A stretch of DNA of 61,917 bases, filler included, from Dugesia japonica (Eukaryota), in the NCBI GenBank assembly GCA_001938525.1. It is 5 parts of 5 records of this genome, joined end to end, with 100 filler letters (N's around TTAATTAATTAA, not from the genome) between each part and the next. Parts side by side here need not be neighbours in the genome. Positions count along the whole stretch, not along the records: positions 1 to 13,756 come from MQRL01461526.1; 4 more parts are not named here. One strand, 5' to 3'. A program made the position numbers and the translations under genes. Positions within the stretch are counted from its first letter, which is position 1. Every line of letters begins with the position of its first letter. Positions 1-61,917 of this stretch are shown piece after piece. The notes under the pieces were generated by a model. The model was not told where the DNA came from and made no database searches. It worked only from the letters and a program-made list of their open reading frames with translations.

Positions 1-371
1 CTCTCGTAACGATTCTCGTTGGATGCTTTTCTCTATCAACGTTAAGTAATCATAAGTGATTGTAAACAGTGAAAGCATGCTTTGCTCATGTGCATTTTAT
101 TCAATGGCACCGTAATAGGACTTGTACAGTGACATATTTTACATTGCAAGACTTAGATTCCCTTGATTGCATGTACTCCGATTGACGTCTGTTGCTTTGC
201 TTGTTTTCCATGTTATCATCATTATTTGCTGTCTGGACCTAATCGCGTATCAATTCTCTTCATTGATTAATCTCGTTTTGAAACTAACCCTTTTAGTCTT
301 TTTAATTTTTGGTTTGACCTCTACGTCACTGTCCTCCGATTTTGGCTTGACCTTAACTCATCTCACTCTTT

Positions 372-1744
372 CTACAGTCTCGACGTCGCTTTCTTTATCA
401 TTGTCGTCTTACATCTCGATACATGAACAATACTTGGCTTCTTGAGTGNCTTTCCCACTTCCTTTACTTTTAGATTTGTTGCAGTTGTCTCTAACACTAA
501 ATAAGGTCCTTCGTTTGGTCGTTTTAATTTATCTGTGGTTCCAATTTCAATTGTTGGGATATTAATTAATACCATATCACCCCTTTTAAACGTATGGGGC
601 TTGTATCTCGATCATACAATTCCTTATAGCTCTCTTGAATAAACTTTGCATTTAACTCCGCTAATCGCCATATTTCTTGCATTCTCTCTTTCATGCCGGT
701 AACATAATCATCCTCGTCCATGTACTGTGATATCGGTGGCTGATGCTCCAAATCTATTGGGATATTACATTATCTACCATACATTAATTTAAAAGGTGAC
801 GCTTTTGTCACGGGATGTTCTACCATCCGATAGGCAAATAAACATAAATTCAAATGTTTTTCCCAATCTCGCTGTGATTTCGTCGCATAACTCGATAACA
901 TTCTAGTCAATGTCTGATTAAATCGTTCCGTCATTCCGTCCGTTTGTGGATGATACGCTGATGTCCGTACTTTGTGAATATTAAAATAACTCTTCACTTC
1001 CTTCATCAATTCACTCATGAAATTCTTTCCTTGATCTGTTAATATCTTTTTCGGTGGTCCGTATTGACTGAATAATTTATCCACTAATATTCGAGCGATT
1101 GTCAACGCTTTTTTATCTTTTAATGCAAATGCCTCGGGAAATTTTGATAAATAATCCATTACTGTCAAGATATACGCTTTTCCATTATCCGTTGGTGGGA
1201 ATGGTCCGATTATGTCCATTGTAATTATATCCATTGGTGGCGCTGGCACTGGTATTGGTTGTAACGGAACTTTAAATTTCTTTCCAGTTCCTTTTCTTGC
1301 NGCACAAATCTCGCATTTACTAATCCAATCTTTCATACATGTCGTAATATGAGGCCAATAATATTTTGCTCGTAATTTTGATTCAGTTTTCTTTGCTGAC
1401 ACATGACCTCCTAGAATTCCATTATGGTACTGCTCAAGTATTTTTGCTCGTCTACATTTTGGTATTACTAACAACAGTTGATCACCTTCCTTCATCATTA
1501 ACCACTCATTTATCACGGTATATCTACCACCTCGTTTCTTTAAGTGTTCCTTCATCACTTTACTCAAGTCAAAGTGAGATATATACTCTAGAATTATTTT
1601 CACTTCCTCATCCTCATCCTGATCCTTTTTTAAGCCGGTAAAATCTTTATTCTCTGCCAATATCATACATAAAGATCGTATGCCTCGATTCATTAATTGC
1701 TGTAAGTCTATCCATACACCTCTGGTTGCTTTCTTTTCTACCAC
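372..1744 (-). pseudogene. Integrase with GPY/F module
   Basis: HNGILGGH...CEIC; MDIIGP; LTDQGKNF; AYHPQTDGMTERFN; EGPYLV...VHVSRCK. Confidence 0.95.
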
Positions 1745-1774
1745 TTCCTCTGGTTCGTCTGTAAATTTTGCTCT

Positions 1775-3150
1775 TTACATATAATCTGCATTTAAATTTG
1801 CTTTTCCANTTTTGTATTTGACCAGCGGTGCATATTCTTGTAGCTTCATTGCCCATCTGGCTATTCTATTTGCTTGTAATGGCTTTTGCCCTATCATTGT
1901 TATCGACTGATGATCTGTATAGATTACTAATGGATGTCTAAGTATTAACTTATTAAAATGTTTTACAGCTTTTACTATTGCCAAAATTTCTCGTTCAGTG
2001 GTGCTATAATTCTTTTCGAACCCTTAAAATGTTTTACTAAAATATGCGATCACTCTTTCTCGTCCTTCTTCATCTAATTGACTCAATACTGCACCCATTG
2101 CATAACCGCTTGCATTCGTTGCCAGAATAAATGGTTTCCTAAAGTCTGGTTGTACCAATATCGGGGCCGTCATCAACTTTTCCCGAATTGTTTCAAATGC
2201 TTTTTGATGCTCCTCTGTCCAAATGAATTTTACGTCTTGTTTAACTAGCGATTGGATTGGTCTCACGATTGTCGCAAATCCTTTGATAAATTTTCGATAA
2301 TAATTCGCCATACCTAGTAATACTTGAATGTCGTTCACGTTTTTCGGCACAGGTAAATTCTTGATTTTCTCAATATTCGTTGGATCTAGTTGTTTTCCTT
2401 TGTCTGATATTAGATGCCCCAAATATGTCACTTGATTTTTCGTTCATTCACACTTCGTAGGTTTCACTCATAGTTTCCATTCTCTAATTCGTAAAAATAC
2501 ATTTCTCAAATCTTTCAAATGTTCCTCAAACGTGACTGAAAATATAAACAAATCGTCTATATATAACATACACTGTTGTATGTCATGTGTCACAAAGTTC
2601 ATGCATCGCTCAGTCCAAACGGCATTCGAACAAATATATATATAAATCTTTTCCTGCTGAGAATGCAGTTTTCTCTTTATCTGCTTCCTCTTTTTCGATT
2701 GTCTGCCCACGCAAAAATATCTCTGAATTCCTCCAATAGTTGTAATAATTTAGCTTTTTTTGCTGCTGATAGAATTGTTGAATCCACTTTAAGCGACCGA
2801 TCTACTTCTTCTGAGTTTGTCGGTAACTCGATTTCCATTCGTTTCGCCATTGCTCCTTTTAATTTCTCATAATCATTATTTTCCACATTATCCACTTCTG
2901 CCTCTTCGTCTTCCAAAGGAGTCAATACTCCGATTTTTGAATTTGGGTATATCGCAATATCTTCTTCTGTCATATTCAGTACGTTGACTGGCACTTTTCC
3001 TTCGTCAGAAACACTTTTACTATTTCCCTCGCTGCTGGCAATTTATATCGCTTTGAGAATCCTTCATGTAGTTCAAAAATCATATCCTCTTAATTTGCTT
3101 GGGTTTTTGCAATGCAAAATACTTGACTCCTCCTTGGTATCACCAATTTT
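1775..3150 (-). pseudogene. pol: Pol: PR-RT linker, RT (N-terminal part deleted near 2705) and RNase H
   Basis: IPRRSQV...VPVNVLN linker; KEKTAF...RMPFGL; MLYIDDLFIFS; YLGHLIS; LGMANYYRKFI; FILATNASGYAMGAVLSQ; NYSTTERE; IYTDHQ; GKANLNAD. Confidence 0.92.
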
Positions 3151-3239
3151 TCGTTTGTATATACTTCATTATCCTTCATATATAAATTTTCTCTGGAATT
3201 CGATATTTTCAATGTGGTCATATCCAAAACTACATTTTT

Positions 3240-3515
3240 CATCAATAATGGAATTAGATCCGTTCCCAATATACAATCCTCACTCATATTCATTACTGTC
3301 ATCTCATGCAATACTGTTCTCCACTGATACTCAACTTCACATCGTAATATGCCATACACTTCTGGCTGCCATCCATCCGCTAAAAATATTTATAATTTAT
3401 TCTGTATAATATAGGTCGATGATATAAGATTATAATTTAATACTGATATTGTTGCTCCGGTATCCAACAACGCTGATAATATCCTCCCATCGATTTTTAG
3501 ATCTATAAGTATTCG
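3240..3515 (-). pseudogene. Retropepsin aspartic protease 2
   Basis: LKIDGRILSALLDTGATISVL...*IFLADG...DCILGTD; DTG at 3464-3456. Confidence 0.85.
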
Positions 3516-3617
3516 ATTTCCAGTCTCAGAATAGTTATAACACACATAATCCTTCTTCTTCGTTCGAGGAATTTTAACTGTATTTCCGATTTCTGGTTTG
3601 AGNTCGACTCGTCTCCG

Positions 3618-3845
3618 ACAATCTCTTGATAAATGCCCCATTAAGCCACACACATAACATCGATTCAACTTTTCACATCTCATTATGGAATGCTTCCTTT
3701 TCCCGCAAGTTTTAAAATGTCTACCGTTACTGTGACATTCTTTAGTTGTATGGTTTGGTCGTTGACAATTTATACACCAAGTTGGGTTATTTCCCACTTT
3801 CCAACAATGACTTGATAGATGACCTCGCTTATCGCAATGTACACA
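3618..3845 (-). other. Second nucleocapsid-like cluster of four CCHC knuckles (one degenerate)
   Basis: CVHCDKRGHLSSHC, CINCQRPNHTTKEC, (F)KTCGKRKHSIMRC, CYVCGLMGHLSRDC. Confidence 0.85.
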
Positions 3846-3919
3846 ATTTGTCTGAGTTCTTTTTAATTTACTTGCATTCGGTTGTTGGCACAAATTCAAA
3901 TCTAATTTCCTATCAGGAA

Positions 3920-4190
3920 ATAGTTTTCCCATCATATCCAATCCCACAATACAATCAAAAACTAAATTCTGCATTACTTGCATAGGATGCATAAATCGCA
4001 CATTTCCGCACTGAATTCTACAATCTAATTCACCCACTGTATTTACGGTTTGTCCGGTTACCGTTAGCATTTGGATTCCTTCTCTACGCATTCTAGCTTT
4101 ATCTACTTCATACAACACTCGTTCATCGATGNTTGATCTACACGCTCCGGTATCGATCATACAATCTATTTCTCTACCGTTAATTATCAA
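3920..4190 (-). pseudogene. Retropepsin aspartic protease 1
   Basis: IINGREIDCMIDTGACRS...DCIVGLD; DTG at 4154-4146. Confidence 0.85.
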
Positions 4191-4519
4191 TTTTTTAATA
4201 ACACTCTACCACCTGGCATTGTCATTGGCGCAAGGCTTCTGGTATCCTTGTCTTTGATCTCTTCGCTATCAGATATTATACTAAAATTGGTATCTTCGGG
4301 TGGTGCCGTTCTGATAATTTCGGTATCCGTTATCCCACAAGATTTCTTTTTAGCCTCATGCTCTGCACGAACTCATCGTTTGAGTTCCTCGAAGTCGTGC
4401 TATCTGCGTATTTGTTGCAATTCATCATTTGGGTAGTAAATTTACTCTCGATTCCCTGCTTCACAACTTGATTGCCATAACTGCTTCCATGTTATGACTA
4501 TTGTTGAATGACTATTGAG

Positions 4520-6390
4520 AACAACTGATTTAGCCCACGCAGGGAACAATCCCATAATCATTGTCTATGACATCTTCCTTTCCTTTTTGTATAAATTGAA
4601 ACACGCTAATAATTGAATCAGTAATACTTTAATTATTTGCACTATAAAGATTATTCCCAATAATCATGCCATTGCTTGTCCGAAAACTATAAATTAACCC
4701 CACATCTTCTTCATTACATTTGCTGCTGCTTGTTGAAAGTGATCTGGTGATAATAACAATTCATAATTCGGTCTCTTTTCTGACGTAAATGCTCCTCCAG
4801 CGACATACACAATGTTAGATAAAATTTGCATTCGTTTGACAGGAAATAACATGTGCTCTCTGGTCCTCTCCAGATCCTCCAATTTGTAGATATCACCTTC
4901 TGCTACATTTATTGGATTAAAAGTCCGTCCCATCTTCAGTTTTAATGCTGAGAAATTTCTCACAAAGGTATCTGCAGGTAATCTCTCCGGAAAACGTATT
5001 CATTTATTGTTAGCCATTTTAAAGTAGGGTCCGAATAAATTAGAACAGTTCAGTTTGTTCGGCACGAATCCTTTTGGTGATATTACTCTTGTAATAGGTT
5101 GTACATACCCTTTTTCTTCCCAATAATTGATTTTCATCTCATTATAGAAAGTTTTCTCTCTGGATAAAATTGCTTCCACCCTCCTATATCGATATATGAA
5201 CATAACATCTCCAACAATTCGCCCGAATTGGCCTTCTTCTAATGGTAACACTGGGGTTACATTGTCGGGGTTTGTTATCGCTGTTGCTAATTTTGTCCGT
5301 AATATTTTGCGATTTAACAAACAGTCATTATAGATCAAATCATGATACATTCGCTCCGTAGATTGCTGCGCTAGGTGAAACAGAGTGTCCACCTTATTAT
5401 TCAGATATAAATAAAACTTAGTATCTTGAGGCATAACTCCATCTCTCGACTTTACCAGTCTCTGCTTTGATACAAAGATTCTATTGTAATTTGTTTTTAT
5501 GCAATTTCTCCACATTTGGCCTCGGATTTCTTACGGATTAATCTAATCATGTCATTCGCATCGATTGCCATTAATACGGTTGGTGTATCAGACCACAATA
5601 GTGATTCCTCCTTTGTTTTCATTTCCACGTTTACTTTTCCGACGGCTGGCATTCTCTCCTCTTTAACTGAGTCAACAATTTTTTTTCCGCAATACTCATC
5701 GAACAAAACCTCTCTAAGAAAGGACATCGTACATTCCTGATGATTGACCTGATATACTAAAGTTGACACTCCTGTATTACACGAATTATCTGAGGCTAAA
5801 CACATTTAATACATCTTCATCTTTTTGGTCGTTTTATCAAATAAGGCATCAAATTCTTTTAGTTCGGCTCTATAACTTTCTATGGCCACGAATCCAGTCG
5901 CATAGCCTAAAGGGCTAGTGTATTTCCCTTGTAGACAAGTTCCTGTTGCATCCGAAATTTATCCTGCTGCGAATAGGCGGGTTTGTACTATTTGACCTCC
6001 TTTGGCATTAATTATTTTTCCTTTGCCCACTGGTATTTTACCGGTTGTAATTCCAGATTCGCATTGTTGTCTTGTGAGGAGAACAGTTATTACTTCCATA
6101 CCTGGGGTTATGACTGCCGAATAACTACTTCCTCCACACCAATATACAAATACTTGCATTGTTACTTTAAATTCCCTTATTTTTTTCTTGTAATAATCTG
6201 ATTCTTGGTACACAAGATAACTCATCGATTTTTGTACATTTTCTAACTTTTCTGGGTTTGCTTCTGGATATTCCCCTGCATCGATTAATGAATACACTGT
6301 TTCTCCGATATTCATATTGGTTCTAATATCGCTACTAATTGTTTACTTTCCATTGACAAAATTGTACTTCCTATCCATAGTTTTAAATCC
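4520..6390 (-). pseudogene. env: Envelope glycoprotein, chuvirus G / herpes gB-like class III fusogen type
   Basis: Colinear motifs: YSLIDAGE(Y), VYWCGGSSYSAV, LTRQQC...TG, AG...GTCLQGKYTSPLG, CLASDNSC, YLNNKVD...MYHDLIYNDCLLNRKIL, GRIVGDVMFIY, YVQPITRVI, CSNLFGPYF. A TM segment MWG*FIVFGQAMA*LLGIIFIVQIIKVLL follows at about 4700-4600. Several expected Cys appear as Y or F. Confidence 0.8.
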
Positions 6391-6399
6391 GGATACATC

Positions 6400-9300
6400 T
6401 CTAGCAATACCTGGTGTATTCGTTTCTCGGTCAATAACGTGTGTGGTTCTAATTTCTCCATTGTTTCCGTTGATAATTCGACCATTTGTTCATTTCTTGT
6501 TGGTTTTCGCCTCGTTGTACCACTTGCTGTGGCTCCTTTTTGTTGACCTCTTGGTTTTTTATCCATCCACGTCTCCGCATCACGCATTACTCATTGATGT
6601 GTCTCATTATCGGTGGTATCATCTGTATTATCCGTGGTCGTTTTCACTTCATCAAAAATTGCGGCAGGTGGTATTATTTCGTCTGCAATTTCGTCCAATC
6701 TAACTGATATATCATCGTCGTCTTGATCCAAATCCACTTGTGTCGGATTAAATCTTCTTGACTTCTTTGATTTCATTGGTATTTCTGACTCTGACGTTGT
6801 TACTGGTTTCATTTGGATTATTTGAATCTCTTCATCATCTATATCATCTTCAAGATCTAAAGGTTGTTCGACTATTTCCTCTTCTGTGGTATTCTCCGTT
6901 GTTGACTCCTTGATTGGCGACTTTCTCGGTCGTCCTCTTGATTTGGCAACTACTTCACTCGTGTTACCTGACTTCATTGATTGTACAAATGATGTTATCG
7001 TGGTCTGACTTGTTCCTAGTCCCGATTGCAATTTATTTTTAATCTCCTTGGCGGGTAATTTTCTCCTGATCAATCGTTTACTACCTTTCGGTTTGATATA
7101 CAGTTTATTTTCTACCTTTTGTCGGATATCCAACGTTCCAATGATATTGTTATTCAATAATTCCCGATTATTCAATAGTAGTACATATGGCGGCTTGAAT
7201 GGTATTTTGGATTTCATCTGTTCTACTGTCTCGTAAGCCAAGTTCGAGATTCTCNTTTCATGACCATCTGGTTCTACGATTCTGAAGCTAAATCTAAGTG
7301 GTAATACTTCATCTTGTTCGCATTTTCTCCATCTTGATATCAGCAGTTTGAATTGTTTTGGTCTCCATTTGCATTTTTCTTTACATCTGGATATTTCGTA
7401 AGTCAATGATCTCAACTCCTCAATTGACAAATCGCTCTGCAATAATTGAACCGTTATATGCTCCACACTGGTTTTGTTTATACTTTTCTCTTGAATTTTT
7501 TCTATAAATTGATCTACCATATCGGCAGAATCTCCACTACACTTTTTCGATTTACCGGTCATTATCGCTACCATTTCTTGTGATCTACTCAGCTCTTGAT
7601 TTGATTTGTATTGTCGATGTAACATTGGTCTCTGCTGTATTACCGCTTTCGTTTCTCGATTTGATAATTTAATTTCATCATTATGCAGTTGCAATCCCCA
7701 TGGCAATTTTGGATTGATATTATCAGCATAATATCGTATTGTCTTTGCACACAAATTTTCTCTGATTGATTTTAACGTATATGGGTCTCTCTCATTTTCT
7801 CCATTTGCAAAAATATAGACATTCATCATATGGCCTGTCTATATGCCTGATCACTTTACCGGGTACTCACCATGATCCTCTGTGATCTCTCCTCCGCAAT
7901 AAACTACAATATCCTCTCGTTTAGTAATTGGTGTATTCTCTTTTCCCTTTGCTGTTTGTTTATTCAAATGTTTGATAATTTTCTTTANTAATTTATCCCA
8001 GCTTGTCGTCGTTTTAATATCAAACTCTTTACTTGATTCATCCGGAAAATACACTGTTACTTGCACATCTTGTCTTGTTATGCCGTCTGCATGATTTATT
8101 ATTAACGTATACATAAGCGTGTACAACGCTTTTCCTCCTATCATACACAACTGGTTCAATCTGTTTATTATCTCTTGAATATTCAACTCAGTCATTTGAC
8201 TGCAGTTCTTATAAATGGTTAACGCCATTTTTGCGATAGTTCGCTTCAAACTTTTCCACAGTTCGCTTTCGTTTTCGACTTTGGCTATTCGTTCAATTTC
8301 CTCGTTTGTTACGATTCTCAAATATTCTATTTTATCTATTTCGTTTACATACATATTTTCCATTTTAGTTCTAATTCGTTTAATTGATTGTAATTTAAAC
8401 TTTTTCGGTTTTCCATCATCCAATTCCAACGTTAATTCAGTAATCTCTCCTGGACTCAATAGTAATTCAATCACGTGTTGATCCCCTTTATTCAGTTTGT
8501 CTCTTTGTATAATCATATAATCACACACAATCCGATATTTTTCAAACGTTTTCTCTAAAGGTAATTTACTCAATATTGCTCTCAATTTACCTACTCGGGT
8601 GGTTTGAAATTTCTCAACTATTTTCGTCTGCATGGTCATGCACAAATTATCATCAATGGTAGGATAGTGGATTTTTACCCCAAAATCCGATCCAACTGTC
8701 GTCGTTACTATCATCTCCTGATACTCTTTAATTAATTCAGACCAGTTTCTCCGATGTTCCCATAATATATCATAATGATAGTGCGCATCCAAACTAAGTT
8801 CAGCATTCTCCAATACGTTCGTTTCGGAATTAATTCCTTCCTCTAGTGTAATACACACGTATTTATTTATTGCAGCTAAATTATGATAGTAATCTTCATT
8901 GCTGTTCTCGTTGGCAGTAGCTGATGTTTCGTTCGGCTCATTCACACTCCCTCCTCCCACATTTCTTGATTGTTTACTACTCTTTTTACCTCTATTTATT
9001 ATTTTACTCAAAAATGATCTCATCATAAAAACTCGGCTGGCCCTGGCTGCTTTCTCGAAAACTGTTCATGATTAGTTTCTGTAGTAGTTTTAATTACCAC
9101 GCTCGGTATTTCAGCTTTTGGTAATTCACTTGACTGGATTGCCAGTGGTGCCCTCTTTTCTGACAAAGGCGCAAGATACTTTATTTGACATCTATTCAAC
9201 GAAATCATTATATCTAAATGTTCTAAATTAATCATTATGCTCTAAATTGAGGGCAAATTAGTTCGTTATATAAAGACATTCTCCAACTCTCTAACAACGT

Positions 9301-10780
9301 AACGCATTTACATCATTGATGCTAACTACTGACACTGGTGCACAAACAATATATTTGCATATGGGTTTTGCCCATTCAACCTCCTCTAACGCATTGAGTA
9401 AATCTTTTACCGTCATTCCTTTCAGTTTTAACACAAGTGGGATGTTATATTTTGTGGCAACTGGTACTTTCTTCAAAACCTGATCCATCGTAATGTATGC
9501 GGTTCTATCTTCATCCGGTCTCCATGCTTTGATTTTATAATCCCCCGCGGACGTAATTACCAACAACTCTTTCTCATATTCCAGAATTAATGGTCTTCAT
9601 TTTCGATTCGTCATCGTGTCAATATGACCTGGCTCTGCTAGTTCCACCAAATGATTCATTATTTTCTAATAAGTCTTCCTGGTTAATTCATCTTTCAATA
9701 ATTGAGCATCTTTTATGACTGTTTCTACATAATCATTCACTCGGGTTTTGTATCTAATCGGTGCTTTCAATCTCACGGGATCGCTTTTGGTTATCATGCC
9801 AATTTGAGTCCTGATATTTTCTGTTTTTGCTGCTCCTCTTGTTTGTCGGGTCATTGGCTGTCTAATTTCTTTTACCACATCTACCAGAAATCCTTGCTAC
9901 AATTTGCTTATTCCCTTGGTTGTAGTTGTTGACTCCGTCCGTACTAGCACCATTTATTTGTGATATTTCTTATCAAATGATTGTACTATTTGCTCGGTCG
10001 TTCTGAAGTCAAAATAATATCACAATGATTGTTTAATGCGATGCATTTCTACTAAATCGATTAAATTTATTGTTGTTTTACCTAGCCAGACTCCATATTC
10101 CGATACATGTCCTTTACCATCATCTTGTTCTATGACTCTGGTTCGAGAACACAAAATATACTCTCCGATAGGCTATGGCCATGTCATTTCATTTACTGCT
10201 TGTAATAATCCATTCACCGTAGTATCCTTCAACACAATTTTCCAAGGTATCTCTTGATATTTCAATTCAGTTGAATCTTCATCTATGGCTGGCTCGTAAG
10301 CATTAATACTATAATCGTCAGGTTTTGTATGACTACGAATTTCCGATTCATATTCTTGCGCTTGAGGAAATCACAATTCACTGGTGCACGCATTCAGTTT
10401 ACCTGTTTCCATTAACTCCAACACATGATTCATCATCGCCCAGTATGCCTCTCGATAAACTACTGTCTTGAAAGTTTGTATCATTGTGACTTTATCTTCT
10501 ACCTGTCTCGTTATCACTGCTCGTTTGGCTGCTAATTTCGCCAATAGTTCTACCTCCATTGACTGAGCTCTCATCATATTTATTCTTCCTTGATTATTCT
10601 CTCACTTTTGCATTCTCTCTTTTGTCACTTGCTGTTCCTCCAATTGTAATTGCAAATATTCCTGCTATTGTTTCAACTTGTCAAATACTCGCTGCTCTGT
10701 TTCATCTTGCCTTCGCCTATCTTGTTGCATTAGATTCACTTGTTGCTGATTTTAGTTTCAATTATTTTTTATCTGGTTCT
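6400..10780 (-). pseudogene. Accessory polyprotein region: coiled coil, five ubiquitin-like repeats, PIP-like motif, AT-hook, acidic tail
   Basis: ORFs starting at 10577, 9878, 9566, 9026, 7829 and 6587 share one frame and are mostly separated by point stops. A beta-grasp-like pattern recurs at about 10319, 9542, 8687, 8069 and 7292. QTTITSFV at 7007-6984; KSRGRPRK at 6944-6921. Confidence 0.65.
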
Positions 10781-10788
10781 TTAATCTA

Positions 10789-12210
10789 TCATTTTTCCAA
10801 TGGTCTGGTTGTTTCTTGATTTATTATTGTAGTTGGTATTAGAATTCCCATAGCAGATCTTTGGTTATTCTGTAAACAATTTATTCTCGTATGAACCAGT
10901 TTATTGCATGTATAACACACTGGTGATTTTGTGATGAAGCAATTTTCCGCTTTATGTCCTGGTTTCTGACAATTTGTACATATCATTGCCGATCTGCAAT
11001 CTCTAGCATAATGACCGAGTTTACCACAGTTATAACAGGTACTTCCTTGGGGTTGCTTCCACGCTTCTTGTCTATTTCCTCCAATTGACCTTGAATTATT
11101 ATTTGATTGTCGTGCTGGCGGTCTATTCTGACCTAGTGACAGTCCTCTTAATGATGGTTGAGTTCTGGCAGGTATAAAATCTGCAATTTTTGGTTCACTT
11201 TTCTCTTCCTCTTTTTGCTCTTCAATTTTAAAAATACTGGCTTGTTTTTTATTCATTTCCACTTAATGTGCTACCATCGCCGCGTTTATTGCCATGTCCA
11301 CCGTCGTGGGCTGAGATAAATTTACCCATTTTTTCACTTCCGCATTTCTAAGTCCTTTAATAAAAATACCGAGCACTGTTGGATCATCCAACTTGTCTTT
11401 CATCGCCACTTTGCCGAGTTTATGTAATTCTGTTGCGTATGCCTAATAGGCTTCATCTCTTAGTTGTCTTCGACCCACGAACTCTTGAATTTCTTGTCCT
11501 TGCAACATTAATGGCTTGAAATTTTCTAACAACACTTCTTTAGCTTTTTCCCATGTATCAACGGGATCTTTACGACTATTTATCTTATCCCAGTAGATAG
11601 TTTTAGCTGAATCCTTCAAATATAGAGGTAATCGATCTGCTGTTCTCTTGTCACTCTATTGATACGCTTGTATATGTATACCATAGGCTGCAATAAAATC
11701 ATTCAATTTCTCAGGTTGTCCGTTAAAATAATCTCCATTAAATTCTGTTTTCCACTCCGAAATCCGTTTCGATTTCTGTCCACTTATACTCTTGTCATCA
11801 TCTGACAATTTTGAATTCTCCTCGTTTTCTTTTTCTTTATCTGTGATTGGCATGGTATCGGTATCACTTGATTCCGAAATTAATTCCGAGTATTGACGAA
11901 TTCTACTTGACGCTCTTGTCGTGGGTATACTATCAGTAACTGATTTAGATTTGCTTAAACTTTCCAGATCAATGTCTTCTAAAGAATTGGCTCTTGAGTG
12001 ATTTAGTTCGGTTATGGTATCAAATTTTCCTTGTACGTCGTCGTTAGACGGGAACGAATTAGGTGATTTTGATGCTGGAATTGATAGAGATTGGTCGAAT
12101 TGTCGAGACGGTCTGTTGTATGAGACCGATCGCTTTACTTTAGCTGGAGTGTGTTTTTTAATTACAAACGATCTTCTATGTTCAGTACTTTCTTTAAAAT
12201 TGTATCAGGA
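10789..12210 (-). pseudogene. gag: Gag: capsid domain plus three CCHC zinc knuckles
   Basis: Reading through stops gives FNGQPEKLNDFIAAY...LPLYLKDSAKTIY...TWEKAKEVLLENF...AYATELHKLG...IFIKGL. Knuckles CYNCGKLGHYARDC, CTNCQKPGHKAENC and CYTCNKLVHTRINC lie at 11037-10876. The 5' limit is approximate. Confidence 0.9.
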
Positions 12211-12820
12211 TCCTTGATTATCTATGATTGTTTATTTGGTTGATTTGCAGATTGATTGGTTTATCTAGAATTTTGAAATATTGGAATGTGGATTGTTTTG
12301 GTTTCTGCAATTAAATAATATGGCCCTTCGGCTTCTGCGCGCATTCAAATATTATTATCGCATTTATTAATTGACTACTTTTAACTACTTTTAACTACCG
12401 ATTGATACTCCTAATTACCAATTACTACACTACGATAAATTATCATACGTTATTTCTATTACTTTAGCAGAACATTTTCGTAATTTACTTCTATCACTCA
12501 TTCATTTATTATACATAAGCAGCAAGTTTTTTTGACTATGTCATTAGCATCTTCCGTTAAAATAATACTGTCAATAATTACTGGTCTGCAAATATTTAAG
12601 ATCGAACATCATTGATTTCAACTAACAATCATATAATTTAGCAGCCTAAAGTACATTTATACTTAACTGTCTCGTGATCATTAACCCATCGCTAACAAAG
12701 GTTCTCCAGATGTGCCTTCATAACATTACCCTATTAATTCATTTTGTTTCCTTACCATTGATTCCTCCGTTGAGCTCTCTTTACTTATTAATACATTTTA
12801 ATCACTGTTCCTAAAACATT

Positions 12821-13045
12821 TCCACCTGTTCCTGGCAATTTGTTTTCCGGACAAATTTCCATATTAATCAATACTTCATTTATCTCCATTTCGTTTCCCA
12901 TATTAGAAAAATCTGGCTTGTTCCTGGCAATTTATCTCCCAAATAACTTTTATGCTAATTGACAATCAATTTATTTTGACTCCATAGCTCACGTTGGGAC
13001 AAATCCACCTGCCCCTGGTAGTTTATCCTCCGGAACAAATTACCA
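12821..13045. repeat. Three imperfect repeats in the element's 5' leader, period about 91-92 nt
   Basis: TCCACCTGTTCCTGGCAATTTG, GGCTTGTTCCTGGCAATTTATC and TCCACCTGCCCCTGGTAGTTTATC, with CCTGG cores at 12831, 12923 and 13014. Confidence 0.7.
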
Positions 13046-13291
13046 GTAATTAACTCACTACTCCAATATTTGCTTCAATATTTAATTCGGTCACCATTTT
13101 TCCTCCAAATAAATTTCAACCTTTTCCACCCTAGTTTTTTTGCTTTGAACTCTCTCCGATGCAGCCGGTAGTCTATTTTTTCAGCTCCAGCTGGGCGACA
13201 ATTTCGATCCTCAATTAACAATAATACCTTGATATCTCAATGCTTGAGTCAGTTGACAGTCTATTTTAATTAAGCTTCAACCGCTCGCTAA

Positions 13292-13756
13292 TGTGAAGGT
13301 TCTCAGTCAGAATCCCATGATCCAGCTGATGTGTAACTACGACGCTACCCGCGATNGCATTACCAAAATAATTTTCCAAAAATAAACTACACTACTGATG
13401 CCACACTTGGGGCTAACTATTGTAGCATCTCGTCAACACTGAGTCCTCTGATCGCAAGATACCATGGACAATTTGCGGCCTTGTCCTGCAAATCTTAAAC
13501 TCTAAAATCTTAAACTCTGTAGAGCTACGGGTAGTTAGCTGTAGGGAATGAATGTCAAGGCGCACTCACGCCAACCGAAAGCCATGAGTGGTCAGCTTAA
13601 TAGATGCGATGCTCGTTGCCGGCTCCTTCGTTTAGTTCCCTGGAATTCCTGAGTTTATCTCGCCTGGACTAAACTCTATTCGCCCGGCGTGGAAGTCAGA
13701 CAAAGTATCCAACTTCCGAGATCGGTACTCCTTATCCGAAGCGTCGAAGCTCGAAG
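13292..13756 (-). repeat. Putative partial 5' LTR with possible degenerate PBS at about 13275-13290
   Basis: GC-richer non-coding block upstream of gag. The minus strand reads ...CCTTCACA-T-TAGCGAGCGG, which is TGGCGAG-like. No second LTR is in the window to confirm. Confidence 0.3.
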
Positions 13757-13856
13757 NNNNNNNNNNNNNNNNNNNNNNNNNNNNNNNNNNNNNNNNNNNN
13801 TTAATTAATTAANNNNNNNNNNNNNNNNNNNNNNNNNNNNNNNNNNNNNNNNNNNN
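13757..13856. other. Artificial contig-joining spacer (also at 24479-24578, 36527-36626, 48010-48109)
   Basis: Identical N44-TTAATTAATTAA-N44 structure occurs four times; the core has stops in all six frames. Confidence 0.95.
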
Positions 13857-13878
13857 GAATATCTCAAGAAGCCAACAT

Positions 13879-13912
13879 GTTCCTGAAGAAGACTATTGTC
13901 GAAAATTTGAAC
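13879..13912 (+). ncRNA. Minimal type I hammerhead ribozyme motif (Penelope-like pLTR)
   Basis: GTTC-CTGAAGA-A-GAC-TATT-GTC-GAAA-ATTT-GAAC: stem I GTTC/GAAC, stem II GAC/GTC, palindromic AAATTT stem III. Confidence 0.7.
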
Positions 13913-14179
13913 TTTTTTACAAATAAATATAGTAAAATTGTTTAGTTATTTTATTATTTGCATTATTTGTTGTTAGCCCCGCCCATGGGGTTGGAGAAAT
14001 TGATTGTCTCAAGCTTCGTAGCTAACTTTGACTGGGTCTGAGTGTTCGCTCTTATTAAGATATACGAATCGCTTTTAAGCATCCACTACCATCTCGCCTC
14101 ATTGGTAAGTAAGATTTGCTTCAACTATGAACTTTTGTATGGTAGTCACATTTAAGTCTTTTTTGAGTCAACCGTGATA

Positions 14180-14410
14180 ATTCCTTCAAGTCGAACACAA
14201 CATTTCGTTGGCAAATGACAATTTTATCAACAATAACATTTCATCTGGATCGACAGTAATATATCTGAATAACCAATAACATTTCATTTAAGTCGTCAAT
14301 AACATTTTTTTTTGGAAATAACATTTGAATCGATGATTATATTTCATTGAGTCAACAATAACATGTAAATATTGTTTGAATAATCACTAACATTTCGTTT
14401 AAGTCGATCG
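14180..14410. repeat. Degenerate minisatellite, unit about 22-23 nt (CAATAACATTTCATTTAAGTCG-like)
   Basis: AATAACATTTC and AAGTCG/GAATCG motifs recur. Confidence 0.55.
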
Positions 14411-17400
14411 GAAACAAGGAAAACTAAATTTTAGGATTAAATAATTTAGGATTATTCAAACTTAACAGTTCAAGAAAATATTTAACTTTATCATTCAATG
14501 ATCAATGATTAAAATTTTTAAAACATTGAATAATTACCAAAAAAATAACTCTCACAATAAACAAAGATTTTTTACTAATAATTCAAATTTTCATGGAAAT
14601 CTGGGTGAACAGCCCAAATTTTTACAAAAGTTTCAAGATACTATCTCAATATACAAATGGCGACCTAAAATGAAATTACAGGCGATGATTGTTTGACTGA
14701 ATCAATATATTTTTTGATTTAAAATATAAATAAATGTGTGTGGTAAATTGAGGAGCAAATAAAGCTTATGCTCGACTTTTATGCTCAGATTTCCAAAACT
14801 TTTTATACCAATCTGTTGAGAATTTCACGGGTTTTTTCTATTCAATAGAGAATTTTATGCTGAGTAATAATAACACGAGTAAAAATCGCTAAGTCATATT
14901 CTTGAGGAAATAAATGGAAATAACAATAAAAAACAAACAACTTCAATTTCTGTTTAAGGTTAATTTTTACTATAAAATTCATTTAAGTTATCATTTTTAG
15001 TAATTAATATTTTACAGTAGATAGATAGATCATAAATTACTAAACCAATTTGTCGACAGGTTATGTGGTTTAGTGCGCCATTATTTACCTACTTTTGACA
15101 ATTATTTTTATCATATTCATTTCGATCTTTAGATACAAATTTTTTATTATCATTTCTTTTTTACTTTTGTACCATATCGTTATATAGCTTTCTCTAAACT
15201 TGATTATGAGGGAGGGTGATTTTCCAAACTTTTTCTTGGTTCGTTGTTGGCTTGCATCTTATAATTAGAGTGAACTGTTTTCCATTCTTATTCTTTTGCT
15301 ACTTGTAAATTATGTTTGGATTCCATCTGAGATGATGTTAGAAACGTGTGGCTGGGAAAAAAATCAGCCTTCGTGGACCCCGTGAAGAATTTAACTTTAT
15401 GTCCCTGGTTAGTTTTTCGGTGCGGAGACGCTGACTCTCAACCCGTAGTTAGAGTTCAGACTTGCACACCTTTGTTTTGGGTTCAAAAATTTCCCNNNNN
15501 NNNNNNNNNNNNNNNNNNNNNNNNNNNNNNNNNNNNNNNNNNNNNTTAACTAATTATGAATAAGATAGAAAATAATTAGGCAAAAGGAATATTTATTTAT
15601 TCAACATCAAAAATTTCAAGATCCTACCATTGTACAGGCACGTTGTTCGTAAAATCGAACGCGACCTCGTCATTGTCACTATTTCAGGGTGTCCACGCTT
15701 CAGTATCGTGACGAGCGGTTAGATCCGCGATGTATTGAGTCAAGAAATTGATCTTATTAAAGAGGCGATTAGCAGTTTTATTGGCGATCTCCAATTGCTT
15801 TTTCGATACTACTTCGAGCTTCTTGATTAATCGGTTCTTTTGAAAAATTTGACGGAACAAGGTCTGTTTACATTGTTTCGCGTAATGACATTCTTTAATA
15901 AATTTCTGTAACAATTTATGGCAGCGCCAAATGTTGATGTGAAGGCGAACTCATGGCACTGGATTATAAGATAGTTAATGAAGAATTAGAACTTTAAACA
16001 GTATATAAATTAAACAGAATAAAATAACACCGAAAATTATATTCATATTAAAGCATTAGAGTTACGGATCTGAGTGACCTTGTCTATCAAAAAAGGTTCC
16101 GTTTTCAGCACGCGTTTTTGCATATTTACTAAATTGGTTACCAGTTTATTTTCTCAGGCATGGAGGGACCGGATAACCTCGGTGAAGGACTCCAGTTGCA
16201 GCTTCCATGCTCGTTCCTGAGTAACCTCAAGTATATAATTTTGACACTTTTGTTTGAAACGGTGGTTTTCAGCTTTTTGGCCGCCAAATGGGCCTCCCGA
16301 TTACGCTTCACTAAGCGATAGAGGTCTCACGTCATTTCCGTGTCTTCAGTGGTGTCTCGCAGTTTATTGTTTGGAGAAACGGNTTGAAAGCGAGAAGTTT
16401 GCTCTAAAAAGTTAACTATAAATACTTCCAAACACCAACTTGTTCAGATATAGACCTAAACTTGACACGTAAATGAAATCGAACTAACACCTTTATTGTC
16501 ATGCGTCATTATCCCACGATAGTTATAATATGGGCAAAACAACTTGTTAAGGAAGAAGAAATAAAACAAACTCAAATTGACACTTAATTTTTATTTAACA
16601 AGAAAAACAATCACTAGTAATTTCCCAGATAATCGTCCAGATCAGGTGAGGAAAATGGAGACGGACTGAGTTCAACTCTCTGACCACGATCGGGCCAATG
16701 ATGATACAACCAGCGTTTAGCGGTATCGAGGCGGTGCTGCATGTTTGCTTACAATGGAGGCACTTTTGATCTGTCCGTTAAAATACCTGCATCTTGATTA
16801 AAATGGTTTTTCACCTAACGGAAATCATTCAAGTATCAATCGCCAGCCATTTTCTGTCACTATAAAGAAGATTAACTAATTATTCATAGATGTAATGGAA
16901 AAATCTTTGAATGTAAAACAAACAATAAAATGGCACGCAACTCGATAACGAAATAGATTTATTATGGCTAATTACATTTCATGCAATAAAAGAAACCATT
17001 TAGTGTTCATTAATATATGATTTTAAAGTTAACATCTCGGCAAAGCATGTCAGATCTGTTTCATCCGGATGTTAGTAAATTGGCAATCAACTGCCGTCAT
17101 TGCGCAGCCTTCCTTTTACGGCGGATCAACTACAACGTGGCATATAGAACCTTGAGCATAATTCTAGAAGGAAAATATGAAACAAATATTAACTGGGAAT
17201 GTTGACTATGTGGTTGAGAAATGGCTTCGAGAGTCCCTAACTTAATGATAAAGTTAATGGTAAACAATAATCGTTGGAACCCTCATCAAAAATGTGACTA
17301 AAACTATCAATGGGTCATAAATATAATAACAATAATAATAATAACCTTAGTAAACATAATAAGAAGCTTAGTATTAATGTAACACAATAACGATAATAAA

Positions 17401-19691
17401 CATGACAACAATATTATTAGTGACAATAATAATGTAATTAACAACCAGGTTAATAATAACAATGTTAGTAATCATTATGTTAACAATAATGATATTTTAA
17501 ATACTAAAGAAGACAATAATATTAATAGGAATGACAATAATAATGATACCATAATAATAATAATTTTAATAATTATAATAATGTTAAGAATAATAATAAT
17601 AATATGGATATAACAAAAGGGATAATAATAATATTCATGATTAACACTAATCAAAGGAATTCCATTGATTTTCCCTCTATTGCTATTAATAATTGGTAGA
17701 CTTATCATCACTATAAATCAATGGTACCAGTTTTACCCGTCTCGTACTGTGTAAGCAATTCTGATTCTTAAGTATCAAGTCAGCATCTCGATGAGAATTG
17801 TTTAATTATTTACTTACGTTGTAAGGGGGCTCGACATTGAATATTAACTTAATAATAGTGACGATGGGAACCGAGATATAGTTTGACTGTAATTAACGTT
17901 AACACCCGCGGTGCCGATGAACCTAATTTTACTATTAATGGTAAAATATCACAACAATATAGTGTACAATTAATCCGGGCAAGTTACTCAGCAAGATCCA
18001 CACATTGCTTAATAAGGCGTTAATATCTAAATCTGGGATTCATAAAGAAAAAACAAATCAAGTGTTATCTATCGACGATTACTTTGGAAAACGACTGGGT
18101 TATTGCCATTCCTAATGACTCAAACAACAACAAATCAACACATCACATCTGGTGCCAATTCATTAGTGCCATTACTGAGTTCGCTCTAATACAAAGAAAC
18201 CATGCAATTATCGGCGGGTAATTCTTATTGTACATAGTCGTTGTGGCGGCGTGTGTAGTGAGAACTAGGATGTGCAACTCTGTTATAAACTTGCATGTGG
18301 ATCTATGAGCATCAATTAGATTGTAGCATGTTTTGCATCGGCAGAGATATGTGTGTGCTAATAACCGATATTTTATTATTCCACTGTTACAGGATCGGGC
18401 AGAAATTAGTCGAGTTATATGCATGACAGAGGAAGTATTGCTTAGGATGATTAGTGTTGAGACATTTACAGAGAAAAACGACAAAATTCTCTTCACCTTA
18501 ACTCATAATGGTGATAGATTAATTCATGGAGTTTATTACAAGTGAGTGGGATTGCTTATGTGATTTTAGTATCGAGGGATCGGCAGATTTTGTTTGATAT
18601 ATAACAACTGATTGAAACGAATTCTGAAATTTATGTTATAGTTGTTTAAAGTAAATAAAAAACGGCATAAGACATTATGAATCATGACATTGTATTTTAA
18701 ACATTTAATATTAAAATAAAGCAACAATGATTACTTGTTTATGATTGAGAGAATCTGCAACAGTAATTATTTTNNNNNNNNNNNNNNNNNNNNNNNNNNN
18801 NNNNNNNNNNNNNNNNNNNNNNNATTTAAATTGGGGGTAATTTCAACTGAAATCCGGGGGCTTTTATGGTTTTTCTCGCATCCCATTTTTCTTATTGGAT
18901 CTTTATTTTTAGAATTTCTCTATGATTTACCACTGGTTCCATGGCCAGATTTTCAGACTTTTCTACTTTTTTCTTTGTCTTCTATTGGTGCCTAATTTTA
19001 GGTGCCATATGATTTTCTTGTCTTTATCGTTTGCTTTTTCTATGGCTTCTTATTGGCTCATCCTTTATGGACCTTTGTAAAGTTCTTTTGAAGGTGCAAG
19101 TTTTTTACTTTTAACAAAAATGGACTCCTTGTATCGCAGGCTATTCAGATTTTCTATTTCCGTTTTTTTGGATGGCTTCTGTGCAAAATTACTTACCTTT
19201 TTCCGATTTTCACCTCAATAAACATTCTTTCTTGTAATTACTAATTAATTTTTTCTTTATTATTTCTTCAATTTATTTTCTTGATTTTTTAATTAAATTA
19301 GTTATAATTTCTAATGTTTCTTGATGAACTAAGATTAATTANAGTTCTTGTTACTACTTTGATTAGTTCCATATTATTTTCTTCTAATTCTTTTTGCCTA
19401 TTCTTAATAATTTAATTGTAATCATTTTTCTTCTTCTTTACTATTAATTTATTGTTTGCTTAGTTGTTGAGAATCTCCTTGAATTATTTTCCTGATTTTT
19501 ATCTTTTGACTGATTCCTTTTCTTGACTTGGTTTCCTATTTCCTTTATTTTTGATAATCGGGTATTTCATCCCAAAAATTATATGGTAATTGCCTTGTGT
19601 GTTCCCAATCTCTCTGATTTTTATATTTTTCATTATTATTTTGGGTGGGATTATTAACTATTATTTTTGTTGGTTTCTGTCACAAAAAAAC

Positions 19692-19710
19692 AATAATAAT
19701 AATAATAATA

Positions 19711-19762
<52 letters not shown>

Positions 19763-19812
19763 NNNNNNNNNNNNNNNNNNNNNNNNNNNNNNNNNNNNNN
19801 NNNNNNNNNNNN

Positions 19813-19875
<63 letters not shown>

Positions 19876-19876
19876 T
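19692..19876. repeat. (AAT)n microsatellite; others at 24579-24613, 41660-41790, 45202-45340, 52102-52279, 61855-61917
   Basis: Directly visible. Confidence 0.95.
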
Positions 19877-20194
19877 GAGGAAATGTGTGAATATTTTAAG
19901 TATTTTATTAATTCATTTTTAATTATTGAGCTTTTAAGATTTTGTTTGAATATTGATACTGTGTAATTGTTTAAAAAATCAGACTGTAAAATTTTGTTTG
20001 TAATTTATTTGAAGAACATTGGAAGTTTGTACATTGTACTAAAGATTTGATTTATGTAAGCTTTTCTGAATTGTGCATTAATTGTTTTATTTTNNNNNNN
20101 NNNNNNNNNNNNNNNNNNNNNNNNNNNNNNNNNNNNNNNNNNNNNNNNNNNNNNNNNNNNNNNNNNNNNNNNNNNNNNNNNNNNNNNNNNNNNN

Positions 20195-20830
20195 AATGAA
20201 AATTATCAGATGGAATAGGATCAGGACAGCGTTTTCCACAAAGCAGGGACAATATTTTGTTTTAATCGGATGCCGTTTGTAATAGTGGCAGCTTCTGGAA
20301 CTTCTCCGGAGATGATGGTGGATGTAATAAAAGGAGTACAAGGAGTCATTGTATACCTGGATGACATATTGGTGTTTTCGAAATTGATGGAGAAACATTA
20401 TGAGATTATAGCAAAAATTTTAGACAGAATTCTAGAAACAGGTCTGAGAATCAATTCGTAAAAGTGCTCTTTCATGAAACGAGAAATAAAATTTTATAAT
20501 TACAATTATTGTGAGAATAATTGTTGGACTTAACCATTGATGCCATTTGAGATTTCATTAAAATAAAGAAAAAGCTTCGATCAAAATAAAATGTATTAAT
20601 AAAAAAGTTCAAATTTCAAATAGTCTTCTTCAGAAACATATAAAATGAAGAGATAAAATGTTTAGGTCACATAATAAGTGAAAGAGGTATTCAAACAGAT
20701 CCAGTAAAAGTAGAAGCAATTAAATCTTTTGGAGAGCCAAAATGTGTGAAGAAACTACGTAGTTTCCTTGGTATATGCAACTACTATAGGAAGTTTATTA
20801 AAGATTATACGATAAAGGCTAGAAAACTGG
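20195..20830 (+). pseudogene. Gypsy RT fragment interrupted by a short insertion
   Basis: TAFSTKQGQY, MPF, VYLDDILVFS, LGHIIS, LRSFLGICNYYRKFI. Confidence 0.85.
20494..20641 (-). mobile_element. Short Penelope-like repeat with degenerate hammerhead (20607-20637)
   Basis: Homologous to 26963-27061, 57905-58113 and 13860-13930; splits the RT frame. Confidence 0.65.
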
Positions 20831-23480
20831 TATTGATAAGGGTTTATCTAAGCTTTCATAGGGTTTTATAATGTTTTTATAATATTTAAGTAAGTTTCAC
20901 AGGGTTTCTCTTGGAATTAATATGATTTGATAGGGTTTAAGGAAACTCAGTAAAGTTTTAATAATTTTGAATATGGTTTTCAAAAGGTTTATTAAGTTTG
21001 ATTTCAAATGATTTATACTTTTGCTAAGTCTTTTATAAATTGAATAAGATTCAATAAAGTGTATAAGGCTTATATAGTTTTATAGGAAGTTTTTGGAATT
21101 TGATAGGGTATTATATGAATTTGAAATGTCTGATTTAGTTTTATACGTTTTTATAAGATTTCCATACAATTTTTATACTACTTTATAAAGACTATCAGAT
21201 TGGATAAAGGTCTAGAAGATTTTAAATAGTTTTAATAGTCTTTTACAAGGTTTCTTTAAGTCTAGATAACATTGATATAGAATGGGTAGGATTTTACAAG
21301 GTTTATATATAATTTCTAAAAGCTATGTTTAATGTGTTATATGCGCTATGATGTTTGGTAAGGTTCACGAAGGTTTTATAGAGATTTAATATGGTTATAA
21401 CCANACTTTGAGAAATTATGAACTAATTTCTTATGCAAAGACACATACATTTCTAAGGTAATACATTAATGTCAATAAGCCATATACATAAGTAAATAAT
21501 AATTTTATATTGTAACAAAAGGTTTATATAATTTCTAACAAAATATGTACTATTTTCATATGTATACACTAATTTTATCAGTATTCAGTTGTTAATACAT
21601 ACAAACGTCATTAAATCATGTGTATACATAATTTCATACAAATATAAACTCGGTTTACATTATAAATATACAACAACTTATGAAAAATTATAGAAATTTA
21701 TCGTTTTCATCAAAATATATAGAAAAGTATCATATAAATATAACCAAATGATATACAAAAAATAGTCTTATTTGATGACTATTGTACAAATTATATTATA
21801 ATAAATCTATTCTTCTTAAACATTTTATACACAAATTTTATTAATCATACATATACACAAACCTTAAGAGGATTAATAAAACACAACAACTTCATACAAA
21901 ATATGTACTATTTCGCGAGTAAACAGTGACTTCATTATTTTATATACAAATTTTAATAAGTGATATACTACTTTCATTAAACCATATATAAATCTTAAAA
22001 AGTTTACATTAACATATATATTAGTTTCATTATAGTTTATACATACTTCATACAATTATACATAAACTCTAATAGGATTACTAAAACACAGCAACTTCAT
22101 TCAAAAAAAAGTACTGATTTCATTAAGTTGTGAAAAAGTCTACATAAATATTATATGTAATTTATCCATTTCATAGAAACATCTACAATAATTTCATACA
22201 AATATACTGAACTTCGAGAAAATATGAACTAATTTCATTATCAGATTTAAAATTAAGCGAAAAATATATACAATTTTTATAACATAAATTTTCATTAATA
22301 TACGTTATCGTTGTTAAATTACATATAAAATTAATAAATCATATACAAACTTTATTAAATTTTAGAAATATACACATTCCATTAAAATATGCAGCAACNN
22401 NNNNNNNNNNNNNNNNNNNNNNNNNNNNNNNNNNNNNNNNNNNNNNNNNNNNNNNNNNNNNNNNNNNNNNNNNNNNNNNNNNNNNNNNNNNNNNNNNNNN
22501 NNNNNNNNTATTTCATAATCACACAACAAATTTTATAAGAATATATACCTGCGTCTTACTTGCTTTATATACAAAACTTTAAAAATTATACTAATCCTAC
22601 AAAATTTGTACTATATTCATGAATATTCAATAATTCCATTTGGATAGATACAAAGTTCAATAATTTACACACAAAGTTCATCAGAATATATGCATAGTTC
22701 ATATAATTATACACAACCTCCAATAGGTTTACTAAAACATGAGTACTTTATACTAAAATATGTAATGATTTCATTAAGTTTTATTCAAATATGCATAAAT
22801 ATTATAATGTGTGACTTGAGTTCTTTATTTTGTTTACATCTGTATCGTAATGGTATTGTATGGATGATTAATCATGTATGTATTACATACAGTTGGGTGA
22901 TTTCATACAAATATAGCCAAATTTCAATATAAAATACATCAATGGATCATACTTAAATAAGTTGCATACATGATTTCACACACCAGATTTTATCCAAACG
23001 TCATTATATAAAATATACAATAATTGTTTTGAGAATTATGCATAATTATATAAGTAATATACACTATTTCTCAAAGATATACACTAAGTTTTGATTTTAA
23101 AGTCTGACTGTAAGCAACTTAATCCAATAAAATATATACTATTTTCATTTACAAATATAATTTCATTAACAATTTCATACACATTGTCCATCAATTTATC
23201 TAAAACATAAACAAATTCCATCAAACATATAAAGATTTCATTATTACATGAGAATTTTCATCACATCATATGCAATTATCAATAAAATATACATTAATAC
23301 TTATATAAAATAATTTTATAATATATTTACAAATTTCTTTAAGACATAAAAGTTTAATATATTTACATAAAACCTCAATATACAAATATTTTTTAAAGAT
23401 ATTTTGATCGAATTTAAAAACGTTTCCCGCCTAAAAATTATAAAAAAAATTTTCATCACGAAAAACATAACATTTTCTAT
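20830..23480. repeat. Degenerate AT-rich low-complexity or satellite-like tract
   Basis: Recurrent AAGGTTTTATA-like motifs, then AATTTCATACAAA-like motifs; no coding signal. Confidence 0.5.
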
Positions 23481-24578
23481 ACCATCTGGTTGTAGCAAAT
23501 CCACAAATCCCCTCTTCCGGGGGGTGGTACAGTGCGCTTTTATCCACCTACCAATATTATTTGCAGCATTATGAAAATATTTTGTATTTTTTATCGCCTT
23601 CTGATCAGTCTTAAATAAGAAATTCTGTTTTGCTTACCGTCTTAGACCGGCCATGACCATGAATTTTGAAAATTTATTAGTTTTTTTNNNNNNNNNNNNN
23701 NNNNNNNNNNNNNNNNNNNNNNNNNNNNNNNNNNNNNNNNNNNNNNNNNNNNNNNNNNNNNNNNNNNNNNNNNNNNNNNNNNNNNNNNNNNNNNNNNNNN
23801 NNNNNNNAATTAATTAACTTGATATTGGTCGATAATAATACTAATTTGTCGCATGAATGCCTTTTGTTTTATTTTTAATTTTTGCTAAACAAAAATTTGA
23901 TTTGAGATTACTTTTTTCAAATGTAATTATTTAAACTATTAATTGTGTTTTAAATCAAAGAAAAATACCGATGAGAGAGAATAATAAATCATTGTACGAT
24001 AAAAGAATGACAAGTGATGCTAGTTTAAGATACTTCTAAAAATGATTTTGTAAAAATTTTTATTTTTTTTTTGATAAATTTTATAATTATTTTTATTTTA
24101 TTTATTATATAAATCAATTAATTATTGATTGTTGAAAATTTCCAATAGAAATAAATTGATTTTTAAATCAGAGTCAATTAATTCACTTCAACATCAATTA
24201 TATGAAATCTTATTTATTTTAAAAAATGAATTTTAATTTTAATTTTGATCTGTAAGAAATTTTTGTCAGAAATTCTTTGAGAAATGATTAAATAGATGAA
24301 AATTTATTAATTGTTTTTAAGGGTATCCATAATGAGAAATCAGTCAGATTTATTTGAACATTAGTATGCTATGCATTCCCTGTAAAAATCAAGAAACAAT
24401 AAATTAAAAACAAAAAAATATTATTTTAATTATTCCTTTGAAAATTTTTTTTCTTTTTTTATCGAAATAAATTTCTTTNNNNNNNNNNNNNNNNNNNNNN
24501 NNNNNNNNNNNNNNNNNNNNNNTTAATTAATTAANNNNNNNNNNNNNNNNNNNNNNNNNNNNNNNNNNNNNNNNNNNN

Positions 24579-24614
<36 letters not shown>

Positions 24615-24994
24615 TGCTAGATGAGTTTGGAAAATTAAGTTTAGAAAAACTCATCGAATCATTAACATCCGAATTCAACTCCATAAATTTATTAAAATAA
24701 AAACTAAAACATCATTAATTATTTAAAGAAACAAATTTAAAAATTTATATTTAAAAAAAGGAAAATACTAAATATTTAATTTTACATTTTATTCTATATA
24801 ATAAATATTTTGATTTTAAAAAAATATACTACAATAAACATTCATTTAATTTTATATTTTAAAAATCCTTAAGTTTTAATAATTTATTTTATAAATTATT
24901 TTCTTGATACAATTTTAAATATACTTTTGATTTTAATAAATTCCACTTTCAAAAATAAAAATTGAAGTCTGATTTTTAAAAAACTATCTTATAT

Positions 24995-27680
24995 CCCCCT
25001 TTCTAAGAAATTTTTTGATCTTCTTTACGTTTCTTTCAAGACTTTTACCGTTTGTATCTTCCAGAATATAGCGTCTGTCGTAAACTTTCATCTTGATCTT
25101 ATAGGGTCCTTCATAACGATCTTGGTTCTTGTTTCTTGTTTCAGCTTCCACTAAGACCTCATCACCGATCTCGAATTGTCTTTTAGTTAATATTTTCTAC
25201 TCTTGTTCTTTGTGCACTCATTGATTATTTGTTTTATACCATTTTTCTCTTCCCAAATACGATTTCAGCAGGGCTTTTCCGGATAGTTTTCTGTTTTGAA
25301 CGTTTAAGTCAAATTCTATCTCTGGCAATACATCTACCCAATCTGAGGTTTTCCTTTCTTTAAGTGCTGCTTTAATCATATCCTTCATATTTCTTAACTG
25401 TCTCTCGATTTGCTCATTTTTTGTTATGATGATATGGACTCAGCTGCAAATTCTTTCATTGATTTAAACTCAAAAGCTCTTCCACAATCAACTCAAATTT
25501 CTCTCGGACACCCGAACTTTAATATCCACTTCTTTAATATTGATTTCCGTATCGTATCTTCATCTTGTCTTGTCATTGCTATCAAGACTACATACTTACT
25601 GCATTGGTCTATTATACCGAGAACATATTTTTTCGACTTCTTGTCTCCAGCAGTGGTCGCAACACATCTATAAATAACAGTTCAAACATTTCGGCTGGCT
25701 GCGTCTTTTTCGTTTCTTCCTTCGTTTTTGTTGTCAACACTTNNNNNNNNNNNNNNNTTATACAGCTTCAGACAACCTCTTGTACTTTAGTCCACAAAGG
25801 TTTCGCGTTATATTTATGCTTCATATGCGCTGCTACTTTGTCTGCTTCAGCATGACACAAAAAATGGTGTATCCTCATTTTAACCTCTTCTACTTTATCA
25901 TCAGGTGTCCATGTTCCTTCATCATTCTCAACAAAATTGCATTACTTTTCTTGAATATTTACTGTATTTAACATCCTTGTTTTTAAATTTTCACTTTTGG
26001 GATCTTTATGTGACATCAGACATTGTGCATTCATTTATTGACAACATATCCTTTTTTATATTTCCATTTTATATCTAAGCTGCTCAAATAATTAATCCGC
26101 ATTTGAAACTGTGATGTAATCGGCTTTTTGGTATTTAGCATAAAAGTGATGGCTTTATGGTCTGTTCTGAGGAAAAATCTTTTTCCATATAAGTAATGTT
26201 TGAAATGAATACAAAAGTAGTAAATAATGAGCAATTCTTTCCGTGTAGNNNNNNNNNNNNNNNNNNNNNNNNNNNNNNNNNNNNNNNNNNNNNNNNNNAT
26301 CCTTTCTCATGACTCGTCATTGCGTGTGACCCATATGCAATTACTCTTTCTTGCCCATTGTTGTCATTTTGAATACTGCCGCAAACGTATCGAAACTCGC
26401 ATCCATGTCCAAAATAAATCTTCTATTTATATCTGGAAAACATAATATTNNNNNNNNNNNNNNNNNNNNNNNNNNNNNNNNAAAAACTTCTTTTAATTCA
26501 TTCGTCCATTCAATTTTCTTGTTACTTGGCTCACTACACAGTTGTTCCAGCAATCTGGCTTTTTTCGAATAATTTTTAAAAAACTTGCGATAGTTATTAC
26601 AAATTCCCAAAAAGCTTCTCATTTTCTTAACGCATTTTGTTTTACCAAAGTTCTTAATTGCATCTATTTAAGTTGGATCTGTTTTGACNNNNNNNNNNNN
26701 NNNNNNNNNNNNNNNNNNNNNNNNNNNNNNNNNNNNNNNNNNNNNNNNNNNNNNNNNNNNNNNNNNNNNNNNNNNNNNNNNNNNTGTTAATACTTTATTG
26801 CTAATTTCATAGTGTTGCTTCTTTGTTTCGGTAAATATGAGAATATCCTCTATATAAATCATGCTCTTTTTATTTTTCCGATTACTTTATTTATCATTTC
26901 TTGGAACGTACCTGGTGCTGCTGTAATTTCAATAGGCATTCTATTAAAACAAGAATACTCTTAAGATAAGGCTTCGATCGAAGCCTTATCTTATTTATGA
27001 AATCTCAAATCCGATCAATGGTTAAGTCCAACAATTATTCTCACAATAATTGTAATTATAAAAGAATACTCTTGTTTGGTTGAAAACCCCGTCTTTTCTT
27101 GAGAATCTTCACTGGGTTCCACTTGATAGTATGCATTTCCCAGGTCTATTGGGCTAAAATACTGCGTACCTTTCAAAGTATCCAGCATTTTGGCCACATT
27201 TGGCATAGGAAAAGCCTGTCTTTCAGTTATTGCATTGAGCAGTCTAAAGTATAAGCATAATTGTATATCATTATTTTTTCTTTTTCTAAACACAGATTAA
27301 TGGTGTATTTCATTGAGAATAACAATTCCGGATGATACCATTATCATATAGATTCTTGATGGCCTCTTCAATCTTCTCCTTTAGATTCATTTGTTAGCAA
27401 TACGGTTTTCTGTTGATTAGACTTTTTTTAGTGATTATTTGATGCTTCGTTAAGTGTGTGCATCCAATGTCCCATTTATCCACCATAAATACATCTTCAT
27501 TATTCTGAATAATCACAGTCCATCAATGATTTTTATTAATTTCTAGAATCTCTATTGCATGTCTCAATAGTTCACTCGTCTGTATCTGCCTTCCAAATTT
27601 TGCTTCGATGTTGCAAACAAATTTTTCCCGATGATTATTGATGTCTACTCTGCACGGTGGTTTGAGATAAGGCTAAGTCA
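24995..27680 (-). mobile_element. Small Gypsy family element: RT-RH-IN with PPT
   Basis: AFPMPN, IDLGNAYYQVE, SFLGICNNYRKF, ILDMDASF, RTDHKA, YEGPY. PPT AGAAAGGGGGA at about 25005-24995, followed by an AT-rich presumptive LTR. Confidence 0.9.
26963..27061 (+). mobile_element. 99-bp Penelope-like insertion with 12-bp TSD and terminal palindrome
   Basis: AAGAATACTCTT at 26951-26962 and 27062-27073; perfect 32-bp palindrome at 26962-26993. Confidence 0.8.
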
Positions 27681-29609
27681 CTTTCCTTCAGCTTTGTGTT
27701 CCGCTCTTGCAACTTTGCGTTCTTTTTTGTAATTATGTTACCTCATTCTGTAGTGTTTTATGCAACGAGCACCACTTCTTTCTTAGCTCTGCCATAAAAT
27801 TATCGTCGCTTTTATACTTGACATTGAATATAAAGCAATATTCAATAATTATTAAACTTTTAAAAGCTTTTAATCCTCATTTAGTAATAAATCAGCATGT
27901 TTGATGGTTAAATTAATTTAGAGATGTTTCCTGAAATTAGGGAAGCAAAGAAAACTGCTCGTCACATTAAAACTATATAAACTATCAAATGTTGTCAAAG
28001 TTTTACACATCCGTGACAGATTCATCATCTTTGTCATGGAAGGAGGATTTGCTATAAGGTAGTCTCAATTTTCGTAGATAATCTTTCTGTCTGTTTCTGA
28101 AATTCCATCATTTCTTGCTGGATTGAATCTATATGACCGGATAATTTAGCCGATTGTCGTAAAAGCTCTGTCGTTTGAGTTTAACTAGTTTTCCTTCATT
28201 TTACTTTCTTAGAGTATTTGCTTCATTGGTTTCCTTATCGTGTAAATTCTTCTGTGACGCGAGCAATTTTATTAGCACACCGATTTTTAAGTAGTTTTGA
28301 TGGATTCTATTCTGAATGATCCACCAGAGCTCGGAATTAGTTCCATCGAGCCTCAAAGAATACCATAGATTTGGTGTCTGATTAGCGGGGTGCGTGTTAA
28401 ACGCTCATTCCTGCTCATTCAAAGATTTCATGGCTTGGACCTGCATTATTCGTCGTGAAATCTTAATTCATAACAAGTTTTTATTTATAAATCAATGAAA
28501 ATATTATAATTAATCTTTTATTTATAAAGCAGCAACGATAAAAATCACTTTCAATTTGAGCGAGCACTTTATTGGATTATTTATAAACGAGACAGCTTTG
28601 AATGAAGTCTCATGCCCGTCGGACATTAGATCGCTTGTCACAATCATCAGAGTCCTTCATACATTATTTAAGTGGTAATACTCCAAAGTAACTTGGGGTT
28701 TTAATAGATTAAGATATCTTTCGCACATAAAGAAAATTACGACTCTGTTGTTGTATCTGAATATTTGATAACTCTACTCGAAACCTTTATTAAATTTCAT
28801 TTAACAAAATGTATCTATAAAGATTCGAAATTAATATAAGCTAAAATTATATATAATAAAATTCTAGTTTTTAATATTAAATTAAAATTAATCAAATTAT
28901 GCAAATCGCAATAGTCAATGCTAAAATTCTAAACTAAAACATCAGTCAAATATGATATTGATAAATGAAAATTAAATAATAAAAAATATATTTGTAAATA
29001 ATAGATCCAATAAATAAAAATATTATGAATGAAAATTCATCAACTAATAATGCTGATAGATTATAGTCAAATAACATTATTAATTCATCTACTTTGTATT
29101 GTGTACGGTGCTCACCCATATATAAATAAGACACATCATTATCTAATAAGCCAATAAATATCCTTAATCTACTCTGATCAATCAATACGATACACAATTT
29201 ATCAATCAATAAAGTTAATGAATATCCTCAATCAATCAATTTGATAAACTTTTATGTAATACACCTTTGATCAATCAAAATAATAGAAATTTAATTGTGA
29301 TCATATAATAATGATTGGATTAACACACAATATTATTGACAACATTATTATTAGTTTATTAATTTTATTATCTTTATTGTATTATTCTTATGAATGTACA
29401 GACTATGTAATATTATATAAGAAAAAAAAATTCTTTAATATTTTATTTAACTGAAATCAATAAAAGAATTCTAGAAGCATTTATAAAATAAACAGGTGTT
29501 TTTTTTATATAAAGTTGTAATACTGATTATATAGAAAAAATATTTGATCTAATAAATTTTTTATAGAAAAAACTATAAATGTTAAATTATCTTTGTAAAG
29601 TGTCCAAGT

Positions 29610-30765
29610 AGACGGCAGATACGGAACGTACGGAGGAGTTATATAAGCCAGTAAGTGAAGAATTAATGAACTTTGAAAATAAAGGAAAATATTGAAGCGA
29701 GCAAATAAGAGGAATTTTAAGATGAGCTGTCGGGATAGTAAAGAAAAGATTGAAGACGAGGAGACTAAATAAAATTAGGGAACATGATAGTTGAGATGAA
29801 ACAAGAAAGAGCGAAATAGGTAATTTAAATGGAAAAATTTGGCTGTCGAAAGAAATTATTGAGAAAAGGATTAGAGACATTCACCACCAATTGTGTCACA
29901 CGAGAGTAGAGAAGATTTAGAATTATATAAAGCAGATTTATGCGAGGAATAACTTGAAGGATAGAACAAATGAAGTGGTTTGTAGTTGTAAGTTCTGTCA
30001 GAAAGTAAAAGCTATAACAGTATCAACGCGTAAAACAATCAGATACTCTGACAGTTATAGTCATATGGAAGTTAAGTTTATTGCTATTTTTGAGTCACTA
30101 AAAGTGGCAAAGGGTAAGAGGAAATAATTTTTATGAATGAGAGACTTATTCACTTAATATATGATTTCTGTAGCATTTGTAGACAAGACAAAGGAAAAAT
30201 TCGTGTAAGAAACTGGATTCTCAGGTGTGGGTGCCATCGGAAGATCCGGTTTGATAGTGGTAATGTTTTTGAATCGTGAGAAACAAAGACATTTGCAAAT
30301 ACGTTGAATATTGTATGTAATGTTGCCAGTCCTTACCATCATAAAATAAAAACGCAGATCAAATGTCAGTTCAGGACAATTCAGATTTTTTTTAATTCAG
30401 TGGTCCGAGTGAGGAAACCTGCTGATTGAACAGATATTTTACCCAAAATCGAGTTTTCATTAAACGCAACAAAACAAAAAACATTAGGCATTAGTCTGTA
30501 GAATTAGTATGGAATGGTGGACAGTAGAAACATTACTAGAAAAAAGCGAGGAACGGAATGGTCGGGAGAGAAAAGTGAGCCCCATAAAGAGACACTTTTC
30601 AGCTTTAAAGGAAATAAAAACCAGAGATAAAGGTCAGCATTGATTCGAAACACCCTATAAAATCACTGATAAAATCAACGAGAGACTTTATGCTGTGTTG
30701 ATTGAAGATAATAAAAGATTGGTTCGCAACGTAGAAAAAATTCAAAAGTTCTTAACAGTGGTGTG
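29610..30765 (+). pseudogene. Highly degraded Gypsy integrase of the same small family
   Basis: HHQLCHTRVEK, CKFCQKVK, SPYHH, LPKIEFSLNATKQKT, RNVEKIQKFL. Confidence 0.8.
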
Positions 30766-31953
30766 TGAGGATTTGTATTAAATAGATTTTAAGTTTTTAT
30801 AAATTGTACAGGAAATTAAGAAAAATAATAAAAGCGGATAGTGTTTTAATATTCAGAATTGATATATATATATATATACGAAATAAGATATCTAATATCA
30901 ATACATACTGAATTATTACCGATAATATTGATATTAAACTACCTTAATTTTTTAGCCAAAACAATTATAAATTTTTTGTAGAGTCAAGTACCCAACATAT
31001 TGATAATATAAAAAGGTTGAAGTTAGTTGAATTATATGGTTTCGTTTGGTTACGAACTGATTATTTGGTGTAATATGAATCTGTTAACGATGTTAGCCGC
31101 GTTTCAATTGAAATGATTAATTCAAGATTTCATGAAAGAATACATTAGTGTTCGAAGAGTTTTATTTCATGAATGATATAGTTGAATCGATTAATGATTT
31201 AATTCCATAATTTTAAGTGAAAATGTTTCCATATCATGATCAAAAGCTTTCATAACCATTAGAAATTGACCTTATTTCTTATTACTATGATTTAACATGA
31301 TTAATATTATTTAATCATTCACATTAGCTATTTAGAATGTGCTATTATTGGCGTACTGTAGAAATGATAGATTATTGACAAGACGGATCAACTCAATTTA
31401 CTTCTTAAAATACCATTTCTGAATCCTGAATTATTAAATCCTCATATACATTGAAATGTTGGTAACGCAAAAATAACCCGAAAACGATTCTTAAAGGTAA
31501 ATCCATTGCTCGAAAAACAATAGACTAACAATGAGATTGTTCTGATTTTAGTTCAGGATTATTTTAATTTTACTCANNNNNNNNNNNNNNNNNNNNNNNN
31601 NNNNNNNNNNNNNNNNNNNNNNNNNNNNNNNNNNNNNTAGCAAGTATCTTGTCGAGTTGAAGCAATAATATGACCATTAGTTTTCGTTTATGTATTAGTA
31701 TGTTATTTAATATGAGTGTACCTTGTGAATTTCTAAAAACTTCAAACATGGATATGTTTATTTGTTAACATAATTCTAGATATTTGTATATTTGAATTTG
31801 TGTATTACAAGGCGAAATTAATATAAATTAAGTTTTGGTTATTTCTCAGATGAAAGATTTTGGGAAATTGTGTTTTGATAATTGATTTAAATGTAATAAG
31901 TATACAAATTATGTCTATTGATTGTAGTAAATAATAAAATTTTAAATTGTTGC

Positions 31954-32145
31954 TGTTAGATAAATCTTCAATTGATAAATCATTTTCCAAATCAAAACAT
32001 ATATTTTAAGACATCATTTATTTTACTACTGCAACACATACTTGATAAGATAAATATATAAGTGATTAGAATTGATTAAATTTTAATATTCAATTTAATC
32101 ACTTTCTATGGGCTTAAATTATTAAATAATAATTATTTCCTTATA
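31954..32145 (-). repeat. 3' LTR; PPT AAGAAGGGCGGA at 32157-32146
   Basis: Direct repeat of 35656-35847 with scattered substitutions; ends ...AACA. Confidence 0.9.
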
Positions 32146-34860
32146 TCCGCCCTTCTTAAGAAACTTTCTAAGTGTTTCCACATTTCTTTCTTATCACTGT
32201 CCATTTTCTCCTTGTAACACATACCGCCTTTCATGCATTTTCTCAATTATTCGATAAGGTCCTTCAAATCTGTCTTGACCTTTCTTTCTTGTTTCTACAT
32301 AAATGAGTACAAAATCGCCCACTTCGAATTCTCTGTTAGTAATCAAGTATGAAGTATTTTATTTAAATTATCTAAAACGTCTGACTCATACCATGTTTCT
32401 CTGCTAATTCTATTTTCCAAATACGATCTAAGCCGGACTCTTTCCAGATGTCTTCTTCTTTTTGAGTTCATTGTAAATTCTATTTCCGGTAGAAAATCTG
32501 CCCAATCTGTTAACTTTCTTTTCTGAATTGTTGCATTAATTAAATCTCAAATTGTTCTGAATTGTTTCTCAATTTGTCCGTTTGCATTGTGATGATATGG
32601 ACTGGAAAATCAAAGTTTAATATCTAACTTCAGTGCAAACTCTCTCATAACTCTGGATTCAAAGGCTTTTTCACAATCTATTCGTTTTTCTCTTGGACAT
32701 CCAAATCTCAATATCCAATTTTCAAAAATAGCTTTTCGTATTGTTTCCTCGTCTTGTCTAGGCAATGGTATAAGAACCAGATATTTAATGTATTGGTCGA
32801 TTATTTCAAGAATGTATTTTTTCGTCCACTTGTTTTTTGCATTGGCCTACATATATCTGTGAATATGACTTCAAACAAATTTGTAGCTTCTAATCTCTTA
32901 GTCTTCTCTTTAGTGGCTGTCGTTACCACCTTAATCTTCTGACAAATTTCACAGCTACGAACAATCTTCTGTATTTTGATCCACAAATTCTTCGCAATGT
33001 ATTTGTTTCTCATATCTTCGTACACTTTTTCAACTCCTGCATGACATAATAATTTATGTATTTCTTCTATTGTCTCTTGTAGTTTGTCATCCAAAATTTT
33101 TATTTTCTTGATTAAATCTGTTTCCTCAGAAATGTTTAAATGCTCTTCTTTTTCCTTTTCAATTATGNNNNNNNNNNNNNNNNNNNNNNNNNNNNNNNNN
33201 NNNNNNNNNNNNNNNNNAAATCTGTTTCCTCAGAAATGTTTAAATGCTCTTCTTTTTCCTTTTCAATTATGTTCAGTATTCTCGTTTTAATTTTCCTTTT
33301 CTTGACATTGTACACATACCTCATATCTTGGTCTAGATAACATATCGGCATTACCATATTGAATTCCTTTTCTATATTCCAAAACCATGTCTAGACTACT
33401 CAGATAATTAATCCATGTTTGGAATTGTGACGTAATTGGTTTCTTTTTCGTCATCATGAAAGTTAGAGCTTTATGATCTGTTCTAATAGTAAATCTTTGA
33501 CCGTACAAGTAATGTTTAAAATGCATGCAGAAATAAGAAAGCCAATAATTTCTTTCGTGTGATGCAATATCTCTTTTCTTGACTATTCATTGAGTGTGAT
33601 TTATAAGCAACAACTCTTTCCTTTCCTTCTTTAGCTCCAATCATACCAAAACTAGCCTCTTTATCTAATATAAATTCTTTGTTTATGTCTGGAAAACACA
33701 ATATTGGTGCAGTCATTAGAGACTTCCTCAGACCCTTAAAAGTATCATTTAGTTCATCTGTCTATTCTAATTTATTGTTGCTTGGTCCCTACACAACTGC
33801 TCTAAGATCCTTGATTTTCATACGTAGTTTTCAATAATCTTTTATAATAATTACAAATTCACAAGAAACTTTGCAACTTCTTTAAACAGTTTGGTTTGCC
33901 AAATGTTTTTATTGCTTCGTTTTTAGACGGATCAGTTCTAACACTATTCTTCCTAATTGTTTGTCCAAGAAACTTGATTTTGCTTTGAAGAAACTGACAC
34001 TTTTCTGGATTATTTCTTAAAACAGCTTTCATTATTTCCATTAAAACTCTTTAAATTACTTCATTGTGTTGATCTTTATTGTTCGTATATATCAAAATGT
34101 CATCAAGATAAACCATGGATTCATTAATTCCACCTACCACGTCTTTCATCATCTCCTGAAATGTATCTGGTGCCACTGCATTGCCAAATGGCACTCTATT
34201 AAAACTATATTGTCCGTGCTTTGTTAAAAACACCGTTTTTCTTGACATTCTTATTTTTCGGTATCACTCTTTTAGAAACTAAGAAAGTAACCTCTTTGCA
34301 AACTTCATCAAATATNACTCCGGTTCTAACTTTCCCAACTATTTCAATCTTTCATCACTCATTTCTAAATGTAGTTCTCGTAATTTATTAAAACAACTCA
34401 AAATTATCACGTTAATTCGAGCACTTATATCTAATAAACATTCGACTTTATTTCCTTGAATTGATATCGTAACACTTGGTCTACCTTTCAATTTATGGTA
34501 CGAATTATTTGTTTTCTGTTCTGCTTCAATTGTTTCAACCCATTCTACTTTTTATCATCCGCAAAATTTTGCCTTCTTAAGAACCTGACTACTTTTTCTT
34601 AAACTTTCCCGATATCATCCTACTTTTCGACCCCTTGAGGATAATCAATCACTTTATTTAACAATGGATGGCTCCTACCAACTCATCTACTGGTGGAGCC
34701 CTGCTTTTTGGGTACTGCCTTTCAGAATCTCTTTCATACATTTCGTTTGTATTAGTCTTCATGTTCAATTGCATGTGCTCGATTATATCGGTTTCTTGAT
34801 CTTCCTGCAGTCATAAATTTCTCACTTGTTCTTTTCATTTTTCAAATTTCTTTAGCACTC

Positions 34861-35719
34861 TTATGCTCTATTTCCACCATTACCACATCGTTTACACCTC
34901 ACTTCTTGACATAACCGTCTTATATGGCCAACCTTTCCACAACCAAAACATTTTGTTGGTTTTTTATTTGGACAATCTCGACTTATATGTACTGTTTTAT
35001 GACAAGTCCAGCACTCTACCACTGGTGGCCTCGGGCAATTTGCTTTACTATGACTGATTTTATGACATAACAAACATTCGATATTTTGTTTTTCCTTTCC
35101 TCGATCTACATATCTATTTATTGTATGATTTACAAGTTTCTGATAATCTTGACTTATAACTCTCGCAAAGTTCAAACTACATTAACGTGATCTCCGTTTT
35201 TCTCTACTCGATCTACTAACACTATTGTATCTTCAATTTTTTCTATATTTTTCGTTTCTGTAAAGTTACTTCTTCTTCAACTTTTTTGTTATCTGAACAG
35301 TATAATCTTTTTACTAAAATCTTACATTTTTAAAATAAACTTGAATCTCTTCATTTCTACGTCTGTATTTAATCAAATTTTGAAAGTCATTGATAACATC
35401 TTATTCTTTTTTAAATGCCATACGTAAATGAGTCTGGAAACCTTCACACTTTTTTCAACGTCTTTACATATTCTTCCAATAAACCTTCCTCTAACAAACA
35501 AGAGACTAATCTCTCACGTTGTTTCACCTGGGTGATGTTTTTAGCTTCAAAATACAATTCACACCGCTTGATGAATTTCTCAATATCATCTCCTCTGCAG
35601 AACATATTAAGCAATAATCTCTCTGTAATAGAATCGGTATTTACCGCTGCCACCATTTTAGGTAAATCTTCAATTGGTAATTCATTTTCCAAATCAAGAC
35701 TAATATTTTGAGACATCAT
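34861..35719 (-). pseudogene. gag: Gag of the small Gypsy element
   Basis: FCRGDDIEKFIKRCELYF; CLLCHKISHSKANC, CWTCHKTVHISRDC, CFGCGKVGHIRRLC. Confidence 0.85.
35643..35655 (-). promoter_or_regulatory. Primer-binding site TGGTGGCAGCGGT (tRNA-Leu type)
   Basis: Immediately inside the 5' LTR; complementary to a tRNA-Leu 3' end ...ACCGCUGCCACCA. Confidence 0.8.
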
Positions 35720-35847
35720 TTATTTTACTACTACAATACATAATTGATAAGATAAATATATAAATGATAAGAATTGATTAAATTTTAATGTTCAATTTGA
35801 TCACTTTCTATTGGCTTAAATTATTAAATAATAATTATTTTCTGGTA
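35656..35847 (-). repeat. 5' LTR
   Basis: Direct repeat of 31954-32145; abuts the PBS. Confidence 0.88.
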
Positions 35848-36626
35848 GTTTTAGTTTAGATTTGGAGAAAAGGTTGGAAAAAAATTGAGTAATGATATTT
35901 TATACTAGAAACCGAACAAAAAAATTAGATAGTCACATTAATTTGAATTGTAATTACCAATCCTCTGAAAATGAGTGGACAAAAAAAATTAAAACATTTA
36001 CCATCTCTTTAATTTTTTTAATTAATCCGATAAATTATTTGGAATAACCTCTTTATGATTAAATCTTAATATATACAAAGAATATTTAATTGCATTTAAA
36101 AAAAATAATTATTTATGAAAATTTCAAGAAAAACTATACTTACTTTGTCAACTTTGAATTCTGTCAAAATATGTAAATTTGAACGACCTTCCATTTTCCT
36201 TAAACATTCAGAATAGGTGCTTCTTCGTTTGTAAAGATCATAGTTCACTGAAAATAGTTGATTAAATAAACATTAACATCATCATCACATTATATTTACT
36301 TATCTCTGTGTACAATCATATCCTATCTATTTTCTATTTTGTAATGAAATGAAGATTTTGTTACAGGAAACTATTTTATAATGATCCCAAACCAAAATCG
36401 TTGTAATATTTTTAGTTTTCAATGTTTTTCTTTGCTATTAGTTAATATATTTTACTTGGCCTACTTATCCTTGGTTTATTTATATCTAATCGAGAAATCT
36501 TGGGTGTTTATACTCTTCGAATATTTNNNNNNNNNNNNNNNNNNNNNNNNNNNNNNNNNNNNNNNNNNNNTTAATTAATTAANNNNNNNNNNNNNNNNNN
36601 NNNNNNNNNNNNNNNNNNNNNNNNNN

Positions 36627-37350
36627 GAATTGAACAATCCAAGGAGCAAGGTATTTAACTTGAGTAATGGTGATATGTTTGCTAAGATAACAATCAATAT
36701 TGTCATCAGTGAACCAAGATGTGAGATTTATGGTATTAGCTCTAGTAGATATGGTGCCTTCTGCATCAGTATTAAATAAAATGGTTTGGTTGCATNNNNN
36801 NNNNGGCACTTCCCGTCAATCATCACAATTTCTGACTTTGTTTTAAATAGCTGGTTGAGTAAATGAACAAACAGGCAAATTTGATCTAGAATCTATATAC
36901 CTTTTTATCATTGCTAGGAGCTTGTTGTTTATAATCCATTTCTGTGGCAGTGTGCGGCAGTTCAGCATTATTTTCATGTTTTGATTCTTTGTTATTTAAT
37001 TCAGGAATTTCCACAACATCTGNAATTGTCTCATCTGAATCCAAGATGGATTCATCAATCAATATTGTATCATTTTGAATTTTTGAAGGATATTTTGAAA
37101 AACTTTCTTCTACCTGCAATGTAGTATTTTCTGTATAGTCTATCATATTCAGATTGGATGTTGTTTTAGGTTGCGTATATAGTTCTGCATTTTGACGAGA
37201 TTGTTTAATATTATGAATCGGTGAGTATTCGTTCAAAGTTTGGAATCTTTTTCTCTTACATGTTTCAAGCAGCATTTTAAAAACATCGAGTTTGTCTAAT
37301 GCTTCTCGAGTCAAAAAAACGACTTTATGTCTACCATGCCCATCTTTCAT
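36627..37350 (-). pseudogene. Possible transposon-borne Ulp1/C48 peptidase fragment
   Basis: NLTSWFTDDNIDCYL resembles the Ulp1 W-L-x-D-x-x-I-x-x-Y motif. It is truncated by the spacer and no catalytic His/Cys is seen. Confidence 0.45.
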
Positions 37351-38768
37351 GTTTTGTCTGATATTTTACTTTTTTTTCTTCAATTTTTTTGATTTTAACT
37401 TCAAGTTTTTTAATTTTTAATTGCTTTTTATTTATGACAGGTACAGAGTTAGCAAGAGAGTTCAACCAATTGATTTTATCTTCAATATTTTGGTATCTCC
37501 ACAGTTTGATAGTTGCTTTTTAAATTCTTTTTAATAATTTAACTAAAAGTTTGTAAATTACCTTGCTCTGTGGTATTCGCAATATTTGAAAGGTTCCAAT
37601 TATTACTTTGACCACAGTCTGTGGTATTCACAATAGACAAAAGAGAAGAAATACTATTTTGACCACGAAAATTTAATATAAAAAAATATAAAATATATAT
37701 TATACATTTTTAGTAGAAATGTAAATTATACAAATTTTGAAAATTTCATCAAATTTAAAATAATTTTCTCATTATTTCAATTTGAATATTTATGAACATA
37801 ATTTAGAATTAAACAAACAGAAATAAATCAAATTCAAATCTAAGAATAGACGATTTCATTTGAATTAAAGAAAAATTAATCATTAAAACAAGAAGTTAAA
37901 GAACATTTCTAGAAACAGTAAATTATAATTTATACGCAAATAAATATTTTATCCATAACAATTAAATAAATGTTTTTTGAAAAGATAAATTGAAATAAAA
38001 TATTTGAAACAAATCTTTTCTTATTATTAGAAAGAATTCCAATTAATTAGAAATGAAAAATAAAATTTAATTATACTTTAAACAATAAAATCGTGATTAA
38101 ATCTAAAAGAAAAACATATTTCAAATTGATTAGCAATTGAAAATAATTCGATACTTTTCGTTACATTAACTAAATTTATTAAATTTTTTTAATTTATAAT
38201 TTGAAATAAACTCCATTTAATGATTTTGTCATTTATAATATCTAATTTTTGAAATAATTTTTTTATTAATTCAAATAGTTACAAGGTAATTCGATTTAGT
38301 TTTCACATTTTTAAATAATTATTAATTAATTATTAAATTATTCAGATTGGTGGTGGTTTTCGTTTCTGAAAAATAATTAAAAAATAAAAAAATTAGCGAA
38401 TAAATTAGTTTTTAAATTTTCACAAATAAAGATAAATAAAACAAAAAGGTAATTATTAACTGTTGAAATTTACAGATAATAAAATAAAAAATATATTAAA
38501 TGAAATAAATAATATTTTTACAAATTAACACTTACGTTCTCCGTAAATCAAGATATCACTATTAAACGTACGATCAAAACATTCAATTCTACATAAATAC
38601 GATGAAGATTATTTATTAGATTAACACAAAAATCAAACAAAATTCTCTTTTGCTTAAGATGAGTTGAATATCTATTACTTAATGAGAGTCTTTCGCTAAC
38701 ACTCGATCTTCCTTCTGCAAAATTCTACAAGTCTACAGAACAAGTAAAAAGTTTGCATAAACCAATTA

Positions 38769-39044
38769 TTGCATGGTGGTATCAGACAACTATATATTTA
38801 CTCATCAATAATCGATCCAATTCTGGTTGATGATGTACGTGTGCCACTTTTGAGGAGTATATGGGTTGATAGTAACAAGCATTCATTTGGTAATGTTGTA
38901 CATGTAAGACTTAAAAATCCAATGTATTTACCTGTATCATCATCTTCCATCAATAAAATTGAAATAAACATACGTGATGATACGGAAAGATTGATTGATT
39001 TTCCATATGGATCAAAAACAAGTTTAAATCTACATTTTCGATAA
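38769..39044 (+). pseudogene. Polinton minor capsid (penton) C-terminal part
   Basis: LYIYSSIIDPILVDDVRVPLLR...PMYLPV...IEINIRDD...LHFR. Confidence 0.85.
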
Positions 39045-39082
39045 GTAAAAACAATTTGATTAAAATGTGATTAATTATTGAA

Positions 39083-39490
39083 ATGGTTGATCGAGCTATT
39101 ATTACAATGTATAGTCGTCCACAAATAGGTGGATACTTGCCATATTTTATCGGTAGTCAACAACAGCAAAGCAGTGGAAATTGGCCGCATAGAATTGGAC
39201 GTTTTGCAATTCTAATTTTGCAGAAATTTGGACGTCCAATTGCAAAGTCAGTGGGGGTAAAAAGCACTAAAAACTGTTGATGATGTTATAAGCAAGAAGC
39301 AGTCATTTAAAGAATCAATCAAGAACCAAGCAATGAATATGTTACCTGATGTGAAAGAAAATGCACTTAATGCATCAAAGGAAGTTGTTGGTGGACAGCA
39401 TAGTAGTAGAATACGTTAACGAAAAAATAAAATAACATCAACTATAAATAAAAGACGACGATTAGATGAAACCATCTTTGTAAAATAAGC
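39083..39490 (+). pseudogene. Small Polinton core-like protein
   Basis: QIGGYLPYFIG..Q..G motif and basic tail, located between the minor and major capsid genes. Confidence 0.55.
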
Positions 39491-40732
39491 ATGTATGCCG
39501 AAAAAACTGAATTATCTCTTTTTAATCATAATATACCACAGGTTGTTGTTGAAAGCTCCACATTTAAAGAAATCTACCCAAAAGATTCTATAACTNNNNN
39601 NNNTGGGCAACAAATTGAATTCAATATTATTGGTTCAGATAATGATTACTTGGATTTGAATGATACGTTGCTCATTATTAAAATAAAAACAGTAAAGCAT
39701 GATGGAACGGATTTTGCATCGACTGATACTACCAACATGAATCCTTTAAATTATTTGCTTCATACTTTATTCAAAGAAGCATCATTAACTTTAAATAATG
39801 CAAAGATTGAAGATAAAAATGATACTTATATGCAAAAAGCGGTAATTGAAGCAGCATTGAATTTTGGATCGGATACAAAAAACACGTTTCTTGAATTCAT
39901 TGGTTATCATAAAGAAGATGACAGNAGAAAAGGTTGGATTAAAACGTCTGCAAAGCTAACACTCTACGGTGCATTTAATCTGGATTACTTTGAACAGCTA
40001 AAGTATTTGTTGCTGGGAGTCAATGTGACAATAAAATTGAAGAGAAATGTGGGTTCAGTAATTTACAAATATACCAACGGTACTGATACAGTTAAGATGA
40101 ATCCACAACCATAAATTATAAAAGCAAAATTAGTAGTGCAACGTGTTCGTGTTGATCAGTCGGTTATGATTGGACATAGTCAAGGATTAGAATTGCAATT
40201 TACCTTTTCCAGAAAACAAAAATCGTACATTTTACAATTCCGAAAAACTCACATTGAGAATATAAAGATAATTTATTTTCTGATGAACAATTACNGAAAT
40301 TTGTTTTGGCTGCTTATCAATCATCAAAACAAGCAAGTAGTGATTATGGTTCACTTAGCTTGACATTCTCAAATTTCAATGTAAAATCAAAATGCTTAGC
40401 GAGAAACGTTGATTACCGAGAAACATATACCACTGATTTTGATACCGACTATACTGAGAAATATGTGCAATAAATTAATAGTAACATGTGTCTTTTAAAT
40501 GTTGATCAAGACAATGGTATTACAATGAAGNAATTTAAAGATTCCTGTTACGTTTTTCACCACTGTATTGGCTTCAGACTTTGCTGTTGATCAACCGTAA
40601 TTACCAAAAACAGGAAATCTCAAGTTGGATGGGCGATTTCATAAAGTCTTGACGGAATCAGTGACAATGTATGCATATGAAGTATTTGATTCGGAAATTC
40701 GAATCACCAAGAATGGAGTAGTGGTTGTATAA
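39491..40732 (+). pseudogene. Polinton double jelly-roll major capsid protein
   Basis: KTELSLF...PQVVVE...IYP...IEFNI...YLDLNDTLL...PLNYLLHTLF...KYLLLGVNVTIKLKRN...KTGNLKLD..F. Confidence 0.85.
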
Positions 40733-40808
40733 ACAATACATACATCTATGTGTGGATTGCATAGCATGAAGTATGTATTGTTTTTTTATAAAGAGAATTT
40801 ATTGATTA

Positions 40809-41156
40809 ATANTACTTTTCAGATTGAAACAATATTGAAACGTGATTTGGCAGCAGACAATTCAAATGAGTATATCCACTGGAATGATTATCATACCTTT
40901 TACAAAACTGATGGTATGTAATCAATAAACATACATCGAATTTGGATCGTAAGAATTGGATTGCTATTCATATTAAACCAAATATTATTCGTGTATTTGA
41001 TCCTATGAATATGTTTTATCCACCATTTTTGTAACAAAATCAGAGCGTATGCAACAACGTGTCGATTACAATCAATTTATGTATCCGAATCAATTGACAT
41101 TTCTATGTGGACAATATTGTATTGAATGGATCAAAAGGCAGTATAAACAATGTTAA
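40809..41156 (+). pseudogene. Adenain-like cysteine maturation protease
   Basis: NTFQIETIL, (H/N)WIAIHI...FDP, LCGQYCIEWI. Confidence 0.7.
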
Positions 41157-41180
41157 TGTGATTATCATTAAATATATAAA

Positions 41181-41626
41181 ATGTCTGTATTTTTATTGAT
41201 TATGAAGCCTTTCGTAATGATAATGCCAACTATTTAATTAAAGAATTATGTATAATGGATGTGGATAATATTCTTCAACCGTTTGCCATGACGGAATCAA
41301 TGGGTAGTTTATNNNNNNNNNNNNNNNNNNNTAATGAGTACTTACGGCTCTGGCTTCATCATCTCAGGTGGATTGATGGATATTCAAACTTTGATCCATC
41401 TAGAATACTCAATGTCTTGAAATCCATTCCAAACGATGTGGTGTTTTATGTGAATGATCAAGTAAATGGAAAGAAAATTAATACTCTCAAGCAATTTTTA
41501 CCGAGTCTTATAATTGCCAATTATAACTCAGATGTGCATCCTCAATTAAGTATACCGGATAATATTTCCTGTCCATATTTAATCATGGAGATTATTGTGC
41601 TTTCAAAAATTTTTAAAGCTTTGTAA
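41181..41626 (+). pseudogene. Polinton-associated DEDD exonuclease-like ORF
   Basis: FFIDYEAF...YLIKELCI...HHLRWIDG. Confidence 0.55.
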
Positions 41627-41664
41627 ATAAATCTTTATCGTCGGTTTTAGTAATTAGTAATAAT

Positions 41665-41724
<60 letters not shown>

Positions 41725-42782
41725 NNNNNNNNNNNNNNNNNNNNNNNNNNNNNNNNNNNNNNNNNNNNNNNNNNTAATATTAATATTAAGAATAATATTA
41801 ATATTGAATTATATGAAAAAATCCATTTAAAGTACAAATTTTCATGGTCAAAACAAATAATGCTTTGAAGCTCACTAATCCGTGAAAATTAAACGAATAA
41901 TTTGTAAAGTTTAGGGTGTGAAATTCACTGTTTATATTAAGGTGTGAACTTTCACACCTTATATAAAAACATTTCAATAACAATATCAAAGATAATGAAA
42001 ATAAAATTCTCACGCTTAAAAAATTTTCATTGTTTGCATTAAAGTGTAAAAGTTCACATCAAAGGTGTGAAATTTACACCTATTAAAATAATAATAATAA
42101 AAAATNNNNNNNNNNNNNNNNNNNNNNNNNNNNNNNNNNNNNNNNNNNNNNNNNNNNNNNNNNNNNNNNNNNNNNNNNNNNNNNNNNNNNNNNNNNATAA
42201 TAACAATTTCATGTAAAATCTCAAAGCGCGACGCTTTAAACAAAAAGCAATAAAAATTTATTTTTTAAATTAAACTGTGAAATTTACATTATAAAAATAT
42301 TTAAAAAGTCATAAATTAATTAAGATATTAAAGTAAATTAAATTAACATTTTTGTACAAAAATCTGAAGATTAATTTAAATATTTTTATACACAATTTAT
42401 TGTAGACTTTTAGAAATTACAATTTTGTTTTAAAATTTTGTAAGATTTTTAAATGATATTTTAATAACAAATGATCATTTTATTTTAAAATTTTGTGGAA
42501 ATTTTAAATGATGTGTTAATAACAAATAATTGTTTTTTTTGAAATTTTTGCGAAATTTTAAATGAGATTTTGATAACAAATAATTATTTTTAAATTTTTC
42601 AAATTATTTTTAATGAAATTTCAATCTAAAATTTTAAATTTATTAAAAAATAGTTCCCAATTAAAGTTTTAATTGGTTTGAATAAACAAATAATGATGGA
42701 TATAGTTTGTTTTGTGAATAAACCTTTTATAGAAACGAGTTTTGATATTAATTATCCAATGAGTGCTTCAAACTCATCTAAC

Positions 42783-42823
<41 letters not shown>

Positions 42824-43974
42824 TAATGATAATAAAATTTAATATTAACAAGTTTAATATTATAGATTATAATAATAACAATAATAATGATTACAATGTC
42901 AATTATTATATACCCTATTGTGAATTATTTTTTTCAATGTACAACAATAAAAATACCAATTATATTCATGCCAGAATCAGAAAGTATTTAAACAATACGC
43001 TAAATTGTAAACTATTTGTTTATAAAATAAATAAATATTTTTATATAATAATAAACCATGTTTCACAAATATTTAAATGTTTTTCTGTGTAAAAGGATTT
43101 TTAATTATTTCATTATAAGATTATTAATATTAATTTGAACTTTTTTTAATTTAAAATTTATTTCAATTTATCAAAATAAAACAATTAAATGTTAAAAATA
43201 ATTGCATCTATGTCTAAAGTTACAGATACATTGATGATATTCGAATGGTTTTGAAATAATAAGATTCTTTTGCAACGAGAGAAGTAGTAAGTGTCAATAA
43301 GGAAAATCAAAAATTAGTATTGTTTAAAGTTATTTAACTTAGAACATTAATAATTTAATCGAAAAAAAAANATATTTATTAAGTAAAATTCATAGGCTTT
43401 CATTAAATTTATTAAATAAATAAATTATGAATTTTAGGTTAAATAAATTTTTATATTAATTAAAGCCATGTTTGTAAACAATCATTATTTTTTACATTTT
43501 TACCAGTTTTATAATTAATGCATTATCCGTATTTTATACCAATTTGTCAGTATATATTTATAAATAATCAGTATTCAAGGAATCAATATTAAAGGGATCG
43601 ATCAATTCAGTATAATAACTAATGTACCAGTATAATAACTAAAAGATCGGCAAATAATACAAACAGTCAGTATGGGATACAAGTAATCAGTATTTCGATG
43701 AAAAAAATGTCAGTTGGTTATGTTGGTAAGTTAAAAATCAATTGCGTGGGTGTTGGTGTTGTTTTTATACCGTTACGCGTTATTTGATAGTTTGTCAGAT
43801 TTGTCAACTTGAAAATTCATGGTTGCTTCTATCTTTCAAGTAAGTTTTATTAATTATTAATTTTTTTACTTTATTAAAAACTCTAAAATCTCAAGTACAT
43901 ATATTTGTGTTCTTAAATATAATACTAATTTAAGTATTTGTATATGTAATCTAACCTAACATTGGGGTTAGTTA

Positions 43975-44455
43975 ATGAAACGATTTTCAAATATTAACTT
44001 TTTTTTTTCAACTGAATCAATTGAAAGTACAGTCGATGAAACGCACCATTCTTTGGCCAATTGGAAAGATATTAATTTGCATCATGATCATGCCAAATCT
44101 CACGTGACTTTGATGACTCAGCGTAACATTGCTGAGCTAGAATTAAAACAACTAATTAAGCCACCTTATTCACCGGATTTAACATCTTCCAATTTTTAAA
44201 TATTCAGGTCCCTACAAATATCTCTCTGTGCTAAAAATTTCCAAACTTTAAAGAACTCCAAAGAACACTTGAATTAATTTATAGCCTAAAAAGATAGCAA
44301 GTAAAGAAGATGGTTTGACGAAGTGTATTAGATATCGCGACAAGTAGTGGAATAGAATGATGAATATTTTAGTGATTAAATAAATGTATATTGGTTTTTA
44401 ACTTGTTTTTGATTTTCAATTAAAAAAAGCTGCGAACTTATATTTCTATCTAATA
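43975..44455 (+). mobile_element. Mariner transposase 3' fragment with degenerate right TIR
   Basis: LHHDHAKSH...PPYSPDLTSSNF*IFRSLQ; end AAAAAAAGCTGCGAACTTATATTTCTATCTAATA. Confidence 0.85.
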
Positions 44456-45200
44456 TAAATTTTAAAATAATTTGATATTAATGATATTTACTTTTAAATG
44501 TTTTATTACTTGCATTATAAGGATGAGGAACGAACTATTTAAATATTTAATAACAAAAGTGGTTTCTCGATTATTGCATTGATTTCTATTTAATATAACT
44601 ATTAAAAAATGTCTATAAACACTTTTTTAAATAATTAAAAAAATTTATTTATTTGTAATTCAAAGGAAACGAATCTTAATTATTACAAACATAATTATTG
44701 TTAGCTGTCGCTAAATTATTAGTTTCATTTTCAAGAACTGGATCTAGAAAATAATTAACATAACTTCAAGATTTATTGATAACAATAAATAGAAATTAAT
44801 ATTCTAATTCAGAATATTAAAACAAACTTTTCAAGGCTAAATTATTGTAATGTTGACAAAATTTACTGGCTATAATTTTAAATATAAAATTTTTTTGAAA
44901 TTATTTAAAAAAATGATAATTATCGATAATTGCAAGTATGAGTTTCTTTTTAAACTTCTAATAATTATAATTAACTGCTTTGATTTATTATTTTTATTTA
45001 TTATTTTTCGCAAAATACGCCTAATTAACTATCACTCTCATGCAACCAATTTCTGTTCTTCTTTAATATTTATATCTTTATAAAATTTCTACAAAATATT
45101 ATAATTATTCTTTTGTTTTAAATTCTGGTTAAGATTGATTCAAAAAAGGAAAACTTAAAATAAAATGAATATAAAATAATTGTCAAATAATTACTCAAGA

Positions 45201-45269
<69 letters not shown>

Positions 45270-47041
45270 NNNNNNNNNNNNNNNNNNNNNNNNNNNNNNN
45301 NNNNNNNNNNNNNNNNNNNAATAATAATAATAATAATAATTACAAAAGCATTATTATTAAAATCTTGAAATATTATTTAATAAAATTTTCAATAACTTCA
45401 AATAATTCATCATTTAACTGTCAAATGAAAATTTATTAAATAAAATATTTAATTTTAATATTTATCAACTACTTTCAGTTGATCGAAGCTTATTTTACCT
45501 AAGTTTCTGTCATAAACAACTGTCAAATATTAAAAAATAATTAGAAATTCTATAAAATTTAAAATTTTTATTAAAATAAAATTTAATTAATGTAAGGTAT
45601 TAAATTTTTTTAATAATTAAAAAAAATGGAATACGAAATTTTTTTATAAACTGCTTTTAAATAAACATCCTTTTTCAAAAACAATGATTTTTATAATATT
45701 CGCTAATGGATAATACAACAAACTCAATCCAATAAATCAATATCATTTCCAATTATTAATATAATAATAATTAATTAATTAATTAATTTCTTATTATATA
45801 GATATACCAAGAAAAAAGATTTTCAGAAAATTATGTTTTCTAGAAAGATTATATTTTATAAACCGGATGCAAAGATAAGACATAAAATCTGTTATTTTTA
45901 ACTTGCAAAAAATGAGAAATCACGCTTGATTAATGAACTGAGTTAATTTGCATGATTTGATGAAAATAAATATAATTTTTATCGTTCTTATAATTTCATT
46001 TTAAAACCATTTACTAAATATTAATTTTTAATTAAAATAATTTAATAGAATGATTATAGAAATTAAATTAAATTTCAATTTAATTATGTGTTCAATATTT
46101 CTGATTAAACAGTTAATTTGCTCTTTATTTTGATTTCATTGTTTTTAATTATTTATAATTATAACAACACTAATCAGTAATATTTAACTTGTATTTATTA
46201 TAGTCAAAATCTTTAATCTTTTCTTTCGAACTAAAATAATTGAAGCAAATGTTTTGTGATTTTAACTTTGTTTCAATTTCTATTTTATTAAAGCTTTTAC
46301 TCAACATTGCATTCATTTATGCTTGTATTTAAAATTTCGCAGTTTAAACCGCTCGAATTTTCGCTCTTATGCAATCGGAATATAAGAGGAATATAAATAA
46401 GTTTGGGGGGGGGCTAAAGTAGTGGTGGATAAGCAATAATAAATTACCAGATTATGATAACAACGCATTTATAGTTTCATATTTTGTTCATCATGAAAAT
46501 GAATCTAGTGAAGAAGATGAAGATGAATATGAAGCTTGGAAATTTCGAATATTCATTTTAACTTAGCGTTTCTTACAAACCAGGGCAATGTCTAAAATAA
46601 TTCTTGTTGATGTCACGTAAAAACCTTTTAGAAAAGGAAATAATGAAGGTAATAATATTATTATTTTAATAAATTCTGCTTCAGTTGTTTCAAATTTTCA
46701 ATGGCATCATAGCAGTCACCAACACAAAGGTTTGTAGAATAAAATAACAAAGCAACATATTATTTTGTGTAATAAAAGTCACCAGCGTTTTCTAACATAT
46801 AAAAATTTGCTATACAATCTGCTATACTGTACATGATTTATTATAAGAATTACAAAATCAAAAACAAAACTGAAATGGAATCTCCACAATAAACGTCAAA
46901 AGTGATGATAAAAATTTACTATAAAAGAATATCACAATTTCATTCATTTAAATTCGTTGTTTGACCTCTTATTGATTGACTGTACAAATTTGAAAATAGC
47001 AAATTTTATTTGGTCAACGTTTGGAAAACTTCGGAAAACAA

Positions 47042-47083
<42 letters not shown>

Positions 47084-48109
47084 AAGTATAACAATTAATT
47101 AGTAAAAAAATCAATTGATTTACAAAAATGTGGTTATATTGGTTGAATCACTAAATAATCCGAGAGTTAAATACTATGACGTAGTTTATACGTATATGTG
47201 TGCTTTTGTGAAAAGTTTTTGAATCCATTATTTTTATGAAAATTTCAATAGTTTAAGTCAATGGATTTAATGCTTACCTAATTATAAAAAATGTCAAAAA
47301 GGTAATATAAGAGTAATTACTTTCCGTATTTAGAAAATATAATGATAAATGATGTCCGAGTAGATAGAAAAATAGACAAAATAATGGGAATAATTCCCGA
47401 CAGAAATCATTTCGAAATAATTCCTAGTAAAGTGTGAAAATGAATTAGCATTCATAGTAATAATTGTTTTTAATTTACTGCTTATAGTAACGCTATCTCA
47501 GATTTTTAACCTTTTAATATCTAACAAATACATGAAAAGTTAATTTTTGTAATTTATAAAATTGATGAATAAATTGTGAAAAATTAAATCTTCAAACAAC
47601 TTAACAATAAATAAAGAGAAAATATGGAAAATAAAATTTAAAAATATTGTACAAAAATGAATTTTAACATATTGGCACCATAAATATACAAATGTTACAA
47701 CATTGTTTTTCAAACCTTTTTGGCCGTAAACATTACAAATGTTTCACTGACTTTTTACAACATAAATTGAAATCATTTTTATAAACATTTAAATAACTAT
47801 TGCTTTAATTGAGGAAATTATTCTTGCTGTATTCACCAAACCATTACAATGTCAATTAAAGTCTAATTAAAGACTTATGATAATAAATAATAATATAATT
47901 GAAAAATTATAAAAAAGCAATAAGTATAGTATTAATATTATTATAATTAAATAATTGACAACCATTTTTTAAAATATTTATTTGCTATCAATTTCGACGG
48001 AATAACCGTNNNNNNNNNNNNNNNNNNNNNNNNNNNNNNNNNNNNNNNNNNNNTTAATTAATTAANNNNNNNNNNNNNNNNNNNNNNNNNNNNNNNNNNN
48101 NNNNNNNNN

Positions 48110-49670
48110 TGTTTCCTCAGAAATGTTTAAATGATCTTCTTTTTCCTTTTCAATTATGTTCAGTATTCTTGTTTTAATCTTCCTTTTTATGACATCTTCA
48201 TGTGGCATTTAACACTGTACACATACCTCACATCTTGGTCTAGATAACATATCTGCATTAGCATGTTGAATTCTTTTTCTATATTCAAAAACCATGTCTA
48301 AACTGCTCAGATAATTAATCCATGCCTGGAATTGCGACGTAATTGGTTTCTTTGTCGTCATCATAAAAGTTAGATGTTTATGATCTGTTCTAAGAGTAAA
48401 TCTTCTACCGTACAAGTAATGTTTGAAATCCATACAGAAATAATAAACAGCCAATAACTCATTTCGTGTAATGCAGTATCCCTTTTCATGACTCGTCATT
48501 GAGTGTGATCCATAAGCAACAACTCTTTCTCTTCCATCTTTATCTCTCTGTGACAACACTGCTCTAATCGCATCAAAACTGGCATCCGTGTCTAATATAA
48601 ATTCTTTGTTTATGTCCTGAAAACACTATATTAGTGCAGTCATTAGACATTTATTCAGACCCTCAAAAGTATCATTTATTTCATCTGTCCATTCTTATTT
48701 CTTGTTGCTTGGTCCGCTACACNNNNNNNNNNNNNNNNNNNNNNNNNNNNNNNNNNNNNNNNNNNNNNNNNNTCCGCTACACAACTGCTCTAATATCTTT
48801 GATTTTCTTGCGTAGTTTTCTATAAACTTCCTTTAATAATTACAAAAATTCCCAAGAAACTTCATAACTTCTTCAGATAGTTAGGTTTGCCAAATGTTCT
48901 TTTAGGTTCTATTTTTTAAACAGATCAGTTCTAACACCATCCCTGCTAATTATGTGTCCAAAAACTTGATTTCGCTTTGAAAAAACTGACACTTTTCCGT
49001 ATTAATTCTTAGACCAGACTTCATTATTTCCGTCAATAATCTTTTGATTACTTCATAGTGTTGATCTTTATTGTTCGTAAATATCAGGATGTCATCAAGA
49101 TAAAACCATGGCTCCATTGATTCCACCTACCACTTTTGCCATAATCTCTTGAGATGTCCCTGGTGCCGCTGCGATTCCAAATGGCATTCCATTAAAACAA
49201 TATTGTCGATGCTTCGTTGAAAACGCCGTTTTTTCTTGATATTCTTCTTCAAGCTCAACCTGATAGTATGCATTTCCCAAATCTATTGAACTGAAATATT
49301 TGGCTCCATCTAACGTGTCCAGCATTTCATTGACATTTGGCATAGGAAAGGCTTGTCTTTTCATTACTGCATTCAATTGTCTGAGATCCAAACATATTCT
49401 TATATCTTTCTTTTCTTTTTTCCAAACACAGATCAGTGGGGTATTCCATGGAGAGTTGCATTTCCGGATAATATTATTCTCGAAAAGATTTTGGATAGCT
49501 TCTTCAATTTTAGATTCTAAGTTCATTGGTTGTCTATACGGTTCTAAATTGATTGGTTGAGCACTTGTGATTATTTTGTGTCTTGTCAGATGTGTGCGTC
49601 CTACATCCCATTTATCTTTACTTTCAATTATTTTCAATTACCGTTGATCCTCTTTAATCTTCAAAATATT
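48110..49670 (-). pseudogene. Gypsy RT-RNase H fragment, same family as 31954-35847
   Basis: SPWNTP, LDLRQLN, IDLGNAYYQ, MPFG, DTDASF, RTDHK, HANADMLSR; closely similar to 33220-34250. Confidence 0.92.
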
Positions 49671-50399
49671 TCTATTTTCTTTCTATTGGCTGAAATTATT
49701 AATTATTTCTTTATAGACACATTGGTAGAATTATAAATATTACCAGAGTGTATTCAATTCGAATGATTTTGGTTTGTATTATACGAAAAATGCATAAGTA
49801 CTGAAAAGTATAACTGTTAACTCTTATATTAATTATTGACTTGAAATTATTTTTATTATGCTTTAAAATTATTTTGATTATTTTTTCTATTTTTGAAAAT
49901 AAATTTCCGATATTTAAAACGGTATCGTAAAAATTAAGGATTTTAATTTTAATTTTAATTTTATGTAAAATTATTTAAATAATATGGTAAATTTATAAAA
50001 TACTTTTTTTAGTTTAATATGGCAAATAAAGAAAATATTTATCAGAAGCGACTTTTTGTAACCAGTCAAGGAGTGAGTTTAATTTTATTATAAATTTATT
50101 ATAACATCAATGTTATTTATTGGAAAAATCATAAAATATTATTAAAAAATATCCAAAAATATCCAAAAAATATCCTTGATCGATATTGTTCCAAGCTAAA
50201 ATTATTTTAATTTATTAATGCTATAAATTTTGAGTTGTTATTATTATCATTTCCGATTTTCGATCCAATGTTAAAATATCTACATTCAAAGGTTTAGTTA
50301 AATTAAAATGATTTTCTCCATTTTATTTTAAGTAAATGGCTTTTGTTTTAGTATTTAATAACTTGGTAAATTAATGATATTTCCTTATAACAGTTTTAG

Positions 50400-51050
50400 A
50401 ATATTAAATGCCGTACCTTATTTGGCTTGTTTTCAGTGTACTCTCAAAGCCATTTCAAGAAGTTAATAAGAGATCCTCAATCGATTTTTACCATACATTC
50501 AGTGAATTATTTACGCAAAGAAGTTTTGCGCCTTACTTTATTTGGGAATCATTTAACAGACAAATGCTTAAATTATCTAATAAGTGCTATTTTAGTATGG
50601 ATGTTTTTGCAAATCGAATTGCAGTAAATCCCAGATTTGAAAAACAATATTTTATCTGATACAACACTTTGATATTCTACGTTTTCAAGAATACCAACAT
50701 GCCCCATAATTATACGTTAATACGACTAGTTTGTTTCAAAACGTTTGTAAAGACCTACTTAAATGTTTTCATGCTGTTTAATGCTCTTTGAAATTGTTGT
50801 TGCAGTCAAAAAATTGTGACTGTTTCATTTCTCAAAAACGTCAAAAAATTTTCATTTCGCAATTTGAATTTTAGAAACTTATACAGGGTGATGGCAACAA
50901 AGCAAAATACATTTTTGTGACAACTTACAGTCGCTGAAATTACCAATAATCATTCTATGCTATGTTTATTGATATCAATATCAAAATCAAATAATTACAT
51001 CAATAATCTATCTTTATTAAAATCCATAGGCTGGCATTTGATTTTATTCT
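50400..51050 (+). pseudogene. Possible leucine-rich-repeat (RI-like) gene fragment
   Basis: VLRLTLFGNHLTDKCLNYL and *IPDLKNNILSDTTL fit LxLxxNxLxD; preceded by an acceptor-like TTTTAG. Confidence 0.3.
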
Positions 51051-52100
51051 ATTAAATGTTACCCCATTAAAATGAGTTTGAAACTAAAATGATCCTTACT
51101 TATAAATAAAAATATAGAAAAGCAGGAACAAATATATTTATAATTATGATTTAAGCATCCAACATACCTAAATCAGCAAGCAAACACAAACCTATGATGC
51201 AACATACCAAACATTTGACCTATCTAGACAATGATTAATTACACAACATTTAATTTTAATCATTGTTTATAATACAAATAAAAATACCTCAACAATCCAA
51301 TTAATTATGATCTACTTTTTTGTTCAGGTAATTCCTAGTATAAATTATATTTGTTTTTAGTTCAATTATTTCTCTTTTGAATTTCTCTATTTCTATTTTA
51401 ATGGAACTTTTCTCAAATGTCATTGAAAATTAAATTTTCTTTTTTGTCATAAGGTTTCTCGTTCATACAAATTTTATTGGCCTGAGTAAGGCTTTTAGAC
51501 TTAAGCAGTTATAATAATATTATCATTTCCCATTTTATCAAGACATTCGTAGATTTCTTAACCAAAGTTTCTTCAGTCATTTCAGCTTATTCACTTGAAT
51601 TTTGCATTTTGATGTTTATGAGAAATTCTTCGTAGTTTTCTGTTTTCTTTAAAGCCAGTAGATAGATAGTGTCTACCAATGCACACAAACACATACCCTT
51701 CAACCCAGGATTAGTGATGTAATGACACTAAATCCTTGTGTTTTTAGTTAGGAATTTATTGGGAGAAAGTTATGTGCGAAACATTGATGATTATTACAAT
51801 TGATAAAAAAATTAATGTTCAAACTAGACTTTCTAAATCTTTATTGAATGTTTTTAGTTAATTTGATTTATTGGAGAGATTGTATAATTGGTTACATAAT
51901 CAGAACTTTTAATACATAAGCATTTTTTAGAAAATATAAAAAAGGAACAAATTTTGTTTTAATAAAGAATTTTAAAAAAGAATTAAATTATTGTATCTGA
52001 AGATGAAATATATTCTGTCAAAACATGCAATATGAGAATATATATTTAAATGGAGTTTCATAGTTTATTATTAATATAATTATTATTACTACTATTATTT

Positions 52101-52163
<63 letters not shown>

Positions 52164-52213
52164 NNNNNNNNNNNNNNNNNNNNNNNNNNNNNNNNNNNNN
52201 NNNNNNNNNNNNN

Positions 52214-52278
<65 letters not shown>

Positions 52279-53529
52279 CACGATTATATTTTAGAAAAAC
52301 TTGGCGGTAAGTAAAGCATTTACATTTTATTAATTTAATTTTAAATGTTTTGAAATTTTATCCATTTGTTTATTTAGTTTTACATTTTTGTGCTAAATTA
52401 TTAGTTTGATTTATTAATGACTTTTTAATACAGTTTATTACTAAAGAATTACAATTCAAATAGAGAAATAAAATACAAATTGATTAAGTTAATGAAATAC
52501 CAAATTAAATAAAATGTCAAAATTAAATATTTTCTCAAAAACATTTTTATTTCTTTTTTTCAACAACTTTCACTTATTTTATAAATATAATATAATTCTA
52601 AAATATTAATTAAATTTTGTCTTTGTTATATTTTTTATCTTTTTTTTATACAAAACGATTGGTATATAAACTTATGAAGTTCATCATTTCTTGTTTTTTC
52701 TTTTTTTCTACATTTTCCTAATTAACGATAGTCTTATATCCATCTGACAGTTCATCCTCATGCTTTTGATTATTCGAACTTTGTGTTTTCCCTACATTAA
52801 ATTTTAGTACTAATGTTCATTAATGTACTAATTGTCAATTCGAATTTTCTTGTATTCTTCTATTTTATCAATAAGTTGGGTTCCCCTTGAATTTTTGAAC
52901 CCATCAAATAGTTATATATTCATTCCCCTTGGTAATATCAATCTAATTAGTTGAAGACGATTGTTTAATGTATAAATATGTTTGCATATCTGGTTTTAAA
53001 AAGAAGATATAAATTCAGTCGAATTCGATTTTAATTACAAATTAATATTCATAAATAACTAATTTAAATTAAATTTTGATATTCATTATTCATATATCTT
53101 AACAATTTTTAAATTTAATCAATGTGAGGATTTTCCGATATGGGAAAAAGTATTTATATTGTTCAATAATGGATATTTTAAAAATATTGCCTAATGTCTG
53201 TATTAGATAATGTATGGGGAATATGGAACTAATTTTACCAAAAGATTGTCGTAACTATGTTCTTTAACCGTGATATTGAGATGTCTGCATTATATAATAT
53301 CCGTATTATACAGTTTCACCGTACAAAATTAACAAATAAAAAAACGTCAAGTCAAAATAAAATAACTTTTATTTACAATTAACACAAGTATCAACAGACA
53401 ACTATGGCAAATCTTTTATTTTCGTGATCGGATTTGGAGTCCAGCAGTTCATTTAAGCATAATGATTATATACATTATTAATTAATTAACTATTAAACTT
53501 TTATTGGCCATATGTATTTTTTATCGTTT

Positions 53530-56050
53530 TTTAAAAACGTTTATCATCCACTGTAAATAGCTGGTGGTTGATTGGCCGAAAGCTGCTTATTTGACATTCA
53601 TTTCTTCTCAAGCTTCTTCATTATTTAGCTTCCAAATAATTTTAATGTTGAGGAAAAATCATCCACTCCGTATAAACATCTCCCTGTCTTTTATCTTTGA
53701 ATAAGCTGATCTAGTTAACTACTTCGCTGAAGTAGAGCGGATGATCCTTTCAATAATTATTGGTGTACAGTAAACGTTTTGATTTTATTTCTGGTAGAAG
53801 TCGATTTTTATCTATTCCAGTACACTCAGAGAAAAAGTTATATGTATCACCAAAAACCATATCAACTGAACACTTGAACCACTGGCAATACTCTCCCAGA
53901 TCTTCATACTTAAGTCGGTACATTCTCAATTTACTCAAATTTAGCACTACCTGGACAATATAGCTTGGACGATCTAAAAATATAATGTCTTTCTCTAACA
54001 AAACAGTTTTCAGTCCATCAACAATTCCACTGTATTCTGAAATGTAACGTCGCTGGTATAAGTTATAAACTTCTTGTTTTTGCACAGCCGGATATTCACA
54101 CGTTTCTTCAAATTCTCTACCGTCTTTCCCTAGGGCGCATTATTTTGTGCTTGATGCTACTCTTCCTGTCAAATCTACATTGATATAATTGACGAATTAT
54201 TTTTTTTCTCTTAGAATCTGATTATCCCGTGAACATCGGTTTCACGAGCTCCCAGCTTTATATATAGTTTAAGTAATTGCCAATAAATTATAAAATTATG
54301 TTTTACTTCATGCGTCATAAAAGGTTTCTTTAGTAAAAAAAATATTTATGTTCTATGTCGAAAGGTAATTGATTTCAAAGTATTTCCAGATCAATTTTCA
54401 GCAAGTATCCCATGTTATTTTTTTCACCATACAATATCTTTTGATAAGTTGGAAATCTATAAATTGAAAATCTGTATAAGATGAAACCTGTATCAATGTC
54501 TACCAATATAAGTTATTTACATCAATATTAAGCAATAAGGTATTTTCATCTGCTTGAATGTAATAAATATTTTCAAATTCCCAAATCAAATAGCCTATGT
54601 AGTTTTGATTCCTGGAACAATTCTACTAACCAATCCACTTCCAATAAATCTGCCAAATATATGTCCAGGCTCACATAATGAAATATACTCTAGAAAATTA
54701 CTGCATCCTGATTCTGTCCACACCACGTTCGTAATTAATACCCAGATTCTGTTATCTCTATCACTATTTCGAGAGCAGAGATGTTTGATTAAGCAGCATG
54801 TCATTTGATGTGGCAAATTTATAGGGTAATATGCCTTTAATCTGTTATCCTTGCGGGAATTTCGGTGCTATTAATGGACATCTTTTAAGGTTTGCAATCA
54901 ATCCTGCTAATAAACTGCTAGAAAACTGGTACAAACCAATGAATCACACTGTGACACTACCACCAACAATCATTGCAAGGAATCTTTTGTTTGTCTGTGC
55001 AAATGGTTTGACATCCTATGGTTACATTGACTGAGGGAAGTTTTGATAATGTGATGCAAATCATAACTTTTCAAGTTATGAAACACCGCAGACAATTCCA
55101 TTCTGATCTTCCTGTATAAGTTTCACTGATTGCATTACATAATTTTGCATGAAATAATTTCGATGAACGCATCTACTCATTATAAGGTGAAACAAAATCT
55201 GTGCAACCACTAACAAACAAACCTGTTGATAACGAACATGTNGTGCTAATGTTTGTCATATTCTTTATTTAAAAAGATTTTTTTAATTTAATATTATTGT
55301 TTAAGTGACTATATATTTTCCAGAAAAATGATCATGATCTTGAACCAGGTTTTTCTTTAGTTTTCACACATGTAACAATAAGTACAATTCTTAAACGCAT
55401 TCTTCTCTGATGATGATAATTTCATTTCCATATAAATGTTTATCTTGTACCATGATGAATCCATGAAGATATTATTAACACTATTTTCTATTTATTTGAC
55501 ATTTCAATATCAGGACATTTAAATTTAATAATCTATCCAAATTTACTACTGCAACTTAATTAAAAGCGTAAAAAGTTTTTAAAACTAACATATTTGCCTA
55601 TCATCCATGTGAATTTTTTAGCAGAAAATTACATTTACATCTGGAGTTTTATACAAAATTCCATTTTCAAATTTTCTTCTACTAATTCATTATATTTAAA
55701 TACTGTAAGTTTTAAGTTGTTTTGTCTTTCAAACTCTGGAATATTTATNAGCTCCATCAGCATCTTCTGCTCATCGTAAATCAACTCATAATCATATTTT
55801 TTGGACGATCACGACTATCCTTAGTTAATTCATACTGCTAGTATGCCATAAATAAAGGACTTATTATCATAATAATTATGGGTATATTTATATATGATCC
55901 TCCAAATAGATAAATTACTGGGGAAAATTTCACCATAACAAATCGCAGCTTCAGTAGTCTTTTTATCATATTCCAAGTGCTGAGCTCAGATTACATTTAA
56001 ATTCCCATATTTTTTGTAGAAAATTCTTTGAATACTCCATTGCCTAATCT
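53530..56050 (-). pseudogene. Polinton protein-primed DNA polymerase B relic
   Basis: DRPSYIVQVVLNLSKLRMY (KPIYVG..ILELSK..MY-like), VFGDTYNFF (YTDTDS-like), upstream DHDHF endonuclease VII-like motif. Confidence 0.75.
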
Positions 56051-57904
56051 GACAATGACCACTATTTAATTTTCTTATGATATATAAATGAATAGCAAAT
56101 AATAATTTTTTGCAATTATTATAATTATTATTATTATTGTTAAATTTTAAATAGGCAGTACCCTAGGTTACCTGTGCTGTGTCGCCCAAAGATGCATATT
56201 TTAACTATTTTTGCCAAATCAAAGAAATGGCTACTAGTGCATCTATTTTTTTTGTGAGAAATGCAGAATAAATTTCTCTAATAGAAAAATATTACAAAAT
56301 ACAATACAATTGTTTTAAAGAAAATTCTGAACATTTTGTGTGTAATCATCATAAAGAAAAATTTAAAATAATAGCTGCGTAAATAATTTTTTCAAAAATT
56401 TGAAATAAAAAATGCAATATAAACATGTGAAATATGCAAAGTAAGTTTTAATAGAACTACTGATAACCAAAATCATATAAATAGCAAAAGAAGAAAAAGG
56501 AATTATGATTGAAAGTAAATCTTCAAATTCAGATGAATTTAATAAATTTTTAATAGAAAAAGAATATGAAAAAATAATAAATTTATTTAGAAAATATCAA
56601 ATTGCGAGAATTTCAAAAAACTTTAAATATGAGAAGCGTAGTCATCCAGCACTTCCATCATTTGAGGACTGTGAATATATATTAAATACATATTATCTTC
56701 CAAGCGTTCCTAAATTAAAACCATGATTACATTTTTCGGACAAAAAGCTTTTTCAAATAAATCAATCAAAATAAAGAATCCTTCAGAATTCTATACTAAT
56801 ACAATAAAGGAATGACAAAAGCAGCCCAAAATAAATTAATATATAATAATTTTTAAAATGAACTAACAATGATAGTGAGTCCCCTCAAAGCTTCGTTCTT
56901 CACAATAAATCCAGATGAATTTATAATTAAATCCATAATAAATATAAATTTAAGATCTGTAAAAACATGTAAATGATGAAAAAATGTAAAAAAGATTGCT
57001 CAAAATTTAACAATTTTGAAAACATTTTGTGATCAAGTAATTTTAGAAGATGGTTTAAAAAGTCATTTGGATAATTAAGAAGAACAAGACTCCTAATCAA
57101 TTGAAACAGTATCCGTTTCCTCACTATAATAAAATAACAAACAAATTTAGATTTTCTAATTTAAATCCATTAATAATGAAAATAATAATAGTAATAATAC
57201 AATAACAATAATAAAGATAACAATAAATTAGTAAGAACAAATAAAATATGTAACTACTTTCATTTATAAGTAGCTAATTATCATCTATTTTAGTCTTATT
57301 GGCCTAGTATTCTCATATTTCCATACTCGTGTCTCATTTTGATACTAAATAATATTATCCGAATTGATTTCGCTGNTGTGAAGCAATAATATATAAACCA
57401 ATTTGATAATAGCTTTATAACAATTGAATGAAATAGTTTTCGAGTTTAATTATTTTTTACTATTTATAAAAATTATAATATAATTTGACAATTAATTATT
57501 GCAATTATCAAAATGATTTAACACAATGCCGTATTTCTTCGAATAATTTTATTTAATTTCAAAATTTTATTGTTATAATCTATCTATTTATAAAATAAAA
57601 TTTTGTTTGTTTATAATTTATATTAATAAATTTAATTATCATAATTAAATAATTATTTGGTAAAAATAATTTTCATAATTTAGCGTAACATTTATTTTAT
57701 CAAATACAATATAAAAGTCATTTTATCATTGACGGAATTAATAAAATAATAATATTTTAAATTAGATATTTTTTTTTATAAAATTTATGATCTATTTATG
57801 CAAAATAACCACGAAATAATAAACTTTGATAATTACTCATTTCGAAAAATATAAAACTATTCAATTTAAACAAATACAATTATTCAGTATTAATTAACTT
57901 TAAA

Positions 57905-58113
57905 TTAAAAGCTTCGATCAAAACTTGAAATTTTTAAGCTTTTAATTAAAAAAAAATCTCAAATGTGATCAATAATTAAGTGTAGCAATTATTCTCGCAA
58001 TAATTGTAAAATTAATTTACGTTTAATTTCATTAAAATAAAGAAAAAGCTTCGAACAAAATAAATGTATTTGTAAAGAAATTCAAATTTTCAACACTTGT
58101 CTTCTTCAGGAAT
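57905..58113. mobile_element. Penelope-like repeat pieces in opposite orientations
   Basis: 57950-58020 (+) matches 27000-27061; 58028-58113 (-) matches 20554-20637. Confidence 0.65.
58080..58113 (-). ncRNA. Minimal hammerhead ribozyme motif
   Basis: ATTC-CTGAAGA-A-GAC-AAGT-GTT-GAAA-ATTT-GAAT. Confidence 0.7.
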
Positions 58114-61100
58114 GACGACTTTTTGATAGATTCAAAATGACAATAGATCTTTGCAACAAAATTCTTTATCTTTTATCGAAACTTTATTGGTCTATTTAAA
58201 GTATAATTTTTTTATTTTAAAATTAAATCTTAAAAAACCTTAATAAATTGAAGAAAATTAATTATTGAAGAAAAATAACTTTTCATTTGTTCAAATAATA
58301 TTAACGTTTAAATTTTTTAAAATTTACTTTACTTCATTAATTTTTCTAAAAATATAAAATTTAAAGAAAATCGAATTCAAATCAAAAGAAATTATTCCAA
58401 ATTTTCTCAAATTATTTTTTTAATGTGTAAAATTGAGTTTAGATGTTTGTTCATTGGAAAACAGACTGGTTTTTTGTATTATTAACCGGACATTGCATTG
58501 ATAAAGACTATTTTTGAAAAATTATCAAAATATTTATTTAATCCATCCGTTTTAAATACCATAATTTTTATTTCATTATGCATATTTGTCAGATCACGAG
58601 ATAATAGGGTTTTCTTTTCATTTTATATATGTATATGATTGACTAGATGTAATTAATTAACCGTTTAAAAACTGTATCAAAATAAAATTAAGTTTGTTTA
58701 CATTTCTTATATTTGTTTATTTTTTGATAAATATTCATTTATGATCTGTTTTGATTATATAATATTTTTCTTNNNNNNNNNNNNNNNNNNNNNNNNNNNN
58801 NNNNNNNNNNNNNNNNNNNNNNNNNNNNNNNNNNNNNNNNNNNNNNNNNNNNNNNNNNNNNNNNNNNNNNNNNNNNNNNNNNNNNNNNNNNNNNNNNNNN
58901 NNNNNNNNNNNNNNNNNNNNNNNNNNNNNNNNNNTGAAATATCCGTCGTTGCTCATAAGTGGAAAAATAAAATCATCATTGAATATTTTTTCAATTTGAT
59001 GATTTTTATTTTTCTACATTTTTTAATAATTTCTGTTTAATTATACCTCGGTTTTCATTTCTATTTTATGGACTTTTTGGTTTATAACTGTGTTTTTTAA
59101 GATTCTTTTGGATAAATGATTTAATTTATTTCAGATACAATTCAAAATTGTATGACTCTTGAACAATTCAAAAACATTTATTTAGAAACGGAAACAAGTA
59201 AAAAATATTTTCATTGAAAGACAACTGAAGGTGTTATTTGGTTTTGATTTCTCCATTATAAAGTACTAGGTTGCCCGTAAACATAGTAGAAATTGTAATT
59301 GAGTAAAAATTGATTTATTAGTAAATAAAGTAAAAAATAGTAAAGCAACACATTAAAAATTAAATTTTTTGATATATGTCCACTACCATAATCCATTGAT
59401 TACCAAAACATCTAGCTCTAAAAGCATAATTAAATTTGAAATACGATTTTCTTTGCTATAAAAATGTTATTATTCGTTTCGTAAATATTTTTAAATTACT
59501 TATCTCTGAAAGTATTTATATTGCTACATATAGCTGTACGTGAGAAAAATTGATCTTGTAGAACAATGACGATTTTATTAAATTTTTGAGAATAAAAAAC
59601 AGATATTTTGAAAACCAAATTTTGTTAATTACAATTTATTTTCAATTGCAAAGATCAAAACGCTGTTCTTCTACTTTTATAGATGGTTAAAGATTTCGTC
59701 TATGTCTTCTTCAGTTTGAGAATAACTTTTAAAATTTCTTATCACATAAGTAAGTCTAGCGAAAATAGCTTTCTGTTTTAAGTTAAAGGCAAACCTGAAT
59801 CATTTAAAATTTTTTAAATTAATGTTTCGTAAAACATGTTTTTTAGAATTACCATTTATATCATCAACAATTAAATTACTTTAAAAGTCCTCGACAGTTA
59901 GTTGAGTTCCATTGAATAGTTCTATGGCAGAATTTTAATTTGTCATCATCCCTTACTTTGATATTTTTTAAGAATTTAATGGAATATAGATGTTTACTCG
60001 CTTTCTATAAAATAGAGACTGGGCTCAAAAATGTGATATAAATTTTTGAAGGCAAATATTTTGTTATTAATCTGGTCAACAATATTATTTCTTGTAGATG
60101 AAATGGTTCATTCATTGATTTTATCTATATTTAAAATTTCACGTATGAAAGAATTGGTGTAAGGTAATCTCCTTCTTTTGTTATAGATTTTCACCCGATT
60201 GTTCTATTTTGCCATATTTGCTCTTCTTTTTCTTTGATTTTCCATTTTTAAAAAATATTTTATCCACTGAACATCAATTTTTCCACTGTTATTTTCAATA
60301 GGAATTCTTCTCTTACATACCTGCCTACAACTGTCTTTTTATAACTTCGAATAATCAAGAAACAAAGTATAAGCTACCATACCATTTATAGCATAAGCAA
60401 ATTCATAAATTAAATAAAAACGTTCATTTAAAATTCAAAAATTAAAACTACAATAAAATAACAATCTAAAATTTTTCTTTTCTTTTTATATTTCATGTAA
60501 TTTTTAAATATAAATCAATTTATATATTTAAATGAATCAATTAATTTATCTTCCTTTTGTTTTGCGCGAGGCTTGGAAACAGTGATATTACTTTTATATA
60601 TCTGTAAAATTATAAATCGAAATGACTATTGAATTTTTAAATATTTGACGGTTTAAATTTAATTTATTTTTGTGTAATTCAGACATTTTTACTCTGTCAT
60701 ATCTTCCAAAAGTCAGATTACATTAATTTTTATATAAATTCAAATTTGTATGAAATTAATGGTCTTTTAAACTTTAACTTCATGCCTCTATAACTTGTAC
60801 ATACTCTGTAATTATTTTACAAATATTTATTGAGCTATATTTTAAATTTCAATAAAAAATAGTAAAAATTATAATTTTTAAAATTAAAATATTTGTTTAA
60901 ATATTAAAAGGCTTCGAACAAATGGGCATTAAATCCTAAAATTAATGTTCAGTTGATGTATTCAACATCGCTCTTAAAATTATTTCATTGATTATTTATT
61001 GAGATAGGATAATTGAAATTATATAGACATTTAAACTTTATAAATAATCATTAATTGCCTGATGATGACGGTTATTCGAACGAAATTAATTACAGCAAAT

Positions 61101-61872
61101 AAAGAGACAATTTATTTAATATCTCAATAATTTTACAAAGTGAAAAACTCAGTCAAAAATTACTCGTTTCACAAGGATTTAAAATTCAGAATGTCCACAA
61201 CACGAAGTCTCAGTTTTTCAAACTTTTAGTAATTATGAAGTTTGTTTACATTTTTCTAGGATGGAATGGATTAATTTAGTTTATGATTCAATTTGATTAA
61301 TCTTATTCCTATGGATAATNNNNNNNNNNNNNNNNNNNNNNNNNNNNNNNNNNNNNNNNNNNNNNNNNNNNNNNNNNNNNNNNNNNNNNNNNNNNNNNNN
61401 NNNNNNNNNNNNNNNNNNNNNNNNTACAAATCAACTTTAGAATCAACTTCAAAGTTGATTGAAGAATATTATTGGCTTGCCGAAAAATCCAGTAGATAAA
61501 TATTTCTGCAAATCGTTTTATTTGAGTTTTAATATTCAAATTATTCATCTATTTTTAATAATAATTTCATAGATTATCTAAATAATTAATATTCATTCTA
61601 AATATTGATGGTTGCCTTATCAATGTTGAGATCTTTGATTGACTTATGAATCAATGATAAAACTGTTGATAATTTTGGTATCATAATTGTTTATATTTCC
61701 ATTCATTATTTTATCTAAGTGAATAAATAATATTAAATTATTATTAAAGAATTATTTTAAGAAAAAATTGTAAAAATTAAAATTAAAAATGACTGTAAAT
61801 AATGTCACTTAATTCACAAATTGTAATTAATAAATTGATTTTTTACTATTTATATTATTTATTATTATTACT

Positions 61873-61917
<45 letters not shown>

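What the first reader, a model, noticed from the sequence alone, without database searches (positions are those of the whole stretch)
3240..4190. Two complete aspartic proteases flanking a second four-knuckle nucleocapsid
PR1 (IDTGA...IVGLD), four CCHC knuckles and the DTG of PR2 (LDTGA...ILGTD) lie in one frame. The element has seven knuckles in two clusters about 7 kb apart. If env splits the polyprotein across a membrane, a second NC could recruit Pol to genomic RNA, and tandem PRs could form a single-chain pseudo-dimer (inference).
Basis: partly seen in the sequence, partly recalled or inferred. Interest (0 to 1): 0.72.

Follow-up and report, generated by a model that had tools for sequence, protein, structure and literature searches.

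The report
Retroelement polyprotein with two proteases
A decayed virus-like jumping gene encodes two protein-cutting enzymes with a second set of RNA-binding zinc knuckles between them, and many relatives also carry extra cutters, apparently because their single long protein is threaded through a membrane.

Summary
PR1, four knuckles and PR2 lie in one minus-strand frame (3237-4196), but knuckle 3 lacks its first Cys and PR2 has an in-frame stop. The host element is a decayed Ty3/Gypsy element of the known GAG-ENV-POL type with a gB-like env. Extra proteases are not peculiar to this copy: 11 of 16 env-bearing relatives have 2-4 retropepsin domains in one ORF (8 of 11 among those found by RT-integrase alone), usually Env-TM-PR-linker-PR-RT-RH-IN-(PR)-TM. 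CCHC knuckles between proteases were seen only here (0 of 11 linkers; C2H2 fingers in 4, ankyrin in 1). Best reading: the membrane-threaded polyprotein uses extra proteases to free Pol from membrane anchors, and this lineage added a Pol-side RNA tether. That mechanism is inferred. The single-chain pseudo-dimer could not be modelled and is disfavoured by three-protease relatives and variable, folded linkers. Protease phylogeny is unresolved, and no second copy with PR-NC-PR was found. My paper searches found no report of multi-protease retroelement polyproteins, but key papers were unreadable. Verdict: new variant of a known kind.

The parts
3915..4196 (-). PR1, retropepsin-type aspartic protease, 165 codons after the Env transmembrane segment
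   Evidence: Pfam PF13975/PF00077; local HMM bounds and TM gap; fold
3618..3845 (-). Second knuckle cluster (NC2): three perfect CCHC knuckles and one lacking its first Cys, inside a 136-aa basic linker (21% K+R)
3237..3506 (-). PR2, retropepsin next to the pol enzymes; in-frame stop at 3390-3392
2710..3236 (-). Post-protease region homologous to the region after the RT-proximal protease of relatives (dUTPase-like by position; label taken from PMC6431247, no Pfam hit here); frame change near 3000
   Evidence: tblastn; no Pfam hit
324..2699 (-). RT (N-terminal part missing), RNase H, integrase; decayed
   Evidence: Pfam; tblastn 42-45% identity to the closest env-bearing relatives
4500..6321 (-). 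Env-like glycoprotein (Monjiviricetes fusion family PF24664), frame change near 5500, TM at about 4693-4640, cytosolic tail to about 4206
6345..10790 (-). Accessory coding region between gag and env, about 1,480 codons in one frame with 23 stops, no confident domain
10795..12204 (-). Gag: Retrotrans_gag capsid domain and first knuckle cluster (NC1, three perfect CCHC at 10876-11037)
   Evidence: Pfam PF03732 and PF00098

Best explanation
PR1-NC2-PR2 is a native part of the polyprotein of a GAG-ENV-POL Ty3/Gypsy element (my confidence in this part is about 0.8). In this lineage the one long polyprotein crosses a membrane: Gag and accessory domains in the cytosol, a signal segment, Env in the lumen, a TM, then Pol back in the cytosol, often followed by a second membrane protein. 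Shown: domain order, the TM after Env, and extra proteases right behind the Env TM and, in relatives, right before the C-terminal TM. Inferred: signal peptidase separates Gag from Env-Pol; the env-proximal protease (PR1) works as an ordinary homodimer, favoured by Env clustering, and frees Pol from the Env tail; PR2 does the usual maturation of Pol and Gag; NC2, which stays on the Pol side of the membrane, binds genomic RNA and so brings Pol to the Gag shell, as RNA bridges Gag and Pol in foamy viruses. NC2 is a lineage-specific filling of a variable linker that other relatives fill with C2H2 fingers, ankyrin repeats or nothing recognisable.
For: One frame with 1 stop in 331 codons, against 0.75-1.55 stops per 100 codons elsewhere in the element; uniform base composition across domains. 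PR1 sits 165 aa after the Env TM; the first protease sits 121-241 aa after it in 14 of 14 relatives measured. 11 of 16 env-bearing relatives have 2-4 proteases, 7 of them a third after integrase, followed by a TM in 6 of the 7. Of 27 non-env long polyproteins only P0024 clearly has two, and it falls inside the env clade. In relatives the accessory proteases (behind Env, after integrase) form a sequence class separable from RT-proximal ones in 33 of 34 leave-family-out tests, and nearly all keep D[TS]G, which fits a distinct, maintained job. Env and RT-IN of the window both group with the same relatives (RT-IN 13-row clade 95/95). Signal-like stretch before Env in 13 of 14 relatives. Precedents: RNA-bridged Pol packaging and RNA-driven protease dimerisation in foamy virus (PMC6669543, passages); an extra knuckle in pol of rotifer Juno elements (PMC5408684, passages).
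Against: No signal-like stretch is visible before Env in this copy (best 15-residue hydropathy 0.95 against 1.72-3.08 in relatives), so the membrane split is not shown here. 5 of 16 env-bearing relatives manage with one protease, and 7 of 11 two-protease relatives have no zinc finger in the linker, so neither part is required by the topology. The window's proteases cannot be assigned to the accessory or RT-proximal class (PR1 70.7 vs 66.4 bits; PR2 45.9 vs 49.2), and the RT-IN tree places the window outside the 11-row clade that holds most multi-protease relatives (96/94), so the duplication may be independent. CCHC between proteases is seen in this one dead copy only. The frame changes between the Env tail and PR1. 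The relatives fall into about six families, not 16 independent cases. No activity, cleavage or RNA-binding data.
Confidence: 0.5

Rival explanations
1. PR1 and PR2 fold on each other as a single-chain pseudo-dimer, like the two lobes of pepsin, with NC2 looped out, so the enzyme is active without needing a second polyprotein.
For: Both domains keep DTG and GxD. Engineered tethered HIV-1 protease dimers of 203 aa exist and are among the PDB sequence hits, so head-to-tail tethering is possible. A 136-aa linker is long enough (inference).
Against: 7 relatives have three proteases, the third about 1,100 aa away beyond integrase, and one has four. Linkers run 46-391 aa and hold folded domains. Within-element identity of the two pre-RT proteases is 14-35%, and the env-proximal ones resemble the post-integrase ones more than their neighbours. 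PR1 and PR2 are 28% identical.
Confidence: 0.15
2. NC2-PR2 is the ordinary NC-PR junction of a canonical Gypsy element, captured behind the native protease PR1 by template switching or a nested insertion.
For: Knuckles followed by protease is the canonical order (61 of 150 hits). NC2 is no closer to the element's own Gag knuckles than to unrelated clusters, with no DNA similarity. PR2 is the more diverged protease. No relative has CCHC there.
Against: PR2 scores higher with the lineage profile than with a profile of 61 canonical proteases (56.3 vs 51.0 bits, a small margin) and its 8 best pairwise hits are all lineage proteases. PR2 runs on into a region homologous to relatives' post-protease domain in single alignments. 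No stop, frame break or composition step at either side of NC2. Env and RT-IN have the same relatives. The canonical four-knuckle element at 35076 gives no DNA match to this element. An old capture that was then kept would merge with the best explanation.
Confidence: 0.17
3. The extra protease and knuckles are tolerated, redundant duplications (or peculiar to this copy or its assembly) with no special role; giant polyproteins of this lineage simply collect domains.
For: Single-protease relatives exist (5 of 16). Some duplications look local or repeated: two of P0003's four proteases pair at 98/88; P0158's first protease is degenerate. The assembly is a draft with 28 N runs.
Against: PR1 and PR2 are only 28% identical with no DNA-level similarity, so not a recent or assembly duplication, yet both kept their catalytic motifs. 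An unrelated 56-aa record (P0007) is 52% identical to PR1 and not to PR2, so the PR1 type exists elsewhere. Accessory proteases keep D[TS]G across families.
Confidence: 0.18

Closest known systems
GAG-ENV-POL errantiviruses with HSV/gB-type env (Nematoda, Bryozoa, Platyhelminthes; Chary & Hayashi, PMC13524379; sections 5 part 1, 14, 22, passages and supplementary file 1 rows read; Sacco et al. 2022 seen only as cited there)
   Same: Ty3/Gypsy pol, env between gag and pol, chuvirus-like class of glycoprotein.
   Different: The paper mentions 'protease' once, in a generic figure legend, and never zinc knuckles; no extra proteases or second NC are described in the text I could read. Figures and the GitHub sequences were not visible.
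Burro / GYPSM1 giant planarian elements (Arkhipova & Yushenova, PMC6431247, section 7 read)
   Same: Gag with three CCHC knuckles, long accessory region, env between gag and pol, a dUTPase-like domain between PR and RT.
   Different: The review names one protease and accessory MATH, BIR, BCL2, Ubi/SUMO and ankyrin domains; none was confidently found here. Burro's internal region is up to 25 kb; the coding span seen here is about 12 kb.
Juno1/Juno2 rotifer LTR elements (PMC5408684, passages read)
   Same: An extra zinc knuckle inside pol, upstream of RT.
   Different: One knuckle, placed after the dUTPase; one protease; no env between gag and pol.
Foamy viruses (PMC6669543, passages read)
   Same: Works like: Pol not joined to Gag, packaged through genomic RNA, with RNA-promoted protease dimerisation.
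   Different: Retroviridae; Pol made from its own transcript; no CCHC knuckles (abstract listing); one protease.
Tethered HIV-1 protease dimers (PDB 1lv1, 1g6l, 3n3i and others)
   Same: Two retropepsin domains in one chain.
   Different: Engineered, two near-identical 99-aa units with a few linking residues; here 28% identity and a 136-aa knuckle linker.

Membership tests
Ty3/Gypsy LTR retrotransposons (Metaviridae) | Gag capsid domain and PR-RT-RNase H-integrase in that order | tested here: met
   PF03732; PF13975, PF17919/PF17917, PF17921, PF00665; YIDD at 2563
Ty3/Gypsy LTR retrotransposons (Metaviridae) | Paired LTRs, PBS and target-site duplication | tested here: inconclusive
   No repeat of 12201-13756 elsewhere in the window; the 3' end runs off the window and the 5' side meets an N gap at 13757; PBS not tested
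GAG-ENV-POL gB-type errantiviruses | env placed between gag and pol | tested here: met
   PF24664 at 4500-6321 between gag and PR1
GAG-ENV-POL gB-type errantiviruses | HSV/gB-type (chuvirus-like) glycoprotein with class III fold and conserved cysteine bridges | tested here: inconclusive
   Family match to Monjiviricetes fusion proteins is above cut-off; fold and cysteine pattern not examined
GAG-ENV-POL gB-type errantiviruses | RT falls in one of the published A1-A11 clades; host in Nematoda, Bryozoa or Platyhelminthes | not testable with these tools
   Published sequences not available; host of the window and of the relatives not determined
Burro elements | Gag with two or three CCHC knuckles | tested here: met
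   three knuckles
Burro elements | Single in-frame Gag-Env-Pol ORF | tested here: inconclusive
   This copy has about eight frame changes; relatives are single ORFs of 2,300-4,060 aa
Burro elements | Accessory MATH, BIR, BCL2, Ubi/SUMO or ankyrin domains | tested here: not met
   Only a sub-threshold ubiquitin-fold-like RA_2 hit, E 0.02; HHpred-level search not available; Atlas search not answered
Retropepsins (clan AA, family A2-like) | D[TS]G triad, hydrophobic-hydrophobic-G-x-D motif, about 95-aa fold, for both PR1 and PR2 | tested here: met
   PR2 read with X at its stop
Retropepsins (clan AA, family A2-like) | Proteolytic activity as a dimer | not testable with these tools
   no assay; dimer not modelled
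Pepsin-like single-chain bilobed proteases | Two lobes of one chain forming one active site | tested here: inconclusive
   In the full model PR1 had no alignment cover and did not fold (pTM 0.39)

The most novel reading that the evidence does not exclude
A widespread lineage of enveloped Ty3/Gypsy elements makes one membrane-threaded polyprotein with two to four retropepsins that divide the work, and this family has evolved a second, Pol-linked nucleocapsid so that Pol, cut off from Gag by Env, is packaged through RNA; PR1 and PR2 may even pair in cis with NC2 as an RNA-sensing switch. This would be an assembly route for reverse-transcribing elements distinct from Gag-Pol fusion.
Probability: 0.3. 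Interest if true: 0.82.

Novelty: new variant of a known kind. Interest (0 to 1): 0.6.

Why it matters
LTR retroelements and retroviruses are described with one homodimeric protease and with Pol packaged through Gag (own knowledge; foamy viruses are the known exception). Putting env between gag and pol breaks that link, and how such elements package Pol is not addressed in the papers I read. Extra proteases beside each membrane anchor, and a zinc-finger module on the Pol side, give concrete, testable answers. Intact natural relatives (for example P0154, P0178) allow domain-level tests of specificity and dimer choice. Five paper searches found no report of multi-protease retroelement polyproteins; Sacco 2022 was not held, and Grohme 2018, Repbase reports and the figures of the two main papers were not seen, so priority is uncertain.

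Tried and rejected
Word-indexed search with the PR1-NC2-PR2 protein against 651-2,000 aa proteins: 0 of 2,322 candidates, weak evidence. The phmmer scan gave 273 hits, of which the best 150 were examined: none is a clean PR-CCHC-PR; the one such call (P0012) has RNase H before gag and looks like a gene model joining two elements; P0022 and P0119 are near-identical tandem repeats. Protease tree: unresolved for both window proteases (46 rows); AU tests on 32 of the 46 rows reject neither PR1+PR2 as sisters nor either joining the accessory class, and the free search was itself poor. Whole-polyprotein alignment smeared the query and was discarded. Full PR1-NC2-PR2 model: only PR2 folded, so the pseudo-dimer was not tested; no complex prediction was sent because PR2 is interrupted and any retropepsin pair would tend to pass by likeness. 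Programmed -1 frameshift between Env tail and PR1: an A-rich heptamer precedes the env-frame stops, but the next 63 nt fold no better than shuffles (z -0.85) and the copy has many other frame changes; not supported. Internal duplication of Gag knuckles as source of NC2: no support. Other copies in the window: none. For the architecture count I used 30 of the 73 new hits and dropped 43 named NCBI gene models (41 from one arachnid assembly) that appear to join several elements; these were kept in the canonical protease profile. The careful 35-row RT-IN tree did not finish (quick tree); a 19-row careful tree did. Source names of relatives and Atlas look-alikes of the accessory region stayed unchecked.

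Full report
Observation. The minus strand of 1-12,200 holds one decayed LTR-type element in the order gag, accessory region, env, PR1, knuckles, PR2, RT, RNase H, integrase. PR1 (3915-4196), four knuckles (3618-3845) and PR2 (3237-3506) share one frame. Three knuckles are perfect and the third lacks its first Cys; PR2 has an in-frame stop at 3390-3392. Both proteases cover their Pfam profiles nearly end to end and fold as retropepsins. Three more knuckles lie in gag, 7.0 kb away. Only 33 of 20,000 shuffles give even one knuckle. The copy is dead: about eight frame changes, stops throughout, and the N-terminal part of RT missing.

What the element is. Env matches PF24664. Env between gag and pol is published: GAG-ENV-POL errantiviruses of nematodes, bryozoans and flatworms (PMC13524379, sections read) and the planarian Burro elements (PMC6431247, section 7). 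That part is not new. The host was not determined; the flanks are very AT-rich.

Relatives. Three searches gave 16 env-bearing polyproteins of 2,296-4,057 aa, each one ORF. The closest are 42-45% identical to the window in RT-integrase and 32-39% in the second half of Env. With local protease profiles, 11 of 16 have two to four protease domains and 5 have one. The first two searches used protease-containing queries, so that count is biased. Among the 11 env-bearing hits, found by RT-integrase alone, 8 have two or more. Of 27 long non-env polyproteins, one clearly has two (P0024, an N-truncated member of the env clade), one has two weak calls (P0232) and one is an overlap artefact (P0200). The relatives form about six families, not 16 independent cases. 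The common plan is Gag, accessory domains, signal-like segment, Env, TM, PR-A, linker, PR-B, RT-RH-IN, then in 7 cases PR-C, and usually a further TM-bounded protein. The A-B linker is 46-391 aa and holds C2H2 fingers in 4 of 11, ankyrin repeats in 1, nothing recognised in 6 and CCHC knuckles in 0. So the protease duplication is a lineage trait, while PR-NC-PR itself was seen only in the window. One 56-aa record is 52% identical to PR1 alone.

Origin. In relatives, A and C proteases form a class apart from RT-proximal ones (33 of 34). The window's two cannot be placed. They are 28% identical with no DNA similarity, so the duplication is old. In the RT-IN tree the window lies in a 13-row env clade (95/95) but outside the 11-row clade with most multi-protease elements (96/94); in the Env tree it lies among them, with weaker support (84/97). 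One early duplication with losses and independent duplications both remain open. A nested foreign piece is disfavoured. PR1 sits at the native distance from the Env TM (165 aa; 121-241 in 14 relatives). PR2 leans to the lineage (56.3 vs 51.0 bits; 8 of 8 best hits) and runs into lineage-type sequence. Composition is uniform, and the region has 1 stop in 331 codons. Against this, knuckles-then-protease is the canonical order (61 of 150 hits), NC2 is not derived visibly from the Gag knuckles, and the frame changes just before PR1.

How it most likely works. Shown in relatives: a hydrophobic signal-like stretch before Env (13 of 14) and a TM after it. Inferred from standard membrane-protein biogenesis: Env is lumenal, signal peptidase parts Gag from Env-Pol, and Pol hangs from the Env tail, often anchored again at its C-terminus. 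Extra proteases lie at just these anchors. I therefore read PR1 as a release protease acting as a normal homodimer, PR2 as the maturation protease, and NC2 as an RNA tether that brings Pol to the Gag shell, as RNA does in foamy viruses (PMC6669543, passages). An extra knuckle in pol has a precedent in Juno elements (PMC5408684, passages). Limits: the signal stretch is not visible in this copy (0.95 vs 1.72-3.08); 5 of 16 relatives have one protease; 7 of 11 linkers have no zinc finger; nothing was assayed. Confidence 0.5.

Rivals. Single-chain pseudo-dimer (0.15): possible in principle (tethered HIV-1 dimers) but at odds with three-protease relatives and long folded linkers; my model did not test it. 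Capture of a canonical NC-PR (0.17). Tolerated redundancy or copy-specific feature (0.18).

Novelty. The element is a member of Ty3/Gypsy with the known GAG-ENV-POL order; Burro membership is not met on accessory domains. Five paper searches and term searches in the two versions of the main survey found no mention of multiple proteases or a second NC. Sacco 2022 was not held; Grohme 2018, Repbase reports, figures and bioRxiv supplements were not seen and may bear on this. PMC11410931 (passages) added nothing on domains. Verdict: new variant of a known kind, interest 0.6; 0.82 if the RNA-tether route is real.

Noticed in passing
P0008, P0024, P0152, P0154-P0159, P0178, P0185, P0194 (after integrase); P0160: Most relatives continue in frame past integrase into a TM-bounded membrane protein, often behind a third protease; P0160 carries an immunoglobulin-like domain there. 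The window ends too early to check this copy.
   Followed up: partly
P0158, residues 770-835 and 1959-2532: Ubiquitin-like domain before Env and ankyrin repeats between a degenerate first protease and the RT-proximal protease; this echoes the Burro domain list, so Burro may hide an unreported second protease.
   Followed up: no
P0216: A distant env-bearing element with an SF1 helicase domain and two adjacent proteases whose triads read DCG.
   Followed up: no
P0003: Gag-Env followed by four proteases and no RT in the same ORF.
   Followed up: partly
window 4190-4215 (-): The env frame ends in two stops right after an A-rich heptamer, and PR1 begins in the -1 frame; no stimulatory structure found. 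Programmed frameshift or decay.
   Followed up: partly
window 6345-10790 (-): About 1,480 codons of unexplained accessory sequence, with a coiled-coil-like start and a weak ubiquitin-fold-like hit.
   Followed up: partly
window 20204-20874 (+), 25448-27597 (-), 32206-35172 (-), 48110-49682 (-): Remnants of other, canonical Gypsy elements; the one at 35076-34850 has its own four-knuckle gag cluster.
   Followed up: partly
window 13757-13856, 24479-24578, 36527-36626, 48010-48109: Scaffold joins of two 44-base N runs around a 12-base spacer, a draft-assembly mark; the first cuts the element's 5' flank.
   Followed up: no
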